Source: Candidatus Anstonellales archaeon
GTDB lineage: Archaea > Micrarchaeota > Micrarchaeia > Anstonellales > J096
Length of the DNA: 64,000 nucleotides
Assembly: GCA_038890745.1 (NCBI GenBank)
Contig: JAWAFD010000005.1
Coordinates: 8,817-72,816, forward strand
Reading direction: 5' to 3'
Both the position numbers and the translations under genes were made by a program. Position 1 is the first letter of the stretch, and every line of letters starts with the position of its first letter. Shown here piece by piece: positions 1-64,000 of this stretch. Under the pieces are notes generated by a model, which worked only from the letters and a program-made list of their open reading frames with translations, was not told where the DNA came from and searched no databases.

Positions 1-206
1 CTTCAGAAACCATATCCCCTTCCAAAAGTTTTTCCATTTCCTTTCTATGTTTTAGTGAAAGCGAAAGTTCTATTGTTTGAAAAATCAGAAAAATAAAAAA
101 TATCCCACCAACAATAATGAAATTTTGTGAGGCAAAAACCAAAGCAAAAAAATAAACAATATCTGCTAGCCACACCACTGCCTTCGCAATATAGTAAGCT
201 ATCTCG

Positions 207-1445
207 CTAAAGTTTAAACCTCGCGTACTTACCACCAACCCTCTCTTCTATTCTCAACAGTTCATTATACTTTGCTGTCCTTTCGCCTCTTGCGGGCGCA
301 CCTGTCTTTATCATTCCGTATTCCTTTCCAACAACAAAATGGGAGATGAAAGTATCCTCTGTTTCACCGCTTCTATGGCTCACAACAACATTCATCCCTC
401 TTCTTCTCATCATTTCCGCAGCCTCTATCGCCTCTGTAACCGTTCCTATCTGATTCACTTTTAGGAGAAGGGCATTCATCGCATTTTTTTCCAAAGCAAT
501 CTTTATTCTCTTAGGGTTTGTAACAACCAAATCATCACCAACAATCTGCACACCTTTTCCAATTTTCCTATTCAGCTCAGCAAATCCCTCAAAATCCTCT
601 TCGTAAAAAGGGTCTTCTATGCTTTTTATGGGATAGGTTTTTACAAGCTCGATGTACATTTCAAGCAGTTCCTCTCGGTCTATTGCTTTTCCATCTATTT
701 TGTATTTTCCGTTTTCGTAAAAGCTCGTTGCCGCAGAATCTATTGCAATGAAAACCTTGTTTGGATAACCGGTTTCTTCTATCGCTCCAACCAAAATCTC
801 AAAAGCCTCCCTTACCTCTTTCATGTTCGGTGCAAACCCCCCCTCATCCCCAACATTTCTTGCGCTCTTTCCATATTTCTTGACGAGATTGTTTCTAAGC
901 TGCTGATAGATTTCGCTTGCTGCCTGCATCGCCTCAGCAAATGATTTTACGCTTGCCGGGAACAGCATAAACTCCTGAATGGATAAATTGTTTCCTGCAT
1001 GCCCCCCTCCGTTTATAACATTCAACATCGGAATGGGAAGAAGTTTCCCTCCCAGATGCTCAAAAACCTCTTTTCCTTCAGAGCAAGCCGCTGCTTTCAG
1101 CACAGCCATGGAGGTCGCAACGATTGCGTTCGCGCCTAATCTGGATTTGTTTTCTGTCCCATCGAGCTCTATCATCTTTCTATCTATCTCCTCCTGCTCG
1201 CCAACATCCATTCCTTTTAATGCAGGTCCGATTATTCTGTTTACGCTCTCTATTGCTTTTTTCACCCCTTTTCCATGCCATTCCTTTCCTCCGTCTCTAA
1301 GCTCTATTGCCTCATGTGCTCCCTTTGAAGCACCGGATGGGGCTGCTGCCCTTCCAAAACCTTTTTTTGTTTTTACATCCACTTCTACTGTTGGGTTTCC
1401 TCTTGAATCCAAAATCATCCTTGCTTTTATGCTTTCTATTTTCAT
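207..1445 (-). CDS. eno: enolase (phosphopyruvate hydratase)
   Basis: 412 aa. Canonical enolase motifs are present: SIEDPF, LLLKVNQIGTVTEA, VSHRSGETEDT. The ORF is full length. Confidence 0.95.
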   Translation of the reverse strand: MKIESIKARMILDSRGNPTVEVDVKTKKGFGRAAAPSGASKGAHEAIELRDGGKEWHGKGVKKAIESVNRIIGPALKGMDVGEQEEIDRKMIELDGTENKSRLGANAIVATSMAVLKAAACSEGKEVFEHLGGKLLPIPMLNVINGGGHAGNNLSIQEFMLFPASVKSFAEAMQAASEIYQQLRNNLVKKYGKSARNVGDEGGFAPNMKEVREAFEILVGAIEETGYPNKVFIAIDSAATSFYENGKYKIDGKAIDREELLEMYIELVKTYPIKSIEDPFYEEDFEGFAELNRKIGKGVQIVGDDLVVTNPKRIKIALEKNAMNALLLKVNQIGTVTEAIEAAEMMRRRGMNVVVSHRSGETEDTFISHFVVGKEYGMIKTGAPARGERTAKYNELLRIEERVGGKYARFKL

Positions 1446-1507
1446 AATAACACCAATGAGGATTGAATTAAAAGGTTTAAAATTGTTTAGCTACCCCGAC
1501 CCACCGT

Positions 1508-1559
1508 AAAATAGTCGCATTTTAGACCAATTTTATTAAATTTTGGAACTTTTTGCGAC
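1508..1559. repeat. 51-bp direct repeat, copy 1 (copy 2 at 2771..2823), bracketing the ATPase gene 1536..2783
   Basis: aaatagtcgcattttagaccaatttt(a/tt)ttaaattttggaactttttgcga occurs twice with one indel. Copy 2 carries the ATG of the ATPase. Copy 1 carries its stop plus a vestigial ATG-CGA-CTA-TTT (MRLF) start of a lost downstream paralog. Confidence 0.8.
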
Positions 1560-2783
1560 CAAAAGCGGGATCAGCTGGTGCTCCTTTATAACAATCCCCT
1601 TAGGGAATTCCCTAAGCTGCATCCTTCCTTTTTCCTCTCCTCCTATTTCTACTACTACTCTCTCCCCTCCCCTTTCTATTATATAATCTGGTGATTTCTT
1701 CTCACCCTTAATCGTATGGACCAGCCATCCTCGCTCCGAAAGACCAAAAACAGCAAGCTCCTCTCTAACCGCTCCTATTTCAGGTTGTTTCCCAAGCTGC
1801 TTGCAGATAGCATACCTCATATTTGGATGGAAAAAAAGAAGCTTAGGCTCTGCACGCACAAGAGACGCACCCCTTCTGTACGGCCTGATTACACGGATTA
1901 TTTCCATTCCAGCAAGCGCATCCACTATCTCGTACACCACAGTCTTAGAAACATGCAAACTAGAAGAGAGTGAGGTAATGCTAAGCTCCCCTGGCTTTGA
2001 GGTAGCGAGAAAATTGAGCAGGTTTTCCATAGCAAAAACTTTCTCTTTTGACATTTTAAGAAAGAAAACCGCATCCTCTCTTATAGATTTCCTTATGGAG
2101 TTGTAGATCGCATCCAATGCTTTTTCCTCATCCATATCAAGGGAAAGAGGAAACCCGCCAATCCGCGCGTAGGGTTGAAGGTTGATCGCAGCTTCATTAT
2201 TTGCTGCAATAAACTCCATCGCCCTCTCCCCATCCATCCATTCCTCACCCGCATAAATACTTTTTCCGGTTTTAAGTAGTATCCACTCCCCCATGTCCAT
2301 CTCATGGAGGCATATGAGCTCTTCTCTTCTTTCAGGAACGAATGCAAGAGGAGCACTCCCGCTCGCAACTATCCATATGGATGGGAATTCATCATGCAAT
2401 GCTTTTATCTCCTCTCTCCATTTTGGATATGTATGAACCTCATCCATGAAAAGAAGTACAAATCCATTCTTTATCGCTGTCTTTGCTATGCTGTATATCC
2501 CATACCTCTTCACCACTGGATTATCGGTTGAAAAGTAGATAGACCTTTCTTTATTTTCACCAAACGCATGAAGCATGGCTGTTGTTTTTCCAACCCCTCT
2601 AAACCCCCTAAGAAGCTTAATCCTTGGCTTTTTTTTCAGAGAGGAAAGAATGGTGTGCACAACATCTCTTCTCTTAAACTCCTTCACGGAATTGTACAAT
2701 GAGAGTGCGATCACCCTCAACTCAGTTATATCCAACTCCTCCATAGGATGATTTTGAGACAAAAGTTTTTTAAATAGTCGCAT
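1536..2783 (-). CDS. AAA+ ATPase, archaeal COG1373/DUF4143-type (P-loop GFRGVGKTT)
   Basis: P-loop RGFRGVGKTT plus Walker B hhhhDE (LLFMDEVH). It is paralogous to 2939..4144 and 49304..50539. The start codon and stop both lie inside 51-bp direct repeats. Confidence 0.7.
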   Translation of the reverse strand: MRLFKKLLSQNHPMEELDITELRVIALSLYNSVKEFKRRDVVHTILSSLKKKPRIKLLRGFRGVGKTTAMLHAFGENKERSIYFSTDNPVVKRYGIYSIAKTAIKNGFVLLFMDEVHTYPKWREEIKALHDEFPSIWIVASGSAPLAFVPERREELICLHEMDMGEWILLKTGKSIYAGEEWMDGERAMEFIAANNEAAINLQPYARIGGFPLSLDMDEEKALDAIYNSIRKSIREDAVFFLKMSKEKVFAMENLLNFLATSKPGELSITSLSSSLHVSKTVVYEIVDALAGMEIIRVIRPYRRGASLVRAEPKLLFFHPNMRYAICKQLGKQPEIGAVREELAVFGLSERGWLVHTIKGEKKSPDYIIERGGERVVVEIGGEEKGRMQLREFPKGIVIKEHQLIPLLVAKSSKI

Positions 2784-2823
2784 TTTAGACCAATTTTTTT
2801 AAATTTTGGAACTTTTTGCGAAC
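2771..2823. repeat. 51-bp direct repeat, copy 2
   Basis: See copy 1. Confidence 0.8.
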
Positions 2824-2854
2824 ATTACGCAGAAAACACATGGGGTAGAAAAAA

Positions 2855-2907
2855 GTGTTCAAAAAACCGACCAAAAATAGCTAAAAATGGTCGGAAGTCT
2901 GAACAAA
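2855..2907. repeat. 53-bp perfect direct repeat, copy A (copy B at 4119..4171), with internal imperfect hairpin CCGACC-N16-GGTCGG
   Basis: tgttcaaaaaaccgaccaaaaatagctaaaaatggtcggaagtctgaacaaa is identical at both loci. Copy B contains the stop codon of ATPase 2939..4144. Copy A lies about 30 nt upstream of its ATG. Confidence 0.85.
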
Positions 2908-2938
2908 CTTTAAAAAACCTTCGCTGCCCAGTATAATC

Positions 2939-4144
2939 ATGGTAGAGCTAGATAGACTGTACAGGATTGCTCTGGAAAACGCTGCAGCCGTTAGTACATA
3001 CAGGAAAAGATTTGCATATGAAAAACTTAAGGAATTAGTAATAAAAAGAAAGTCTGGCAAGTTCCCTATCGTACTACTCTCTGGAATTAGAGGTGTTGGG
3101 AAAACAACATTGATGCTTCAGCTGTTCAGTGAAATGAATGGAGCTTTTTACTTCTCAGCCGATTCTATATTAGTAAAAACCTCAACGATATACGCCATTG
3201 TTGAACAAGCATACAGGGAGGGGTATGACCCAATATTCATAGACGAGATACATAGGTACCCAAGATGGATCGAAGAATCAAAGAACATTTATGATGATTT
3301 CGGCATCCGCGTTATCGCCTCTGGATCTTCTACAGCAGCGATTAAAAAAGGGGGCATACTCCTTGGAAGACGGGCTGTTGATTTTCAACTCCCCCTTCTA
3401 ACCTTTGGGGAGTTTTTCTATCTACGGGAAAATGAGAGGTACTCAGCAACGATGGACGAGGTCGTGAACAAAAAGTCAGCGATCAGATGGCTGGCAGCGC
3501 ATCCAAAGGTGGATAGATACTACAAGAACTATTTCTCTACCGGTGGGTTTCCCATGACCGTAAGCGAGAAAGGGGCGATCTTCAAACTTATTAAACGCAT
3601 GATATATGAGGATGCCCTCGCAGAGTTCAGCCTTACTAAGAATAAAGTAGATGTTGCAGAACGTCTTTTGGGTTTTCTCTCACTCTCGAAGCCCGGAGAA
3701 TTCAGCTACACCTCATTTTCTTCTATGAGCGGTTATGCAAAATCCACAGTGTATGAAACAATCAGCATGCTAAAAGAACTTGAAATCTTGCGAAGCATTG
3801 AGGAAAAAACACCAAAATCCGAAGCAAAGGGAACGATGAAGCTGCTCTTTTCCCATCCTAACCTGAGAAGTGCTTTTGCAGAACAATTGATGAAAGAACC
3901 TGAATTCGGAGCGCTCAGGGAGGAATACTTCCTTTTCCACATGGCAAGCTTGGGCCATCCTATTTTTATTCCAAAAAAAATGAAGAAGAATCCGGATTAC
4001 ATAGTAAAACTAGAAGATAGCACACTGATTTTTGAAATTGGTGGCGGTTCAAAAACAGCTGAGCAGTTGGGTAAAAAAGGAGTAGTGATGGATGACAATA
4101 GCCTAATGGTATTGGGATTTGTTCAAAAAACCGACCAAAAATAG
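2939..4144 (+). CDS. AAA+ ATPase, COG1373/DUF4143-type (paralog)
   Basis: P-loop SGIRGVGKTT and FIDEIH Walker B. The domain order matches 1536..2783, and it is divergently oriented to that gene. Confidence 0.7.
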   Translation: MVELDRLYRIALENAAAVSTYRKRFAYEKLKELVIKRKSGKFPIVLLSGIRGVGKTTLMLQLFSEMNGAFYFSADSILVKTSTIYAIVEQAYREGYDPIFIDEIHRYPRWIEESKNIYDDFGIRVIASGSSTAAIKKGGILLGRRAVDFQLPLLTFGEFFYLRENERYSATMDEVVNKKSAIRWLAAHPKVDRYYKNYFSTGGFPMTVSEKGAIFKLIKRMIYEDALAEFSLTKNKVDVAERLLGFLSLSKPGEFSYTSFSSMSGYAKSTVYETISMLKELEILRSIEEKTPKSEAKGTMKLLFSHPNLRSAFAEQLMKEPEFGALREEYFLFHMASLGHPIFIPKKMKKNPDYIVKLEDSTLIFEIGGGSKTAEQLGKKGVVMDDNSLMVLGFVQKTDQK

Positions 4145-4171
4145 CTAAAAATGGTCGGAAGTCTGAACAAA
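4119..4171. repeat. 53-bp direct repeat, copy B
   Basis: See copy A. Confidence 0.85.
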
Positions 4172-4201
4172 TAGGTATAACGCATCCCCGCAATCACGCT
4201 C

Positions 4202-4344
4202 GCGGAACCCAGGGGAGGTCGTAGGAGGTTTTCTTTTGGCGACCTCCCCCATGTTCTACGATACTCCCCACCCCCTCCGCAATCACGCTCGCATACGCTC
4301 GCTTGGGGATAGGTTTTTAAGCACTTAGGAGGATATTATAGTAT
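4202..4344. repeat. Type-A intergenic element (143 nt), identical to 8822..8964, partial copy at 6214..6277
   Basis: Identical sequence sits upstream of small genes 4345, 8965 and (3' part only) 6278. It contains a 10-bp inverted repeat GGGGAGGTCG-N18-CGACCTCCCC (4212..4249). It is flanked by 16-nt direct repeats ccgcaatcacgctcgc (4188..4203 and 4277..4292). It ends in a TATA-like tttttaa about 25-31 nt before the ATG. Confidence 0.85.
4305..4344 (+). promoter_or_regulatory. Putative archaeal promoter (TATA-like tttttaag) of small variable gene; the same element is at 6238..6277 and 8925..8964
   Basis: The conserved gataggtttttaagcacttaggaggatattatagtat sits immediately 5' of the ATG in three copies. 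TATA-like spacing is consistent with a leaderless or short-leader transcript. Confidence 0.4.
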
Positions 4345-4851
4345 ATGGTGATAGGTGTAAAAGAGAGGAAGGATAAGGAAGTTAAGTTTTCTGATAAAAT
4401 TAGAAGGAATTTTGAGAGGTTTAAGGATAAGGTTGAGGGATTGGGGAAGAAGGCAATTATTTTAGGTGGAGTTGGGATTGGAGTAGGTCTAGGGTGTGCG
4501 AGTGATGGAGTTAGTCCAAAACAGTACACACTAGATCAGGTTCAAAGTGGACGGATAACGATTGATGAATTTGTAGAAAACATGGACCTGTACAGTTTGT
4601 GTTACACAAAAGAGGATTCAATAGCTATGGTGGCTATTTTCTGGTGGAAAACAACTGGAAGTAAAGATCCATTAATTTGGGAAAAATTAATAAGAGGGGA
4701 GAATGTAGATTATGAAAGAACTTATCCTCCAAGTGGTCCACCACCTTTTAACGTTAGCAGAGATGATTTGTACGGTTTAAGGGTAGCTACGTCACCGTAT
4801 GTAGATACTCTAATTCAACGCGCAAAAGACGGTGCTCCTCTTATTAAATAA
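4345..4851 (+). CDS. Small variable partner protein 6 (conserved N-terminal basic + Gly-zipper TM head, variable C-terminus)
   Basis: The N-terminal 53 aa, MVIGVKERKDKEVKFSDKIRRNFERFKDKVEGLGKKAIILGGVGIGVGLGCAS, are nucleotide-identical to the heads of 6278.. and 8965... The C-terminus is unique but keeps the family motif T(K/R)(E/D)DS(I/L). Confidence 0.65.
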   Translation: MVIGVKERKDKEVKFSDKIRRNFERFKDKVEGLGKKAIILGGVGIGVGLGCASDGVSPKQYTLDQVQSGRITIDEFVENMDLYSLCYTKEDSIAMVAIFWWKTTGSKDPLIWEKLIRGENVDYERTYPPSGPPPFNVSRDDLYGLRVATSPYVDTLIQRAKDGAPLIK

Positions 4852-4854
4852 GGC

Positions 4855-5526
4855 TCATTTACCTTCCTTGAATTGTTCTTTTAATGCATTCAACTCTTCT
4901 CCAGCTTGTTTTTTCAGTTCTGGAACTGCCACCACTCCTCCAGCATAGCCTATAAGTATGTTCATTTTTATTGCAGATTTATCGTACTTAAATAAATTCA
5001 ACTTATTTGAGCTTTGAGAAAAAGTTTTCCCATATTCTGACAATTGTCCTGATTCCATAGAGGACAACATTACTGACCAGGCCCTTATTCCATATTTCTC
5101 ATCAAGTTGCTGTTTTACTTGAGGGTCAGTAGAGTATTGTTGTATTAAATCGTCAGCTTTTTGTAGTGCTAGTTCAGTACTTTCTCCTTTGGAAATAAAA
5201 TCATCAGCAATAGAAGTACGTAATCCCACCCCTATGTAATAAACTTCAGAAAACCCTGGGGTTTCTTGTTTGATTTTTTTTGTGAGCTTCTCCCCCGCCT
5301 CCGGATCTTTTCTTAAAATTTCTTCAATCTGTGTTCTTTTATCCTCTTCACTCAATTCTTTATTTTCTAATATTGCTGCAATCTGTTCTGAAACTGTTGC
5401 CGCTCTCTCATACAAACTTATTTGTTCTCTTTTCCATTCCTCAAACTGTTTTTCATTAGGAAGTTTTCCTTTCCATTTAGTTAGATAAGCAGCATATAAG
5501 CTTCTTTCTATTTCTGTTGCTGGCAT
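4855..5526 (-). pseudogene. 5'-truncated orphan C-terminal cassette 6 (subfamily B, related to 10813..11727), which lacks the homology-block head
   Basis: It shares ELMPATEIERSLYAAYLTKW(K/E)GKLPNEKQFEEWKREQISLYERAA and the C-terminal N(I/L)LIGY motif with cassette 2. The track ORF 4855..5859 continues upstream only as antisense of the inserted antitoxin gene. There is no QQGTPEY..MNEGEL head. Confidence 0.5.
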
Positions 5527-5623
5527 TAGTTCTGAATTACATTCAATATATGGAGAAAAGGAGGCCCATTCATTAGGCGAAATATTTTTAAGGTTAGGAT
5601 GAGTATATATCAAAGGTGAAAAC

Positions 5624-5830
5624 GTGGAGACTATTACTGTGAACGTAAATTTGCTTAAGGAAATGTACAAAAGAATACTTAGAATAGAGGAAGAGATAAA
5701 GGAAATTAAGTACGCGGTTGTCGAGATAGAAGAAGTATCAGAGAGGGAGATTAAACAACTCGAAAAAAGAAAGAAAGAAGCATTAAAAGGAATGGGAATC
5801 CCACTCAACAAAGCATTAGAGGAATTTTGA
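5624..5830 (+). CDS. Type II antitoxin (RelB-like partner of the downstream RelE), 68 aa
   Basis: It is a small acidic/helical protein. Its stop overlaps the start of the RelE-family gene (ATGA overlap at 5827..5830). Confidence 0.5.
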   Translation: METITVNVNLLKEMYKRILRIEEEIKEIKYAVVEIEEVSEREIKQLEKRKKEALKGMGIPLNKALEEF

Positions 5831-6105
5831 ATATGAGGGAATTCAGGATTATTATACACAAGCAGGTAATAAAGCAGCTTAGAAAGTTAGATGCACGCAT
5901 AAGAAATAATGTAAAAAAGGTTCTGGTTCATCTACAGTATGACCCGGTACCTGCAAAGTCATATGATATAAAGAAACTTTCAAAAGGAGAAGGACATTAC
6001 AGAATAAGAATAGGAAAATTTAGAGTTCTATATTGGGTTGATTTTACAAATTATCTGATTGTAGTAACGGATATCAAACGAAGGGACGAAACAACATACA
6101 AATAG
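5827..6105 (+). CDS. relE: RelE/ParE-family toxin (mRNA interferase), 92 aa
   Basis: The C-terminal HYRIRIGKFRVLYWVD...YLIVVTDIKRRDE is a typical RelE/ParE core (R..G.YR..Y), and the size is typical. Confidence 0.7.
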   Translation: MNMREFRIIIHKQVIKQLRKLDARIRNNVKKVLVHLQYDPVPAKSYDIKKLSKGEGHYRIRIGKFRVLYWVDFTNYLIVVTDIKRRDETTYK

Positions 6106-6277
6106 TGTACCAAACCCCTCTAAGATATCTAATGTGGGTTAAAGCAAAACTTAGGTTAGGTTAAATAATGTTCTAGATGATGTCTTCCGTGCTCTATGCT
6201 ACTTCCCCTCCGCAATCACGCTCGCATACGCTCGCTTGGGGATAGGTTTTTAAGCACTTAGGAGGATATTATAGTAT

Positions 6278-6736
6278 ATGGTGATAGGTGTAAAAGAGAG
6301 GAAGGATAAGGAAGTTAAGTTTTCTGATAAAATTAGGAGAAATTTTGAGAGGTTTAAGGATAAGGTTGAGGGATTGGGGAAGAAGGCAATTATTTTAGGT
6401 GGAGTCGGGATTGGAGTAGGTCTAGGGTGTGCGAGTAAGGATGACAGTATTTATTCGTACTACAATGTTACGACTGCCGACTCAATTAGCCTGGATGAAT
6501 TTAGGCAGTATGTATATCGTGGAGCAGTAACAAGAGAGGACAGCCTACTCGGTCTAGGTAAGTTTATATGTGAAATATGGGGGTTCATACCAACTGAAGA
6601 AGAGTTCTTTAGTATGCCTATGTTGGAGTCTCAAAGAAAGTTTTTTGTATATATCATTGCGGAAAGAGACTATTACAAGTTATTAATAGAAGCGTTAGAA
6701 ACGATTAAAAAAGAAGAAAAGTTAGAAAAAAAATAA
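6278..6736 (+). CDS. Small variable partner protein 5
   Basis: Same conserved 53-aa head. The variable C-terminus carries TREDSLL. Confidence 0.65.
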   Translation: MVIGVKERKDKEVKFSDKIRRNFERFKDKVEGLGKKAIILGGVGIGVGLGCASKDDSIYSYYNVTTADSISLDEFRQYVYRGAVTREDSLLGLGKFICEIWGFIPTEEEFFSMPMLESQRKFFVYIIAERDYYKLLIEALETIKKEEKLEKK

Positions 6737-6758
6737 TTATTCTCTCATAAAGAAAAAA

Positions 6759-7361
6759 CTAAAATCCGCCAAGTAAAACATAGAGCTTCAAATCGCTTAC
6801 ATTTTCTGGTGGCTTAGACCACGCATCCTTATTTTTTGTTATCCTATCGAGAAATTGAGTTAGGTCACAACCTCCCTCTTTAAATGCTTGGGTAAAACCT
6901 TGCGGGTCAAAGGTTTCTGGTTTTAAAAACGATGCAGCGTCATCCAATTTCCTCATTTTCTCTTCTTTTTCTTTTCCATCTGGAACAAAAGAAAGTTCGC
7001 CCTGAGCTTTAGTTATATACTCACTCGCTAGCCCACTCAGCCCACGAAACGCTGCTATTTTGTCTTCATCACTCAATTCTTGATAAGTAGTCCCTCCAGT
7101 TAAAACAGCATAGGCAAGTCGATACTCGTCCGCTCTTTTATCAAAGTAGCTCTGAACTTTTTTAAGTGCTTTTTCATCCCCTTTAAGTGCTTTATCAAGG
7201 GATTTTCTAAGTTCTATATCTTCCCCTGTAAGTTTTTTAGGATCTGCTCCAAGAGTAGCGCTTAGTATACTATACTCTTCTCTTTCCGCTCTATATTTCT
7301 CCGGATTCATATACGCATCCATCAATATTTTTCTCGCCTCTCTTAACTCTCCTTCGTTCAT
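6759..7361 (-). CDS. Orphan C-terminal cassette 5 (ATG = internal MNEGEL Met; frame stays open upstream through the homology block to about 7650)
   Basis: It begins MNEGELREARKILMDAYMNPEKY. The upstream in-frame sequence encodes ...TPEYQDLQATIDKAKPYEEAQNTLQIIASLSIAWKGNIRIGDDVISLG, identical to the other heads. The tail is unique but has the shared GDEKAL...LAY(N/A)VLTG motif. Confidence 0.6.
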   Translation of the reverse strand: MNEGELREARKILMDAYMNPEKYRAEREEYSILSATLGADPKKLTGEDIELRKSLDKALKGDEKALKKVQSYFDKRADEYRLAYAVLTGGTTYQELSDEDKIAAFRGLSGLASEYITKAQGELSFVPDGKEKEEKMRKLDDAASFLKPETFDPQGFTQAFKEGGCDLTQFLDRITKNKDAWSKPPENVSDLKLYVLLGGF

Positions 7362-7620
7362 CCCTAAACTTATTACATCATCTCCAATCCGTATGTTTCC
7401 TTTCCAAGCAATTGATAAGGAAGCTATTATTTGAAGTGTATTTTGCGCCTCTTCATACGGTTTGGCTTTATCTATTGTTGCTTGGAGGTCTTGGTATTCT
7501 GGAGTTTCTTTCTCTACTGTAAATATTGCTTTTCTTGCTTCCTCGGCCTCTTTTAGAATATTTGGGTCAAAGGTTCTACTTAATAAAAATGCTTGGTTTG
7601 TTTGCTCAGTTATTTTTAGG
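7285..7620. repeat. Cassette homology block (about 330 bp), copy in orphan 5
   Basis: It is near-identical to 10000..10335, 11571..11830 (partial), 12912..13250 and 8740..8821 (partial). For example 7362..7509 is identical to 10077..10223. Confidence 0.85.
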
Positions 7621-7627
7621 AGCAGGT

Positions 7628-7678
7628 AGGGGATAGGTTTTTAACTATTTCTTAGCATATTATAATTAGTGTATTAGT
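7628..7678 (+). promoter_or_regulatory. Type-B putative promoter of small gene; copies at 10332..10382 and 11838..11888
   Basis: Conserved ggggataggtttttaactatttcttagcatattata(a/t)ttagtgtattagt precedes the start. It has TATA-like tttttaa and an AT-rich box. Confidence 0.4.
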
Positions 7679-8260
7679 ATGATAGTAGATGGAAAAACGA
7701 GAGAGTTTGGATTTACCAAGAAATTTAGGGAATTTGCTAGAAACTTAGGATTTAAAGGAAGGGATGTTTTGGTTGCTGGAATAATCGGAACTGGAATTTT
7801 ATCTGGCAAGGCTGGAGCCCAGCAGGCAGATTCTTTAGTTATAGATACAAGCTCTGTTCATATAGATTCTACTTATATAGACTGGAGTAAACCAAGGTTT
7901 ATGGGATTGACTTATGGTTATTATTATGATTGGTTTAAAGTAACAGGAGTGGCTGCTTATCGTCTTTATATGGAATATGGTATGAGCTATTCTGATGCGT
8001 TAACGTGGCTCGATAGTGTTCAAACAGCAGGGTCAATCAAGACTTTCCCATATAACCAACCCCAAACAAGAGAGGATACAATTAAAACGATAATTGATTA
8101 TTTTAAGTTGCACTACAATTTATTCCCCAAGAGTGATACTGAACTTGAATGGTACATAAAAACTCACCCAAATAAGGCTGAGCAGATAAAAACAGATTGG
8201 TACATAATACGAAATAGTCCTTATTGGCCTTATCTGGTAGAAGTTGGAAGCAAAAGATAA
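7679..8260 (+). CDS. Small variable partner protein 4 (divergent subfamily)
   Basis: The N-terminus MIVDG..FREFARNLGFKGRDVLVAGIIGTGILSGKAG has the same basic + Gly-rich hydrophobic architecture. It is driven by the type-B element. Its 3' end overlaps the 3' end of 8230..8817 by 31 nt, convergently. Confidence 0.55.
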   Translation: MIVDGKTREFGFTKKFREFARNLGFKGRDVLVAGIIGTGILSGKAGAQQADSLVIDTSSVHIDSTYIDWSKPRFMGLTYGYYYDWFKVTGVAAYRLYMEYGMSYSDALTWLDSVQTAGSIKTFPYNQPQTREDTIKTIIDYFKLHYNLFPKSDTELEWYIKTHPNKAEQIKTDWYIIRNSPYWPYLVEVGSKR

Positions 8261-8817
8261 ATAGCAAGCGAATTTCTATTTAAATTTTCCAAGATATTTG
8301 TTGCGGATTGTAAAGATTTCTGTTTTCCCTTAGCGCCCTCTACAGCAGTTTGGTAATACTTTTCAGAAAGTTTTTCTAATTGTTTTTTTTCTTCGTCACT
8401 ATATTGTTCTGTTTTAAAGAATAATAATAGTGCAATTTTAGCATCATCTTTTTCAAAGTTACCTCCACTAGCAATAACAAAACCAAGTATATCCCGACCC
8501 CGTTGCAACCTATCCTCCTCACTCATTGTAGATGGGTCTTGTTGAATAAATTCAAGAGTAGTAGTTACATTATTCAATCTTGTATTATTATAGCTACTCA
8601 ATTCAGCTATCAATTCCTTCATAGCTTTTTTATCTCCTTTAAGTGCTCTTTCTGTGAGAGTTAACAATTCTTCATCTTGGGTTGTTAATTCTTCTGGTTT
8701 TTTAATACGAACCTCTGTTATTAATGAAATAGCTTCTCTTTCCGCTCTATATTTCTCCGGATTCATATACGCATCCATCAATATTTTTCTCGCCTCTCTT
8801 AACTCTCCTTCGTTCAT
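8230..8817 (-). CDS. Orphan C-terminal cassette 4
   Basis: It starts at the MNEGELREARKILMDAYMNPEKYRAERE Met. The homology block is cut off at 8821/8822, where the type-A element begins (mosaic junction). Confidence 0.6.
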   Translation of the reverse strand: MNEGELREARKILMDAYMNPEKYRAEREAISLITEVRIKKPEELTTQDEELLTLTERALKGDKKAMKELIAELSSYNNTRLNNVTTTLEFIQQDPSTMSEEDRLQRGRDILGFVIASGGNFEKDDAKIALLLFFKTEQYSDEEKKQLEKLSEKYYQTAVEGAKGKQKSLQSATNILENLNRNSLAIYLLLPTSTR

Positions 8818-8821
8818 CCCT

Positions 8822-8964
8822 GCGGAACCCAGGGGAGGTCGTAGGAGGTTTTCTTTTGGCGACCTCCCCCATGTTCTACGATACTCCCCACCCCCTCCGC
8901 AATCACGCTCGCATACGCTCGCTTGGGGATAGGTTTTTAAGCACTTAGGAGGATATTATAGTAT
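8822..8964. repeat. Type-A intergenic element, copy 2 (identical to 4202..4344)
   Basis: It is a 143-nt identity. It continues into the gene head 8965..9128, which equals 4345..4508 with 1-2 mismatches. Confidence 0.85.
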
Positions 8965-9480
8965 ATGGTGATAGGTGTAAAAGAGAGGAAGGATAAGGAA
9001 GTTAAGTTTTCTGATAAAATTAGGAGAAATTTTGAGAGGTTTAAGGATAAGGTTGAGGGATTGGGGAAGAAGGCAATTATTTTAGGTGGAGTTGGGATTG
9101 GAGTAGGTCTAGGGTGTGCGAGTGATGGAATTAGAACATACAATATAGGTAGTAGAACATACTATATCTTATCTACTTCTGAGATCGAAAAAATGAGCAT
9201 AGATGAATTAAGGGCCCATATTTATAAGGGTGCAACGACAAGAGACGATAGTATAACTTGTCTAGCCATGTATATGGCTGCAAGATGGGGATCCATAATA
9301 GGGCATATACCGTTTGCTGATGAGTGGGGACGGATAATTCCAGAACCTACTCTTGAAGAACTACTGATAATAATGGGGGACGGAGCTGGAAACGACCAAC
9401 CACCATACTACATTACAATACTCCTTGGATTATACGGTAGAACAAGTAGCGACGGTAGAACAGAGTTGGTTCCCAAATAA
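8965..9480 (+). CDS. Small variable partner protein 3
   Basis: Conserved 53-aa head. The variable tail carries TTRDDSIT. Confidence 0.65.
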   Translation: MVIGVKERKDKEVKFSDKIRRNFERFKDKVEGLGKKAIILGGVGIGVGLGCASDGIRTYNIGSRTYYILSTSEIEKMSIDELRAHIYKGATTRDDSITCLAMYMAARWGSIIGHIPFADEWGRIIPEPTLEELLIIMGDGAGNDQPPYYITILLGLYGRTSSDGRTELVPK

Positions 9481-9520
9481 AAAACAAATAAAGTAAAACT
9501 TTATTAATAACTATGTATGT

Positions 9521-10231
9521 CTAATATGCACACAGGATTCGAATTTTTAATTCCTTCAAACTTTTTGGTGGGCTAGAGTAGACATCTCTAATGTCTCTTC
9601 TCTCGCTAGCAAAAGTAGCTTGGTCAACTCCAATGTCTCCTAATACTTTTGTAAAGTCTTGTAGGTTAAAAGTTTCTATGTTCATCAAGTAGGGATATAA
9701 TGTGGATATTTTATGCAACAGGTATGGTTCGAATTCGCCTCCTACATACAAACCGCGTAGTGTTGTTTTTTTGTCTTCTTCATCTAGATTTTGATAGTCA
9801 ACATTTCCAGTTAAAACATTATAAGCAAGGTCATAGTCATGTGCTTTTTCTCTAAAGTAGTTCTGAAGTTCTCTGAGTGCTTTTTCATCTCCGTTAATTG
9901 CTCTATCAAGATCTCTTCTAAGCTTGATGTCTTTTTCATCTGTAAGTTTCTCAGGATCTGCTGTAAGTGTAATAGCCAATAATCCATATACTGTTTTTTC
10001 TGCCTTATATTTCTCCGGATTCATATACGCATCCATCAATATTTTTCTCGCCTCTCTTAACTCTCCTTCGTTCATCCCTAAACTTATTACATCATCTCCA
10101 ATCCGTATGTTTCCTTTCCAAGCAATTGATAAGGAAGCTATTATTTGAAGTGTATTTTGCGCCTCTTCATACGGTTTGGCTTTATCTATTGTTGCTTGGA
10201 GGTCTTGGTATTCTGGAGTTCCTTGCTGCAC
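9521..10231 (-). CDS. Orphan C-terminal cassette 3 (called from GTG = Val of TVQQGTPEY; frame open further upstream)
   Basis: The head QQGTPEYQDLQATIDKAKPYEEAQNTLQIIASLSIAWKGNIRIGDDVISLGMNEGELREARKILMDAYMNPEKY is followed by a unique tail. The upstream in-frame sequence encodes ...EQTNQAFLLSRTFDPKIIEAANEAKKQLPTV, homologous to the full-length gene. Confidence 0.6.
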   Translation of the reverse strand: MQQGTPEYQDLQATIDKAKPYEEAQNTLQIIASLSIAWKGNIRIGDDVISLGMNEGELREARKILMDAYMNPEKYKAEKTVYGLLAITLTADPEKLTDEKDIKLRRDLDRAINGDEKALRELQNYFREKAHDYDLAYNVLTGNVDYQNLDEEDKKTTLRGLYVGGEFEPYLLHKISTLYPYLMNIETFNLQDFTKVLGDIGVDQATFASERRDIRDVYSSPPKSLKELKIRILCAY

Positions 10232-10335
10232 TGTAGGAAGTTGTTTTTTTGCTTCATTAGCGGCCTCTATAATTTTTGGGTCAAAGGTTCTACTTAATAA
10301 AAATGCTTGGTTTGTTTGCTCAGTTATTTTTAGGA
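10000..10335. repeat. Cassette homology block, copy in orphan 3
   Basis: See 7285..7620. Confidence 0.85.
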
Positions 10336-10382
10336 GCAGGTAGGGGATAGGTTTTTAACTATTTCTTAGCATATTATGGTAT

Positions 10383-10835
10383 ATGATGATAGGTGTAAAA
10401 GAGAGGAAGGATAAGGGAGATAAGTTTTCTGATAAGATTAGGAGAAATTTTGAGAGGTTTAAAGAGAGAGTTGAACTAAAAGTAAAAAACACATCACCAA
10501 AGACAGGAATCTTATTATCTGCTCTGTTATTTGGAGAGTGGAGTCTCGTCAGCCTAGATGGTATGAAGTCAGTCCTTGAAGAATCTGACCCGATTTATGG
10601 TCAAGTTTTCACAGAACTCTGCGATAAGATCTACTCTCGATGCACTACGAAACAAGATAGTATAGACGTTGCAAGAGCTACACTTAAAGAAGCCACTGGA
10701 AGTAGCGATCCAGAGATGTGGGTAAAAGTTTTTAGTAATCTTCTCAGCAACAGTTTTAGAGATGGAAAATGTACAAACGAGGACTTTAAGTTATTGCTAA
10801 TATTTTATGCTACTATTCCATATGCAAGCCAATGA
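10383..10835 (+). CDS. Small variable partner protein 2
   Basis: MMIGVKERKDKGDKFSDKIRRNFERFKERVE head with a type-B promoter. The tail carries TTKQDSID. Its 3' end overlaps 10813..11727 by 23 nt, convergently. Confidence 0.6.
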   Translation: MMIGVKERKDKGDKFSDKIRRNFERFKERVELKVKNTSPKTGILLSALLFGEWSLVSLDGMKSVLEESDPIYGQVFTELCDKIYSRCTTKQDSIDVARATLKEATGSSDPEMWVKVFSNLLSNSFRDGKCTNEDFKLLLIFYATIPYASQ

Positions 10836-11727
10836 TAGATTTAAGCCCAATGGCAGTAGAAACTGCGAAATAATATCCTATAAGTAGATTCTGTTTAAAA
10901 TATACACTGCCCATCTCTTCTACTTTATTTTGTTTTTTATCTAGATCAGTAATAATATTGGCAAGATGTTCTGAACTTGGTCTGATTTCTACGGATGGGA
11001 GTCTTATCCCATCTATCATGAAATTCGCTATCGACATTGCATAGTATGGGGCTACCCTATCAGAAGCCTCTTTATTACCCGTTCCTGCTTTATTAAAAAT
11101 GTCTAAAGCTTTTGGCATTGCATTTTGTATAGCCGCGACTTCATCTTTGGTCAAATTATCTGATTTTTTTCCAACTTCGACTCCTGCGATCTCCTGAGCT
11201 AAAAATATCCGCGCATTAGTAGATATAAAGGTGGACAAAGTGGGCATAAGTATATTAAATTCTTGTGCTAACAAACTTATGCTGGCGTAATCAAGACCAA
11301 TTAATGCCTTCTCTATCTCCTCCTGACTCGCTCCTTTTTCCAATAAATCTGCTATTTCTTTTGCTTTATCCGCCGCTCTCTCATACAAACTTATTTGTTC
11401 TCTTTTCCATTCCTCAAACTGTTTTTCATTAGGAAGTTTTCCTTCCCATTTAGTTAGATAAGCAGCATATAAGCTTCTTTCTATTTCTGTTGCTGGCATT
11501 AGTTCTGACCAATCTTTTCCATATAAAGAGATTATCTTTTCTCTCGCTTCTTTTAGTTCTTTTTCATTCATCCCTAAACTTATTATATCATCTCCAATCC
11601 GTATGTTTCCTTTCCAAGCAATTGATAAGGAAGCTATTATTTGAAGTGTATTTTGCGCATCTTCATACGGTTTGGCTTTATCTATTTTTGCTTGGAGGTC
11701 TTGGTATTCTGGAGTTCCTTGCTGCAC
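10813..11727 (-). CDS. Orphan C-terminal cassette 2 (subfamily B tail)
   Basis: The head is identical up to ...IISLGMNE. It then switches to KELKEAREKIISLYGKDWSELMPATEIERSLYAAYLTKWEGKLPNEKQFEEWKREQISLYERAA plus a unique tail ending NLLIGYYFAVSTAIGL, which is hydrophobic. Confidence 0.6.
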   Translation of the reverse strand: MQQGTPEYQDLQAKIDKAKPYEDAQNTLQIIASLSIAWKGNIRIGDDIISLGMNEKELKEAREKIISLYGKDWSELMPATEIERSLYAAYLTKWEGKLPNEKQFEEWKREQISLYERAADKAKEIADLLEKGASQEEIEKALIGLDYASISLLAQEFNILMPTLSTFISTNARIFLAQEIAGVEVGKKSDNLTKDEVAAIQNAMPKALDIFNKAGTGNKEASDRVAPYYAMSIANFMIDGIRLPSVEIRPSSEHLANIITDLDKKQNKVEEMGSVYFKQNLLIGYYFAVSTAIGLKSIIGLHME

Positions 11728-11830
11728 TGTAGGAAGTTGTTTTTTTGCTTCCTCGGCCTCTTTTAGAATTTTTGGGTCAAAGGTTCTACTTAATAAAAAT
11801 GCTTGGTTTGTTTGCTCAGTTATTTTTAGG
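11571..11830. repeat. Cassette homology block, copy in orphan 2 (upstream half only)
   Basis: See 7285..7620. Confidence 0.8.
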
Positions 11831-11888
11831 AGCAGGTAGGGGATAGGTTTTTAACTATTTCTTAGCATATCATAATTAGTGTATTAGT

Positions 11889-12416
11889 ATGGTAGAAAAA
11901 GTTAAAGTAAGGAAACAGGAGGATGCTAAAGAAACAGAAAATAGAGCGGGTATTTTTGAAAGGTTTAAAGATATAGTGGAGAGATTTGGAAACAAGGCTT
12001 TAATTGCTGGGGTTCTTTTAGGTGGAGGTGTTGGAGTAGGAAAAGGATTCAGTATAAACGAAGGAGCTACATCTAGGCAGGATAGCATTAAAATAGAACT
12101 TGAGTTCTGGTTAGGATACGTTGACGCTTTCCAAACCTTTGGTATCGATGGAACCATAGTTAACCCTGAATTGGCGGATGAGATATATAAAGATGCTTCA
12201 ACCAAAAGCGATAGCACTACACAAGCAATAAATTTTTGGCTTAGGGAAACAGGGCAGGTCCCATACTCAAGTATAGATGTTTGTATAATGCTCAAGATAC
12301 TGGCCACGATGGATTGGGAAGACTTAGCAACTTTCAGCCAATATGCGCAACGAATTAGCGATGGATGGCTATTAACTCAACCCTATCTTAACAAAGAGAT
12401 TAATTCAAATCGTTAA
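11889..12416 (+). CDS. Small variable partner protein 1 (partner of the full-length gene tail)
   Basis: The head MVEKVKVRKQEDAKETENRAGIFERFKDIVERFGNKALIAGVLLGGGVGVGKG is a diverged member of the same family. The tail carries TSRQDSIK. Its 3' end overlaps the 3' end of 12405..14723 by 12 nt. Confidence 0.6.
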   Translation: MVEKVKVRKQEDAKETENRAGIFERFKDIVERFGNKALIAGVLLGGGVGVGKGFSINEGATSRQDSIKIELEFWLGYVDAFQTFGIDGTIVNPELADEIYKDASTKSDSTTQAINFWLRETGQVPYSSIDVCIMLKILATMDWEDLATFSQYAQRISDGWLLTQPYLNKEINSNR

Positions 12417-14723
12417 TAGTAAAATCTTTGTTTTAAAGTTCATAGGATTTATTCCTTGATCTATTTTTTTCTTGTTATTGTCAATCTCCAAAGTAAGTTT
12501 GGAGTTTTGCTCCTTTATATCCTTCACTACTTGTTCTTGTACCTGAGGATTCGAGTCCAAAAACTGCATAGTGAATAGTATTTTATCTTCAATAGTTGGG
12601 AATTTTTTTACCTCATCTTGATATTCCACTCCACCATATTTATAAGATAGCGCAACAATATTACCAAAAACTCGGGATGTGGTTGCTTTATCAAAGGAAC
12701 TTATATCACCACCTTCCAAAAGCGTTAGTGCAGCATTATACGCGAGTAAACGTCTCTCTTGCTCTAGATACAGTTGATTCCTAACTCTTTCCAATGCTTT
12801 CTCATCTCCACTTGCCGCTTTTATTATATCCTCTCTCAGTTTCTTATCCTCATCTGTTATTTGTTTTTCGGGCGTTCTTAATGCAACAATAATTGGTGCA
12901 AGCAAACTTTTTTCGTCTTTATATTTCTCTCGATTCATATACGCATCCATCAATATTTCTCTCGCCTCTCTTAACTCTCCTTCGTTCATCCCTAAACTTA
13001 TTATATCATCTCCAATCCGTATGTTTCCTTTCCAAGCAATTGATAAGGAAGCTATTATTTGAAGTGTATTTTGCGCATCTTCATACGGTTTGGCTTTATC
13101 TATTTTTGCTTGGAGGTCTTGGTATTCTGGAGTTCCTTGCTGCACTGTAGGAAGTCGTTGTCTTGCTTCATTAGCGGCCTCTATAATTTTTGGGTCAAAG
13201 GTTCTACTTAATAAAAATGCTTGGTTTGTTTGCTCAGTTATTTCGGCAATGAATTTTTTTCCTTCTTCTGTGCTTAACAATTCTTTATCGTTTACTATTT
13301 CTGAACAAAGACCAAAAGCTCTTGAGAGTTGGGTGTATAATTGAGCTTTTGCTTCGTCTTCTTCTGCTTTTGCTGATGCCCTGTACAACTCTGAGAGGTT
13401 TGAGTAGATTGCCTTTTTATCTTTTGGATCTACTTCCTTTCCTTCTAAAAGCTTTTGGAGTTCGGATGAATTCTCTGTTAGGTACTTTAGCTGCTCTCTT
13501 GCCGCTCCTCTCATTAGTCCTCCCACTATTGCCTCAGAGACACCAAAAAATTCAGCTAATGAAGCAATATTTCCACGTGCAAAACCAACCATCAAAGCCG
13601 CTGAAAATATCTGGCTTACACCAAACTGTCCTGTTGCTATTGCTACTCTCTGCTGGCCTGCCCTTAACTCACCTCCTCCGCCCCCCTCCTTCACTTTCTT
13701 TCCTGTCCAGAACCTCCCTTTTCCAACTCCTCTTAATCTTTCTTCTACTATTCCCATATTCTCCGCTATCCATGCTGGTCTTCCTCTTATCAACCCTTCT
13801 TTTACCCTACCGGGAAGAATTTTTGTCGCAATTCCTCCCATTGCTTCAACCGCTTTGGTAGCTGCTCTGGTTGTTACAGAGACGCCTTTTTCCACTGCTT
13901 CAACAGCTTTTTTAATAAAAGAAACTTTCTTTCCTAACTCAACTGCTTTTCCGCCAAGTTTTTTTGCATGTGGGGCGACCTTAGCCACGACCTTAGCCTG
14001 TTGCAGAGTAATCCCTCCCTTCCCTGTTATTCTTGCTCTTTGGCCTGTAATAAATCTTAAAGTATTCAGATCAAACCAGAAAAATGGGCTTCCACCAGTG
14101 GCATAGGAAGCAGCGAGAAGCATGCCTGCGATTATAAAAAGAGGTAAGCAGATTGCAGGTGCGGTTCCTCCAAAAAGAGGAGGAAGGAGTGTTGGGATGT
14201 AAACGACTTGGGCATATGTTGGGGAAAGGGTTGCAAAAATAGGCTGACCATTTTTATTTATGTATGCTGACTCAGGCCATGGGGCTGGTTTAAACCCTCC
14301 GCATGGAGAAACATCTTCAAAAGAGGTTATACTTTCGTTTAGGCAGGGCTGGAGAAGGCAGTTTGGAGAAGAGGAGCAGCAAAACTTTACACCTATCGTA
14401 CACCCCCTTACCATCCCTGTTCCTGAGCATGTTTCGTTATAAGGTGTTAGGTCAAAAACCGCTTTTCCATTCTCATTTGTAAAAACCCTGCACCTAGAAT
14501 AAAGGTCACCAGTTGCATTATACACTTCAATAAATAGGGTTGCGTTCCCAACAGGAAGCCTTTCTCCATTATAAACGGCATACATGTATATATCTACATT
14601 TTTTTCAACCAAACCTGCAATAATCCCGGATTCATAAGCATTAAAAAGCTCCTCACAGCCAGGGCAGGGAGGCTGAGAGAAAAGCAAACTCATAAAAAAT
14701 AAAAGAAAAAATACTTTTCTCAT
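12405..14723 (-). CDS. Full-length cassette-bearing protein. It has a signal peptide, a Cys-rich ectodomain, a TM segment and a long helical region. It also carries the homology block (QQGTPEY..MNEGEL, nt about 12912..13250) and variable C-terminal module 1 (nt 12405..about 12910).
   Basis: 772 aa. The N-terminus MRKVFFLLFFMSLLFSQ matches the signal peptides of the upstream paralogs. The hydrophobic ICLPLFIIAGMLLAASYATGG is followed by R-x-GG-type motifs. The middle is nucleotide-identical to the orphan heads. It is the last gene of the 12.4-25.3 kb minus-strand operon. Confidence 0.7.
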   Translation of the reverse strand: MRKVFFLLFFMSLLFSQPPCPGCEELFNAYESGIIAGLVEKNVDIYMYAVYNGERLPVGNATLFIEVYNATGDLYSRCRVFTNENGKAVFDLTPYNETCSGTGMVRGCTIGVKFCCSSSPNCLLQPCLNESITSFEDVSPCGGFKPAPWPESAYINKNGQPIFATLSPTYAQVVYIPTLLPPLFGGTAPAICLPLFIIAGMLLAASYATGGSPFFWFDLNTLRFITGQRARITGKGGITLQQAKVVAKVAPHAKKLGGKAVELGKKVSFIKKAVEAVEKGVSVTTRAATKAVEAMGGIATKILPGRVKEGLIRGRPAWIAENMGIVEERLRGVGKGRFWTGKKVKEGGGGGELRAGQQRVAIATGQFGVSQIFSAALMVGFARGNIASLAEFFGVSEAIVGGLMRGAAREQLKYLTENSSELQKLLEGKEVDPKDKKAIYSNLSELYRASAKAEEDEAKAQLYTQLSRAFGLCSEIVNDKELLSTEEGKKFIAEITEQTNQAFLLSRTFDPKIIEAANEARQRLPTVQQGTPEYQDLQAKIDKAKPYEDAQNTLQIIASLSIAWKGNIRIGDDIISLGMNEGELREAREILMDAYMNREKYKDEKSLLAPIIVALRTPEKQITDEDKKLREDIIKAASGDEKALERVRNQLYLEQERRLLAYNAALTLLEGGDISSFDKATTSRVFGNIVALSYKYGGVEYQDEVKKFPTIEDKILFTMQFLDSNPQVQEQVVKDIKEQNSKLTLEIDNNKKKIDQGINPMNFKTKILLLTI
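12912..13250. repeat. Cassette homology block inside the expressed full-length gene
   Basis: See 7285..7620. Downstream orphans are truncated exactly upstream of this block. Confidence 0.85.
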
Positions 14724-14758
14724 AGTAGTTCTTCTAAGTGAAGCTTTAAATATCTTTT

Positions 14759-17700
14759 CTAATCATCAATCCAGCAATCCGAAACCCTTGTTTTAAGAGG
14801 AACGTCAAACCCGCAGAAATTCGCGTATGTGCTTCCTCTTACGCATTCCTTGCTCTCATTTCCCGAAGTAGAGAATAGGATAGGAATGGGTTTTATGGAG
14901 GAGGACTGAATCGATAAGAATGTTTTTGTGTTGTCCGCAACACAAATTTTTGGAAGCCCTTTTATAGAAGCAATTAGGTCTGAATACAAAGATGGCTCTG
15001 CCATCACATCCTGCAAAGGGTATTCCTCAAAAGAATACTTTCCTGCGCTGTAAACCCGACATTTTAGATTTCCAGAATAGGGAGGGGAAATACACATCTC
15101 TTTTACAACACAACCCTCTGGCCATTTCTGATTTCCAGAATATCCAGAGCACTGAAAACCAGTAAGCGGGTCGCCCAAATAATACCCATTACAAACACCT
15201 CTAAGAATGTCGACCTCATCACATTCAACGCAGACGCACTCCTCGGAAACCTCGGCTTCGCTAACAAACGCATATGGGGTAAGACCTGATGAAATCTCAG
15301 CAGAGGATTCAACAGAACAGTAATCCTGCATATTTAAAGACGAGCCATCTGAGATGCTGAAATCAGAGAAATGCATCCCAATTATCCCTGAATTAACAAA
15401 CCTTGCCCTTTGATAGGCAAGGTAGTTGAACATTCCATACTTATCTACAGGAGTGTTTACCTCTCTGATCATTAGCAGGGATGGCTTCCCGAACCTAGAA
15501 ACAAGTTTTCTTGAAATGTTGTTTAATTTTTGAACAACGTATTCGTAAAACTTTATTTTTTCCTCTTCATTGTTAAGCGGAATTTTTGGGTTTATTTTTA
15601 CTTCAACAATAAAAAGGTCTGAATTTTCCATAAGGGAATTGCATTGCTGCCCTGCAAAAGTTCCTTCCCTGGCACAGAACTCCTCTCCCGCTAAATGGTC
15701 TGACATTTCTAAACCATACGCACTGTCAAAATTCTCAAGGAAAGACCTTTCAGAGTTTATATCCTGCGAATCAATGCCGGTTATGGTAATCTCACCTGAA
15801 AGCGCAGGCATACAATAGGGGCATGGTTCCTTAACCTCCATTGCCCTCTTCTCTAAATTTATTTCATAGTTGTTTCTTTCTTTTGCATTCCCTATAACAA
15901 CAATTATCGGCCCCAAAGAGGATGCAGATTCTTTGTAATCGCCGGCATGGTTTCCTTGGTAGTCATCTGCGGCATAAAGCAGGCTTACGTATATATCGCG
16001 AAGGAGTTTGTATGCAAATGTTGCATCCTCTTTGTAAACCGTGCGCTCAGGTTCATAGCAGCTATCGCATCCATAGTAAGTTTTGTAAAGCTCATCATCT
16101 TCGGCATAAAGAACTGGCATAACCCCTGAAAATAGATAAGAAGTAAGCTTTCCTTTCATGTATTTCCAGTGAGGATAGAAATCAGGCCAGGAAACACGGG
16201 CATCATAGACATCACCATCTTGTCTTGTCGCATCCTTGCAGCCAAAAGCTAAATTGTAAGCATCGCACCTAAGCTGGTCATCACGATGCCCTCCACACGC
16301 AACCCTTGCATCAACACTACCAGTGGAGATAACACGCCCGTTTTCATAAACCTCTCCAACAGTTTTTCCCTCCCACTCATTTGGGTTTCGCGCATTCAGG
16401 TTTGAGGGTGGCAGGATCTCAAGGAGAGGGCAGTAGTTTGCTATTCTTTTGTTTATTTCATTTGTAGTATCAGCCTCGTAATCATTCTTAAAATCTTCAT
16501 AAGGTCCTTCTGGATAATCCGCAAGGTCTATTCGCGCTATTCCATTATTTTCAGAAATGGGAAGATCTTCGCTATTCGGGTCTCCGCCAGTCGGGTCATA
16601 GAATTCGTTTAATGGGTAAAGATGCTCAACAGCAATTGTGTTGAAGGTTGCAGGCTCGCACCATCCATATTCCTTTACAACTATGTTGCCCATTTCATCG
16701 GTTAAGCAGTTTCCAAAATTTCCATCCTTATTTTTTCTTATTACTATTGCTGCGGATGCATACGCGCTGCATTCGCCATCCTCTCCCTGAGAGACGCAAA
16801 AATCATCATCTGTTAAACCAGAGCATATTTCTCTCCAATTTTCACCCATGCTCGAACCATCCAACCCGAATTTCGGGGGATAGCACACGGCGATATCATC
16901 TTTGTATTCTTCGCTCATGCAGTTTTCTATAAAATTCACAACATACGTCCCTCCTTCCTGGCATCCACTCCAGGTGGTTGGAACAATCTGGCAGTAATGA
17001 AGAATTGCCCATCTCGTTGGCTGGTCGTTCGGAAGAGGATAGTTCACAATCGGGCCGAGTGTTGAGCTGACGTCCCTTGAAAGGAATATCATAATCTTCC
17101 CATTGCTTATCTTTCCTGAAACCGGTGAAGGAGGAGTAAACAACCATTCTTCTGTTTTCAGGGATGCTCTACTCACTCCTAGAGTTTCCCCATCCCACAT
17201 ATCCACACTATTTTTTGGTTCATCTGAAGCAGGAACAGATTTTGTTCTTGTTGGGTTGCAGGCAACAGAGCCATACTCGTAGGAACAGCCGCACTCAACA
17301 CCTTTGTTTGTTGAAGCATGTATGCATACACTCCTTTTGTAAACGTTATTTCCACAAACCCCAGAGTAGCACTCAAACCCGCTCTCACATTCAAACTCTG
17401 CTTTTCCACCCTCAAAAATCTGTGAGGCATAAATCGTGTGTCTAGGAAGAACGTTTGCATAATAGGTTGGAATTTCCTTAAACCCAAAAATTCCAACAGT
17501 TGCAGCAGTCAACCCGGTTCCTTCTTTTGCGAATTTTAAAACCCCGACATTTGCTGTTCTTCCATCGTTCGGATATTGTAATTCAACCTCTCCCTGGCTC
17601 CAGAAAGTATTTCCTCTACCAGCTGCGCTCTCATCCTCAACATCTGCCCAGAAAAGCCCTCCGTACCAGTGCTTCACAGAACCCGGCTCATCCCCGAAAG

Positions 17701-18451
17701 GAGAGTTTGGAAGGGAAAGGGATTGGGTGGGGGAGGAGCAAACCATTGCTGGGTTTATCCCTCTGCATTCCCATTCGCACTCATAGTAAGAGGAGTATTC
17801 TTTGCCGTTTTCTGTGCAGGAATAAGCGCCATTTGTTTGTTGGCATTTTTTTTCAGCAAAAAAATAGTTTGAATACCTATCTTTTGTTCCAGTGTAGGAA
17901 TTTAAGACCTTATCTGAGAGCGGGAAGAGGTACCGGTAAGTATCGTATTCCTCAAAGCTTTCTCCGATTCCAAACCTAAAACTATTCAGCATAAGCCCTT
18001 TGCTCATCGCGCTTTCAACAGAAGGGGTCATTTTCAAAACATCGCATTCTGCATGCAGAAGGCCAAAAACAGCTCCTTGGCCTGTTGGAAGTTCTATGTT
18101 TCCCTTCTCAACATCCTCATGGCTTATGAGAAGGGGAATGCCTATCTTTCCAAAATCACCGCAGAGCATTCCAGAGCATCCCTCAACACAAGATTTTACC
18201 TCCCATTCTGAACAAACAGAATAGTTGAAATCCTCAACCTCACAGAAAATAGGCTCATCATTTTCTTTCCATACTTTACAATCATCTTCACCAGTATAGC
18301 TAGGGTCTTCTGCGAGCTTGTCCGCAAAATAGCATTTATCGTTTTGAGCATATTTGTAAAGGCAGCAGTGCGCCTCTGGTTTCTGGAAGCAACCAACCAT
18401 AAGAAGAAGCGCAAAACCCAAAAACAAAATAAATAATTTTCTTACTTTCAT
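14759..18451 (-). CDS. Giant Cys-rich secreted/surface protein (1230 aa) with N-terminal signal peptide
   Basis: MKVRKLFILFLGFALLLMVGC signal (possible lipobox-like VGC). There are more than 60 Cys in CxxC/CxC contexts. It lacks internal TM helices. It is the first large ORF of the membrane-protein operon region. Confidence 0.6.
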   Translation of the reverse strand: MKVRKLFILFLGFALLLMVGCFQKPEAHCCLYKYAQNDKCYFADKLAEDPSYTGEDDCKVWKENDEPIFCEVEDFNYSVCSEWEVKSCVEGCSGMLCGDFGKIGIPLLISHEDVEKGNIELPTGQGAVFGLLHAECDVLKMTPSVESAMSKGLMLNSFRFGIGESFEEYDTYRYLFPLSDKVLNSYTGTKDRYSNYFFAEKKCQQTNGAYSCTENGKEYSSYYECEWECRGINPAMVCSSPTQSLSLPNSPFGDEPGSVKHWYGGLFWADVEDESAAGRGNTFWSQGEVELQYPNDGRTANVGVLKFAKEGTGLTAATVGIFGFKEIPTYYANVLPRHTIYASQIFEGGKAEFECESGFECYSGVCGNNVYKRSVCIHASTNKGVECGCSYEYGSVACNPTRTKSVPASDEPKNSVDMWDGETLGVSRASLKTEEWLFTPPSPVSGKISNGKIMIFLSRDVSSTLGPIVNYPLPNDQPTRWAILHYCQIVPTTWSGCQEGGTYVVNFIENCMSEEYKDDIAVCYPPKFGLDGSSMGENWREICSGLTDDDFCVSQGEDGECSAYASAAIVIRKNKDGNFGNCLTDEMGNIVVKEYGWCEPATFNTIAVEHLYPLNEFYDPTGGDPNSEDLPISENNGIARIDLADYPEGPYEDFKNDYEADTTNEINKRIANYCPLLEILPPSNLNARNPNEWEGKTVGEVYENGRVISTGSVDARVACGGHRDDQLRCDAYNLAFGCKDATRQDGDVYDARVSWPDFYPHWKYMKGKLTSYLFSGVMPVLYAEDDELYKTYYGCDSCYEPERTVYKEDATFAYKLLRDIYVSLLYAADDYQGNHAGDYKESASSLGPIIVVIGNAKERNNYEINLEKRAMEVKEPCPYCMPALSGEITITGIDSQDINSERSFLENFDSAYGLEMSDHLAGEEFCAREGTFAGQQCNSLMENSDLFIVEVKINPKIPLNNEEEKIKFYEYVVQKLNNISRKLVSRFGKPSLLMIREVNTPVDKYGMFNYLAYQRARFVNSGIIGMHFSDFSISDGSSLNMQDYCSVESSAEISSGLTPYAFVSEAEVSEECVCVECDEVDILRGVCNGYYLGDPLTGFQCSGYSGNQKWPEGCVVKEMCISPPYSGNLKCRVYSAGKYSFEEYPLQDVMAEPSLYSDLIASIKGLPKICVADNTKTFLSIQSSSIKPIPILFSTSGNESKECVRGSTYANFCGFDVPLKTRVSDCWIDD

Positions 18452-18460
18452 TCTCTCCCC

Positions 18461-19417
18461 CTAAACCAATTTTGAGACCATTGAGATGAATGCTGTTGGC
18501 ATCCCACCAAGTATGACTGTTGCAAACCTTATAAAAACAAAGGAAAGGGAAAGGGCTGCGAGGTTTCCAAGTAAAATCTGGTAGAAAACAGATGCCATGA
18601 AGTCCTGCATTGATTTGTGTTTTATCCCCATCTGGGCTGATTGCATGGAGAACCTGCTAAAATCCAAATCAAACCCTCTTCCTATGCTCAAATAGGTTGG
18701 GTAGTTGCAAACGGTTTCAGTTTCGAGCATAGGGGATTTTGGAGGGGCAACAAAACCCGATGAGGCAATCCATAGAACAGATGGGTAGATGTAGTAAAGA
18801 GCAATTGCTATTGAAATGAACAGAGCACCAAGCCCACGGGTAAGCTTCATTGCGCGGAGAACTATTCCAACTGGAAGGAATATGGAGAGCATGTACTTTG
18901 AGATGTAATCTAGAACGTAGTATTGCGCTGCTAGGAAAACAGAAAGCTCTGTTCCTTTTTGTGTAAGGAACTGAACTTCAGAAACTCTTCTGTATATCGC
19001 CTCCCACCATCCCCCCTGAAAAATGGGGATGCCATACCATCCAAGATAGATTGATGAAAGTGGCATGACCCATCTCGCATCAGATGCTGCTGAATTCAGC
19101 ACATCCTCCATTGATGCGAGCATGAGGAGCGTCTGCTCTTTTGACTGCTCAATCGCAAGAATGTTTATCGGACCCGGAGTTTGCGGGGGTGTAAGAAGGG
19201 TTGAAATCCCATTCAGTATGAAAACAAGGAATATTATACCCAAGGCAACTGCAATATTGTCTATTATTTCAGCAATGGCAATCGTTTGCCCCCTCATGTC
19301 CATGAACATTTTCGCGAACATGTAATGGATTACTTCTATAAAAAATAGTATGAGCACTGAGAGGATTGCAACAATCCCCCAGTTTGTTTCCCAATCAGCA
19401 AGAAAATCCACCATCAT
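18461..19417 (-). CDS. Polytopic membrane protein, paralog family member
   Basis: Multiple hydrophobic segments. It has the family loop motif P-x-G-I-V-L-R-x(5)-R-G-L-G (LPVGIVLRAMKLTRGLGALF). Confidence 0.6.
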   Translation of the reverse strand: MMVDFLADWETNWGIVAILSVLILFFIEVIHYMFAKMFMDMRGQTIAIAEIIDNIAVALGIIFLVFILNGISTLLTPPQTPGPINILAIEQSKEQTLLMLASMEDVLNSAASDARWVMPLSSIYLGWYGIPIFQGGWWEAIYRRVSEVQFLTQKGTELSVFLAAQYYVLDYISKYMLSIFLPVGIVLRAMKLTRGLGALFISIAIALYYIYPSVLWIASSGFVAPPKSPMLETETVCNYPTYLSIGRGFDLDFSRFSMQSAQMGIKHKSMQDFMASVFYQILLGNLAALSLSFVFIRFATVILGGMPTAFISMVSKLV

Positions 19418-20499
19418 ACCATCCTCAAGAATCTTGCGATCTCTATTTCCTCCCCAAGGAATTTTCCGAGAGCGATTATTCCAGCAGAGGTGCCTATGAA
19501 GTTCAATGAAAGCAGGAATGATGAGATTAAAAAGCTTATCGCACCGTATGTAAGCAACCTATCAAGAGAAACCGAGCAGACAGAGCCGTGCTGTGGTGGG
19601 CTGAGGTTTTTGCACAAATATATTTTTCCATCATGCTCCTTGAAAAAATAATCAAACTGCCCGAATAAGAATATGTTCCAGTCAAGCCCTCCCTTAAAGT
19701 ATGGGTCTTTTTCATCTATGTTCAACCCTCCTGGGGATGTCAAGTAGTGGATCTCATTTTGATTATCATATCCCCATTTTTCAGGCCTGAAAACAAGCCC
19801 TTCTATAACAAGAAGGGTAGGGAAGAAAACAATGAAGCCGGCTCCTATCGCAAGCAGAACACCCCCAACCCTTCTTGCAAAAGGTATAGATCGAAGGACA
19901 AGCCCAAGAGGGATGATAAGGAGGAAGCCCCCATTCATAAAAGAGCGCAACAGATATTTCTGCGAAAGAATGGTGAGAAGAGAAATTGTTGTTGTGTACG
20001 CCTGTGCGTTAAGAACGGCTGAAATCAAAGATGCCCACGCATCAGGGTTTAACCCAACCCCTTGGCCTGCGAGGAAGCACCAAAGGCTTTTACACTCGTA
20101 TTTCCATACTGAAGAAATAAATCCTGCCATCATATTGTATATCCTTGTCATACGCATGGTGTTGTGCACATAGATACTCATGTTATCAAGGTAAGCATCT
20201 GCAAAATCGTACATACACATATCTCCCTGCACTGAAAACCCTGTTAGTTCGGAAAGCACGGAAACATTGTAAATTGTTCCAAGATTGAGGAAGCTGAGGA
20301 TAAAAACTGAGATGAGAGTTGAGAAAAAAAGCTGTGGAATCTCATCATGCGCCCAAACATCCAGTTTTGGGTTGTTTGTTATTTTTCCAATCATGTAAAT
20401 TATTGAGATGATTATTGCAGAGGAAGCGATGCCTATGGCCATGGCTGTGTACACAAAGCCCATGTTCAGCATCTCAGGAGTAAATGTTGTACAGGTCAT
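19414..20499 (-). CDS. Polytopic membrane protein, paralog family member (track ORF 19414..20736; likely start Met80 = MTCTTF at 20499)
   Basis: Family motif IIPLGLVLRSIPFARRVGGVLLAIGAGF. The 79-aa N-terminal extension of the track ORF overlaps the upstream gene and is Arg/Cys-rich junk. Confidence 0.55.
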   Translation of the reverse strand: MTCTTFTPEMLNMGFVYTAMAIGIASSAIIISIIYMIGKITNNPKLDVWAHDEIPQLFFSTLISVFILSFLNLGTIYNVSVLSELTGFSVQGDMCMYDFADAYLDNMSIYVHNTMRMTRIYNMMAGFISSVWKYECKSLWCFLAGQGVGLNPDAWASLISAVLNAQAYTTTISLLTILSQKYLLRSFMNGGFLLIIPLGLVLRSIPFARRVGGVLLAIGAGFIVFFPTLLVIEGLVFRPEKWGYDNQNEIHYLTSPGGLNIDEKDPYFKGGLDWNIFLFGQFDYFFKEHDGKIYLCKNLSPPQHGSVCSVSLDRLLTYGAISFLISSFLLSLNFIGTSAGIIALGKFLGEEIEIARFLRMV

Positions 20500-21518
20500 G
20501 CTATCCTCTCCAACTGCGCCAGCACAAAGGCGTACACCTCTGCGCCAAAGGCTTTTGAAGACGCACCTATCAGGGAGATGAGGACTAGAAGGGAAATCCC
20601 CTCTGAGAACATGGATTTTACGAGCGCAAGGAAAACAGGACCGGAATAATCTGCGTTTATCATTGTTTCTGTCGCCTCCATGGCGTCGTACACCGGGTCT
20701 GCAGAACCGCTGCGACCCATGTTCGTTGCCTTGCACTCAATTTTGGATGTGTCCACATTTATAGCCGGGTTGAGAGCGTTGATGTTTTGATACTCTGTGG
20801 AAACCCCATACATGAAAACAATCATAAGCGGGTAGACAAAATAAAGCCCGAACGCAAGGGAAAGCAAAAACCCTCCCAGCCCCCTGCTTATCCCAAAGCA
20901 TCTCATAAATATCCCAATCGGAAAAACAATCAAGAGAACAAAATCAGGGGTAAGCTTAAGGAGGAATATCTGGGAGCTTGTTGTTGCAATGGAAGCGCCA
21001 ACTGTAGCTGCGTACATGCTGAGTGGGCTGGAAAACGCACTGAAGCCCATGCATGGGTTGATGCTGAAACCCATGTACACTCCTTTGCAATAGAAATCCT
21101 TTGTGGATTCCTTACTAATGTCTTTTGAAACTGCTGCTATCTGGGTTAGGAGGAGTGTCTGCTCAGAGAGAAGCCTTTCGCTTATGTCTATTGCGAAGTT
21201 TATGTGCTTGGGTGTTGGAACTGCATTAAGATTCTCATTCGGGAACCAATAGGAAGCAGCCCCTGCGGAAAACTGATCTATGATCGCAACCGCGAAAAGG
21301 AAGAGGGAGAACATGGCAAGGGTTGCGATCCACTCGTACGCCTCATGCTTGGCTGCAAGCTTCAGTCCCTCGCTCTCAAAAGCTATTCCGACCGCGTACA
21401 CAACACTAATGAGTAGGGCTGCGATGAGCATCGCAAGAATGGAGGAAACCTCCCAGTTTTCTGGCTGGGCTGCAAAGGAAAGAGCAAACATCAACAGGAG
21501 GAATAATATTTTTCTCAT
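20496..21518 (-). CDS. Signal-peptide polytopic membrane protein, paralog family member
   Basis: MRKILFLLLMFALSFAAQ signal. Family motif FPIGIFMRCFGISRGLGGFLLSLAFGLY. Confidence 0.6.
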   Translation of the reverse strand: MRKILFLLLMFALSFAAQPENWEVSSILAMLIAALLISVVYAVGIAFESEGLKLAAKHEAYEWIATLAMFSLFLFAVAIIDQFSAGAASYWFPNENLNAVPTPKHINFAIDISERLLSEQTLLLTQIAAVSKDISKESTKDFYCKGVYMGFSINPCMGFSAFSSPLSMYAATVGASIATTSSQIFLLKLTPDFVLLIVFPIGIFMRCFGISRGLGGFLLSLAFGLYFVYPLMIVFMYGVSTEYQNINALNPAINVDTSKIECKATNMGRSGSADPVYDAMEATETMINADYSGPVFLALVKSMFSEGISLLVLISLIGASSKAFGAEVYAFVLAQLERIA

Positions 21519-23239
21519 AAAAGCTCACCCAAACCAGGAACGAAAAGCTCCCCTCCTAAAAATGAGGCAAGCCCTGAGATGAAAACTATTGTTGCAGCTA
21601 TGTTGAAAAGCGGAAGGAGGTAAGCGCTTATCATTATTTTCGCAACGTTTTCAACAAAACGAATGCCCGTGAGTGCTCCCCGGGAGGAATGGGTCTGGGT
21701 CGGAATTTTTGTGGCGCAATGCTCCTCGCATTTTGCAAAAACAGGTGGATTGTAGGAAAAGCCTGGATCATCAAAATCAAGAATGGCTTTGCAGTCAGCC
21801 TTTCCCATATCCTCATGTATTATGTAAACGCTCGTTTGCTTAGCTGCATTAATCATTCCCTCCCTGTTCTCAGCATAAAAACTCGTGTTTGCATTCTTCC
21901 ATATCCGCCCTGGATTTTGCGGATAGTAGCTTTCGCATCCTGACTTGAATGTACTATAGTTTATATGATCATAGCAGTAGGAGGTTCCATTTGTATAAAC
22001 CGCCATGCAGAAAGATGGGCAGTACTCGGATGAGGAGGGAATGGAAAAGGGTGCAACAACCCTACACCTTGAATCAACGTTTTTCAATTTTTCATAATCA
22101 GGTTCAAGAACAACCCTGGTCAAAAAGCATTTTTCTCTTGTTTTAAAAATTTCCGAGCAATTTTCTTTCACATCCGCGCAAAAAGGATTTTCAAATGGAT
22201 AGGGAAGAACACGGCAGAATGAAGGGCAGGTTGGTGGATAGTCGCAGGAGCATACACCGCCAAAACATTCTTTACTTCCATTATATATTCCTTCTAACTC
22301 CTCATTCGTCCATTCATTCTCCCGCGCAATTTGTATGAGCTGCAAATATGAGATTGAGTGTGTTGAGTTGTAGGCTACGGGTGAAAACATTTTGCATTCA
22401 AGAGGGCACTGCTCACCAAAGTCATACCCTATATCAGTAGAGAACCTGTTTTCTGTTATTGCGAAAGTTAGCAGAAACATCCCGGGAAAAACAACCATCG
22501 CCCCAAACCCAACAGCAATCAACGTTCCTCCCCATCTTCTAGTGAGGAAGAAAGAGCGAAGGATAACTCCAGTAAGTATGAAAAAAGGCCCAAGGACAAA
22601 TGCCATGTTATCCAAGAAGAATTTCTCGGCTAGTAAAAGGGAGTAGGCAGAGCTTAAAAAATCCATCAAAACCTGATCCCTTATAAGATAAATGGAAAAA
22701 CCACTAGATATACTTAAGCTACCATAGAGGTAAAACCACCATCCAGGCTCGTCTATCGTAGAACTGGTATCCCCACCAAACCCTAATGATGAGGAAGAAA
22801 TTTTGCCCCAAGTTATCGCATCAAAGTATATCTCTTCAGCAATTCTTCTTACCTCCTTTATATACCATCCCAAATATTCAGAGGCGCTTCCTGCTACGCA
22901 GTTTCCCTGCGCGCATGGAATTACCTGGGATGCAAGCGCATCCAAAAAACCGATGAAAGCAATTATAAAAATTACTATAAGCGCATTTATGAATATTTCT
23001 CCAAGCTCTATCTTTCCCCATGCCTCAAGCTGGGAAAGCCCAAAGGATTTTCCACCAACTATGGCGAATATCGCAACCATGAGTGAGATAAGGATGAGAA
23101 GAAGAGAAACGAGTTGCCAGTTTGAGAGGACTGCTGAAACAAAGGTTGTTTGCGGAAGATTTTCGAGTGCCTGAGTGTATGTGGGCAGCTGGGCAAAAAG
23201 CAAAAGAACCAGCAGCAAAAGAATAAATATCTTTTTCAT
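21515..23239 (-). CDS. Signal-peptide polytopic membrane protein with C-terminal Cys-rich ectodomain, paralog family member
   Basis: MKKIFILLLLVLLLFAQ signal. Family motif LGPFFILTGVILRSFFLTRRWGGTLIAVGFG. About 20 Cys are in the C-terminal 250 aa. Confidence 0.6.
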   Translation of the reverse strand: MKKIFILLLLVLLLFAQLPTYTQALENLPQTTFVSAVLSNWQLVSLLLILISLMVAIFAIVGGKSFGLSQLEAWGKIELGEIFINALIVIFIIAFIGFLDALASQVIPCAQGNCVAGSASEYLGWYIKEVRRIAEEIYFDAITWGKISSSSLGFGGDTSSTIDEPGWWFYLYGSLSISSGFSIYLIRDQVLMDFLSSAYSLLLAEKFFLDNMAFVLGPFFILTGVILRSFFLTRRWGGTLIAVGFGAMVVFPGMFLLTFAITENRFSTDIGYDFGEQCPLECKMFSPVAYNSTHSISYLQLIQIARENEWTNEELEGIYNGSKECFGGVCSCDYPPTCPSFCRVLPYPFENPFCADVKENCSEIFKTREKCFLTRVVLEPDYEKLKNVDSRCRVVAPFSIPSSSEYCPSFCMAVYTNGTSYCYDHINYSTFKSGCESYYPQNPGRIWKNANTSFYAENREGMINAAKQTSVYIIHEDMGKADCKAILDFDDPGFSYNPPVFAKCEEHCATKIPTQTHSSRGALTGIRFVENVAKIMISAYLLPLFNIAATIVFISGLASFLGGELFVPGLGELL

Positions 23240-24228
23240 TGCACACCACCAAACGAGAGTGCTCTCCTTATCGCATCTATGGAGCTTATGGTGATTGCGA
23301 GAGCTATATTAGGGAAAAGTATTGTGTAAGGAAAGAACTTTGCAAACGCAATAAACCCATTCGCTTCGCAGCCACCAAAAAATGGGTCGCTTGCAACAGC
23401 GGAATTGCACGGAATGGAGATGCTATCATAGCTTACTGCAAAAACAGAGTAGGAGAATGGAAGGAGGATGTAGAAAGAAAAAATAATCCCGAGAAGGATG
23501 TTCCCAGCCTCCCTTGCCTGCGGAACGAGCCGCGCCATGACTGCGAATGGTACGCTCCACGGAACGATCACATCCAAAGCAAGCTCAAACATTATTCCCT
23601 GCATCTTTGCTGAAAGAAGGAGCATGGAAAGAAGGTTTATGAGAATCTCAATCTGTGAGGCAACAATCTCCCTCCAATAATTCGTGTAAAGTACAACCCC
23701 ACTTCCAGAAAAGTCGTACCTTCCAGCGTATACAGAAGAGAGGATGCGGTAGTCGAAATAATCGCTGTACAACGTTCCTATCGTATTCTGGAGCTCGTTC
23801 TGCATTTTTGAAAAAAAGTTTTTTGAGTACTCAATTGGGTTATGAATTCCAGCGTACGCTGAGAGGTAGGAAGAAAAAATGGTGCAGCTTCCTATGAATA
23901 TTCCCTGGATAAGCAAAAGCATTAAAACGGTTATAATTAGGTGGGAAAGTTCCTCTTTAGCAAGGACAATGAAGTTTGGAAAATGAAACGCAGAGCCGAT
24001 TATGTAAACTATTGCGATAAGAAGGGCTGCAATCCCAACAAGTACCATAAGCACATCCCACCAGAAGTTATCCATTCCTGTTGTCGGGTCGCATACATTC
24101 TGAGCAAAAAGCAGGGAAAATACCATGAGTAAAAAAAATGCTTTCTTCACCCCATCACCCTGTAAACCTTGAAAATCCATACATGAAAAATTCCCCTCCC
24201 AGTGCAATCGAGATGGAGCGGTAGGCAC
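23236..24228 (-). CDS. Signal-peptide polytopic membrane protein, paralog family member (probable start GTG at about 24150, or ATG at 24180)
   Basis: An internal (V)KKAFFLLMVFSLLFAQ signal matches the family. Family motif VPFAVMARLVPQAREAGNILLGIIF. Confidence 0.55.
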   Translation of the reverse strand: MPTAPSRLHWEGNFSCMDFQGLQGDGVKKAFFLLMVFSLLFAQNVCDPTTGMDNFWWDVLMVLVGIAALLIAIVYIIGSAFHFPNFIVLAKEELSHLIITVLMLLLIQGIFIGSCTIFSSYLSAYAGIHNPIEYSKNFFSKMQNELQNTIGTLYSDYFDYRILSSVYAGRYDFSGSGVVLYTNYWREIVASQIEILINLLSMLLLSAKMQGIMFELALDVIVPWSVPFAVMARLVPQAREAGNILLGIIFSFYILLPFSYSVFAVSYDSISIPCNSAVASDPFFGGCEANGFIAFAKFFPYTILFPNIALAITISSIDAIRRALSFGGVQ

Positions 24229-25279
24229 TAACCACTATAAGAGTGACTGAAACGAAGAATATTGTAAGCGTTGTGCTCAGCTCGATCACTGCTGGAATGA
24301 AAACGTCCATAACAGGAACGAAAACCTCCGGAACCGTACTCATGAATTGAAACTTTATTACTGCCGTAAATTGCAATACGGCCATAAGAACAAATGCAGC
24401 ACTGTACAGGAAGTCAACTATATGTTCGCATACGTTATAGGGAAGAAGCCAGAAAAGCGGGATGCATATCGCAACATCGTAAACAAAATCCGTCGGTTGG
24501 ACAAATGACTGAAATAATGGCGAGCATACAACTGGTGCAAACTTACTAATCCTCATAGGGTCTGGAATACTGCGATCCATTGACATTTCCTCAATATTAT
24601 TCACAATCTCATTGTAATGAGGCATGGAAACTGCGACATCAAGAAAATCCCCGACAACAACAACCGCAGCAGGAAGAACTATGGCTGCTGAAAGGGCTAA
24701 TGCGATCAGGGTCGCACCTATTTTTCTTGTTCCCGGCATAAGCCTGAACGCAAATGCAATGGGCATGAGCCAGTCCTTTGCTATCCACGCTGCAAATGGG
24801 ATTAAGATTTTCAGCGAGACAATCGCAAAATAGAATGTGGAAAGAACATTTCCTATTCCATGGAGAGAAGAGGAAACAGGACCAAGCCCACGAAATGGCG
24901 CCTGACCCATATTAAGCTGAAAAATTGAGATGGGAATGGCTATATTGTAGCTTAGGCCGGCATACTGCCCTACTCGTGTGAGAACAGCGGAATACTGAAC
25001 AAATAAAAATTTTGTTTTGTTTTCAAATTTTTCCAGCAAAGAGCCAGAAAAGTCCCCCACATTTTCATAGCCTGTGTAGGTTTTTATGAGTGAGTCTATT
25101 GAGTTTAGCATCCCAAAAATTATTATGAGGAGCAGGATTCCTGTTATGGTTGCCCTCACCTCCTCTTTCACTTTCGCATCGAACTGAGGGTTGTTCAGAA
25201 TTCCGGCGAGCATGAACCCAAGTGCTATCACAAGAATCGAAATGCCTATGATCGCAGGTAGGCAAAAGAATGGGTCCAT
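24155..25279 (-). CDS. Polytopic membrane protein, paralog family member (track ORF 24155..25522; likely start MDPFF at 25279)
   Basis: Family motif IPFAAWIAKDWLMPIAFAFRLMPGTRKIGATLIALALS. The N-terminal 81 aa of the track ORF overlap the divergent gene 25314... Confidence 0.55.
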   Translation of the reverse strand: MDPFFCLPAIIGISILVIALGFMLAGILNNPQFDAKVKEEVRATITGILLLIIIFGMLNSIDSLIKTYTGYENVGDFSGSLLEKFENKTKFLFVQYSAVLTRVGQYAGLSYNIAIPISIFQLNMGQAPFRGLGPVSSSLHGIGNVLSTFYFAIVSLKILIPFAAWIAKDWLMPIAFAFRLMPGTRKIGATLIALALSAAIVLPAAVVVVGDFLDVAVSMPHYNEIVNNIEEMSMDRSIPDPMRISKFAPVVCSPLFQSFVQPTDFVYDVAICIPLFWLLPYNVCEHIVDFLYSAAFVLMAVLQFTAVIKFQFMSTVPEVFVPVMDVFIPAVIELSTTLTIFFVSVTLIVVSAYRSISIALGGEFFMYGFSRFTG

Positions 25280-25313
25280 CGCTAGGAGTTGAAAGTAAGC
25301 GCTTAAAAATGTT

Positions 25314-26186
25314 TTGTATTCAAAGAAACAAGGGGAGAGTATGAGAAAAATTATTGTATTGCTTATTGTGTTGGGAATGTTCGGAAGCGTGTTTGCAGCC
25401 ACAGAGCAAAAGCTCGAGATAATAGTAAAGGAGGTTAAGCCAGTTGTTTCCATGCAACCAATGAATTGCGACCCTGCAAACAACGGACCATTCAAGTTTA
25501 TGATAACCCTTGGGTTTAACAACGATTATCAAGTAGATGTTCCGGTATACTACTCGCTCTATGACATGAGAACAGGGGTATGGGTTGATAAGGACCTTCT
25601 TCTCGTTGTGGATGAGGGGAATATTGAGGATAAACAGGTTCAGTTTGATTTCTACTATGGAGGAAAAGGGAATGGAACGGTTGAGGTTCCGGCAATAGAG
25701 TTAAGGTATGCAGACCCTCTGCATGAAGGACTTACTATTAGAAAAAATATTACACTAACCGTTGACCACTGGGAAACAACAAATGAAATAATGGTTAAAA
25801 GGAACCTCGCGGAGATCGAGGGTTTGGTTTCTCAGATTGAAGAAAAGGGATGCGATGCTAGTGAGATCAAAAACAAAATAACTGAGATAAAAAACCTTTT
25901 GACAATATGCGAATGCCCAAATGCAAACAAACTCGCAACGCAAGTGAAATCACGGGCAAGTACTTTGCTTGCAGAATGCGTTCCTCCTGCTCCTGAGGAG
26001 GAGGAAGAGGAAATAAACATAACCCCTCCGGAAGAGGAGAAACCACATGAGGAGGAAAAACCACCAGTAATAGAGCAACCTAAGGAAGAAGAGGAAGAAG
26101 AACCGGTGAAAGAACAGCCCGGCATGTGCCCATCGGCATTCGTTTTGGCAGCACTTGGGGTGGCGTTAGCTAAATGGGAGTATTAG
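25314..26186 (+). CDS. Secreted protein with acidic/Pro-rich linker and C-terminal hydrophobic anchor (possible sorting signal)
   Basis: Signal peptide MRKIIVLLIVLGMFGSVFAA (likely start 25341). It ends PPEEEKPHEEEKPPVIEQPKEEEEEEPVKEQPGMCPSAFVLAALGVALAKWEY, which resembles PGF-CTERM-like sorting signals only loosely. Confidence 0.5.
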   Translation: MYSKKQGESMRKIIVLLIVLGMFGSVFAATEQKLEIIVKEVKPVVSMQPMNCDPANNGPFKFMITLGFNNDYQVDVPVYYSLYDMRTGVWVDKDLLLVVDEGNIEDKQVQFDFYYGGKGNGTVEVPAIELRYADPLHEGLTIRKNITLTVDHWETTNEIMVKRNLAEIEGLVSQIEEKGCDASEIKNKITEIKNLLTICECPNANKLATQVKSRASTLLAECVPPAPEEEEEEINITPPEEEKPHEEEKPPVIEQPKEEEEEEPVKEQPGMCPSAFVLAALGVALAKWEY

Positions 26187-26506
26187 ATTTGTTGTTAGGA
26201 TGGCTAAAAGGAAAGCCTAAGTATGCAGAAAAAAAGTACAAGTGCCCAAACTGCGGGGAAGAAATAACATTAGATATGGAAAGATGCCCGAAGTGCGGGA
26301 CAAGAATAAAGAGCATGTTCAGAAAAAAATGCCCGAAGTGTGGAACCGCAAACCAGATTGATGCGAAAAAATGCGAGAAATGCGGGTTTGATTTTGAGGA
26401 GCTCGAAGTAAAGGAGAGGAAAACAATATACAGATGTCCGAGATGCGGGTACAAAATGGATTATTATGCAACAAGATGTCCTTCCTGCGGGATAAAATTT
26501 ATGTGA
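26174..26506 (+). CDS. Multi zinc-ribbon protein (six CxxC-N-CxxC units)
   Basis: Repeats CPNCGEE, CPKCGT, CPKCGTAN, CEKCGF, CPRCGY, CPSCG. Confidence 0.6.
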   Translation: MGVLDLLLGWLKGKPKYAEKKYKCPNCGEEITLDMERCPKCGTRIKSMFRKKCPKCGTANQIDAKKCEKCGFDFEELEVKERKTIYRCPRCGYKMDYYATRCPSCGIKFM

Positions 26507-26515
26507 GGGAGGAAA

Positions 26516-27100
26516 ATGGCGAACCCATTTACTAAAAAAGAAGAGGAGGTAAAAGCTCCTCCTGCTGCAAAGAAAAAAAGGACATATGAACTCGCTGTGG
26601 ATGAGGAGGAGGCAGAAATAAAGAAGCTGGACATAGATGATTTTGAGGATGTAATTTCCATAATGAGAAGGGCCATGTTTGAGATAGGGAAGGCAGAGGC
26701 AAAGCAGATTGAAGAGATCCTGAAGCTTGGTGCGAGCTATGGTGCGTATGTGGACAGGATGCTTGTTGCTGTTGGTTTGGCATGGCCCATATCTTTTGAC
26801 AGAGCAACAAAAGTAATAGGAAAAGGACCGGCTAATGCCCTGTATTTAGAGGATGTTGCGCTTTTGCTTGCTTATGAAGGGAAAGGAATAAGACAGAAAC
26901 TTGTTAAAGCAAGGGAGGATGAAGCAAGGGCACTTGGGCTGAAATATGTAGTTGCGATAGCGAGCGAGGAGGTACCCAAGGAGGAGAATGTAATAGAGGT
27001 AATAAAAGAAAGGGGAACAAAAATAGAAAAGGTTTATTTGGAGAGAGGGTATAGTTTTTTCAAATCAAAAATAGGGTTGATTGCATTTAAGGAAGTTTAG
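26516..27100 (+). CDS. Hypothetical protein
   Basis: Intact 194-aa ORF with RBS-like GGAGG upstream. No motif I can assign confidently. Confidence 0.4.
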   Translation: MANPFTKKEEEVKAPPAAKKKRTYELAVDEEEAEIKKLDIDDFEDVISIMRRAMFEIGKAEAKQIEEILKLGASYGAYVDRMLVAVGLAWPISFDRATKVIGKGPANALYLEDVALLLAYEGKGIRQKLVKAREDEARALGLKYVVAIASEEVPKEENVIEVIKERGTKIEKVYLERGYSFFKSKIGLIAFKEV

Positions 27101-27255
27101 CGCTACCGTCTATAAATTTTCTTTCTATGAGCTATTTTAAACACAAATATCGTTCTCTTGACTTCATCGATGCCGAGTATTATTCTGCAATCTCCGGCTC
27201 TGAGTCGGAACGCATCCAACCCAGCAATATATCTTAGTATACAAAACACTAAAAA

Positions 27256-28254
27256 ATGTTGCGGAACTTCGGCCAACAAAAGTTTTTATATCGAATGCAA
27301 CAAAATCTATCCATGGATTTTGAGTTTGCGGTTAAGTTTCCTTTCAGCAATGATGCAAAGAGGATAATAGAGGAGAAAAAACCGGAGATAAGAGATGAGA
27401 TAATAGAAAGGGCATTGGAAAGGTTGAGGCATGCATTCAGAACCGGCAGGGTAATGATGGGAACCCCAATAAGTTTACAGGAAAAATTTGAAGAGATTCT
27501 CATATACGCGGTTTCCAGGATAATTCTTGCAAGCGTAAACAATCCTTTTTTAACTAATAAATATGCTGTTGCATGGGCAAAGAGCGCTTATGAAAAAATG
27601 AGTTTCGAAGAAGCGGAGAGAATAGGGAAGGAGTTGGGAATAGAAAAGGTTGAGAGGGATGGGGAGATTTTTCTACCCATAGGGACGTATTTGGAGTTTG
27701 CACCCGAGGATGTGGCGTACTCCCTTGTAAATAGAGAAATTGATAGCGGGTATGTTAAGATAAAGGAAAGGGAATTCCTTAGGATCGTACAGGAGGGAGT
27801 TAAAAAACATCTTGAAAAACTTCCGCGTGGCAGGGTGAGGGATGAGAGAATAAAAAAAGCAGGGGAGCAGCTCTTAGAATTCCTCCCAAAAGTTGATGCA
27901 AAAACAACCGGCGCTATAAAAGGCGAGCACCCACCTTGCATAAAATCTCTTTTGGAGCAGGTGTATAAGCACGAAAACTTAGGCCATCACGCAAGATGGA
28001 GCTTGGCTGTTTATTTTGTGAACAAGCGGGTTAATACAGATGCAATAGTTTCCCTCCTCTCAAACCTTCCGGATTATAGCGAGAAAAAAACTAGGTATTA
28101 TGTTGAGCATGCGAAAAAGAAGGGGTATGTTATGCCATCCTGCGAAACGATGAGGGCATACGGGCTATGCGTTGCAGAATGCGGAATAAAAAATCCATTG
28201 AATTGGGGTAAGAAATATGCTGGAGGAAAGGGAAAAGAACTGGATAAAGAGTAG
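27256..28254 (+). CDS. priL: DNA primase large subunit PriL (likely start at about 27295-27313)
   Basis: C-terminal Fe-S type Cys cluster (CIKSL..., CETMRAYGLCVAEC). It sits immediately upstream of, and overlaps, PriS. The size fits archaeal PriL. Confidence 0.6.
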   Translation: MLRNFGQQKFLYRMQQNLSMDFEFAVKFPFSNDAKRIIEEKKPEIRDEIIERALERLRHAFRTGRVMMGTPISLQEKFEEILIYAVSRIILASVNNPFLTNKYAVAWAKSAYEKMSFEEAERIGKELGIEKVERDGEIFLPIGTYLEFAPEDVAYSLVNREIDSGYVKIKEREFLRIVQEGVKKHLEKLPRGRVRDERIKKAGEQLLEFLPKVDAKTTGAIKGEHPPCIKSLLEQVYKHENLGHHARWSLAVYFVNKRVNTDAIVSLLSNLPDYSEKKTRYYVEHAKKKGYVMPSCETMRAYGLCVAECGIKNPLNWGKKYAGGKGKELDKE

Positions 28255-29284
28255 GTTCAGAAGGTATTACGTTAAGCATGAGCTTAAGCCGGATGCGGTT
28301 GAGCAGAGAGAGTTTGGGTATGGGAATTGGGAGAAGAAGATAGAGGCAAGGCATCTTTCTTTTGAAAATTCCGAAAAACTTAATGAATTTCTACGCGAGC
28401 ATGCCCCCCTTTATGTTTCCCGATCGACCGCATACTACGAGCGGCCAGCAGCCCAGCCGATGAACAATAAAGGATGGAGAGGAAGCGACCTTGTTTTTGA
28501 TTTGGATGCTGAGATGGAAATTTTTGACAGGGGAATTTTTGAGAAAGTGCGCTCTGATGCGATAAGATTAATAGAGGAGTTCTTGATCCCTGAATTTGGG
28601 GTGGATAAGAATAAGATTGCTTTAGTTTTCTCCGGGAATAGAGGGTTTCATGTCCATGTTTTTGATGAGAGGTTTAGGATGCTTGGGAGAGAAGCAAGAA
28701 GAGAGATAGCCTCCTACCTGGCTGGCATTGGCCTGGATTATAAAAAATTTTTTGATGTGGATAAGAAAAGCAAAAAAATACTAGGACCAACACCAAAGGA
28801 AGCAGGGTATAGAGGAAGGTTTGCGAGAATGGTTATAAAAACGCTTGAAACAGAGCCGGAAAAAATAAGCAGAATTTTTAACGAGGAGAATGAAAAGAAG
28901 AGGTTTGTCAAAGGTATTGAAGAAGGCGTGTGGAGCAGAACAAGGCTACCAAAAGTTATCGCGAGGTTGGATGGAGTTGCGAAGGAGCTTCCTGTAAAAA
29001 GCATAAATGTTGATGTTGGGGTTACTCAGGATACATCAAAATTGATAAGGCTGCCCGGCTCCCTCCATGGTTCAAGTGGACTAATAGTTCTACCAACAAA
29101 TACATACGATATAGAAATAGAGGATGCGATTGCATTCAGAAAGGAAAGAGTAAAGATAAAGCTGAAGGAAAGCGTGAGTGTGGAAATAGGCGAGGGAATA
29201 AAGGCTGAAAAGGGTATGATTGTTGATGTGCCCGAATACCTCGCCCTCTATCTTTTATTAAAAAACAAAGCAAACTTACTCTGA
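28217..29284 (+). CDS. priS: DNA primase small (catalytic) subunit PriS
   Basis: Motifs LVFDLDAE (DxD), SGNRGFHVHV and RLPGSLHGSSGL are typical of archaeo-eukaryotic primase PriS. Confidence 0.85.
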   Translation: MLEEREKNWIKSRFRRYYVKHELKPDAVEQREFGYGNWEKKIEARHLSFENSEKLNEFLREHAPLYVSRSTAYYERPAAQPMNNKGWRGSDLVFDLDAEMEIFDRGIFEKVRSDAIRLIEEFLIPEFGVDKNKIALVFSGNRGFHVHVFDERFRMLGREARREIASYLAGIGLDYKKFFDVDKKSKKILGPTPKEAGYRGRFARMVIKTLETEPEKISRIFNEENEKKRFVKGIEEGVWSRTRLPKVIARLDGVAKELPVKSINVDVGVTQDTSKLIRLPGSLHGSSGLIVLPTNTYDIEIEDAIAFRKERVKIKLKESVSVEIGEGIKAEKGMIVDVPEYLALYLLLKNKANLL

Positions 29285-29668
29285 TTTTTTCTGCATCCTC
29301 AACCTTGGTGGAATAAGGGGTGGCGCGGTGTTCAGGACCTTCGCAATTATCGTTCCATTCGCCGCCCCCATAAAATTAATATTATTCAAAGCTACTTCCA
29401 TGTATTCATCCGGAAGCTTCTTGTCCTTTTTCCATGCATCAAGAATTGCTTTTTTTGTTTTTTCATTCTCCTTTGCGAATATCGTTCCACCTATCTTTAT
29501 CTCCCCGGCATCCTCTCTGTAAGCCGCGATGTACTCGTAATCTATCTCAATCATATCCTCGTTCTTGCTTTCCCGCACATCCTTGAAACCTATCCTTATG
29601 TCCAGTCCTTTTATCTCTTTTTCTCCTCTCTTAGCCTCTATGGAGCTTACCCTGTTTCCAACTATCAT
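29276..29668 (-). CDS. Hypothetical conserved small protein (130 aa)
   Basis: Clean ORF with no motif I can assign. Confidence 0.35.
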   Translation of the reverse strand: MIVGNRVSSIEAKRGEKEIKGLDIRIGFKDVRESKNEDMIEIDYEYIAAYREDAGEIKIGGTIFAKENEKTKKAILDAWKKDKKLPDEYMEVALNNINFMGAANGTIIAKVLNTAPPLIPPRLRMQKKSE

Positions 29669-29733
29669 ACGCTCACCTCTTTTGTTTATGTAAGCATTAT
29701 TATTAAAAACCTTCTCAAATGCAAATTTAAAAC

Positions 29734-30747
29734 ATGTCCAACATAATTCTTGGGCTTACGGGTGAGAACTGCTCCGGAAAAACAACTGTTGCTGAGTACT
29801 TAAAGAAAAGGGGCTTCTACTACCTTTCACTCTCTGATGTAATAAGGGAGGAGGTTACAAAGGAAGGAATGTCGCTTACAAGAGAAAACTTGGTGAAAAA
29901 AGGGAATGAGATGAGGAAAAGGTTTGGGGAGGGGGTTCTTGCAAAACTTACAATAAAGAAAATGGAGAAGGGTAAGAATTATGTTGTGGACTCAATAAGG
30001 AATCCGGGTGAGGTTGAGGAGCTTAAAAAACTGAAGAATTTTTATTTGATATATGTTAATGCTCCGGCTGAGGTTAGATTTGAGAGGATAAAGAAAAGGG
30101 GAAGGGAAGAAGACCCGCAAACCTTGGAGGAGTTTTTGAAACTAGAGAAGATGGAGGAGGAGAGCAGGGAGAGTTATAAACAGCAATTGAAAAAAACTGC
30201 GAAAATGGCTGATTTTACAATTCTAAACGATTCCACTTTGGAGAGGTTACAGGATAGCGTTGATGGTGTTTTGAAAAATATTCTTGGAAGGTTTGAATTT
30301 GAAAGGCCGGTTTGGGATGAGTACTTTATGAATATAGCGAAGGTCGTTTCTTCCCGAGCTAATTGCATAAAAAGGAAGATAGGTGCTGTTATTGTGAAGG
30401 ATAAGAGAGTAATAAGCACGGGCTACAACGGAACTCCGAGAGGGGTTAAAAACTGCTATGAGGGAGGATGCCCTAGGTGCAATTCGTTTAGCGAGAGCGG
30501 AAAAAACTTAGAATCCTGTTTTTGCGCGCATGCTGAAGAGAACGCAATCGTCCAGGCAGCATACCATGGGGTAAGCGTGAAAGGAGGGGTGCTTTACACT
30601 ACATACTCCCCTTGTCTATATTGCGCCAGAATGATAATAAATGCTGGAATTGTTGAAGTTGTTTATAATGAGCAGTATCCCCTTGCTGAGGACGCGCTTG
30701 AGTTGTTGAAAGCCGCTGGGGTAAAAGTAAGGGGGATGAGGGTTTAA
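29734..30747 (+). CDS. Fusion protein: N-terminal P-loop nucleotide kinase domain + C-terminal dCMP/cytidine deaminase domain
   Basis: The N-terminus has GLTGENCSGKTT (Walker A, dNMP/dephospho-CoA-kinase-like). The C-terminus has CAHAEENAI (H-A-E zinc/catalytic motif) and PCLYCARMI (PCxxC), the deoxycytidylate deaminase signature. Confidence 0.7.
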   Translation: MSNIILGLTGENCSGKTTVAEYLKKRGFYYLSLSDVIREEVTKEGMSLTRENLVKKGNEMRKRFGEGVLAKLTIKKMEKGKNYVVDSIRNPGEVEELKKLKNFYLIYVNAPAEVRFERIKKRGREEDPQTLEEFLKLEKMEEESRESYKQQLKKTAKMADFTILNDSTLERLQDSVDGVLKNILGRFEFERPVWDEYFMNIAKVVSSRANCIKRKIGAVIVKDKRVISTGYNGTPRGVKNCYEGGCPRCNSFSESGKNLESCFCAHAEENAIVQAAYHGVSVKGGVLYTTYSPCLYCARMIINAGIVEVVYNEQYPLAEDALELLKAAGVKVRGMRV

Positions 30748-30795
30748 AAGTTAGGTTTATAAATAGTTTATAGGAAAAATAAATATGGTGATTGT

Positions 30796-32466
30796 ATGGC
30801 AGAACCAAAAGAAAAATATCCTGTTGCGATAATGCCTGCAGATGCATTAGCATATGCTGAACCAAAACAAAAAAAGAGGATAAAAGAACAAAAAGAACAG
30901 CCAAAAAAAGAGATTAAAAAAACATATAACGAATTGAAGGTGGGCGATGAGGTTATTGTTTCCACTGATATGGGCGGTCCTTTTGGTAGGTATGATTTTC
31001 ATGGAAAGGTCGTAAAAGTTACTGATTATGCGGTAATGATTGAAGCTCCTGTTACTGAGGAATGGAGAAATTATTGGAAGGCAACTCTGCACAGCATGGC
31101 TCCAATACTACCAGTACCCTACTCTATACTCTTAGGGGAGCTTGGCACAGACCCGTTTGGTTTTTGGGACTGGATGAAAAAAAATGCCGCGGATAAATTA
31201 GGAGGATGGGCATCTAGGATCGAAGTAAGACCAACAAAAAAGGGATCTGTTTTGAGATATATTCTATACAAAGGCGATATTGAGAAGGGATACGTAAAAG
31301 AGTTGAAAGTCGGGGGGGAAGCAAAAACTTATCCTGGTGAATATGGTGGCAAGCCAATCCCAGCACCCGAAATGTTAAAGGAAGAAAAGCCAAAAAAAAC
31401 CGGGGTAGGAGGGGCAAGACCAAGGGTCGGAAGAAAGGCGGTTTCAAAAACTGAAATTGAAGAACTTGAGGGAAAAACAACAGAAGAACTTTTCAGCATG
31501 ATTACACTGCAGTATGATGTGCCTGGAAAGTATAAGGGGTACAGCTATATGGGCGGTGCGAATGGTTTGCAGAGCGGGATAGAAGTTGCAATTGTCCAAA
31601 TTTTGGCAAACAGACTTTTTGGAGCAAATTTACTGGTAAATGGAGTGTATGATGCAGAAACCATGGCTGCTGTTAAAGCACTCCAAGGAAGGGTAGGGGT
31701 TACGCAGGATGGGTATTTTGGAATTGATACCAAAACTGCACTTGGGGAATACTTAAAAATGAGGGCACCACCGAAAGAAGAGGAAGGGGAAGGGGGAGCT
31801 CCACCGGGAGAAAAACCAGTTGCTCCAACTCCAGGAGAAGCCGTGTTAGGAAGATTTGTCTTTACAAGAGAGATTGATAGGGATTACGTAAAACCACCGA
31901 AAGGACCAACCCAACTGATGGACGAAAATTTCTATGTCAAGACAGATAGTGGATGGCTGACCGCAAAGGAGCTAGTAAGAAAAGACCTAAATGAAATAGA
32001 CAAAAACTGGGAGACAGATAAGGCCACAGCTGCAACTGTGGCATCAAAGGAGAACTGGAATACTAGAACGCTAACCAGAAAAAATATTGGTGTATTCTCT
32101 TGGGCAAACACAAAAAAAGTTTTATTCCCATACCTATATGCAAGTGGACAGATGGTTGAATTTAGAACATGGGAACCACTGGAAATCAAAAATGAGGAAG
32201 GAGAGGTAGTATTAAGAGTAGCTGCTGGGCAAGTTGTGCAAGGAGTAATCAGAGAATATGATGAAGGAGGAAAGGACGGGAGTATTACAATGGAGGTTAC
32301 CGCAGTATTAGATGATTTTACTGTTAATGGAGGAAAGCCAATAAAACCCAGCGGGGAAGAAACCAAACCCTCACCTGCTGTTGCAGCTATACCTACACCT
32401 ACGGTTGCAGAAGGGGAGGAGGTATCTGATTTGCCGCCTCCGGCAGCAGAAAGGGACTATTCTTAA
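30796..32466 (+). CDS. Protein with peptidoglycan-binding-like domain (PG_binding_1-type), otherwise uncharacterized
   Basis: Residues about 260-310, GVYDAETMAAVKALQGRVGVTQDGYFGIDTKTALGEYL, match the PG_binding_1 pattern (T..AV.A.Q...G...DG.FG..T..AL). No signal peptide. Confidence 0.5.
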   Translation: MAEPKEKYPVAIMPADALAYAEPKQKKRIKEQKEQPKKEIKKTYNELKVGDEVIVSTDMGGPFGRYDFHGKVVKVTDYAVMIEAPVTEEWRNYWKATLHSMAPILPVPYSILLGELGTDPFGFWDWMKKNAADKLGGWASRIEVRPTKKGSVLRYILYKGDIEKGYVKELKVGGEAKTYPGEYGGKPIPAPEMLKEEKPKKTGVGGARPRVGRKAVSKTEIEELEGKTTEELFSMITLQYDVPGKYKGYSYMGGANGLQSGIEVAIVQILANRLFGANLLVNGVYDAETMAAVKALQGRVGVTQDGYFGIDTKTALGEYLKMRAPPKEEEGEGGAPPGEKPVAPTPGEAVLGRFVFTREIDRDYVKPPKGPTQLMDENFYVKTDSGWLTAKELVRKDLNEIDKNWETDKATAATVASKENWNTRTLTRKNIGVFSWANTKKVLFPYLYASGQMVEFRTWEPLEIKNEEGEVVLRVAAGQVVQGVIREYDEGGKDGSITMEVTAVLDDFTVNGGKPIKPSGEETKPSPAVAAIPTPTVAEGEEVSDLPPPAAERDYS

Positions 32467-35366
32467 TCCTTTATTTTATATATTTTTACATTCTCATCCG
32501 GAGTAGTGTAAACAAGTTCAAACCCATCGAGCTCTTTCAGGAAAAATCCTTTGTATAGATTAGAATCATAAAACCTTCCTTTTCTATCCTTCCATCCATC
32601 CACAACCGTTCCGTTCTCAAGCCAAACCTTATCCTTTGTGTACACAAGGGTATAAACATCATACCCGCCAGATGAGGTTTTTCCATCATACAAAAGGAAT
32701 GCCTTATTTAGGAGGAGCTCGCCTGCTTCATTTTTTCTATCTAAATAGTATGTTGCAGGTATCTCGTTCCCATTCGCGAGCGTGGTTGTGGAGAGGCAGT
32801 AGAAAGGCTTGAGAGAGCTCTGAATGCCTGATGGGGTTTCAACGGCACTGATTACATACGCGATCCTTCCTTTCTTTCCTGTAACGGGTGAAATGGTACA
32901 TTCCTGATTTGAAACATACATCTGCTCCCAACTATTCTCAAATTCACACAAGCTTGAGCCAGGCCATTTTGAAACATCCGTAAGGTTTGCATGGGAGCAC
33001 GCCAAATAATTCAATGCCCCGAATTTTCCTCCAAAATGTCCTCCTGTGAATATTAGTTCAGAATCGAAAAGGGCATACTCTGCACCATACTCTTTCATCG
33101 TCTCTTTTAGCGCAGGCTCGCTTTCCATTATGAATGCATACGCAACATGCGTAATCATATCGTGGTAGGCATGCTCATTTCTTATCACGGCATTCCTCAG
33201 GGCAAAAAAGTTCTCCCAATGCCCATAATCCCACCAGCTTATTATTCTTGAACCCTCCGGAGTGTTGTGCCTAAGCCATTCCATAGAATCTATCCAGTAT
33301 GGGGCAACCCTCTGGCATCTTATGGTCGCGGCAAGCTGCTCTGATGACGAAGGAGAGGTTGGGTTTGAGATAAGAGAGTATACGCACAATCCATAATCAA
33401 ACTGGTAGTTTATTCCTTTGTTTGAGTATGCAATTGGGTCCTGGGCTGCTTCGCATGCTTGGGTTAACCCAAGGGAGCAGAGGTTTGCCATTTTTGATTG
33501 GAGTGCTAGGGGGTTGTCCTGAAATCTTACTTTATATGAATTGAATAGAAGCGGGCCTGTGTATGAAGCAGGGTCAAGGAAGCCCTCAAACAGAACAACA
33601 AAAAGCCCAAATGCAACGAGCCCATGGAAGATTTTTTTCTTAGAATTTTCATCCTTTGCAAAACCCGAGAGCATGTGCTCAAATTCTCCAAGTACTACTC
33701 CAAGAGACATGGCAAGAAAATATCCCATGTAGATTGTGTATTTTGCTTTTATTATGCCAACAAGAGAGACAGGAAAAACTATTGCAAGGAAAAGAACGAT
33801 TAGGCTGTCTTCACCCTTCACAAATTTTCTATAAAGTGCGTATCCAGAAGCAACGAGAACTAGAAATATGAAAAACATAAGAAAGCTCACATCCTTATCC
33901 TCATACACAAGCGAGGATTCGAATATTGTGTTTGCAATCCCAACACCTATGTGATACATGGTATTAACGAACGAAGTAAATATGCTGAAAAATCCGTACA
34001 AAACATCCTGTTCTGAAAATGTTTTCCCCAAAAATCCAAGAGAGCCGTAGAAGCTTCCTCCTGCAAGACCCTGCTCCTGGATTGTTCTGTGGAGAGGGAG
34101 TGTATACTGGGCGACTTGGAGGGAGTTTGAGGCAATGCTTTTGACAATATCGCCGAATGGAGTAAAAAAGAATGCTATCACAAGAACAGCCATAGCAATT
34201 CCTGCATAATTCATAATTTTTGATTTATCAAGGGAATAGGTTTTTTCAAAGTAGAGGAGAGCGGCCATAAACGCAACAACCCCGAAAAGGGCATAGCTCA
34301 GACTTCCGCCAAAATCAAAAACAAACCTTGCATTTGTATATGTTGAGTTAAGGGTTGAGGAAATGATAAGAGCAAGAAGGACAATTCCGTTTATGATAAC
34401 TGGCACAAGGCTTTTCTCCCCTTTCATGAAAATATGGATAGCATGAATTGGGATGAAAATTAGGAGGGCTGAGAGAGCAACAACTATGGAGGAGGAACCA
34501 AAGTATATTGCAACAATAGCAAGGGCTGAGAGAATGGCAAACAGCAGGTCTCTGTTTTTTATCGCGAGCGCGTAGGACGCAAAAAAGAATGAAACCGAGA
34601 AGAATGCATATGGCTGGATCTCAAACTCGCCTCCCATTGTTTTTATAACAAATATTGGGATAAAAGAAGCGAGGAACGCTGCAAGAAGGGAATATTCCCT
34701 TCTGTATTCTGATGATAGGAAGATGTAAAGAAAGAATACCGCAAGGGCTGCTGCTATGGGAGGGTAGATGCTGCAAACAGCAGAGAGAAGGTAATTATCT
34801 GCTTTTCCCCCCCATGTATAGAATGAATACCACTCCGCCTCCAAAAATGAAAGGACTGGCTTTACCCTGTGATGGACCTCATGAGGCCACCATGCTGTTC
34901 CATCATTGAAAGGAGCATACCCTTTTGTAAGATAGAGGTATGGCTCGTATGCATAATAGTAAGGGTCAAGCTCCTGATAGATCGGTCCATAGCTCTGCAA
35001 CCTTATCCAGAATGCGAGGATTACGAGTAGTATGATCCCTAGAAAAACCCATCTGTTTTCCATGGCTTCGTTTTTTATTCCGCTCAGTCCTTCAAACCCT
35101 TTTTTATAATAAAAAACTGCTATCGAGATCGCATAGAATATAAGGGTTGTGGTAAAGGCAAGGTTGAAAGAGTAGTTTATCCCGGCGAGCTGGGCAAGGA
35201 ATATAATAAGTGGTGGGAGAATGATCCCAAGCGCAAAACCAAACCCTATTTTTTCTATTAAAAGAAGCTTTTTTTCCTTAAGAATGCCCAGGGCAAGCAG
35301 AACGCCTGGAATAAAGTTTGCCAGAAATACCCATAGCAAAAGATAGAACGGATTGAACGAAAACAT
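32463..35366 (-). CDS. aglB: Oligosaccharyltransferase AglB (STT3 family)
   Basis: 967 aa. The N-terminal half is polytopic. The WWDYG motif is present (SWWDYGHWENFF). Confidence 0.85.
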   Translation of the reverse strand: MFSFNPFYLLLWVFLANFIPGVLLALGILKEKKLLLIEKIGFGFALGIILPPLIIFLAQLAGINYSFNLAFTTTLIFYAISIAVFYYKKGFEGLSGIKNEAMENRWVFLGIILLVILAFWIRLQSYGPIYQELDPYYYAYEPYLYLTKGYAPFNDGTAWWPHEVHHRVKPVLSFLEAEWYSFYTWGGKADNYLLSAVCSIYPPIAAALAVFFLYIFLSSEYRREYSLLAAFLASFIPIFVIKTMGGEFEIQPYAFFSVSFFFASYALAIKNRDLLFAILSALAIVAIYFGSSSIVVALSALLIFIPIHAIHIFMKGEKSLVPVIINGIVLLALIISSTLNSTYTNARFVFDFGGSLSYALFGVVAFMAALLYFEKTYSLDKSKIMNYAGIAMAVLVIAFFFTPFGDIVKSIASNSLQVAQYTLPLHRTIQEQGLAGGSFYGSLGFLGKTFSEQDVLYGFFSIFTSFVNTMYHIGVGIANTIFESSLVYEDKDVSFLMFFIFLVLVASGYALYRKFVKGEDSLIVLFLAIVFPVSLVGIIKAKYTIYMGYFLAMSLGVVLGEFEHMLSGFAKDENSKKKIFHGLVAFGLFVVLFEGFLDPASYTGPLLFNSYKVRFQDNPLALQSKMANLCSLGLTQACEAAQDPIAYSNKGINYQFDYGLCVYSLISNPTSPSSSEQLAATIRCQRVAPYWIDSMEWLRHNTPEGSRIISWWDYGHWENFFALRNAVIRNEHAYHDMITHVAYAFIMESEPALKETMKEYGAEYALFDSELIFTGGHFGGKFGALNYLACSHANLTDVSKWPGSSLCEFENSWEQMYVSNQECTISPVTGKKGRIAYVISAVETPSGIQSSLKPFYCLSTTTLANGNEIPATYYLDRKNEAGELLLNKAFLLYDGKTSSGGYDVYTLVYTKDKVWLENGTVVDGWKDRKGRFYDSNLYKGFFLKELDGFELVYTTPDENVKIYKIKD

Positions 35367-35399
35367 GGGAGAAAACAGAACAAAAAAATATTTAAACCG

Positions 35400-36428
35400 C
35401 TATGATTGGGCGAGCAGGAGCGCATCCTCTCTCTCAGCAACTTCTGGTTGTGTTGCAAACATATACGGAGATTTCACTCCGCTAACTATCGCAGTCACAA
35501 CAACACTATCCTCACTCATGGATGGGTTTACCCGTGCGCCGAGCTTAACCTCTGCATCAGGAGAAAAACTAATGGTCATGAGCTCGCCTATCCGTATTGC
35601 CTCCCCAAGGGTAAGTTTTGGGCTTCCCTCAACATGCACAAGGGCTCCTTTTGCATCCTCATAATCCACCTCCAAAAGTGGATGGGTCAGGGTATTTTTC
35701 ACGGCCTCTTCAATCTTATTCGGACCTCTTCCCTCCCCCAAACTTATCATGGAAAGACCTTTCCTTGCCATAACTGCCTTAAAATCGGCAAAATCCATGT
35801 TTAGCATGGATGGGAGGACTATAGAATCTGAAATTCCCTTCACCGCCCTTCCAACTATGCTGTCGGCAAGCTCAAACGCTTGATTGAGAGGAAGGTCTGG
35901 AAAATATTGGACTAGCCTGTTATTATCTATCACAACAACCGTATCACAAACCCCCATGAGTTTTTTTATACCCATCTGCGCTGTTTTTATCCTAGACCTT
36001 TCAAGCGCAAAAGGATAGGTGACCATTCCGATTACTATTGCTCCTTTTTCCTTTGCAACATCTGCAACTATGGGTGCAGCACCTGTTCCTGTTCCGCCGC
36101 CCATTCCCGCGCATATGAAAACAAGCTCGTTATCCCCTATTCTTTCAGAAATAAGCTTTCTGTCTTCCTCAGCGCATTTTTTTGCAACATCCGGCATCCC
36201 GCCTGCACCGAGGCCTTTTGTAATCTTTTTCCCAATAAGAATCTTCTCGTCAGCGTGAATGAATTTTAGATGTCTTGCATCAGTGTTTACTGCAATTGTT
36301 CGCGCGCTTTCTATTCCTGCTCTCTTCAACCTGCTGACCGCATTGCTTCCCGCTCCACCAACTCCGATCACTGCGATTCGCACATCTGCATTGTTCGCTG
36401 CCATCGGGATCACCGGTCGCAAAAACAA
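35400..36428 (-). CDS. ftsZ: Cell division GTPase FtsZ (paralog 2)
   Basis: Tubulin signature AGMGGGTGTGAAP. N-terminal GVGGAGSNAV nucleotide-binding motif. Confidence 0.9.
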   Translation of the reverse strand: MFLRPVIPMAANNADVRIAVIGVGGAGSNAVSRLKRAGIESARTIAVNTDARHLKFIHADEKILIGKKITKGLGAGGMPDVAKKCAEEDRKLISERIGDNELVFICAGMGGGTGTGAAPIVADVAKEKGAIVIGMVTYPFALERSRIKTAQMGIKKLMGVCDTVVVIDNNRLVQYFPDLPLNQAFELADSIVGRAVKGISDSIVLPSMLNMDFADFKAVMARKGLSMISLGEGRGPNKIEEAVKNTLTHPLLEVDYEDAKGALVHVEGSPKLTLGEAIRIGELMTISFSPDAEVKLGARVNPSMSEDSVVVTAIVSGVKSPYMFATQPEVAEREDALLLAQS

Positions 36429-36448
36429 AAAATAAAAAAGAAAAAAAG

Positions 36449-37531
36449 TTAGAGGAGGTCAAGGTCGCCTGAGTAGGCTGGTGCTGGAAGCGCCTCTTCC
36501 TGTGGGAACTGCCCAAGGATGCTTGCGCCCCTTACGCCAGTAACTATCGCAACGATCTCAAGCTTCCCCTCATAGTTGTTCATTATCCTTGCTCCCCATT
36601 TTACATTTGCCTCCGCGTCCATCTGCTCTGTGATAATCTCTCCTGCTTTTATGGCATCGCCGAGAGTTAGGTCGCTCCCTCCTGAGATGTGGATGAGCGC
36701 GCCCTTCGCTCCCTCAAAACTTACATCAAGAAGCCTGTTCTTCAAAACGCTTTCTGCAGCAGATTTTACCCTGTCTGCTCCTTTTCCTTCTCCAACAGCA
36801 ATGAAACCTACTCCTCCTCCTTTCATGATCGCCCGTACATCTGCAAAATCTATGTTTATGAGGGATGGCTGGGTGATCGTCCACACCAAACCTGAGATCG
36901 CACGCGCCAAGATTTCATCCGCAACCGCAAAAGCCTCTGTCATCGGAAGGTTTGGGACAAGTTGAACAAGCCTGTTGTTATCCAAAATTATTACAGAATC
37001 GCAGTGCTCCCTAAGTTTTTTTATGCTCTCATCAGCTTTCTTTCTTCTCGCCCTTTCAAGAGCGAATGGGTACGTAACCATGGCAACTGTAATCGCACCC
37101 TGCTCCTTTGCTACCTCAGCAACTGTCGGTGCTGCTCCGCCACCCGTTCCTCCACCCATTCCTGCGCATATGAAAACCAGATGCGCACCTTCAAGCTCCT
37201 TTTCTATCAGATGCCTGTCCACTTCAGCCGCTTTTTCACCGATATCGGGATATCCACCTGCACCAAGTCCTTTTGTAATGCTCTTTCCAATCAACACCTT
37301 TTTCGCCCTTTCATGCACAATGTTTAGGTGCTGCTGGTCTGTGTTTATTGCCACAAGGTCTGTTCCCTTTACCCCTGCCTTCACCAATCTGTTTATGGTA
37401 TTGTTTCCGGCTCCTCCGACCCCGCAGGTAACGATCTTTATGTGCTCGTTACCCAAGTCTTCCTCCTCCTTTGCCTCTGTTTTTGAAGAGGCGTTCAAGA
37501 CATCTTTTATCAAACTATCCATCCTGGTCAC
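36449..37531 (-). CDS. ftsZ: Cell division GTPase FtsZ (paralog 1)
   Basis: AGMGGGTGGGAAP signature and GVGGAGNNTI motif. Confidence 0.9.
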   Translation of the reverse strand: MTRMDSLIKDVLNASSKTEAKEEEDLGNEHIKIVTCGVGGAGNNTINRLVKAGVKGTDLVAINTDQQHLNIVHERAKKVLIGKSITKGLGAGGYPDIGEKAAEVDRHLIEKELEGAHLVFICAGMGGGTGGGAAPTVAEVAKEQGAITVAMVTYPFALERARRKKADESIKKLREHCDSVIILDNNRLVQLVPNLPMTEAFAVADEILARAISGLVWTITQPSLINIDFADVRAIMKGGGVGFIAVGEGKGADRVKSAAESVLKNRLLDVSFEGAKGALIHISGGSDLTLGDAIKAGEIITEQMDAEANVKWGARIMNNYEGKLEIVAIVTGVRGASILGQFPQEEALPAPAYSGDLDLL

Positions 37532-37684
37532 CTCGCAGAGGTCTTAAAACATATATTTATATAGTTTATTTTTTTCGTCGAAGAATAGAATACACATTTT
37601 TCAACCAAAACTATCCACTTCCACTAATCCAAGACGAAAAATATTTAAATGTATTTATTGAATGCATTTATTGAGGCGATCAGG

Positions 37685-37915
37685 ATGGTGCGGGTAATCA
37701 CTATTAGGGATGATGTGTACGCAAAGCTGAATAAGCTGAAAAAATCAAAGGGAATGAGTTTCTCTGAAGCAATAGACTACCTTGTTTCTGTTTCGCAGGA
37801 GAAGAGGACAGATTCAAGCATAATGGAGTTTGCCGGTGTTCTTGGGCCTAAGGATGTTGATGAGAGGGAGTTTATTACACTGAAGAGGTGGCTGGATGGC
37901 AAAAATCTGCCTTGA
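37685..37915 (+). CDS. VapB-like antitoxin (track ORF 37649..37915; likely start MVRVITIRDD)
   Basis: Small protein directly upstream of a PIN gene, overlapping it by 20 nt. Confidence 0.5.
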   Translation: MVRVITIRDDVYAKLNKLKKSKGMSFSEAIDYLVSVSQEKRTDSSIMEFAGVLGPKDVDEREFITLKRWLDGKNLP

Positions 37916-38267
37916 TTCTGACATAATCCTAGATTTTTTGGAGGGAAGGAAGGCAACAATAGAGAAATTAAAACATTACATTGAAAAGGAGGAGATAGTC
38001 ACAACAAGCGTTGTGATGTTTGAGGTTCTCTCTAGCGTAAAATCAATTGCGCCTGTGCTCAGGTTTATGGAGCAGCTGGATATTTTGGTTTTTGATAAGC
38101 AGAGCGCTGAGCTTGCATCAAAATTATACAGGGATGGAATGAAAGAAGGGATAAGGATACCTTCGCGTGCGATAATAAACGCGGCTATATGTATGAGGAA
38201 CGATGCCTTTCTTCTTACAAAAAACAGGAATGAATATGAAGGGATAAAGGGGCTGAAGGTTGTTTAA
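37896..38267 (+). CDS. vapC: PIN-domain ribonuclease VapC
   Basis: N-terminal LDSDIILDF acidic PIN motif. 123 aa. Paired with an upstream antitoxin. Confidence 0.7.
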   Translation: MAKICLDSDIILDFLEGRKATIEKLKHYIEKEEIVTTSVVMFEVLSSVKSIAPVLRFMEQLDILVFDKQSAELASKLYRDGMKEGIRIPSRAIINAAICMRNDAFLLTKNRNEYEGIKGLKVV

Positions 38268-38270
38268 AAA

Positions 38271-39992
38271 CTATTTTCTCCTCTGAATCCCGAACATCTC
38301 CTCTATCTCCCTTGTTGTCGTAGCCTCATCTGGCGCTTTATCATTTCTCAACCTTACCATCCTAGGAAATCTAAGCGCATACCCTTTCTCTCCATGCAAA
38401 CCTGCTGTGTGGAGAGGGCTTTCTGTTATTTCATCAAAGGCAACCTCTATCACATATTTTGGCTCTACCCAGAAATCAGGCTTTATTCTGTAAACCAAAT
38501 CCTCGGGTGGCTCTTTTGTTTTTATCTCGCTCAGCAACTCTTTCAGCATCCTCATCTCCTCCTCAGTATATCCGGAGCCGATCTTTGCAATTGTTTCGAG
38601 CTTCCCGCTGTCCTCATTCCTAACCGCAACAAGAAGTCCTCCAAACTCAAACTCTGCCCTCGCTCCTTTTCCCAAATAATACCCAACGATCACCGCATCC
38701 ACAGTATCCACTGCCTTCCCATAGCTCTTTTTCAACTTTATCCATGCAAACTTTCTTTTTCCGGCTGTGTATGGCGCGTTAAGGTCTTTTGCAACTATCC
38801 CCTCTAATCCCTTATTTATAGAATCGTTGAAAAATTCTTCCAGTTTTTTTGGGTTGTCTGTTTCTATGCTCTCAGCAACTTCAAGGATTCCTGATGGGAA
38901 AACCTTTTTGAGCGCATTCCTCCTTTCTTTATACGGCTTTGTTGTGTAATCCTCCCCGTTAAGATAAAGAAGGTCAAAAACAAAAACATACAGCGGAAAT
39001 TCTACGCTCGCCTTCTCTATTCCGTATTTTCTCCTCCTGTGCATAGTTTCCTGAAAAGAATAAAACCTGTTTTTCTTTTTGTTGAAAGCAAGCGCCTCTC
39101 CCTCAAAAATTATTTCATTTGTTTTTAATTTTTTTATTGCGTTAACAACATCCGGAAACATCGGTGTCATCACATCTAATCTTCGCGAGTATATCTGCAC
39201 ATTTATACCCTTTTTATGACATTGCATCCTAAACCCATCGTATTTTCTTTCCACCGCGCACCTTCCAATCTTTTTTATTATCTCCTCAGCTGATGCAAGC
39301 CTTTCTGCAAGGGCGGGCATAAGGGGTTTGAATGGCTGGATCTTGAACTTTGATATTTTTTTGTAATCCTCCATCGCTGTTCTCACAACATATCCCAGAT
39401 CAGAGCAAAGGTTGTACGCTCGCTCTATCTCCTCCCTTTTTTCCTTTGTTCCAAACAAAGCAACACTCAGCCCATCCAAAATGGTTGGGTCCCCCACCCC
39501 CAATCTTAATCTTCCCAAAACTATTCTTATGATATATTTTGCCTCTACTGGTTTTGAGTTGTTCAAAAGCTCCACAAGCATCTTTATTTTTGCTTCCTGA
39601 CTTCCTGCACCGGATGCCTTCGCGATCTTAACGAGGATATCGTACACATACAAAACGCTGAGCTGTTTTGCAAAAAGAGACATCTGCTTTTTTGCTTTCA
39701 GGAGTTCTTCAGCAACCCTCCCCAAATCCCCTATCTCCTTGTATTTCTTTTCCACAACATTTTTAGGGTAGCCTGTGGATTGGGAGATTGCCTCTATTGC
39801 AAACCTCTCCCCAAGCCCTAAGTTCAGCCCCATGTAAGGTGGAGCCAACTGCCCTTGAAGGAGGTAGGAAATTTTCTCAGCTTCTTCTGGGTTTGTTTTT
39901 TTGAACATACCGGCGAGAAGGTCTGTCATCTCAAGCCTTCCGCTTTTTCCTTCTATCTCCTCAAATATTTTTGCCAGCTCGGCAAAGTTCAT
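38271..39992 (-). CDS. lig: ATP-dependent DNA ligase
   Basis: Adenylation motif I KYDGFR. 573 aa, full domain architecture. Confidence 0.9.
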   Translation of the reverse strand: MNFAELAKIFEEIEGKSGRLEMTDLLAGMFKKTNPEEAEKISYLLQGQLAPPYMGLNLGLGERFAIEAISQSTGYPKNVVEKKYKEIGDLGRVAEELLKAKKQMSLFAKQLSVLYVYDILVKIAKASGAGSQEAKIKMLVELLNNSKPVEAKYIIRIVLGRLRLGVGDPTILDGLSVALFGTKEKREEIERAYNLCSDLGYVVRTAMEDYKKISKFKIQPFKPLMPALAERLASAEEIIKKIGRCAVERKYDGFRMQCHKKGINVQIYSRRLDVMTPMFPDVVNAIKKLKTNEIIFEGEALAFNKKKNRFYSFQETMHRRRKYGIEKASVEFPLYVFVFDLLYLNGEDYTTKPYKERRNALKKVFPSGILEVAESIETDNPKKLEEFFNDSINKGLEGIVAKDLNAPYTAGKRKFAWIKLKKSYGKAVDTVDAVIVGYYLGKGARAEFEFGGLLVAVRNEDSGKLETIAKIGSGYTEEEMRMLKELLSEIKTKEPPEDLVYRIKPDFWVEPKYVIEVAFDEITESPLHTAGLHGEKGYALRFPRMVRLRNDKAPDEATTTREIEEMFGIQRRK

Positions 39993-40039
39993 GGAGAGGT
40001 TTGAGGGATTGCATATTTAAACATTTTTGTTAATAATAA

Positions 40040-40630
40040 TTGGGGGTAAGTATGGCCAAAACAAGTACTGCCAGGATGATAAGGAATCTGATGGAGAAAA
40101 AGAACGGGTACGAGCTTTTTGTGGCTCTTGAGAAGAGACTCAATCTCCGTGAGATGAGATTTAATTCCAAAAAACTTGATCCTGATGGAATCGGGGCTTT
40201 AGCAGATGCGTATGAAAAAGTCTTGAATAAACCAAAAGCAACGCTGCTAAGGGATTTTATAGACTACCTTTCTGTAAGGGCAGAGAATGGAATGGGGATA
40301 GCAAAACATAATCTAGACTGCGATATGTTTTGCGAGTTTTTGGAAAGTTATATTATCGCGAATGATACTGAAAGAATAGAATTGCTCCAGGATGTTTATA
40401 AGGATGGTGGGCCGTTTAAAGATGCAATAGATGCGTATTATAAAAAAGCGGCAGCAGATGACCAAACCCCATTACTTGATTATGTGTATGAAAGGGCAGT
40501 TATCACAAAAGACCCTGAACTGCTGAGATTAGCATACCAATTACATAAAGAGGCATCAGAGTACGATGGGTGGGATAAGAATGTAAGAATGCTTCTGCTT
40601 GGGGCGATGCTTTCTGAGGTGGGGGAATAA
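40040..40630 (+). CDS. Hypothetical protein
   Basis: 196-aa ORF with no recognisable motif. Confidence 0.35.
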   Translation: MGVSMAKTSTARMIRNLMEKKNGYELFVALEKRLNLREMRFNSKKLDPDGIGALADAYEKVLNKPKATLLRDFIDYLSVRAENGMGIAKHNLDCDMFCEFLESYIIANDTERIELLQDVYKDGGPFKDAIDAYYKKAAADDQTPLLDYVYERAVITKDPELLRLAYQLHKEASEYDGWDKNVRMLLLGAMLSEVGE

Positions 40631-40660
40631 CTTTTTATTCTTTTTTAAAGAGTTTATTCC

Positions 40661-41578
40661 ATGCAGGCGAAAACAAAGAAAACCATTTCTGATATAAAGG
40701 CACTAAAAATACAGGGGGCAAGGAATGTTGCAAAAGCAGCGCTTAATGCTTTAATATACGAGATTGAAAACTCAAAAGAAAAAAGCTCAAATGAATTTGT
40801 GAGGAAAATTTCAAAAACAATAGAAGTGCTAAGCAAGGCAAGGCCAACAGAGCCGATGCTTAGGAATGTTATGGGAAGGGCGCAGAACTATATTGTGAAA
40901 AACAGGAGGAAGGACGCTGCGCTTTTGAAAAACGGCGCGGTTTCTGAATGCAGAAAAATTTTAAAATACATGGATGAAAGCGTGGAGAAGATTAAAGAGT
41001 ACGGGGCAAAATACCTTCCTGAAAAAGCAACGGTACTCGTTCACTGCCACTCCTCCACCGTAACTGGAATAATAAAAAGAGCGGTGAAGATGGGAAAAGA
41101 AATAGATGTTATTGCATGCGAAACAAGGCCAAGGTATCAGGGCAGGATTACTGCAAAGGAGCTCGCAGAGGAAGGAATAAAGGTAACCTTTATCGTAGAT
41201 GGGGCGATGAATGTTTTTGCTAGAAAGGCTGATCTGGCTCTTGTTGGTGCGGACGCAATAACCGCTGCCGGTGATCTGGTGAATAAGATAGGAACATCAA
41301 CCCTCGCGCGCATAATCCGGACTCATGACAAAAGCTTTTTTTCTGCTGCTGAAACACTAAAATATGACCCAATGACCCAGTATGGGGCAAGGGAGGAGAT
41401 AGAAGAAAGGGACCCTGATGAAGTGTGGGATATAAGGATGAAAAACCTGAAAATAAGAAATCCTGCGTTTGATGTCACAGCCGCAAAATACATAAATGCG
41501 TACATAACAGAGAAAGGGATAATCCCGCCGCAGTCTCTTATCAGCGTGCTCGAAAAGGAAAGAGAAGAAAAAGTTTAA
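40661..41578 (+). CDS. eIF-2B alpha/beta/delta-family protein (archaeal aIF-2B / ribose-1,5-bisphosphate isomerase-like)
   Basis: Family core VLVHCHSSTV...GADAITAAGDLVNKIGT. 305 aa. Confidence 0.6.
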   Translation: MQAKTKKTISDIKALKIQGARNVAKAALNALIYEIENSKEKSSNEFVRKISKTIEVLSKARPTEPMLRNVMGRAQNYIVKNRRKDAALLKNGAVSECRKILKYMDESVEKIKEYGAKYLPEKATVLVHCHSSTVTGIIKRAVKMGKEIDVIACETRPRYQGRITAKELAEEGIKVTFIVDGAMNVFARKADLALVGADAITAAGDLVNKIGTSTLARIIRTHDKSFFSAAETLKYDPMTQYGAREEIEERDPDEVWDIRMKNLKIRNPAFDVTAAKYINAYITEKGIIPPQSLISVLEKEREEKV

Positions 41579-41603
41579 AACCTAATTTATCAGTATTAAA
41601 ACA

Positions 41604-41812
41604 GCGGTTGTGGTCTAGAGGTAGGACTCTGGCTTCCCAAGCCAGCGGCCCGGGTTCAAAACCAAACCCAGGGGGAAGTTTCCCCCTAGGTTCCAGGTCT
41701 CCTCCTTAACCCCATCACTTTTGCTCGTATAAGATAGGGGGGTAGAAGCGTGAGGGGGGAATAAGAATATGCTTAAGTCCCCCCTTGGCTGGTGGAAATC
41801 CCGGCAACCGCA
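41604..41812 (+). tRNA. tRNA-Gly(CCC) interrupted by an intron of about 138 nt in the T-loop (exon 1 about 41604..41660, exon 2 about 41799..41812)
   Basis: Acceptor GCGGTTG pairs with CAACCGC+A 200 nt downstream. D-arm GTC/GAC. Anticodon stem CTGGC/GCCAG with loop TTCCCAA. T-stem CCGGG (41650..41654) pairs with CCCGG (41800..41804). The T-loop TTCAAA|..|T is split. The intron contains GGGGGAAGTTTCCCCC and G6/C6 hairpins. Confidence 0.7.
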
Positions 41813-41837
41813 CTATAAAAAAATTTAAAAATACTTT

Positions 41838-42542
41838 GTGGTTAAATATTTTATGCGGTGGGGGATAAAACATTCATTTTCTGTTTTTGAGGATAGGCTT
41901 CCATATCTAAAAAGAGCTGAAATAAAAAGATACAGAGGAATTCTTCCGAAGTTTTCAGAAGAGTATGAAAGAAAATTTGGAAGGGAAAAATTGACAAGGA
42001 TCGCATTTCCGCTCATAGAGGAAGCAATCACAAAATACCCGCCAAAGAACTTTCAGAAAGGATATGTCGGCGAGAGTTTGGCCGCGGCAGTGGTCTCTCT
42101 ATTTATGGATGAAAGCGAACTCCTTATAAGAAATCTAAAATTTTTCTACGAGTTTGGATGCGGGGAAATAGACTTGGCGATATTCAACGGTCCTTTCTTG
42201 ACCGCAATAGGTGAGGTAAAAACTGGTGTAAATGGAAAACACAAAAGAAACCTTTCGAAAGTAAGGCACATCCGCGAGGCCCTGGGCTTAAGCGTAGATA
42301 GAGAAGAGATAAGTATTCTAAGCAGAATCTCTTTATCAGTAGCAAACATAGAGGGAATGACTAAAATAAGTCCGGTTAGGATAGACCTGGGCCCGAACAA
42401 AATAGAAATATACATTATGTATATGGCAAAGCTTTTTTCAGTCGGCCCATGGGACGCATGCTCAGAGAGTAATCCAACCATCAAAATACCCATTCACTCA
42501 TCTGGAATAGGAATCCTTGCGGATGAATTGAAAATGTTGTAA
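41838..42542 (+). CDS. PD-(D/E)xK nuclease-fold protein (hypothetical)
   Basis: GEIDLAIF...AIGEVKTG resembles the D...E-x-K restriction-endonuclease-like core. Confidence 0.35.
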   Translation: MVKYFMRWGIKHSFSVFEDRLPYLKRAEIKRYRGILPKFSEEYERKFGREKLTRIAFPLIEEAITKYPPKNFQKGYVGESLAAAVVSLFMDESELLIRNLKFFYEFGCGEIDLAIFNGPFLTAIGEVKTGVNGKHKRNLSKVRHIREALGLSVDREEISILSRISLSVANIEGMTKISPVRIDLGPNKIEIYIMYMAKLFSVGPWDACSESNPTIKIPIHSSGIGILADELKML

Positions 42543-42558
42543 ATAAGAAATTGAGTGC
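42531..42558. repeat. 28-bp direct repeat flanking the MNT/HEPN insertion (copy 2 at 43495..43522)
   Basis: aaaatgttgtaaataagaaattgagtgc is identical at both sites. Copy 1 contains the stop of 41838..42542. Copy 2 abuts the 3' end of the 5S rRNA gene. Confidence 0.8.
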
Positions 42559-42599
42559 GAATGGATGAGTTTATAAATATTGCTATAAAAATATAGCAC

Positions 42600-43124
42600 A
42601 TGCTACAAAAATATAGCAGGTACAAAATTCTGCAGAAGTTTTTCGACTTTCCAACAAAAAGTTTTTATATGAGAGAGATTTCGAGGATTGTTGGAATATC
42701 CCAACCATCAACAATAGCACATCTAAAAGCATTGGTAAAGGAAGGATTCATAATAAAAGAAAAGAAAGGTATATACCCATCATTCAAAGCAAATAGAGAA
42801 AATGAGCGGTTTAGGGTATACAAAAAATTAGACCTTATAATAAGGATGCATGATAGCGGCTTTATAAACTATATCCTTGATCTCTGCCTACCCGACTCAT
42901 TGATACTGTACGGATCGGCTTCTAAGGGAGAGGACATAGAAACCAGCGATATCGATATATTTATTCAGTCTAAGGAGAAAAAAATAATTGTTGGGAAATA
43001 TGAAAAATTATTTAATAGAAGAATTGCTCTTTTTTTTGAAGAAAACTTCTCGAGATTACCCGCAGAACTAAAAAACAATATTCTAAATGGGGTAGTACTA
43101 CACGGGTATATAAAGGTGTTCTAG
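42600..43124 (+). CDS. Minimal nucleotidyltransferase (MNT) with N-terminal wHTH
   Basis: GSASKGEDIETSDIDIFI is the GS-x(n)-D-x-D nucleotidyltransferase motif. Confidence 0.6.
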   Translation: MLQKYSRYKILQKFFDFPTKSFYMREISRIVGISQPSTIAHLKALVKEGFIIKEKKGIYPSFKANRENERFRVYKKLDLIIRMHDSGFINYILDLCLPDSLILYGSASKGEDIETSDIDIFIQSKEKKIIVGKYEKLFNRRIALFFEENFSRLPAELKNNILNGVVLHGYIKVF

Positions 43125-43550
43125 ATGGAGTTGATTAAGGTTACGCCCAATAGAGAAAGGGCTGTTAGCATCCTTCGCATGGTTTCTTTAATAGAGAAAA
43201 GAATAGAGAAAGAGGATAAAGAAAAAATGGCTGCACTCATAATAGTGGATTATTATGAAATGATGAAGGAGCTCATCACTGCGATACTCTTAATCGATGG
43301 GTATAAAACACTGAGCCATAAAGATCTGATAGAATATCTTAAACAACACTATCCTGAATTCAACCAACACGACATTTCAATCTTGGATAGAATTAGAGTT
43401 CTGCGAAACAGGGTAAGTTATGAAGGTTTTTTTATTGAGCCATCCTACCTTACTAGGAATGAAAATACCTTCAAAAAAATAATTCAAAAATTAAAAAATG
43501 TTGTAAATAAGAAATTGAGTGCCAACAGCAGCCGCCTTTCCCGCCCATAG
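43125..43550 (+). CDS. HEPN-like partner of MNT (putative type VII TA toxin)
   Basis: Small helical protein immediately after MNT (stop/start abut), with an R-x(4)-type motif (RVLRNRVSYEG). The last 10 codons or so run antisense into the 5S rRNA gene. Confidence 0.4.
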   Translation: MELIKVTPNRERAVSILRMVSLIEKRIEKEDKEKMAALIIVDYYEMMKELITAILLIDGYKTLSHKDLIEYLKQHYPEFNQHDISILDRIRVLRNRVSYEGFFIEPSYLTRNENTFKKIIQKLKNVVNKKLSANSSRLSRP

Positions 43551-43635
43551 GGCAGTAATCGGACAGCCGTGAGAGGGCTTAACTTCTGTGTTCGGGATGG
43601 GAACAGGTGTTACCCCTCTCCTATGGCCGTTGGCA
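43520..43635 (-). rRNA. rrf: 5S ribosomal RNA
   Basis: The minus strand reads UGCCAACGGCCAUAGGAGAGGGGUAACACCUGUUCCCAUCCCGAACACAGAAGUUAAGCCCUCUCACGGCUGUCCGAUUACUGCCCUAUGGGCGGGAAAGGCGGCUGCUGUUGGCA. Terminal helix GCCAAC/GUUGGC, plus universal 5S boxes CCGAAC..GAAGUUAAGCCC and UACUGCC. Confidence 0.85.
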
Positions 43636-43666
43636 AAGAGATTTTCTGTAAAGAAATGTTTTTAAA

Positions 43667-44164
43667 TCATTTCTTAACTCCCAAACTTTCATATGCGTTA
43701 TTAACTTCTTTTTTTGCTTCTTCCAACATTTTTATTTCATCGCGCATGGCTTTAATTTGTTCCATGTTCTCTGATAGCATATACAGAGAATATCCCAAAA
43801 GCATCAATGTTGCAATCGTAGATGGCAACAAACCAAACCCAAGATGGAGGAATCGGTCTGCAACGGTAAGGGCCAATGAGCCAACAAAAGCACTAAAAAG
43901 AATAGTTAGTACATGAATACTAAACACCTTGTCAATTTTTAACAGTTTTTTGGTCCGGTACAAATCATCTTCAATCTCGCGTTCCAGAACACTTAAGATA
44001 TTTTCTGGTTTTTTATTTTTATAGTTATATTCGCAATCTCTGCATGGGTCCTCTGTCAAAAGAACGTTCTTTTTACCAAATGCAAATTTGTTGTACGTCT
44101 GCACCAATTCATTCATATGTTGCGGAAATTTGCTCATGTCTAAAGGTTTTATCGTCCTTCCCAT
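43667..44164 (-). CDS. Hypothetical membrane protein (2 TM)
   Basis: Hydrophobic segments VFSIHVLTILFSAFVGSLALTV and IATLMLLGYSLYML. Confidence 0.4.
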   Translation of the reverse strand: MGRTIKPLDMSKFPQHMNELVQTYNKFAFGKKNVLLTEDPCRDCEYNYKNKKPENILSVLEREIEDDLYRTKKLLKIDKVFSIHVLTILFSAFVGSLALTVADRFLHLGFGLLPSTIATLMLLGYSLYMLSENMEQIKAMRDEIKMLEEAKKEVNNAYESLGVKK

Positions 44165-44227
44165 AATACCACCATTTTACATTTTTTAACCGAACATTAT
44201 TTAAAACATTTCGCTTCCTCTTTCCTC

Positions 44228-45718
44228 ATGGAAAAAATAACGCACTGGGCAGAAAGGCTTGCAAACGAGGTAATTGCAAAAAAAACAGAGCCATACATAA
44301 TTACCGGTGGGATGACAACCTCTGGACCTGCGCACCTTGGAACTGTTTGTGAGTTTCTTTTTCCGGATATGGTTAGGAGGGTTTTGGAGGGAAAGGGGAG
44401 GAAAGTAAAATTTTATTTTGTCGCAGATATAATGGATGCTTTTGATTCCATTCCTGCTTCTCTGGAAGAAAAACGAAAGATGCTAGAGCCGCATCTTGGA
44501 AAGCCATTGTGCTATGTTCCTTCTCCGGATAGTAGGGCGAAAAGTTATGGCGACTATTTCTTGGAGCAGGCAATGTATTTAATGAAAGTTTTTGGGGTTG
44601 GATGCGAAGTTGCCCGAGTAAATGAGCTCTATGAAAGAGGGGCTTTTGATAAGTATGCAAAGTTATTTTTTGAGAAATTAGAGATTGTTAAGGAGATCGT
44701 TGAGAAAACGAGTGGAAGGCAGCTTCCCAAGGACTGGAGCCCTATAATGCCTGTATGTGAAAAATGCGGAAAGATAGCGACAACAAGGGTTTTGAGCTAT
44801 AATAGTAATGGGGAGTACGAGTATTCCTGCGATAAGGATGTTGAGTATACAAAAGGATGCGGGTTTGTTGGGAAAGCAAAAATTTCTGACCATAGGTATA
44901 AGTTGCAGTGGAGGTTGCACTGGCCTTCTTGGCAGGACTACTTTAAAACAAGCATAGAAGGAGGGGGGGTGGACCATTTTACAAAGGGTGGGAGCTGGGA
45001 TACTGCAAAAGAGATTCATAGAAAGGTTTTTGGAAAAGAGCCGCCAATTGGGTATAAATATGGGTTTATACTATTTGAAGGAAAGAAATACTCAAAAAGC
45101 AAAGGAATAGGCATGGGAATGATGGAGATAATAAAGCTCGTTCCTCCTGAGGTAGTTGCATATACGCTCATAAAATTCGACCTTGAAGAAAACATAGATT
45201 TTGTTCCTTCAAAAGAGAATGTGCTAAAAATGATAGAGGATTATGAGTATGCATCTGAGTTAAAGGATGCTGAAGAAAAGGCTGATGTAAAAAAGAAAAA
45301 AGCGTACGAGCTTGCCGGAAAAAGAACATGGAAAGCAAAGTTCAGGGATGTTTTGCTTTACTATCAGATTTATAGGGAATGGGATAAGGTTGAGAGATTT
45401 TTAGGGAATGTGGAGTATGTTAAGCCATTTATAGAGGAATGGATAGCAAAAAAATTTGTTCCGGAGACCTATGATTTTGCGTATAGACCAAAAAAAGCAA
45501 CCGGCGCAGTAAAAGAATTTTTTGAAAGTTTGAAGGAAGGAATGAGCGATGTTGAGATACACAACAGAATTTACGAATTTGCAAGGGGAAGTGGAATAGA
45601 ACCCTCTGAATTCTTTAAGCAGATCTACCAAACCTTGATAGGAAAGGATAGAGGGCCGAAAGCAGGAAGGTTGATAGAGGTTTTAGGAGTGGAAAGGGTA
45701 AAAAAAGACGTTTTATGA
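44228..45718 (+). CDS. lysK: Lysyl-tRNA synthetase, class I (archaeal LysK type)
   Basis: N-terminal GGMTTSGPAHLGTVCEF (class I HIGH-type motif as in archaeal LysRS). KMSKS-like KYSKSKG. Zn-binding CEKCGK. Confidence 0.75.
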   Translation: MEKITHWAERLANEVIAKKTEPYIITGGMTTSGPAHLGTVCEFLFPDMVRRVLEGKGRKVKFYFVADIMDAFDSIPASLEEKRKMLEPHLGKPLCYVPSPDSRAKSYGDYFLEQAMYLMKVFGVGCEVARVNELYERGAFDKYAKLFFEKLEIVKEIVEKTSGRQLPKDWSPIMPVCEKCGKIATTRVLSYNSNGEYEYSCDKDVEYTKGCGFVGKAKISDHRYKLQWRLHWPSWQDYFKTSIEGGGVDHFTKGGSWDTAKEIHRKVFGKEPPIGYKYGFILFEGKKYSKSKGIGMGMMEIIKLVPPEVVAYTLIKFDLEENIDFVPSKENVLKMIEDYEYASELKDAEEKADVKKKKAYELAGKRTWKAKFRDVLLYYQIYREWDKVERFLGNVEYVKPFIEEWIAKKFVPETYDFAYRPKKATGAVKEFFESLKEGMSDVEIHNRIYEFARGSGIEPSEFFKQIYQTLIGKDRGPKAGRLIEVLGVERVKKDVL

Positions 45719-45726
45719 TTTCAGAG

Positions 45727-45981
45727 TTAGGTTTTATAGATATTTTTTCTATGCCCTACTTTGAGGACATGGATCTCCTTCTTCTTTTCATTGATATCAA
45801 GCAAAATGCGGTAATCGCCGACGCGACATTTCCAGCAGTTTGCATCAGTTATCTTTTCAACAAAATGGTATGGCGCGAGTTCTAGTTCAGTTATTTTTTT
45901 TATAACACGCTTCGCTATATCCCTATTTAGTTTTTTTATGTCCTCTCTAGACCTAGGAGCCCAAATTATCTTGTAAACCAT
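45727..45981 (-). CDS. relE: RelE/ParE-family toxin
   Basis: CWKCRVGDYRILLDINEKKKEIHVLKVGHRKNIY is a RelE core. 84 aa. Confidence 0.7.
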   Translation of the reverse strand: MVYKIIWAPRSREDIKKLNRDIAKRVIKKITELELAPYHFVEKITDANCWKCRVGDYRILLDINEKKKEIHVLKVGHRKNIYKT

Positions 45982-46257
45982 CTAAAGACCCAGTTCAGCC
46001 ATCAGTTCCTTTGTAGTTATACCTTTTCCTTCCCTGATCTGCTTTCTGGCAGTTTCTATATCCTTTTTTGTTTCTTTACTAAGTTTGCCTTCGGTTTTTA
46101 GTTTCTCGTAAATTGTTATAAGCTTGTTTATCACCTCTTCGTAGCTTTCCCTCGCATAATCCTTCATACTTGCTAGTTTCTCTTTTGTTTCTTTATGTAT
46201 TAAGATTGTTGTGTACGCAGACATATATATCACATATATAGTTATGTATATATACAT
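45982..46257 (-). CDS. Antitoxin partner of RelE
   Basis: 91-aa helical protein abutting the toxin start. An AT-rich promoter lies upstream (46240..46300). Confidence 0.5.
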   Translation of the reverse strand: MYIYITIYVIYMSAYTTILIHKETKEKLASMKDYARESYEEVINKLITIYEKLKTEGKLSKETKKDIETARKQIREGKGITTKELMAELGL

Positions 46258-46337
46258 ATATAAACTTTCCTATCATTCTAAATAAAGCCTCCTTTAAGAA
46301 AATAAAAGTAAAAGAAAAAAAGAAAGAAAAGGCAGAT

Positions 46338-49106
46338 TTACTGCCTCTTCACACCAGCCAAGAACTGGTCTACTGCAGCCAATGTGTCTTCTGCTGTGTA
46401 TCCTGCAACAATTATCTTGTTGCCAACTTCCTTCACTACGACATTGTTTGTTGAGTCAATTGTCATGCCTGCTTCCTCAAGGGCTGCTGCTGTAACTGTG
46501 TTTACTGCCTGTCCACCGACTGTAATCACAACGCCGGTGCCAAGGCCTGTTGCCTCTGTGTCTAAGTACATAAGGTTGCTTGTGAGTGTGTATGGAACAG
46601 ATGCTTTAACCTCAGCACCCATTGCCTGGTTATTCTCATCAACAATCTGTGCGTTCACGCTCTCAACTGCGCATGCTCCACCAGAAACACTGCATGGTGC
46701 AACAACCTCATCTATGCTCTTCACTTTTATTGAGACATTACCAACATTGCATGTTCCGCCCTCAGGAATCTTCTCGCATGTGAAGGTGTCTGGGTTAACT
46801 CCTGCCATAACCACTGGTCTGAAAGTGAACAGCGCGTGCACTGGTTTACTTGCTACTGAGAAATCTCTGTTCTTTCCTGTTTTCTTTGCATAGGTGCCTC
46901 TTAATGTTATGAAGTCGGTTTGGTAGTCCTGCCCATCAACCCATCCGTTGTTGTTATCGTAGCCTGTAGGATTATTGATAAAGCTGTCAAGTGGATTATC
47001 TCCATCGCGAACCACCATAAAGCCTACTTCATCATCATCTGGAGGTGCACCAAACACACCAAGGAAGGAATCTTTGGTTCCGATTACACTTGGGTCTGCA
47101 ATTACGCCGACTACATCTACAAGGTCAGAACCACCATTAACTGGGTCATCCCAAGCGCCTATGTCTTCGGTTAAATAGAGCTCAACAAGACCAGAGTTTG
47201 AGTTAGTCGGATCGTAGATTACAACTCTGCCTTCATCCCCTGCATAATCATACTCAAACGGCAGTGAGTTGACAGATGTACCCACTACGTCATGGGCTGC
47301 GTAATCAACAAACTGGTAGTTGCCGTTTTCATCCATGATTATTACATCTCCTGGAGAAGCAAGACCGCACGTATCAGCCGCAATGTCCGCGGCATCGTAA
47401 ATTACAAAGATTTTTTCAGCATCTGAGAATCCTGCCGCATTAGTGAATGCAGGCGTTAGTTTTTCTTTGTCTGACCATACTTCAACTGCACCGCTGAGAA
47501 CTACACTAGTGCCCGCAGCGCAGTCACCCCACGAACTCACGCCATCTCCCTTGAATTCTTTTCCTCCAAGGGGACCTGTGTAAGAGTTATCCATCTTAAA
47601 TTTCAGGGTGTCCCGGTCAACTGCTTCAAGGCCATTGTAAACCAATTCATATCCTTGGTAGTCTTTAAGGTCGATTACTGGATATGCTTCGCCTTTGGTC
47701 ATGTCCTCAAGTTCCTGCTCATTGTAGAGAACAATCTCCCTCAAGTGGGTTGCGTAGTCATAGGTGTTTTTAGGAGCTGTTGTTCCATACTTGTCCGACC
47801 AGCCGAAAAGAACTTTCCAGTCTGTATCGTCGCTCTCTATGAATTTTTTTCCGGATTCAAGTTCTATCTCATCTGCATAGATTGCAAACTCAGCCCATTT
47901 CGCAAGCAGTCCGTAACCAGGTGCTGTTTGGTAGACATGCACTTTTATATCACCGTATCCTGGGACATAGACTTTTTTCGTTTGCCCTGGTGCAATCTGA
48001 TCCTTAATCGGGTTTCCGTCCGGAGAGGTAATTATTTTGTCTTGAAGGTCTCTAAATGATACAATTGCTGGTTTTACTGTTTCTAAGGTTGAAATATCGT
48101 CAAGGCACACCTTAACGCCCTTCTCCTCCCATGTAAGGCAGTCTCCTACGTCTACAATTCCATAGGTGGCTTCCTTTGCGAGCTTAATAATTGTGCCAGC
48201 TTCTCTGTATACTTCCTTGTCGCTTAGTACTGCAGTTGTGCTCACAGGTGGTTCAACATCGCTGATTACCCAGTTTTCGCCAAGGAACTTTATCTGCATT
48301 CTGTATGCTTCAATTTGATCAGTTACAGCGCATTCATACCAGTAGGATTTTCCTGGGTCCCCTGGACAAAGCGGTAATCCGTTGTCTCCTGGCGCAAATA
48401 CCAAAGCATAGAGCCCGGTGTCTATGGAAGGCGCCACCTCATCGTTTTTGTCTCCCATGTTAGAGTAGCCAGAGAACCACGCAAACTGGTATTCAACCCA
48501 GTTTGATGTTCTTCCTGCTCCTGCCTGTACAGACACTTTTGAGAATGGAACAAAGTTGTCACCAGATATTTTGTATGCAGCTGCACCACCGCCAACGTTA
48601 GAGAAACTACCAGCGTTAAATAACAGACCACCTATCTGATCCTGGTAAGGCGTTCCTTTTTCGTTCAAAAGGTCCTTTTGGTATGTGTAGAGGTCTGCAT
48701 TGCCTTGATACCACCTATTCTCCAACTCCCTGTCCATAAAGTCGTCAATCAGCAATCCAAAGTTATGCACTCCTGTTCCCAATCCCGGAATTGTAACTTC
48801 CAGGGTTGTGGTCTCCTGTGAAACATCGCAGGTTCCTGTTCCTGCTCCACCAGTGCATGTTGCTGTTGCAGATGCTTTCAGGGTTTTTGTTGCATAGGCA
48901 TTGTTTGCCAATTTTGCTACAATCTTCGCTGCTCCTACGCCGTCGCTTGCTGCTGCCTTTTCCCCGACAATGACCTTAGCCAATGGTTGGCCATTGTCGT
49001 TCACCAGCACTGTGTTGCCGTACATTACGCCGGCAAAGGCCACAGAGCTGGCCAAAATTGTGGCTCCTGCCACAATTGCTCCAATTTTCTTCAGGTTCAA
49101 TTTCAT
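46338..49106 (-). CDS. Large secreted surface (S-layer-like) protein, 923 aa (track ORF extends spuriously to 49292)
   Basis: Signal peptide MKLNLKKIGAIVAGATILASSVAFAG. Thr/Gly/Asn-rich, beta-rich composition with no TM helices. An ATG at 49106 precedes the signal peptide. Confidence 0.5.
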   Translation of the reverse strand: MKLNLKKIGAIVAGATILASSVAFAGVMYGNTVLVNDNGQPLAKVIVGEKAAASDGVGAAKIVAKLANNAYATKTLKASATATCTGGAGTGTCDVSQETTTLEVTIPGLGTGVHNFGLLIDDFMDRELENRWYQGNADLYTYQKDLLNEKGTPYQDQIGGLLFNAGSFSNVGGGAAAYKISGDNFVPFSKVSVQAGAGRTSNWVEYQFAWFSGYSNMGDKNDEVAPSIDTGLYALVFAPGDNGLPLCPGDPGKSYWYECAVTDQIEAYRMQIKFLGENWVISDVEPPVSTTAVLSDKEVYREAGTIIKLAKEATYGIVDVGDCLTWEEKGVKVCLDDISTLETVKPAIVSFRDLQDKIITSPDGNPIKDQIAPGQTKKVYVPGYGDIKVHVYQTAPGYGLLAKWAEFAIYADEIELESGKKFIESDDTDWKVLFGWSDKYGTTAPKNTYDYATHLREIVLYNEQELEDMTKGEAYPVIDLKDYQGYELVYNGLEAVDRDTLKFKMDNSYTGPLGGKEFKGDGVSSWGDCAAGTSVVLSGAVEVWSDKEKLTPAFTNAAGFSDAEKIFVIYDAADIAADTCGLASPGDVIIMDENGNYQFVDYAAHDVVGTSVNSLPFEYDYAGDEGRVVIYDPTNSNSGLVELYLTEDIGAWDDPVNGGSDLVDVVGVIADPSVIGTKDSFLGVFGAPPDDDEVGFMVVRDGDNPLDSFINNPTGYDNNNGWVDGQDYQTDFITLRGTYAKKTGKNRDFSVASKPVHALFTFRPVVMAGVNPDTFTCEKIPEGGTCNVGNVSIKVKSIDEVVAPCSVSGGACAVESVNAQIVDENNQAMGAEVKASVPYTLTSNLMYLDTEATGLGTGVVITVGGQAVNTVTAAALEEAGMTIDSTNNVVVKEVGNKIIVAGYTAEDTLAAVDQFLAGVKRQ

Positions 49107-49303
49107 GCTTTCACCTTTTCCTGCATCGCCGAAATCTTTGCTTGGGTCCAAAAGGACTTGGCGATGCACTGGACCCATAACCCTGTTTATTCGTATGAAT
49201 AAACGGGTTGAAAACTTCTCAAACATAAGCTTTATAAAGTTTTTCTCTAAGTATAAAGAGATATTTATAAAAAATTGAATGGAGCATGGCAATCAACGAA
49301 ATA

Positions 49304-50539
49304 CTACCTAGACAACTGACTATTAAATAAGGATTTTTTTAGTAAAAAATCTATGGCGGAAAGGTATGTTATTCCGGACTCTATCTCAAAGCTCGGAGGA
49401 TAGAGTGTGATCAAGAATTTCTTTATTCCTTTCTTAAGGGAAACTAAACCCTCTGTTTCTCGGGCAAATGTTTTTTTATCATTTATTTCATAACTTGCGT
49501 TTATTCCTGCGACTGGCCTCATATTGTCGGCAAGCAAAAAATCAACCTCTCTTTTTTTCTGCTCATAAAATATATTATATCTTTGGTATGACTTTAACTC
49601 ATTATAAATAATATTTTCAAAAAGACGTGTTCTGTCCACGGTTGAGGAGGGCAAAATTGTAGAGAATGCTGTATCAACAGCGTACACTTTCTTAGGATTT
49701 GCTTCCTGGATTCTAAGTGAAGGACTGTATTTGTTTACAACATCTAAAAGAAAGGCTTGAGTAAGATAGAATATGTATCCCTTTACCGTGCTTTCATGAT
49801 CTAATCCACAATAATCTTTGAGTTTTCTGTAGGAGAACCTGCTCCCTACGTTTGAAATAAGAAAAACTGCGAGTTTATGCAAAGAGTCTGGTTTTTTTAT
49901 GGAAAAACGAGGGATTATGTCTCGGTAGAGAATTCTGTTAAAATACTCCGCAGCAAGTGTTTTCTCATTCGTTAGAACTACCCTGGGAAATCCTCCAAGG
50001 TCTATATATTTCTCAAGTTGAGATCTAAGCTCATCTCGGTCACTTGTTTTTATTTTCCTAAATAGCAGGAATTCCCTAAAAGAAAGAGGCCGGATGATGT
50101 ACGTTATCGTCCTTCCTGTAAGAGCTGTGGAAAATTCTGAACACAATAGTTTTGAGTTTGAACCGGAAACAAAAACCTTAACTCTGCGGTTGATTCTGGA
50201 TGCAAATTTTTCCCATCCTTTTACATTCTGAACCTCATCTAAATAAAGAATCTTCTCTTTTTTTTCATTAATAATGGAGAGTAGTTTTTCAAAATCAGAA
50301 TAGTCGAAGTTTATAAGCCTCTCATCCTCAAAATTTATGTAAACCCCACCATACTTTTTTGCTAGGGAATAGAGAACAAATGTTTTTCCTGACCTCCTCA
50401 CGCCAGCAATAACACTAACCTCTTCAAATTTTAAGCTTTTTTCCAATTCTGGGAGGATTTCTCTTTCTATGGGATTCTCCTTTCTAATCAATTCTTCGTA
50501 TGAAAGTACTGTTTCCCTCAGCTCCTCACGACCTAGCAT
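49304..50539 (-). CDS. AAA+ ATPase, COG1373/DUF4143-type (third paralog)
   Basis: P-loop GVRRSGKTF. Same architecture as 1536..2783 and 2939..4144. Confidence 0.7.
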   Translation of the reverse strand: MLGREELRETVLSYEELIRKENPIEREILPELEKSLKFEEVSVIAGVRRSGKTFVLYSLAKKYGGVYINFEDERLINFDYSDFEKLLSIINEKKEKILYLDEVQNVKGWEKFASRINRRVKVFVSGSNSKLLCSEFSTALTGRTITYIIRPLSFREFLLFRKIKTSDRDELRSQLEKYIDLGGFPRVVLTNEKTLAAEYFNRILYRDIIPRFSIKKPDSLHKLAVFLISNVGSRFSYRKLKDYCGLDHESTVKGYIFYLTQAFLLDVVNKYSPSLRIQEANPKKVYAVDTAFSTILPSSTVDRTRLFENIIYNELKSYQRYNIFYEQKKREVDFLLADNMRPVAGINASYEINDKKTFARETEGLVSLKKGIKKFLITLYPPSFEIESGITYLSAIDFLLKKSLFNSQLSR

Positions 50540-50627
50540 AATTAATTAAAAAAAAGAAGTATTTTTAAATGTTCGCATTGCAGTGCGCAATTTTTTGAAT
50601 TTTTGCGCAATACTATGCGCGAATAAC

Positions 50628-51050
50628 TCATCTTGACCCAATAGGAGAGAATAGTTCTTTTACTTTTCCTTCTATTAATTTTTCTATTCCAAACTCTCTT
50701 TTTGTGTGTGCTTTTATTACAAATGCCTTCCAAGGCATTCCGCGGGAAAATGCAACCTTCACCCTTCTATGTCCATCAAGGATTATCCTTTTCCCCTCTT
50801 TTTCTAAAACTATTATAGGAGTAGAATAATTGTATCGTGTTATTGCCTCATTTATTTCCTTTGCGTACTCATCAAATGTTGCTTTCTGCTCTTCACCCGG
50901 ATAGGTATAGTAAAGCTCTCCTAGCTCTGCAGAGGTAAGAATCTTTTCTTCCCGGTCGAATATCTCTTCTGGGTAGAGCCGCTGGTAGTATGCAATAAGC
51001 TTTTCAAAAAGCTCCCTTTCCCTTTTTTCATCAATCAAACCTACGGGCAT
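50628..51050 (-). CDS. ParB/sulfiredoxin-like nuclease-domain protein
   Basis: The IILDGHRRV motif resembles the ParB N-terminal DGHHR box. Confidence 0.35.
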   Translation of the reverse strand: MPVGLIDEKRERELFEKLIAYYQRLYPEEIFDREEKILTSAELGELYYTYPGEEQKATFDEYAKEINEAITRYNYSTPIIVLEKEGKRIILDGHRRVKVAFSRGMPWKAFVIKAHTKREFGIEKLIEGKVKELFSPIGSR

Positions 51051-51100
51051 GAAATCACCAAAAAGAGTAGGGTTGGAATATTAATAAATATTGCGGATGG

Positions 51101-51655
51101 TCAGCGCAGCCCAGCAACCGCTCTATCAAGAAGCTCTGCGCTCCAATCCACCCTATCCCCTCTCTTTCTTTTTCCTTTTATCAGGCTTAGTATTAACTCT
51201 ATGTTTTCTTCTAACCTGCGCGCGCTGGAGTTTATTTCAAAAATCTTTGCCTTTTTGTAATTCATTTTTGCTTTTACAGAAAAATAGTCCAAAAGCTCTA
51301 CGAGAACATTATCCTCTATTTTTTTCTCACCATACCCTCTTTTTTTCATTCTTTTCACAAGTCTATCTGGATGGCAGCGGATTACAAAGACATAATCCGC
51401 TTTGAGCGGGAATTCACAGAGAAGATGGCCTTCAAAAATAATATTTTTTGATCTTCCGTAATATTTGTTCAGTTTTGCCCGCAGCTCTTTAACATCAACT
51501 ATCCGGGCTTTTTTTGCCCGGTCATAGCCGGAAAAAATTTTTTTCTCCTTTACAAAATCAGAAATATGAAGAAGCTTGTGGTTTAATTTTTTGGAGAGTT
51601 TTTTTGCGAGGGTTGTTTTTCCTGAGCAGGGAGAGCCGGTTAGAACTATGCGCAT
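51101..51655 (-). CDS. P-loop nucleotide kinase (adenylate-kinase/Fap7-like)
   Basis: MRIVLTGSPCSGKTTLAKKL Walker A at the N-terminus. 184 aa. Confidence 0.45.
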   Translation of the reverse strand: MRIVLTGSPCSGKTTLAKKLSKKLNHKLLHISDFVKEKKIFSGYDRAKKARIVDVKELRAKLNKYYGRSKNIIFEGHLLCEFPLKADYVFVIRCHPDRLVKRMKKRGYGEKKIEDNVLVELLDYFSVKAKMNYKKAKIFEINSSARRLEENIELILSLIKGKRKRGDRVDWSAELLDRAVAGLR

Positions 51656-51682
51656 GCGAGGAATTGAAAGAAAGGGTTTAAA

Positions 51683-52723
51683 TCATTTCTTCAATTTTCC
51701 CCTCATCTTCGCGTATATTGCATAAGGAACATATTTTTTCCTGTTTATGTAATCCATTGTTTTTGGTGCTTTATCCGCTTTTTCTTTTATTTTTTCCGTA
51801 ACTTCAATAAAAAACGAATCGCTTCCCGCCCCGCTTCCAAAACTTGTTAAAAGAATTTTATCACCGGGTTTTGCAATATCCAGAACAGCAGAGAGACCAA
51901 GAATGGATGCGCCAGAGTAGGTATTCCCAATAACCGGTGTGAGAAGGCCAGGAAGGAGCTTTTCCTTCGGAATTCCAAGCATCTTTGCAGCCCGGAGAGG
52001 GAATTTTGCATTCGGCTGGTGGAAAATAACATAATCATAATCCTCTATTTTTGTTTTTGTTTTTGCAAGAAGGCCGTTTGTTGCTCCTAAAATGTGCTTA
52101 AAATACGCTGGCTCTCCTGTAAACCTCGCCCCATGGCTCGGATAGTCTGCTCCCTGCCTTCTCCAGAAATCAGGAGTATCTGTTGTAAAAGAGTATGTTG
52201 CCTTTATTACTGCCAGGCTTTCGCTTTCAGGACCGATTATAAAAGCAGCCCCTCCTGAACCTGCTGAGTATTCCAGCGCATCGCCCGGCTTCCCCTGTGC
52301 AGTGTCCGCGCCTATAGCCATTCCATACTTTATGTATCCTGCGTCCACAAGCCCCATGCACATCTGCATCCCTGCTGTTCCTGCTTTGCATGCAAACTCC
52401 AAATCCGCAGCAGTAAGCTCGGGTGTGGCGTCTATTGCTTCTGCAACTGTTGAAGCCGTTGGGTTTACTGCATAAGGATGACTCTCGCTTCCAACATAAA
52501 TAGCACCTATTTCCTTTCCATCTATCCCTGCTCTCTTTAATGCATTTCTTGCAGCTTCAACCGCAATAGTGGTGGTGTCCTCATCCACTCCTGCAACTGC
52601 TTTTTCCTTTATTCCTAAACCCTCTTCTATCCTCTTCGGATCCTCCCCCCAAACCTCTGCTATCTCTTTGGTTGTTATTCGGTAAGTTGGAACGTACGCT
52701 CCATACCCTATAATGCCTGCCAT
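51683..52723 (-). CDS. hmgS: Hydroxymethylglutaryl-CoA synthase, archaeal type
   Basis: [26 protein letters not shown]... with active-site Cys context [12 protein letters not shown]. About 346 aa, as in archaeal HMGCS. Confidence 0.8.
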
Positions 52724-52833
52724 ATAATCACGGTTTGCTTAATTTAAAGATGGGTTTAAAAAATTAGCGAAAACTAGTTCGGCAATCGCAGAATGGAAAG
52801 GTATTTAAACCTTATTTAACATTAAATTATAAC

Positions 52834-53757
52834 ATGAGAAAAATAACAAAAGGGGTCAAAAATTTTGCTATCGCCGCAGGGATTATGGTAGCAAGTTTAT
52901 TCCCAAACAAACTGGTGGAAGGAAAAACCTATGATACTGAATTGACACAAAGCGTGGCGCAAATTTTGGATAAAAGGTACGAGAATGATACAACTGAAAC
53001 AGGAAGAAAGTGGAGAATAATTTCAAATAAGGAAAATATAACCGCAAATGATGTATACGATTTTTTGAGTGGAAATTTGAGTGCAATAATGTATGTTGAA
53101 GATATATGCCCTACATGCGTACTAGGGTTGGCTGAAATAATAAGAAGGCAAAACTTAGAAAGTCAGGGAAGTAATAAGGAAGGAAATGGCGGGGTAGATA
53201 TCAAACCGAGCGGACAAAGCGAGCAAGAAAAACCGAAACCAGAAGGGAAGGGGATTTCACAAGAAGCAAAGAACTTCTTTAGCAAAAAAATAGAGGTTGG
53301 AGGGAAGAAAATGAGTGCATTGGAGTATTTAATAGCATGCGGGTATACAAATGAAGAGATAGAAGCAATTTATGGAAAAATAAAAAAAGACTGGGAAAAT
53401 GTAACTCCGAATTTGAACATGGAATTTCTTGATGCCTATGCACTAGAAGTTACGGGAAGAGTTTTGAAACCAACCGAACCAAACAACGAGCTTACGCAAG
53501 CTCAGATAGATAGTTTGAGGAGTTGGGCGCTGGATACCCTTCAGGCGACATTTGAAAACTCATTGGGGGCTGCGAAAAAACTTTGGGATAACTATTACAA
53601 ATGGGGGGACAAAAGTCTTGATGGGGTATACAAGTTCTGCCTTGATGTGAGAAGTTTGTGCGACAAAAGACAAGGAGAAGTAGTCCAAACGGTGATAGAT
53701 AAGATAGGTCTATACACAAAAGAGAGAAAAGAAACCCAAGAAGAAATGCGAAAATGA
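52834..53757 (+). CDS. Hypothetical secreted/anchored protein
   Basis: N-terminal hydrophobic anchor FAIAAGIMVASLF. No recognisable motifs. Confidence 0.35.
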   Translation: MRKITKGVKNFAIAAGIMVASLFPNKLVEGKTYDTELTQSVAQILDKRYENDTTETGRKWRIISNKENITANDVYDFLSGNLSAIMYVEDICPTCVLGLAEIIRRQNLESQGSNKEGNGGVDIKPSGQSEQEKPKPEGKGISQEAKNFFSKKIEVGGKKMSALEYLIACGYTNEEIEAIYGKIKKDWENVTPNLNMEFLDAYALEVTGRVLKPTEPNNELTQAQIDSLRSWALDTLQATFENSLGAAKKLWDNYYKWGDKSLDGVYKFCLDVRSLCDKRQGEVVQTVIDKIGLYTKERKETQEEMRK

Positions 53758-53768
53758 ACTAATGTCCA

Positions 53769-54302
53769 CTAGATAAAATATCTGTTTATTTTTTCGCTTT
53801 CTACAAACTCCTTTATTTTTTCTAAATTCAAATAATCGCTCCTTCTCAAAAATGCGATGAATTTTCCTAAAAGGACATTTGCTTTATGCTCATCTATGTT
53901 CAGAGCATTCAAAACTTTTTTTATGTACGCGACCGCTTCTTTTTTCTCTTCCTCATCAACATAGGCAAGTTTTATTGAAATTATTTTTCCAAAAACATCT
54001 ATCCTTACGACATCCTCTTCTGCAATCTCCTCAAGCTCCTCTCCTTCTTTAACTGCAATCGCTTCAAGTTCCTTCCACAAACTTGCTGGAAGGTACTCTA
54101 GAATATCTTTTTTGTCGTTCAAAAAATCATAAAGAATCGCTGGTGTAAGTTTTTCGTCTCCGTAGGAATATGGGGAGAGGAATTCCATAAGTTTTTCCCT
54201 TGCAACCCCCCTTGCTCTCATCAACTCATGAATGACAGCTATCATGACAGGGATCTCGCTTGGCTCCGCCTCAAAACGAATGCTTTCTATAAAGGTTTCC
54301 AT
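53769..54302 (-). CDS. Hypothetical acidic protein
   Basis: 177-aa ORF. Confidence 0.3.
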   Translation of the reverse strand: METFIESIRFEAEPSEIPVMIAVIHELMRARGVAREKLMEFLSPYSYGDEKLTPAILYDFLNDKKDILEYLPASLWKELEAIAVKEGEELEEIAEEDVVRIDVFGKIISIKLAYVDEEEKKEAVAYIKKVLNALNIDEHKANVLLGKFIAFLRRSDYLNLEKIKEFVESEKINRYFI

Positions 54303-54351
54303 AAGGATTAATTAATGGCGCGGATATAAAAATGTTTTCTGTCATTTTTTC

Positions 54352-55401
54352 ATGATGGTTGTTCTTTGCAGATTCTGTAATGAGAGGTTTAAGAAAAAAT
54401 TCAAAGAGGGCGAGTGCTACATATGCAAAGGGAATGTCGAAAAAATAATAAGAAATGTTGAAAAGGTAGACATAAAATTACCGGTGAAAAACGCTGAGTC
54501 TTTCTCCATCTCCACAGCAATCCCGAAAGAGGTTGTTTTAAGAGAGGAGGACGTATTCGACATCGTTTTGGGCGAGAGTATAAAAAGCTGGCTGAATGCA
54601 AAGGTTGTTGAGATTCTAGCAAAAAAAACAAAACTGAAATACAAGGCAACATATTCTGATGTAAATTTTACTATTGATTGGAGCGGGAATGTTTTTGCTT
54701 CTGTGAAAAACCTTTTCATATTCGGAAGGTACAAAAAATATTCTAATGAGATAAGCCAAAGTAAGGGATACTGGAAGGGAAAGGGAAGCGTTGAAGAGAG
54801 TATAGGAGAGGTGATGGAGGAGGAATGCGAAGGAACGCGCCATAGTCTGCATGCCTCTGGGAGGGAGGATGTGGATGCCCTGAATTTTGCAGGCAGGCCC
54901 TTTGTTATGGAGATTTACAGCGCAAAGGAGAGAAAACCGGATTTGGAAAAAATTAAGAGGAGAATAGATGAAACCGGAGTTGTCGAGGTAAGCGATTTGA
55001 GAATTGTTGATGGAAGCGCTGTTGCGATAATTACAGATTCTCATTTTGATAAGAGGTATAGAGCCTATCTAAGCGAAGAATTGAGCGAGGGGCAGAAGAA
55101 AAAAATAAAGGAATGTATAGAAGGAAAGATAATAGAGCAGTGGACGCCGAAAAGAGTTGAGAGAAGAAGGGCAAAGAAAATTAGGAAAAGGAAAGTTTAT
55201 TCTATTGATTTCGGAGAGGATGGGGAGGGGCAGTATGCCGAGGTAGAGGCAGAGGCGGGAACATACATAAAAGAGTTGATCAATGGGGATGAAGGAAGGA
55301 CAAAACCGAGCTTTTCTGAAATTTTGGGTAAGCCCTTGGAATGCAAAAAGCTTATAGTTGTTGCGATAAAAGATGATTTTATAAGGGATGTGGTGGGTTG
55401 A
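54352..55401 (+). CDS. pus10: tRNA pseudouridine synthase Pus10
   Basis: N-terminal Zn-ribbon CRFC...CYIC. Catalytic region SGREDVDALNFAGRPFVMEIYSA matches the Pus10 GREDxD...GRPF signature. Confidence 0.75.
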   Translation: MMVVLCRFCNERFKKKFKEGECYICKGNVEKIIRNVEKVDIKLPVKNAESFSISTAIPKEVVLREEDVFDIVLGESIKSWLNAKVVEILAKKTKLKYKATYSDVNFTIDWSGNVFASVKNLFIFGRYKKYSNEISQSKGYWKGKGSVEESIGEVMEEECEGTRHSLHASGREDVDALNFAGRPFVMEIYSAKERKPDLEKIKRRIDETGVVEVSDLRIVDGSAVAIITDSHFDKRYRAYLSEELSEGQKKKIKECIEGKIIEQWTPKRVERRRAKKIRKRKVYSIDFGEDGEGQYAEVEAEAGTYIKELINGDEGRTKPSFSEILGKPLECKKLIVVAIKDDFIRDVVG

Positions 55402-56254
55402 GAGTATGATGGACTTATTCGCGCAGTATTCAATTCCGTTTGAGGGGGTAAGGATAGCGGTTGCGATATTGATGGTAGGTATAGGAACGTATTTTGACCT
55501 GTTCAAAAACAAGAATGTTCCGGACAAATTTCTTTATGCATGCCTAGGGGTCGCATTTTTGTTTGCTGTATTTCCTTTCAACAATCTATCTGTTTATGCG
55601 CTTGCGCAGGGAATTTTTATTTTTGCAATCGGCTACATGATGTATAAGGCAGGGCAGATAGGTGGGGCTGATGTTTATCTTCTTTCTGCAACAGCCATGC
55701 TCATCCCAGTTCCGCCTTCAATTACTGGAATAACGATGGCGGTTCCGTTCATATTTTTTGTGATAATTTTTTCAGGCCTAATCTTTACGGCGTACAATAT
55801 AGTTTATTTTATTGTAAAACTATCGCATGAAAAAATAACAAAAATAGATTGGATATACCTAATCCTCGCGATTCCTTTCGCGATATTCGCATACTTCTAC
55901 TCAAACTCAATCTTCTACTCTCCAATCTATTTTTCAATAATAACAATTCTGTTTGTTGGTGCTGTTGTTTTCGGAGCGTTCAGGGAAACTATAATGAAGC
56001 ATGCTGTTGTGAAGGTTCCGGTTGGAAAAGCTGAGGAAGAGGTTTTCGCATCAGAATACGCGAGCGAAAGGGAGAGAAAAATAGTAAGGGTAAGGGTGAT
56101 AGATAAGAAAACTATCGAGGAATTGAAAAAAGCAAAAATAAAAGAAATAACGGTTTACGGAAAGCTTCCACCATTCCTACCATTCGTTTTTGTTGGTGTC
56201 TTGCTCTCTTTATTTTTTGCAAACCTTCTTTTCCCTGATATTATCTTACCGTAA
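55388..56254 (+). CDS. Type IV prepilin/preflagellin peptidase (A24 family, FlaK/PibD-like)
   Basis: Polytopic. First Asp in GTYFDLF and second in the IGGADVYLL loop (GGxD motif of A24 peptidases). Confidence 0.55.
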   Translation: MWWVESMMDLFAQYSIPFEGVRIAVAILMVGIGTYFDLFKNKNVPDKFLYACLGVAFLFAVFPFNNLSVYALAQGIFIFAIGYMMYKAGQIGGADVYLLSATAMLIPVPPSITGITMAVPFIFFVIIFSGLIFTAYNIVYFIVKLSHEKITKIDWIYLILAIPFAIFAYFYSNSIFYSPIYFSIITILFVGAVVFGAFRETIMKHAVVKVPVGKAEEEVFASEYASERERKIVRVRVIDKKTIEELKKAKIKEITVYGKLPPFLPFVFVGVLLSLFFANLLFPDIILP

Positions 56255-56690
56255 CTTTCAAAACCTCCTCTTCTTTCTTTTTCGCCTTTTTCTTCATTCT
56301 TAGAGTTAAGACTCCGTCTTTGTACTCTGCCTCAACACCATGCGGGTCTGCATCAGAAGGAAGGAGAACACTTCTGTAAAATCCTGCATAGCTCTTTTCG
56401 CTGTAAAAGTAGCCTTTCTTTTTCTCCTCTTTCTCTTTTTTCCTCTCCCCTTTTACCCTTAGCTCGTTTCCGACAATATCCACGCTTATGTCTTTTTTAT
56501 CTATTCCGGGCATGTCTATTTTTACAATATATCCATCCTTATCCTCTTTCATCTCAATCTCTGGTACTTTGAACTTAGCCATGCCCATTGTCTTGAAATC
56601 AACCTCTCTCTTCATAAGCTCATCCCACATCCTGTCCATGTGCTTCCTGAATCTCTTTATCTCCTCGTACGGATCGAACAAAACCCCCAT
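56241..56690 (-). CDS. Small heat-shock protein (Hsp20/alpha-crystallin) (track ORF starts upstream at 56807)
   Basis: Alpha-crystallin domain GYIVKIDMPGIDKKDISVDIVGNELRVKGERK...GVLTLRM. Probable start MGVLFDPYEE. Confidence 0.8.
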   Translation of the reverse strand: MGVLFDPYEEIKRFRKHMDRMWDELMKREVDFKTMGMAKFKVPEIEMKEDKDGYIVKIDMPGIDKKDISVDIVGNELRVKGERKKEKEEKKKGYFYSEKSYAGFYRSVLLPSDADPHGVEAEYKDGVLTLRMKKKAKKKEEEVLKVTVR

Positions 56691-56730
56691 TCTATCACCG
56701 AAAAGAAATTTGCAAAAAAAATTTAAAAAA

Positions 56731-57744
56731 TTATCTAAATGGCCTTGAATGCCGTCTAAGAGGAAGGACTGTTCCACCAGAATAAAAGGAGAATATTTTT
56801 TCCGCACTTTCCATCTCTTCTGGATTGAGGGCTGCCCGCATGTCCGCTTCTATGAGAATCGCTGGGTAGGCGTAGGATGGGGAGAGGGAAGAGAGGGTGT
56901 AGAGGATTGAAGCAAATTCATTGAAAGAGTATTTTGAGGGGAGGAATTCTATTCGAAGCGGTCGGTCGTTTTTTGATGGCTTTAAATAGAAAATGTTTAT
57001 TCTTTTTCCCCATGGGTAAAGATCCTTGATTATGGTGTTTTCTTCCCGGTAGTTGAAAACGAATGTTCTTTCGCCCTCGTTCAGCAGGAAATGGAGAAAA
57101 ACGCTATCAGAGCAGTTTTCATCAATTTTATTTTTCACAATTTCCATAAACCTCTTTCCTCTTGAATCCTTTATCACACCAGCAATCGCAACCCCTTTCT
57201 TTTCGCATAAGGAGTAGAGTTCTTTGTAAAGGGAAACGACCTTTCCATACTCCTCATGAAGCTGGGAATCCTCGCTCGGCCTGTCAGAGAGAAGAGGGGT
57301 AAGGGAGCCATCAAGTAGGAAAATTTCTGGTGAGAAGTTTTTTATTGCATTGATTGCATTTTTTATCTCGAGATTTAGCCTGAATAGATTTTTATGCCAA
57401 ACAACCTCCCTTTCATCCAGCCCGGTTTTAACATCATACTCTATTTTTGATGAAGGAGAGGGAAAGTAATCAACGGTGCAGAGTTTTGTTTTTTCATACA
57501 CAAATTTTACGGCAACGGCCCTTCCCAAAAGGATATCAACCCCGTGTAGCTCTTTTGAGAGAAGGCCGGCATCATTCGCTCCGATCGTTAGGTTTATTTC
57601 TGTTTTTTCAACCGGGATGGCAATCTCTTTTTCAAGCGCCTCTTTGAAAACGGCGCTGCTCTCCCGCAGAATTTTCGCCTTTTCTGCCCTCTCTTTATTT
57701 ATGGAAACAACATACTCGGCTGCTTTTTTTAGTTCGTTGAGCAT
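56731..57744 (-). CDS. NurA-like nuclease-domain protein
   Basis: IFLLDGSL matches the conserved NurA DGS motif. 337 aa. No adjacent herA/mre11/rad50. Confidence 0.4.
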   Translation of the reverse strand: MLNELKKAAEYVVSINKERAEKAKILRESSAVFKEALEKEIAIPVEKTEINLTIGANDAGLLSKELHGVDILLGRAVAVKFVYEKTKLCTVDYFPSPSSKIEYDVKTGLDEREVVWHKNLFRLNLEIKNAINAIKNFSPEIFLLDGSLTPLLSDRPSEDSQLHEEYGKVVSLYKELYSLCEKKGVAIAGVIKDSRGKRFMEIVKNKIDENCSDSVFLHFLLNEGERTFVFNYREENTIIKDLYPWGKRINIFYLKPSKNDRPLRIEFLPSKYSFNEFASILYTLSSLSPSYAYPAILIEADMRAALNPEEMESAEKIFSFYSGGTVLPLRRHSRPFR

Positions 57745-57837
57745 AGGTTTGTTTTTGGGTGGAAAAGATAAAAAGAGTTGCGATACATGAAAGCTTTTTA
57801 AGTATAACTATACAAAACATGTGCGTTGGGTGGGAGA

Positions 57838-58530
57838 ATGAAGAAATTGTTAATGGTTTTAGTGGTGGTTTCGCTTGTTCTAGCGATGCCAGCTGTGAAA
57901 ACAGTCAGTACGGTAAGTAAAGCAACAGCAAGCACACTCAAACCCGGAACTGCGGTAAAAACGCCTTTAAACCCAAAAACAATAGATATCTGTAGCGTAC
58001 GCAGACCGTTTCTACTCGAAAACTGTGAGTCATTTGAAATGTATAACATAACAGTAACATTTCACAATGCTACGATCTACAACGACAGTTCTAAATGGGC
58101 AAGCTTCAGCATATCCGATCCAGAAGGTTACGTATATTTCATGCTTAGAGAAGGACAAAACTATTACTTCCTTCCAAAAACCGGTAAATTACTAAAACTA
58201 AAGCTCCACCAAGTTATAAACCCAAACCAAGTGCAGGTTAGTTATGTGTGGTGCCCGGCAATGATCTACCCAAGGACGGTAACTGTTGCGGCTGAGGACC
58301 AGGTAGGAACAACCCATGGAGGGTATGGAGCATCCGTCTACCTTGGACAGATACTGCCATCCCTTATACCGGTGTATGAGTATGATTATATGTATAACTG
58401 GGTCGGATCTGATAATGTCTTTGAAGGCAGTTATACCGACTTCGTTGCAAATGGATACACTTATAGATTTACATATCTAAACCGTGTATCACCCAACACA
58501 GCAAAGGTACAATTTGTTGAATACAACTAA
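57838..58530 (+). CDS. Hypothetical secreted protein
   Basis: Signal peptide MKKLLMVLVVVSLVLAMPAV. Confidence 0.4.
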   Translation: MKKLLMVLVVVSLVLAMPAVKTVSTVSKATASTLKPGTAVKTPLNPKTIDICSVRRPFLLENCESFEMYNITVTFHNATIYNDSSKWASFSISDPEGYVYFMLREGQNYYFLPKTGKLLKLKLHQVINPNQVQVSYVWCPAMIYPRTVTVAAEDQVGTTHGGYGASVYLGQILPSLIPVYEYDYMYNWVGSDNVFEGSYTDFVANGYTYRFTYLNRVSPNTAKVQFVEYN

Positions 58531-58591
58531 CTAACTTTTTCTTTTTTTCTTTTATGCAATGTTTTTAAGCGCTTACATTCTATTTTTTGCA

Positions 58592-58942
58592 ATGGTTAAG
58601 CAGGCGATTGTTGTAAGAATGGACTTGAAAATGGGGAAGGGGAAGATGTGCGCGCAGGTTGCGCACGCATCCATCTCTGCATACAAGGAAGTGGTGAGAA
58701 AGAATAAGAGGATTGCTGAGGAATGGGAAAAGGAGGGGATGAAAAAAATCGTTCTGAAAGTAAAAAATTTAAATGAGCTTCTAGAGTATTATGAAAAATG
58801 CGCGGAAGCAGGAATACCGGTTTCGCTTATAAAGGATGCCGGCCATACACAGATTGAACCGGGAACAATAACCTGCTTTGGTGCAGGTCCTTGGGAGGAA
58901 GAAAAAATAGATGGGGTGCTTGGAAGGTTAAAGCTTTTGTGA
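58592..58942 (+). CDS. pth2: Peptidyl-tRNA hydrolase Pth2
   Basis: MVKQAIVVRMDLKMGKGKMCAQVAHAS ... GAGPWEE is the archaeal Pth2 signature. The track ORF begins 33 nt earlier. Confidence 0.9.
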   Translation: MVKQAIVVRMDLKMGKGKMCAQVAHASISAYKEVVRKNKRIAEEWEKEGMKKIVLKVKNLNELLEYYEKCAEAGIPVSLIKDAGHTQIEPGTITCFGAGPWEEEKIDGVLGRLKLL

Positions 58943-58951
58943 GGTGAGAGG

Positions 58952-59845
58952 ATGGATAGGTTGGATGTGATAATCTTTCTTTCAACAATAGGGGTATTTG
59001 TTGTTCTTGCGGTTATTTTCACTGCCCTTCTCTACGCAACTGGTGGGGACCTAATATATGTCCTACCGTTCTCATTCCTGATGCTTTTTATACAATGGTA
59101 CATCGGTCCGTTTATGGTGAAGGTGTTTACTGGGGCGAAGGAGGTTAGCGAGGAGGAGGCACCGGAACTGCATAAGATGGTTGAGGAATTGGCAAAAAAA
59201 GCAGGGATTCCAAAGCCAAAAGTGTGCATAGTAAACAACCCATCTCCGAATGCGTTTGCGTTCGGAAGGACGCAGAAAAGTAGCTATGTAGCAGTGCATA
59301 CTGGGCTGATGAATGCGCTTAGTGAAGAGGAGGTTAAGGCAGTTCTTGCACATGAGATAGGGCACATAAAACACAGGGATGTTTTCGTAATCACCATGGC
59401 TTCTGTCCTTCCTGTTCTTCTATACTGGGGGGTTATATTCGCTCTGGGCGGGAGGAACCGAGAGAGGCAGAATCCTTTTGCAGTATGGATGGGCGCGCTT
59501 TTTGCGCAGTTTATAGGCCAGCTTGCTGTTCTCTGGCTCTCTAGGCAAAGGGAGTTTTTTGCAGATGCTTTTTCTAAGAAAGTTATTGGGGACCCGCTTC
59601 CTCTTGGAAGGGCCCTTGTAAAAATAAGTTATTCGCTGAATAAATACAGAGAAATAGAAAATCCATCCATGAAAGCATTCTACATTGGGGAGGCAGAGCA
59701 TCTGAGCGAGGATGTTTTAAGAGCAGTGAGCGGTGGAAAAGAGGATATAATGGAAGCTATAAAGAGAGATGAAGGAATGGGTATTCTAGAGCTTTTCAGT
59801 ACCCACCCAAGAACAGTAAAAAGGCTGAAAGCGCTCTTCTCATAG
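58952..59845 (+). CDS. htpX: Zinc metalloprotease HtpX (M48)
   Basis: HEIGHIKH HExxH motif within a polytopic membrane protein. Confidence 0.85.
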   Translation: MDRLDVIIFLSTIGVFVVLAVIFTALLYATGGDLIYVLPFSFLMLFIQWYIGPFMVKVFTGAKEVSEEEAPELHKMVEELAKKAGIPKPKVCIVNNPSPNAFAFGRTQKSSYVAVHTGLMNALSEEEVKAVLAHEIGHIKHRDVFVITMASVLPVLLYWGVIFALGGRNRERQNPFAVWMGALFAQFIGQLAVLWLSRQREFFADAFSKKVIGDPLPLGRALVKISYSLNKYREIENPSMKAFYIGEAEHLSEDVLRAVSGGKEDIMEAIKRDEGMGILELFSTHPRTVKRLKALFS

Positions 59846-59853
59846 GTGAGCAT

Positions 59854-60363
59854 ATGTACATGAGCGATGTGGATATAAAGAAGGCGATAAAGAAAGGAGA
59901 AATAAAAATAGAACCGCTAAGTGAGGAGCAGATAGGGCCGGCAAGCATTGACCTTACGCTTGATAATATATGGTGGTTTCCGAAGAAGAAAATGTTTCCT
60001 GTTGATTTGAAAAAAGTTGGATGGGAGGAACTTATGGAGAAAAAGGTTGCGGAGAGGATAGTGCTAAAACCAGGAGAGCTCTGCCTCGGCATTACAAAAG
60101 AAAGAATAACACTGGCAGACAATATAATCGGAAAATTAGAGGGGAGAAGCCGATATGCGAGGGTGGGGCTATCTGTACATATCACTTCTGCGCTTGTCCA
60201 GCCCGGTGTGAGCAACCACCAGGTTTTGGAGATTGTGAATAATGCACCTTTTCCGGTAGTACTGCACGAAGGGATGAGGGTAAGCCAGATTGTTTTTGCA
60301 AAGACAAAAAGCAAAACCTCAAAACCATACAGAAAAGTAGGGAAGATAGCGGTTAAACAATAG
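59854..60363 (+). CDS. dcd: dCTP deaminase / dUTPase-fold protein
   Basis: LEGRSRYARVGLSVHITSALVQPGVSNHQVLEIVNN matches the Dcd/Dut jelly-roll motifs (RSSxARxGL...GxxxxxxLE). Confidence 0.7.
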   Translation: MYMSDVDIKKAIKKGEIKIEPLSEEQIGPASIDLTLDNIWWFPKKKMFPVDLKKVGWEELMEKKVAERIVLKPGELCLGITKERITLADNIIGKLEGRSRYARVGLSVHITSALVQPGVSNHQVLEIVNNAPFPVVLHEGMRVSQIVFAKTKSKTSKPYRKVGKIAVKQ

Positions 60364-60394
60364 GAATTTAAAGTTTGTTTGCTGAGTAGTCTGC

Positions 60395-60961
60395 ATGAAG
60401 GTTGATGTTGAGGTAAAGGCAAAACCAAGCGGCATAGATAGATTCGTTTATGAATTTGTGAGGATTTTGGAAAGATATACGAATTATGCGTTAGTAAGTG
60501 GGTATGTTGCAATCTTGCTCGGGATGGAAAGACCTACGCAAGATATTGATGTTATAGTGGATGGATTTAAGAGTAAAAAAGAGTTCCATCGCTTTTTGCA
60601 TGAGATAGAAAAAATAGGATATTCAATAGCAATAAAGAAAGAGTGGGTGTATGAAATTTTTGAAAAAAGAGGAGAGAAAATTGATATTTTTACGAAAAAA
60701 CAGTGGTATTTTGATTTTAAAAAAGCAAAAAATATCTGGGATGTGAATTCCGTAAAATATTCGATAAAAATAAAAAAAGGGAATTATGTATTCAGGACAG
60801 CCCCACCAGAGATTCAGGTGCCGTACAAACTCTTACTTGGAACCGACAAAGATATAAAGGATGCCAAATACATCTATGAAAGATTAAAAGATATCATAGA
60901 TATTGAAACAATGAAAAAGAATGCTAGATTGATGAAAGTTGACCTGAGCTTGATAGTATGA
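60395..60961 (+). CDS. Hypothetical protein (possible nucleotidyltransferase fold)
   Basis: VSGYVAILLGMERPTQDIDVIV has a G-S/G..D.D-like pattern. Confidence 0.3.
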   Translation: MKVDVEVKAKPSGIDRFVYEFVRILERYTNYALVSGYVAILLGMERPTQDIDVIVDGFKSKKEFHRFLHEIEKIGYSIAIKKEWVYEIFEKRGEKIDIFTKKQWYFDFKKAKNIWDVNSVKYSIKIKKGNYVFRTAPPEIQVPYKLLLGTDKDIKDAKYIYERLKDIIDIETMKKNARLMKVDLSLIV

Positions 60962-61146
60962 AGAAAACAAAGATAAAGGCAAAAAGGATCACACCACTCC
61001 CTCCTGTTCCGAAGCTTGCAAGACAAAGGATGGGCAAAAAGAGGAGATATGAAGAATATATGAGACCGATCGAGTACATAGCAAAACATAGGAGCCCAAA
61101 AATACTTTTATACAAAAAGGCGAGAAGAAGGGTGGTTAAACAATAA
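60958..61146 (+). CDS. Small highly basic protein (62 aa)
   Basis: Lys/Arg-rich. Start overlaps upstream stop (ATGA). Confidence 0.3.
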   Translation: MKKTKIKAKRITPLPPVPKLARQRMGKKRRYEEYMRPIEYIAKHRSPKILLYKKARRRVVKQ

Positions 61147-61699
61147 CCCTTTTCTCAGTCACCACTGCGTCCATAACCGCATCATGCTCTTCATGCGCAA
61201 AATGCCTCACCTGAAAATCAAAACACACGCCGATTTTGAATGGATTGAATTTCTTCAAAAACTTATCGTAGTATCCTTTACCATACCCCAAACGATGCTT
61301 TTTTGGTGAAAACGCTAACGCGGGTACAATGATAACATCTATTTTTTCTTTCCATTTAGGAGAAATGGGCTCAGGTATTCCAAACCTTCCTTTTTTCAAT
61401 TCTTCAAAAGAATTAAACGGAGCAAAAACCAATCTTTCTTTTTCGAGCCGTGGGAGGAGGAATTTTTTTGTTTTATCTTTCATCAGTTGCAAAATCCTAA
61501 CTTCATTTTTTATTGGAAAATAGAGTGCAACAGTTTTTGCATCTCTGTACTCCTCCATTCTCCTTATTTTGTTGCATATTTTTCTGCTTGCGTTTTCAAT
61601 AAACCCTTCGCTCAGGGAAAGCCTCTTCTTAAGCATTTCCTTCCGTAGTGTTTTTTTATCCATACATCTCGCCCAGCATGTATATGGAGCCAGATGCAA
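61136..61699 (-). CDS. 5-formyltetrahydrofolate cyclo-ligase (MTHFS)
   Basis: LGYGKGYYDKFL (G-x-G-x-GYYD signature) and an N-terminal K..LR......R motif. Confidence 0.8.
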   Translation of the reverse strand: MHLAPYTCWARCMDKKTLRKEMLKKRLSLSEGFIENASRKICNKIRRMEEYRDAKTVALYFPIKNEVRILQLMKDKTKKFLLPRLEKERLVFAPFNSFEELKKGRFGIPEPISPKWKEKIDVIIVPALAFSPKKHRLGYGKGYYDKFLKKFNPFKIGVCFDFQVRHFAHEEHDAVMDAVVTEKRVIV

Positions 61700-62834
61700 T
61701 TATTAAATCTTCCTCCCCTGCAATGGATCTTGCATACCCTATGGCCTTTTTCGGCTCTTTTATCACTTTCCCTCCATAGTAATTGGCTATATTTTCTGCC
61801 CTTTCGCTCCTCTCTATTTTTGCCTCTGTTGCAATCAGAACATCCGGCTTAAGAATATCGAGCATTTTCTTCCAATCCTTATCCCTCATCGCACCAAAAA
61901 CAAGAATAAACTTTTTTTTGTTAAAAAGTTGGATTGCGTTTTTAAGGGACTGGGCGCCGTTTGGGTTGTGCGCTGAATCAAAAACAACAAATGGGTTTTT
62001 CGAAATTATTTCAAGCCTACCTTTTATTTTTGCTTTTTCTATTCCTTTTACTATACCATCCTCGCTTATTCCCAACTCCTCTCCGGCCCTCGCAGCGATG
62101 CTGGCATTCTCCATCTGGTGTTTTCCTATAAGGGTTGTTTTTAGAACAAATTGTTTTTTTCCTTTATACAAAAACTCATTCCCATTCATATTGCATTTTT
62201 TCTCCTCAAAAAAGAAATCCCTCCCAAGTGCGTAAGCCTTCTTCCCTATTTCCTTTGCTCTTTTATCAAAAACATCCCAAACATTGCAGACTATTGCGTT
62301 GCTGTTTTTCATTATCCCTGCCTTTTCGCCTGCAATCCTCTCCAAACTCTCACCTAGAAATTCCATGTGGTCAAAATCTATCCTTGTTATCACGCTCAGT
62401 TTTTCCTTTGCAACATTCGTCGCATCCAACCTTCCGCCCATCCCAACCTCCATAACCGCAAAATCAACTTTTTTATCTGAAAAATAGGTATACGCAAGCG
62501 CGGTTGATGCCTCAAACTCTGTAAGGTCTGTCTTGTTTGCAATCTCCAGAATGCGCGGTTCGTATTTCGCTATCTCCCCATCGCTTATCTCCTTTCCGTT
62601 TACTTTCACTCGCTCGCTCCATTTTACTAAATGGGGAGAGAAATAGCTTCCAACCTTGTACCCGGATTCTTTGAGAAAAGAGGAGATGTAAGAAACAACA
62701 GACCCCTTGCCGTTCGTTCCGGCGACCAGGATCACAGGATAGTTTTCCTGTGGGTTTCCCAAAATTTCCATCGCTCTTTTTATTCTGTCAAGGCCGGGCC
62801 TGCTTCCCTTTTGCAGAAGAGAATCAAAAACCAT
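61656..62834 (-). CDS. folC: Folylpolyglutamate synthase / dihydrofolate synthase (Mur ligase family, FolC)
   Basis: ILVAGTNGKGSV P-loop characteristic of FolC. Confidence 0.7.
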   Translation of the reverse strand: MVFDSLLQKGSRPGLDRIKRAMEILGNPQENYPVILVAGTNGKGSVVSYISSFLKESGYKVGSYFSPHLVKWSERVKVNGKEISDGEIAKYEPRILEIANKTDLTEFEASTALAYTYFSDKKVDFAVMEVGMGGRLDATNVAKEKLSVITRIDFDHMEFLGESLERIAGEKAGIMKNSNAIVCNVWDVFDKRAKEIGKKAYALGRDFFFEEKKCNMNGNEFLYKGKKQFVLKTTLIGKHQMENASIAARAGEELGISEDGIVKGIEKAKIKGRLEIISKNPFVVFDSAHNPNGAQSLKNAIQLFNKKKFILVFGAMRDKDWKKMLDILKPDVLIATEAKIERSERAENIANYYGGKVIKEPKKAIGYARSIAGEEDLIIASGSIYMLGEMYG

Positions 62835-62838
62835 AAGC

Positions 62839-63156
62839 CTACCTCTGCTTATATGCCAGCTCCTTTTCTTTTCTCATTGCTTCGATCAAACTCTTTATCT
62901 TTCCATTATTCGTCTCAATAGCGTATCCTTTCTTCCCGCCTTTTATCATCGTATACAAATTGCTATTTTCAAGGTCTTCAACAAATTTTTCAAACCCTTC
63001 TTCAAAATATTTATTTAGTTTCCATTTGGGGATAAGAAAAATATATTCCTGTCCCTCCAGCTTTATATTCACAACAGTATAGTCCTTTGCAAGCATATTC
63101 CTCAACCTGTTGTATTCAGAATCGGTTAGGTTTGTGTTGAAATGCTCCTCACTCAT
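62839..63156 (-). CDS. Hypothetical protein (105 aa)
   Basis: ORF lies between folC and folD on the same strand. Confidence 0.35.
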   Translation of the reverse strand: MSEEHFNTNLTDSEYNRLRNMLAKDYTVVNIKLEGQEYIFLIPKWKLNKYFEEGFEKFVEDLENSNLYTMIKGGKKGYAIETNNGKIKSLIEAMRKEKELAYKQR

Positions 63157-63980
63157 TTTTTCCTCCTCCTTTTCGCAGCAATAAGCGTGTTTTTTAGGAG
63201 ATAGGCAACCGTAAGCGGCCCAACACCTCCGGGGACTGGTGAGCAGTGTGCTTTTTTTATTACATTTTCAAAATCAACATCCCCTACAAGCTTCCCTCCA
63301 ACATCTGTTGTTCCAACATCTATTATATACGCTCCTCCCTTTACCATCTCGGATTTTACGAGGCCCGGGCTTCCAGCAGCGGCAATCAGAATATCTGCTT
63401 TTTTTGTGTGCTCTGCTAAATTTTTTGTTTTTGAATGACAGAGTGTAACGGTTGCATTTTTCTGCAAAAGCAAAACAGAAACCGGCTTCCCTACAATAAC
63501 GCTTCTTCCGATAACAACCGCATTCGCGCCTTCAATTTTTGCTCCATAGTATCCAAGGAGATGGAGTATTCCTTGGGGGGTTGCGGGAATAAAGTAGGGG
63601 TCACCGGAGGAAAAAAGCGAGCCTAGGTTGTATGGTGAAAACCCGTCCACATCTTTTTTTGGGTCAACGCTCGAAAGAATCTCAAATTGGTCTATGTGAT
63701 TGGGGAGCGGGAGCTGGACGATAAACCCATCTATTTTTCTGCTTTTGTTAAGTTTTTGGATGAGTGAAAGAAGTTTTTGTTTTTTTGTTTTTTCCGGCAA
63801 ACGGAAAACCTCTGTTTTTATTCCGACCTCTTTTGCGCGCTCCATCTTTGTTTTAACATACTTCTGCGATGCGGGATTGTTGCCAACGAGAACTATTCCG
63901 AGCGTTGGTTTTGTTTTTTCTGCCTCGACCTTAACCTGTTTGAGAATTTCATCAGCAACAGGCTTTCCGTTCAGAATCAT
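63153..63980 (-). CDS. folD: Bifunctional methylenetetrahydrofolate dehydrogenase/cyclohydrolase FolD
   Basis: MILNGKPVADEI...GIVLVGNNPASQKYVKTKMERAKEVGI and an NAD(P)-binding GRSVIVGKP segment. Confidence 0.9.
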   Translation of the reverse strand: MILNGKPVADEILKQVKVEAEKTKPTLGIVLVGNNPASQKYVKTKMERAKEVGIKTEVFRLPEKTKKQKLLSLIQKLNKSRKIDGFIVQLPLPNHIDQFEILSSVDPKKDVDGFSPYNLGSLFSSGDPYFIPATPQGILHLLGYYGAKIEGANAVVIGRSVIVGKPVSVLLLQKNATVTLCHSKTKNLAEHTKKADILIAAAGSPGLVKSEMVKGGAYIIDVGTTDVGGKLVGDVDFENVIKKAHCSPVPGGVGPLTVAYLLKNTLIAAKRRRKK

Positions 63981-64000
63981 AAATTCTATTGCGAGGAATA

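Follow-up and report, generated by a model that had tools for sequence, protein, structure and literature searches.

The closest described counterparts of the locus discussed here are polymorphic toxin systems (PTS), e.g. Rhs, CdiA-CT/CdiI and MafB, in which orphan C-terminal cassettes occur together with immunity genes (Zhang et al. 2012, PMC3482391). Archaeal PTS have been described by Makarova et al. (2019), so far as that work is related in PMC8416519. Immunity to ionophoric colicins is encoded downstream of the toxin gene but on the other strand, by a gene with a promoter of its own and a membrane-associated product (PMC9517006).

The window, i.e. the whole stretch of 64,000 nucleotides analysed, derives from a Candidatus Anstonellales MAG (Micrarchaeota, DPANN); all of the data used are metagenome assemblies. 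As judged from the sequence, it appears to encode one expressed and five silent alternative tail ends of a single cell-envelope protein, each convergent with its own small gene. This arrangement resembles a toxin/immunity or kin-recognition system, of an archaeal kind not described before. We consider it rather likely that the locus forms a system of polymorphic cassettes, each of 'tail plus cognate partner', built on a conserved Micrarchaeota envelope complex, with the small proteins acting as immunity-like partners of an effector tail. As in PTS, a constant N-terminal part ends at a sharp boundary motif that is conserved, past which the C-terminal module varies; further modules, here five, lie in an array as 5'-truncated orphans with a homology arm in common; every module is closely linked to a cognate small gene, the product of which would neutralise it; and near-identical strains express different modules. 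By contrast with PTS, the locus has no recognisable toxin domain and no known secretion or trafficking domain, its partner genes are convergent, which is atypical, rather than co-directional, the conserved N-terminal head of the partner serves as a second homology arm, and the carrier forms an integral part of a conserved membrane operon with eight genes.

The tail carrier (772 aa; 12405-14723, minus strand) is encoded by the last gene of this operon, the seven upstream genes of which (14759-25279, minus strand) encode six polytopic membrane proteins, paralogues of one another, along with a lipoprotein-like protein of 1230 aa. In protein order it comprises a signal peptide, a Cys-rich, beta-rich ectodomain (in a low-confidence model), one TM segment, a long helical region, the pre-tail arm (12908-13243) and the variable tail (12405-12907). 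The variable helical tails, of 150-240 aa, begin after a conserved boundary ending in LSIAWKGNIRIGDDIISLGMNEGELREAR; an alignment of eight orthologues shows conservation of residues 1-240 and of the pre-tail motif but no relationship between the sequences past GMNEGELREAR. The tails are acidic and Cys-free, with an all-helical bundle as the predicted structure, and they match no toxin family or fold, nor any toxin domain (nuclease, deaminase, pore-former etc.). The operon proteins belong to no Pfam or NCBIfam family, and the operon includes no ATPase, known secretion component, recognised secretion route or trafficking domain; the lack of an ATPase and of a known secretion component counts against the main reading. 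The operon is kept in distant Micrarchaeota-like loci, with hundreds of distant homologues that carry no annotation.

The five orphan tails, all on the minus strand, are 5'-truncated and, on reading of the sequence, lack a start codon and a TATA box, and every one is accompanied by an intact small gene on the plus strand. The pre-tail arm is repeated at four of them with 91-96% identity. Farthest from the operon, the gene for a 168-aa partner (4345-4851) is the cognate of orphan tail O5 (4855-5535), which is without a pre-tail arm; the same pairing with the matching tail type occurs in relatives L003 and L016. Segment 5287-5535 of O5 is 98.8% identical to the L006 tail, and its part 5399-5535 is 99% identical to 11372-11508. 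A longer ORF call for O5, reaching 5859, takes in out-of-family sequence. The partner of O4 (152 aa, 6278-6736) faces a tail at 6759-7615 with a homology arm at 7283-7615, and that of O3 (193 aa, 7679-8260) faces a tail at 8230-8821 with an arm remnant of 83 nt (8739-8821); small genes of this latter type are joined to O3-type tails also in L002, L004, L017, L020 and L022. O2 (9521-10329) has an arm (9994-10329) with 96% identity to the expressed gene and is paired with a 171-aa protein (8965-9480), O1 (10813-11825; arm 11538-11825) is paired with a 150-aa protein (10383-10835), and the currently expressed tail has a 175-aa partner (11889-12416). All six small ORFs lie where the sequence-only reading had placed them, and a profile built from them matches only these six in the 64-kb window (E values 1e-43 to 3e-58), in agreement with its proposal of a six-member family. 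Its 3' overlaps for three convergent pairs are likewise correct by coordinates, being 31 nt with O3, 23 nt with O1 and 12 nt with the expressed tail gene; the other three pairs are separated by gaps of 3, 22 and 40 nt. The first T-run lies 48-123 nt past each small-gene stop, which would make antisense coupling of the convergent transcripts, as had been suggested, physically possible.

Each small gene, including those paired with orphan tails, is intact and has a TATA-like box at what is, by sequence, a genome-typical position, which supports the suggestion of private promoters. A 36-nt element beginning GGGGATAGGTTTTTAA is present exactly six times in the window, once ahead of each small gene, and, as proposed, falls into two subtypes, type A at 4305-4340, 6238-6273 and 8925-8960 and type B at 7629-7664, 10343-10378 and 11839-11874 (all plus strand). 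The small-gene starts are 30 or 40 nt downstream of this element, with the TATA-like hexamer at -30 in four genes (e.g. 4345) and -40 in two (e.g. 7679); among control genes 13 of 26 have such a hexamer at -36 to -26, compared with a background of 2.5%. For the small-gene transcripts, either no leader or one of ~10 nt is predicted. The long conserved stretch upstream of the type B elements, by contrast, is not promoter as had been supposed, but is the conserved pre-tail coding arm of the adjacent orphan tail, read in reverse complement.

The convergent layout with a putative promoter for each small gene is reminiscent of pore-forming colicin/immunity pairs, as is an all-helical C-terminal domain ending in hydrophobic residues. 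However, colicin immunity proteins have 3-4 TM helices compared with one short hydrophobic region (11-17 aa) here, and colicin operons lack orphan arrays; the host here is an archaeon and the element is not a plasmid. Identity with a pore-forming colicin/immunity pair, which would require a pore domain of ten helices that includes a hydrophobic hairpin, together with an immunity protein that is polytopic, was rejected, the tails having no match to the colicin pore fold and no TM-grade hairpin. Invertible, shufflon-type or other site-specific switching, which would call for inverted repeats around the segments and a dedicated recombinase, was also rejected; there are no inverted-repeat pairs in 2500-19000, and the flanking genes encode AAA_14 ATPases and an enolase, not recombinases.

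None of the small proteins has a match among toxin, immunity or defence families or folds, and the same is true of the tails, which counts against the main reading. The basic N terminus and Gly-rich hydrophobic stretch first noticed in the six copies are found in 31 of 31 known family members. Of the nucleotide-identical heads ascribed to the genes at 4345, 6278 and 8965, it is the first 53 residues that are identical; at the nucleotide level there are 1-2 mismatches between -73 and +158, i.e. ~99% identity over roughly 230 nt, before similarity drops abruptly at about +159 to +165. The motif T(K/R)xDS(I/L) is exact in four of the six copies, with TREDTI in 7679 and TKSDST in 11889, and a Tyr and the Asp are invariant. 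The basic, hydrophobic N terminus, which had been taken for a signal-anchor, is real, but more closely resembles a cleavable signal with an extended N-region; after the hydrophobic region of 11-17 aa comes a GC(A/V)S or (A/V)KA-Q site (in the 7679 product an AGA-Q site replaces the Cys). All 31 members show a pattern like that of a lipoprotein-type or Sec-type signal peptide, in which a positive N-region leads into a short hydrophobic region and then a cleavage site (lipobox Cys or AxA); the N-region is, however, unusually long for this, at 24-40 aa, and the xGC box is non-canonical. Since they have a basic N-region, a Gly-rich hydrophobic region and an xGC or AxA-like site, the variable helical C-domain is predicted to be exported, whether lipid-anchored, membrane-anchored or released, and the sequences suggest exported or lipid-anchored partners, and less likely stable anchors. 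The heads cluster by lineage and the C-domains by type, of which there are at least 12, so that the identity of the heads is better explained as a recombination arm combined with a targeting signal.

Under a simple topology, applying the positive-inside rule past the single TM segment, the tail would be cytoplasmic while the partner domain would face outward. For the two to meet, the tail would have to be exported, which counts against the immunity-like reading. T6SS effectors that act in the periplasm (Tse/Tsi, Tle/Tli) are made in the cytoplasm, and their Sec- or lipoprotein-exported immunity proteins face outward. The same topology would hold for the tail and its partner; unlike these systems, however, the locus has no T6SS or other contractile components, and the putative effector is covalently part of a membrane protein. 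It is very unlikely that the roles are reversed, with the small proteins acting as Gly-zipper, bacteriocin-like effectors that are secreted and the tails partnering or regulating them inside the cell. Secretion-type N termini, the Gly-rich hydrophobic stretch and a promoter for each gene would suit such a role, but orphan small genes would then be expressed while their cognate tails are silent, the Gly-rich stretch lies in the conserved part and the variation in the C-domain, and an exported protein would be beyond the reach of a cytoplasmic tail for neutralisation.

The proposal that the small proteins are co-diversifying cognate partners of the tails is supported by comparison with relatives: in ~25 of their cassettes, from independent genomes and from metagenome fragments, any one tail type is always found with the same small-protein type. 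The linkage is strict (Mantel r=0.90, permutation p=5e-5, 14 cassettes compared in full) and is seen also in the further fragments L013-L023. Linkage alone could yield co-variation of adjacent DNA segments, a point that counts against the main reading. Disruption of the small ORFs in relatives had been named beforehand as grounds for refutation; none is disrupted in any relative. The values of dN/dS are 0.3-0.5 for the small genes, 0.37-0.6 for the tails and 0.12-0.22 for an operon gene, indicating purifying selection.

Switching of the expressed tail is seen among close strains (95-98% identical). In L001, the operon of which is 95.6% identical and the flanks of which are the same, the expressed tail and partner are the O4 pair of the window, and the structure is that of the window after two arm-to-arm deletions; in L006 (98% identical) a third tail is expressed and O4 is an orphan. 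The dS of the O4 pair is above genomic dS. Assembly might be blamed for such an array, either by chimeric joining of strain variants in a metagenome or through spurious antisense ORFs; the window is a MAG contig, repeats of this type often break assemblies, and relatives' contigs often end within the locus, as expected of a hypervariable region. That the array is such an artefact is, however, barely credible. The tail-carrier protein (12405-14723) is recorded on 2 contigs and the locus tags of the window proteins have two prefixes, QXY61 and QXX46, which suggests that more than one MAG record includes the contig. Furthermore, junctions between tandem cassettes are found again in the independently assembled L002, L006, L017 and L022, and the small ORFs show conservation at the protein level (dN/dS <1; 26 homologues in databases).

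In Neisseria pilE/pilS, promoter-less, 5'-truncated silent copies recombine with one expression locus via conserved flanks. The orphan tails resemble these silent copies in all of these structural respects, including conserved flanking sequence shared with a single expression locus, but differ in that each is accompanied by an apparently expressed, co-varying partner gene and in that the variable part is not predicted to be surface exposed. The comparison raises the possibility, which we think improbable, of antigenic or phase variation of a surface structure, in which tail and partner form a structural heterodimer, swaps evade viruses or host defences, and the orphan small genes are functionless. 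While the lack of a promoter or start in the orphan tails, the 5' homology arm in common with the expression site and the different tails of close strains fit such variation, the retention of an intact ORF and promoter-like element by all orphan small genes, the purifying selection on them and the predicted cytoplasmic location of the tail argue against it.

The immunity-like reading suggests a mechanism for these exchanges. With genes meeting 3'-end to 3'-end, both variable halves form one contiguous block of DNA, flanked by the pre-tail arm on one side and by the small-gene head and promoter on the other, and homologous recombination in the arms would move or delete tail and partner jointly. 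Because the convergent variable halves adjoin as one block between two conserved arms, a single recombination event could swap both. The tail would act as an effector or recognition module delivered by the envelope complex to neighbouring cells, with the outward-facing small proteins as specificity-matched, immunity-like binders, and continued expression of the orphan small genes would leave the cell protected against, or compatible with, sister strains using other tails. The immunity role originally proposed for the small genes thus stands in so far as they are cognate partners of the convergent tails, but not as strict immunity, given that the tails match no toxin family or fold. As no toxin fold was found, toxicity is something that we infer, as we do tail export, physical binding of tail and partner, and neutralisation.

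Also comparable is VARTIG of Thermococcales, an archaeal PTS-like hypervariable module in which a toxin is likewise not identifiable, which forms the variable C terminus of a large secreted or membrane protein, is tied to particular membrane-protein families and has the same candidate functions, i.e. conflict or self/non-self recognition (PMC8416519). In VARTIG, however, the variable part is an Ig domain and the downstream genes are co-directional, whereas here it is helical, the genes are convergent, there are explicit homologous recombination arms and the lineage is DPANN. Identity with VARTIG, defined by a hypervariable C-terminal Ig domain on a large multi-Ig protein in Thermococcales, is ruled out by the all-helical variable region and the Micrarchaeota host. 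A non-toxic pair for self/kin recognition or adhesion, as in Proteus IdsD/IdsE or the role proposed for VARTIG, in which matching identity determinants govern cell attachment, fusion or material exchange and orphan partners widen compatibility, is unlikely, but deserves consideration. It draws on the same anatomical evidence as the immunity-like reading, from which it is computationally inseparable, and would account for an undetectable toxin fold, for tails that are acidic, Cys-free helical bundles, and for a carrier that is a core envelope-complex component, conserved and non-polymorphic in distant relatives. On the other hand, expressed orphan partners beside silent tails are a classic signature of immunity hoarding, and known recognition pairs of this kind usually use a delivery system too.

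We rate the locus with polymorphic toxin-like systems, carried on an uncharacterised envelope complex and composed of entirely new protein families. A further proposal, tentative and somewhat doubtful, is that the eight-gene operon may be an unrecognised archaeal cell-to-cell delivery machine, widespread in Micrarchaeota, the last subunit of which would, in Anstonellales, have become polymorphic, as an effector or identity tag that is delivered on contact and has cognate partners that are exported. If so, this would be the first strain-discrimination system (for kin or competitor recognition) described in DPANN archaea, and a new cassette-exchange design, in which the variable halves lie back-to-back with a homology arm on either side.

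DPANN archaea live by cell-cell contact and, to our knowledge, almost nothing is known of mutual recognition or competition among them. The locus supplies a concrete, testable pair of specificity determinants, exposes an uncharacterised envelope operon and offers a structural reason for the convergent layout, in that both variable halves stay in a single swappable block. It would carry polymorphic toxin-like logic into a new archaeal phylum, with entirely new protein families.

The variable tail of the 772-aa carrier (12405–14723, minus strand), which is the one predicted to be expressed, is one of six tails, each convergent with one small gene. The carrier begins with a signal peptide, followed by a conserved Cys-rich, β-rich ectodomain (modelled with low confidence), one transmembrane (TM) segment and a very basic juxtamembrane stretch; after this come a low-complexity middle of variable sequence, a region predicted with confidence to be all-helical, the conserved boundary (…LSIAWKGNIRIGDDIISLGMNEGELREAR) and the variable tail. 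The signal-like N terminus runs on into QPPCPGC, containing a CxxC motif, and the ectodomain has ten invariant Cys residues. The boundary is encoded by a 336-nt pre-tail arm (12908–13243), which is repeated on the same minus strand at 11538–11825, 9994–10329 and 7283–7615, and as an 83-nt remnant at 8739–8821. Every repeat opens a start-less reading frame that terminates in a different tail. The sixth tail (O5, 4855–5535) has lost its arm and adjoins an inserted ParE-type toxin-antitoxin pair. The array thus consists of one expressed tail, partnered by small gene 11889, and five orphans, O1 to O5, partnered by small genes 10383, 8965, 7679, 6278 and 4345, respectively.

The tails, that of the related locus L006 included, are themselves mosaic, e.g. 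5399–5535 (O5) matches 11372–11508 (O1) at 99% identity. There are two proximal tail classes, ILMDAYMNPEKY… and SLYGKDWSELMPATEIERSLY…, each joined to different distal segments, and the small-protein type is tracked by only the distal ~140 residues of the tail. A short hydrophobic motif, (I/L)(L/V)(I/V)GY… or LFxYLS, is present in the last 10–25 residues of all tails, which are otherwise unrelated (e.g. 12405–12440, 10813–10890 and 6759–6790, and loci L001–L022); in some it runs to ~20 hydrophobic residues, and it may serve as a signal for export, docking or membrane insertion. The type II toxin-antitoxin pair (5624–6105, plus strand; 68- and 92-aa ORFs, the latter matching Pfam ParE_toxin with E = 5.4e-5) lies inside the array between the truncated O5 and small gene 6278, in a segment (5536–6186) that has no counterpart in related arrays. 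Outside the array, a perfect 52-nt direct repeat (2856–2907 and 4120–4171), with internal dyad symmetry (TGTTCA…TGAACA and CCGACC…GGTCGG), brackets an AAA_14/DUF4143 ATPase gene (2939–4144), and may be a duplication of a terminator or regulatory element, or a mobile-gene footprint; a second AAA_14 gene is present at 1536–2783 on the minus strand.

The six small genes identified by the sequence-only reading are all real ORFs of a single family, the profile of which matches these six ORFs only in the 64-kb window. The heads of 4345, 6278 and 8965, which had been described as nucleotide-identical, are indeed identical over 53 residues, but their DNA has 1–2 differences between −73 and +158; beyond +158 it turns unrelated within a few bases. 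The basic N terminus with its Gly-rich hydrophobic stretch, the conserved core Y…T(K/R)(E/D)DS(I/L) and the 3′ overlaps of 12, 23 and 31 nt are as previously described. In all 31 known small proteins, which represent at least 12 partner types, an N-region of 24–40 residues (net charge +2 to +7) precedes an uncharged hydrophobic region of only 11–17 residues (25–40% Gly), then GC(A/V)S or (A/V)KA-Q and finally the C-domain, which is acidic at its start. This pattern fits a predicted cleavable, extended signal peptide, either lipoprotein-like or signal-peptidase-I-like, better than the stable TM anchor implied by the earlier term signal-anchor; with either assignment, the variable helical C-domain is predicted to be outside the cell. 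A twin-arginine signal was rejected, the RR of the head not being conserved across the family. The family is restricted to the present lineage (26 matches in 5.8 billion sequences), and a scan of GTDB genomes with the small-protein pattern gave no match.

The host being archaeal, promoters were judged by TATA positions compared within the genome. A TTTAAA/TTTTAA-type hexamer starts 26–36 nt 5′ of the ATG in 13 of 26 other window genes (background 2.5%), implying that transcripts are TATA-driven and largely leaderless. A 36-nt element (GGGGATAGGTTTTTAA…) occurs in exactly six copies in the window, one 5′ of each small gene, the boxes starting at −30 (four genes) or −40 (two genes), and the promoter of the eight-gene operon that ends in the carrier (ACATTTTTAAGCGCTTAC) resembles the type A element found at 4345, 6278 and 8965. 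Private promoters on the small genes, as earlier proposed, are therefore predicted with good support from the genome-internal TATA comparison. The extended conserved stretch that precedes the type B promoters (7679, 10383 and 11889) is not a regulatory element, but the reverse complement of the pre-tail coding arm of the adjacent orphan. The orphan tails have neither a TATA-type box nor a start codon; such silent tails would be accounted for by pilS-like antigenic variation, which, however, leaves the intact, promoter-bearing orphan small genes unexplained and is improbable. The first T-run past each small-gene stop lies 48–123 nt into the antisense of the tail, and antisense overlap between small-gene and tail transcripts is possible. 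A G+C-rich element of ~100 nt (4202–4304 and 8822–8924; partial copy 6187–6237) lies 5′ of type A promoters in AT-rich surroundings; within it are a hairpin (GGGGAGGTCG…CGACCTCCCC) and two copies of CCGCAATCACGCTCGC. Its conservation in L001 is 97.7%, and, like the rest of 2500–13500, it gave no Rfam match.

The tail/partner array is at the 3′ end of the minus-strand operon, the eight genes of which run from 25279 to 12405; no product was assigned to a family in Pfam or NCBIfam searches. The seven genes upstream of the carrier (14759–25279, minus strand) encode six polytopic membrane proteins, which are mutual paralogues with weak but significant similarity, and a protein of 1230 residues bearing a lipoprotein-like signal (…LMVGC). 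Four operon proteins, from the genes ending at 14723, 21518, 23239 and 24150, have a near-identical signal-like N terminus, M(R/K)K.(F/L)FLL…LLF(A/S)Q. The gene order is kept in all close relatives and, with one-to-one orthology, in two distant Micrarchaeota-like loci (L010 and L011), beside Cdc48 and Pelota genes, where the last gene encodes 1187–1299 residues and no small convergent gene follows it. A complete HMMER search seeded with the 574-aa membrane protein found 347 representative clusters, including some proteins of 1000–1700 residues, with no Pfam domain in the seven clusters checked. The conserved order and these clusters indicate an apparatus that is unannotated yet fairly widespread, and the operon is predicted to encode an uncharacterised envelope complex or machine. 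The carrier matches a hypothetical protein from a Candidatus Anstonellales (Micrarchaeota, DPANN) MAG at 100% identity, and archaeal markers, e.g. primase large subunit, are also present in the window.

The evidence for cognate pairing comes from related loci. A convergent small gene follows the carrier in every one in which the contig runs on; further orphan cassettes are present in L002, L006, L017 and L022, and tail and small-protein types always occur together (the O4 pair in three loci, O3 in at least five and O5 in three), in support of the proposed co-diversification. Identities of the final 140 tail residues and of the small-protein C-domain are correlated across 14 cassettes (Mantel r = 0.90, p = 5e-5), though as adjacent DNA these are co-inherited. 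L001, with an operon 95.6% identical and the same enolase/AAA_14 flanks, has no orphans, and its expressed pair is O4 of the window; its layout is that which the window would have after one head-to-head and one arm-to-arm deletion. In L006 (98% identical) a third tail occupies the expressed position and O4 is the first orphan (97.9% identity). Close strains are thus predicted to express different tails. Shufflon/invertase switching was rejected, there being no inverted repeats in 2500–19000 and no recombinase among the flanking genes. The heads of the small genes cluster by lineage irrespective of C-domain type, whereas the C-domains cluster by type across lineages, indicating that the arms are homogenised and the variable block exchanged. 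dN/dS is 0.3–0.5 for the small genes and 0.37–0.6 for the tails, compared with 0.12–0.22 for the 1230-aa gene; dS for the O4 pair (0.21–0.30) exceeds the genomic value (0.15), as would be expected for old alleles kept in the population. Disruption of small ORFs in relatives, which had been set as a test of the immunity proposal, was found nowhere. Six contigs from independent metagenomes (L003, L004, L005, L007, L008 and L012) end at or within ~1 kb of a cassette, most other family members are on contigs of 1–3 kb, and a GTDB genome scan with the carrier found one Micrarchaeota MAG, its contig ending inside the carrier gene; these ends are consistent with strain-level hypervariability or assembly-breaking repeats. 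That the array itself is an artefact is unlikely, because cassette junctions recur across independent assemblies.

Our reading of the locus as a polymorphic effector/partner system, with joint swapping mediated by the arms, matched partners facing outward and orphan partners that stay expressed, is fairly probable. The convergent layout would unite the two variable halves in a single block with a homology arm on either side, enabling tail and partner to be exchanged, captured or deleted jointly by homologous recombination. The small proteins would be outward-facing binders of matched specificity, i.e. immunity proteins or at minimum recognition partners, and orphan copies that are kept expressed would cover tails in use by sister strains. 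The immunity role proposed from sequence is supported as regards cognate pairing, but not as regards toxin identity: small proteins, tails and operon proteins gave nothing significant against Pfam, NCBIfam, PADLOC, PHROGs and PDB sequence profiles, and neither these homology searches nor fold comparison support toxicity of the tails. For this reason a non-toxic role in kin recognition, as debated for VARTIG (PMC8416519), stays a serious, if rather unlikely, rival.

The single TM segment with its strongly basic inner flank predicts that the tail starts in the cytoplasm and, with the partner C-domain outside, tail export would be needed for the two to meet. Periplasm-acting effectors of T6SS have exported immunity proteins, and present the same mismatch between cytoplasmic effector and exported partner. 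Ionophoric colicins offer a precedent for the convergent layout: their immunity genes occupy the opposite strand and have a promoter of their own (PMC9517006). No earlier description of the locus was found in the searchable literature. It shares with polymorphic toxin systems the logic of a constant part, boundary motif, variable C terminus, orphan cassettes and linked cognate gene. Unlike in those systems, every protein family at the locus is new, the carrier is a putative subunit of an uncharacterised envelope complex, and the partners are convergent, with their conserved head as second recombination arm. The host also differs, being a DPANN archaeon.

Follow-up and report, generated by a model that had tools for sequence, protein, structure and literature searches.

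T-loop introns of archaeal tRNA genes have been described in the phylum to which the locus reported here belongs. In ARMAN-2 (Candidatus Micrarchaeum), introns are found between tRNA positions 59 and 60 (Fujishima et al., 2011; PMC3239211). The pre-tRNA-Cys of this archaeon displays a relaxed splicing motif, whereas the motif is strict in its pre-tRNA-Pro, which is interrupted at 53/54 and at 59/60, and its three-unit epsilon2 endonuclease cleaved a 59/60 intron in vitro (PMC3239211). A survey with tRNAscan-SE 2.0 listed 673 non-canonical introns across 217 archaeal genomes (PMC8450103). Two proposals for the origin of archaeal non-canonical tRNA introns are transposition and mobile-element integration. 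Transposition between tRNA genes was proposed for the non-canonical introns of Thermoproteales (Fujishima et al., 2010, as summarized in passages of PMC4090602 and PMC3239211). In Caldiarchaeum subterraneum, the tRNA-Thr(GGU) locus is heterogeneous in a natural population, and a model was presented in which the tRNA intron is derived from a mobile element's integration (Sugahara et al., 2012; PMC3293823). The tRNA-Trp intron of Euryarchaeota carries a C/D box guide RNA, as stated in passages of PMC4090602 and PMC12558985.

The window analyzed here, i.e., the whole stretch of 64,000 nucleotides, contains an interrupted tRNA-Gly(CCC) gene on the plus strand. The proteins encoded in the window are assigned at NCBI to "Candidatus Anstonellales archaeon" (class Micrarchaeia, DPANN kingdom Nanobdellati), which is represented by a metagenome-assembled genome. 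Two FtsZ-like genes were recognized in the window by sequence, and FtsZ Pfam domains were detected on the matching gene of a sister locus. The window also encodes an ATP-dependent DNA ligase, a class I LysRS, and a stand-alone 5S rRNA (Rfam); its G+C content is approximately 41%. The host is not a member of the Thermoproteales.

The 5′ exon (41604–41660, 57 nt, tRNA positions 1–59) comprises the 5′ strand of the acceptor stem, the D arm, the anticodon arm with the anticodon CCC, a variable loop of 4 nt, the 5′ strand of the T stem, and the T-loop sequence UUCAAA. It is followed by an intron of 138 nt (41661–41798) and by a 3′ exon of 14 nt (41799–41812), which consists of U60, the 3′ strand of the T stem (CCCGG), the 3′ strand of the acceptor stem (CAACCGC), and the discriminator A73. 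The terminal CCA is not encoded. When the two exons are joined, the resulting 71-nt sequence is called as tRNA-Gly(CCC) by ARAGORN. The preliminary description of a tRNA-Gly(CCC) gene with a T-loop intron in a DPANN lineage is thus borne out by this call and by the affiliation of the host to the Anstonellales, and so is its statement that the 3′ part completes the T and acceptor stems perfectly, because all 25 base pairs imposed on the fold are standard (acceptor stem 7, D stem 4 including one U-G pair, anticodon stem 5, T stem 5, central helix of the splicing motif 4). The D stem, which had been drawn with 3 bp, has 4 (GUCU/GGAC). The first acceptor pairs G1-C72, C2-G71, and G3-C70 together with A73 presumably fit archaeal glycine identity. 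A TATA-like box (TTTAAAA, 41574–41580, plus strand) was recognized by eye; its center precedes tRNA position 1 by approximately 27 nt, and the box shares nucleotides with the stop codon of the gene encoding an IF-2B-family protein (40661–41578), the immediate upstream neighbor of the tRNA gene.

The length of the insert, given before as about 138 nt, is exactly 138 nt, since the gene is uninterrupted in a sister genome and the next gene begins 138 nt earlier there. Both junctions contain A runs, and by sequence alone the insertion could therefore be placed anywhere from 56/57 through 59/60. The T-loop site indicated previously (58/59–60) was correct, and the geometry of the bulge-helix-bulge (BHB) motif narrows it to 59/60. 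Both internal hairpins noted before are present in the intron, namely GGGGGAAGTTTCCCCC at 41671–41686 and a G6 run at 41754–41759 with a C6 run at 41779–41784.

The gene is easily overlooked. Applied to the genomic sequence, ARAGORN reported no tRNA in the entire 64-kb window, even in intron mode, since introns outside the anticodon loop are not considered by the program. The check with this program, suggested in the preliminary description, therefore failed on the genomic sequence and succeeded on the spliced 71-mer. The Rfam tRNA model barely reached its threshold on the 5′ part (41604–41670; 29.3 bits, gathering score 29), whereas intact orthologues score 68–70 bits. In related genomes, intact tRNA-Gly(CCC) genes were confirmed by both ARAGORN and Rfam, and in the seven related loci tested, the interrupted copies went undetected by ARAGORN. 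Further interrupted tRNA-Gly(CCC) genes of other uncultured archaea are probably missed by ARAGORN as well, and such metagenome-assembled genomes may be scored as lacking tRNAs that are actually present.

In the archaeal BHB motif, each cut is preceded, at a distance of 2 nt, by a stretch of 4 nt; the two stretches pair with each other, and this central helix is flanked by an outer and an inner helix. According to a constrained fold, the junctions of the window intron can form a strict 3-4-3 hBHBh′ motif in exactly the register needed. The 5′ half (41650–41664) is composed of CCGGG (h), UUCA, the bulge, and CCA (h′), and the 3′ half (41790–41804) of UGG (h′), UGGA, the bulge, and the T-stem strand CCCGG (h). 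The T stem itself would thus serve as outer helix (CCGGG/CCCGG), the central helix of 4 bp would be formed by U54-U55-C56-A57 and UGGA (41793–41796), and the inner helix by CCA (41662–41664) and UGG (41790–41792). Both bulges have 3 nt, A58-A59/A with the cut after 41660 and A-A/U60 with the cut after 41798 (the slash marks the cut). With cloverleaf and BHB enforced, the folding energy is −85.5 kcal/mol compared to −88.7 kcal/mol without constraints, i.e., the cost is about 3 kcal/mol; the unconstrained minimum free energy (MFE) structure favors a 6 × 6 internal loop over the BHB. Such a preference for an internal loop is usual for BHB motifs. The MFE comparison lends the BHB no positive support. 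Among 200,000 shuffled introns, a BHB in the same register arose in about 0.09%, with a fixed register, a central helix of 4 bp, and an inner helix of at least 3 bp as the criterion. The formation of a BHB-like structure at the junctions had been named beforehand as the check on which the reading depended, and the structure that forms is the canonical hBHBh′. The relaxed-specificity splicing endonuclease that had been deduced earlier does not follow from it: the motif is strict rather than relaxed (hBH), so this intron alone does not require such an enzyme.

The same arrangement recurs in other genomes. Two pattern scans with the anticodon arm and the T arm of tRNA-Gly(CCC) returned 30 loci. 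An insert at 59/60 was present in 4 of 14 genome loci, and the scans yielded 14 further distinct 59/60 introns of 31 to 155 nt in tRNA-Gly(CCC) genes, which makes 16 together with the window intron and its variant in a sister genome. All 16 hold the same register. The central helix is complete (4/4 pairs) in 11 of them and has three of four pairs in the remaining 5, while the inner-helix sequences vary and mostly still pair. The 3′ end UGRA-NN/U, which reads UGGA-AA/U in the window, recurs in other introns of the set. The window intron is the second longest. The longest (155 nt, locus L009) is not claimed as a homolog, since only a GGGG...CCCC hairpin near the start is shared, and no synteny was found between the window and this locus. 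On other DPANN contigs, a near-identical intron (98%) occurs in two glycine tRNA genes (L030), and one module occurs in two introns of a single gene (L020). By position and register, the window intron is best assigned to the already known 59/60 class of T-loop introns, which is represented in Micrarchaeota and other uncultured archaea. An intron at 59/60 is not very unusual for the Micrarchaeota lineage, and the earlier characterization as rare was overstated in view of the 14 further introns, one of them longer, and of the ARMAN-2 precedent (PMC3239211).

Compared with ARMAN-2 (PMC3239211), the window shares the phylum, the insertion point in the T-loop, and the predicted BHB-dependent removal, and the motif of the ARMAN-2 tRNA-Pro is likewise a strict hBHBh′. 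The tRNA and the order differ (Anstonellales from a hot spring in the case of the window). In contrast to the ARMAN-2 introns, the window intron is long (138 nt), palindromic, modular, and polymorphic in the population, and sequences homologous to it are found outside the gene in relatives. Thermoproteales, as far as the passages cited above describe them, likewise have BHB introns at non-canonical sites including the T-loop and related introns at several places, for which L030 and L020 may be compared. However, the host of the window is a DPANN archaeon with two FtsZ-like genes rather than a crenarchaeon, and the related copies of its intron are found at the same locus in other lineages rather than in other tRNA genes. 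With Caldiarchaeum (PMC3293823), the window has in common that the intron is present or absent among near-identical genomes of one population. The extra intron of Caldiarchaeum is located at 24/25, and a 1.8-kb element with a recombinase gene is present there, whereas the window insert has 138 nt and no recombinase was seen; moreover, in sister lineages the sequence of the window insert also directly follows the intact gene. The euryarchaeal tRNA-Trp intron is another long, structured archaeal intron, which, according to the passages cited for it, is released and circularized after BHB cleavage. It is located at 37/38 and contains C/D boxes with a known guide function, whereas no C/D boxes were seen by eye in the window intron and no Rfam match was obtained.

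The novelty of this locus lies in its close relatives, in which the same gene lacks the intron or has the sequence of the intron just outside. Syntenic loci were fetched through variants of the upstream IF-2B-family protein, and the identities given in the following refer to this protein compared with that of the window. Intron variant A is present in the group of the window itself (L001–L003, 100%). A diverged variant B is present in two genomes with 98% identity (L036, complete; L037, ending inside the intron). At the same identity level, a third genome (L034) has no intron and the T-loop TTCAATT, and a fourth (L035) ends in the T-loop at GGGTTCAA. At 80% identity, the T-loop of L038 is interrupted after TTCAA by TAAGCCAGGGG... 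and its contig stops before the 3′ exon, whereas L039–L041 and L045 have intact genes followed directly by hairpin units with G5/C5 stems, which cover approximately 390–570 nt in L039–L041 and approximately 150 nt in L045. The T-loop intron is absent in L046 (79%), whose D-loop is enlarged by an insert of about 46 nt, and L042–L044 (75–77%) have intact genes without the units. L107 and L108 (72%), the outgroup in the IF-2B tree, combine a D-loop insert with a T-loop insert after TTCGAA. L107 and the window share the junction AA/AC. Four states of one locus are thus found side by side, with the intron, with a diverged variant, without it, and with its sequence moved by 15 nt to just outside the gene. 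This series, which runs from near-identical to progressively distant genomes, offers a compact natural test bed for the proposals on the origin of such introns, and it is this allele series at one locus, not the existence of the intron, on which the interest of the case rests.

The intronless allele of L034 has exons identical to those of the window except for tRNA position 59. Over 4 kb of flanking sequence, L034 and L036 are sisters, and the window differs from both at 49 sites, while 15 sites are private to L034 and 7 to L036. This places the intronless allele within a group of intron-bearing genomes. Its T-loop TTCAATT is the one found in other genera, whereas splicing or a clean deletion of the intron would give TTCAAAT, so it looks like a retained or re-imported ancestral allele rather than a simple deletion product. 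On the tree, intron gains and losses are equally parsimonious, with four events either way.

Variants A and B differ over the whole intron by 13 mismatches and 2 gaps in 138 nt, while the flanks differ by 1.5%. Only 2 of these differences fall in the first 81 nt, whereas the last 57 nt contain the other 11 mismatches and both gaps. This mosaic pattern suggests a replacement of the second unit rather than a uniformly fast evolution of the whole intron. The exons of both variants are identical (0 of 71 nt differ), as are the nucleotides forming the BHB.

Inverted copies of a single hairpin unit of approximately 55 nt with a G5/C5 stem make up the intron and give it the form of an imperfect palindrome. 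The first hairpin, CCCAGGGGGAAGUUUCCCCCUAGG (41667–41690), has homologous units in sister lineages, where they are part of the T-loop insert or of the 3′ flank of this gene (profile match at 41665–41696, E = 2.5 × 10−4; z = 4.2 against the flank of L039). The second unit, M2 (41729–41791; G6, 11 nt, G6, 19 nt, C6), repeats the unit in inverted orientation. Two or three copies homologous to M2 are located downstream of the intact tRNA gene in L039–L041; in the profile search, M2 was matched with E = 4.7 × 10−15, and matches also crossed strands. Intron positions 68–125 align to a unit downstream of the intact gene in L040 with a score of 50 compared to 19.9 ± 2.8 for shuffled sequences (z = 10.7). 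The profiles of the two unit types match each other on opposite strands with E-values down to 6 × 10−11. The inverted repeats have arms of 32–36 nt with 75–81% complementarity in L039 and of 14 nt with 79% complementarity in the window. Beginning with its first base, the insert in the T-loop of L038 can be aligned to the 3′ flank of L039 (z = 28), and the T-loop insert of L108, of which 58 nt are visible, matches positions 110–171 of the same flank (z = 24.5) and is collinear with the 5′ half of the window intron. Altogether, homologous units are located in the T-loop in three other lineages and directly after nucleotide 73 in two, and they are absent in four. All copies seen are situated at the tRNA-Gly(CCC) locus. 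No second copy was found in 74 kb of this genome (the window and a further 10 kb of the contig), so a dispersed mobile family is not demonstrated. As units occur in or after the gene across lineages and two variants as well as an intronless allele occur within the species, the intron appears to be part of an unstable, recombining sequence family tied to this locus. Rfam searches of the window and six related loci at a permissive threshold gave no family covering the intron or the hairpin units. An encoded C/D box guide RNA was considered and dismissed, since box C (RUGAUGA) and box D (CUGA) were not seen by eye and no Rfam match was obtained at E ≤ 5. No open reading frame was recognized by eye in one plus-strand frame of the intron.

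We regard it as very probable that the locus is a functional tRNA-Gly(CCC) gene of a hot-spring archaeon of the Micrarchaeia (Anstonellales), whose BHB intron at 59/60 is spliced by the endonuclease EndA. Splicing is inferred from a motif of the strict type, from the conservation of the exons, and from a precedent within the lineage. The identity of the exons next to diverged introns in variants A and B would reflect selection on the exons. The precursor would be transcribed from the TATA-like box about 27 nt upstream, EndA would cut within both bulges, and an RtcB-type ligase would join the halves, creating the T-loop UUCAAAU. The CCA end would be added post-transcriptionally, and the intron would be released, probably in circular form. 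Since UUCA is paired in the precursor, Pus10 (encoded at 54352–55401) could modify U54 and U55 of the T-loop only after splicing. The opposite reading, in which tRNA-Gly(CCC) is dispensable and its gene was destroyed by a palindromic, non-coding insertion, with an unspliced transcript and with GGG codons read by another glycine tRNA, seems improbable. It draws on the occurrence of the hairpin units outside the gene in relatives, which gives the insert the appearance of inserted DNA rather than of a dedicated intron, and on T runs within the insert (T4 in variant A, T5 in variant B), which could terminate some archaeal transcription. The failure of ARAGORN to see the gene and the coexistence of intronless alleles in the population would fit such a pseudogene, and a disrupted gene would be tolerable if tRNA-Gly(UCC) reads GGG. 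A non-functional insertion, however, hardly accounts for a strict BHB in the exact register (chance probability of about 9 × 10−4), for the same register in 15 other introns at 59/60, or for exons without a single change in 71 nt between variants that differ at approximately 11% of the intron positions and retain the BHB nucleotides. A self-splicing group I intron and an assembly chimera are both extremely improbable as explanations of the insert. Group I introns are known in archaea and in tRNA genes of some bacteria, according to passages of the literature, but 138 nt is too short for the catalytic core (about 200 nt or more), and the insert has no Rfam match even at E ≤ 5. The insert is not an assembly artifact: it is shared by several independent assemblies. 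The NCBI assembly GCA_038891555.1 (contig JAWADZ010000005.1) and two independent Logan assemblies contain it completely or at least its beginning, and two further NCBI assemblies contain a variant.

Neither EndA nor the ligase was found in the 74 kb of the genome that were read. At another Micrarchaeota locus (L012), a three-unit EndA of 387 amino acids is encoded. A search with this protein gave more than 1000 relatives, of which the best 120 listed are similar in length and many are labeled Micrarchaeia. A three-unit endonuclease of epsilon-type length thus appears to be common in Micrarchaeia, while no entry labeled Anstonellales was among the best 120 of the more than 1000 relatives. With the EndA of Methanocaldococcus jannaschii as query, only methanogen, nanoarchaeal, and woesearchaeal proteins were matched, which is uninformative on the Anstonellales lineage.

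Two origins would be compatible with the splicing of the intron: a decayed element that integrated at the tRNA 3′ part, or a small palindromic element that inserts in or near the gene. It is possible, as a tentative explanation, that the spliced intron began as the scar of a site-specific integration of a plasmid or virus, which would have had its attachment site in the tRNA 3′ part (T-loop to 3′ end) and would subsequently have decayed. A loss of the 3′ copy brought by the element would leave DNA of the element inserted between the 5′ body of the gene and its native 3′ end, as in the window, L038, and L107, whereas a loss of the distal copy would leave the same DNA after an intact gene, as in L039 and L045. 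This model is consistent with the finding of one sequence, from its first base onward, behind both GGGTTCAA of L038 and the intact 3′ end of L039, with the gene content after the tRNA, which varies between close relatives, and with the precedent of Caldiarchaeum (PMC3293823). The last 8 nt of the intron resemble the T arm (GGTGGAAA compared to GGTTCAAT); however, most of the matching positions (6 of 8 match) are forced by the BHB pairing, and the interpretation as a degenerate T-arm copy was set aside. Against an integration, no integrase Pfam domain was detected on the called neighboring genes, several of which have no Pfam match at all, the tRNA 3′ part is present as a single copy in the window and in each locus, and it was found on no viral contig. 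In L045, a portion of the tRNA 3′ part recurs in inverted orientation downstream of the gene (16 nt, 75%), which was judged too weak, and a 15-mer from the first hairpin unit, followed up as a sign of viral or plasmid origin, gave 60 matches, all of them by chance and none with the hairpin.

The alternative to an integration scar, a small non-autonomous mobile element (MITE-like or hairpin-ended) that inserts in or beside the tRNA 3′ region, is rather doubtful. The ends of such an element would supply the intron half of the BHB, so that the host endonuclease would remove the RNA copy. Its inverted-repeat architecture with terminal inverted repeats, the occurrence at 59/60 and, 15 nt away, after nucleotide 73, the presence/absence polymorphism, the tandem multiplication in L039–L041, and the mosaic of variants A and B all argue for mobility, and the near-identical introns in two genes (L030) and the repeated module in one gene (L020) are in line with it. 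Every copy seen is nevertheless located at one locus, with no other in 74 kb of the genome, a transposase was not identified, and there is no clear target-site duplication (intronless TTCAATTCC; interrupted TTCAAA...GGAAATCC). According to a more specific version, which we consider speculative and rather unlikely, the 138-nt insert represents one copy of a small, non-coding, palindromic element for which the 3′ region of micrarchaeial tRNA genes serves as the target and whose ends (CCA...UGG-UGGA-AA) complete the BHB, thereby making its insertion harmless. Such an element would be an archaeal counterpart of the eukaryotic transposon-derived introns ("introners"), and the copies in the flank, the tandem copies, the intronless allele, and the mosaic variant would be the traces of its movement.

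Several contigs end inside or at the insert (L002, L003, L035, L037, L038, L107, and L108). These ends could be due to strain heterogeneity or to assembly breaks induced by the palindrome.

On one contig of an uncultured archaeon (L030), two tRNA-Gly genes 9.6 kb apart (4190-4437 on the plus strand and 13890-14075 on the minus strand) both carry a T-loop intron at position 59/60. These introns share 106 of 108 aligned positions (98%), and the exons differ. One of the genes has the anticodon CCC; the other, probably with UCC, contains an additional insert of approximately 66 nt in the anticodon loop. To judge from the sequences, the pair looks like a case of gene-to-gene intron copying. Two inserts were also detected in a tRNA-Val(TAC)-like gene on a further contig (L020:11984-12150), the first after the anticodon loop and the second at 59/60. 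They have the module AAGCTTTT(T)GGAGAAAAG(C/A)TTGAGCAAAAA in common, and the T-loop insert again ends in UGGA-AA before the U at its 3' junction. On a Micrarchaeota contig, the tRNA gene adjoining tRNA-Gly(CCC) (L013:5335-5450) seems to contain inserts in the T-loop region as well (GGTTCGATATAAGGGCGTCGCACGTCCTTATCAAATCCTACCGAAAGAGATTCCGCC).

In two sister lineages, the D-loop of tRNA-Gly(CCC) is also interrupted (approximately L046:1355-1400 and L107:2450-2495). The two inserts of about 45 nt are homologous and have the junctions TCTAG/AGCCTTGAACGGCAA...CAA/TGGTATGA, in which the slashes mark the junctions. Their second hairpin displays paired changes (GTCTGC...GCAGAC versus GCCTG...CAGGC). 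The L107 gene combines the D-loop insert with a T-loop insert. Seven independently assembled contigs, among them that of L107, end within or exactly at the T-loop insert of tRNA-Gly(CCC). Two of these represent the allele of the window (L002, L003), and the others are syntenic loci of relatives (L035, L037, L038, L107, L108). The contig ends may be due to alleles coexisting in the samples or to assembly breaks at the palindromic hairpins.

Pus10, which in archaea pseudouridylates tRNAs at positions 54/55, is encoded in the window (54352-55401, plus strand). The target nucleotides in tRNA-Gly(CCC) are paired within the bulge-helix-bulge motif of the unspliced precursor, and modification should therefore take place after splicing.

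The gene content 3' of tRNA-Gly(CCC) was different in each lineage examined. In the window, a gene encoding a protein of 229 amino acids (41853-42542, plus strand) starts 41 nt past the tRNA. The protein is conserved beside this tRNA in the syntenic loci L034, L045, and L046. It has no Pfam match; by eye, parts of it (…GEIDLAIF…GEVKTG…) are reminiscent of a PD-(D/E)xK nuclease motif. A toxin–antitoxin-type gene pair (42600-43550) is located between the tRNA and a stand-alone 5S rRNA gene (43520-43634, minus strand, 79 bits) 1.7 kb from the tRNA; one gene encodes an HTH-containing nucleotidyltransferase, the other a protein with a HEPN domain. The pair is absent from the intronless sister locus L034, which is otherwise collinear. 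Since the ORF for the HEPN-domain protein (43125-43550) runs into the 5S rRNA gene at its 3' end, the annotated end of this ORF may be wrong.

Elsewhere in the window, a strikingly repetitive gene array (4200-13200) comprises a cassette of approximately 1.3-2.9 kb, with short divergent genes, in four to six tandem copies. The intergenic stretches common to the cassettes are 99-100% identical (e.g., GGGGATAGGTTTTTAAGCACTTAGGAGGATATTATA).
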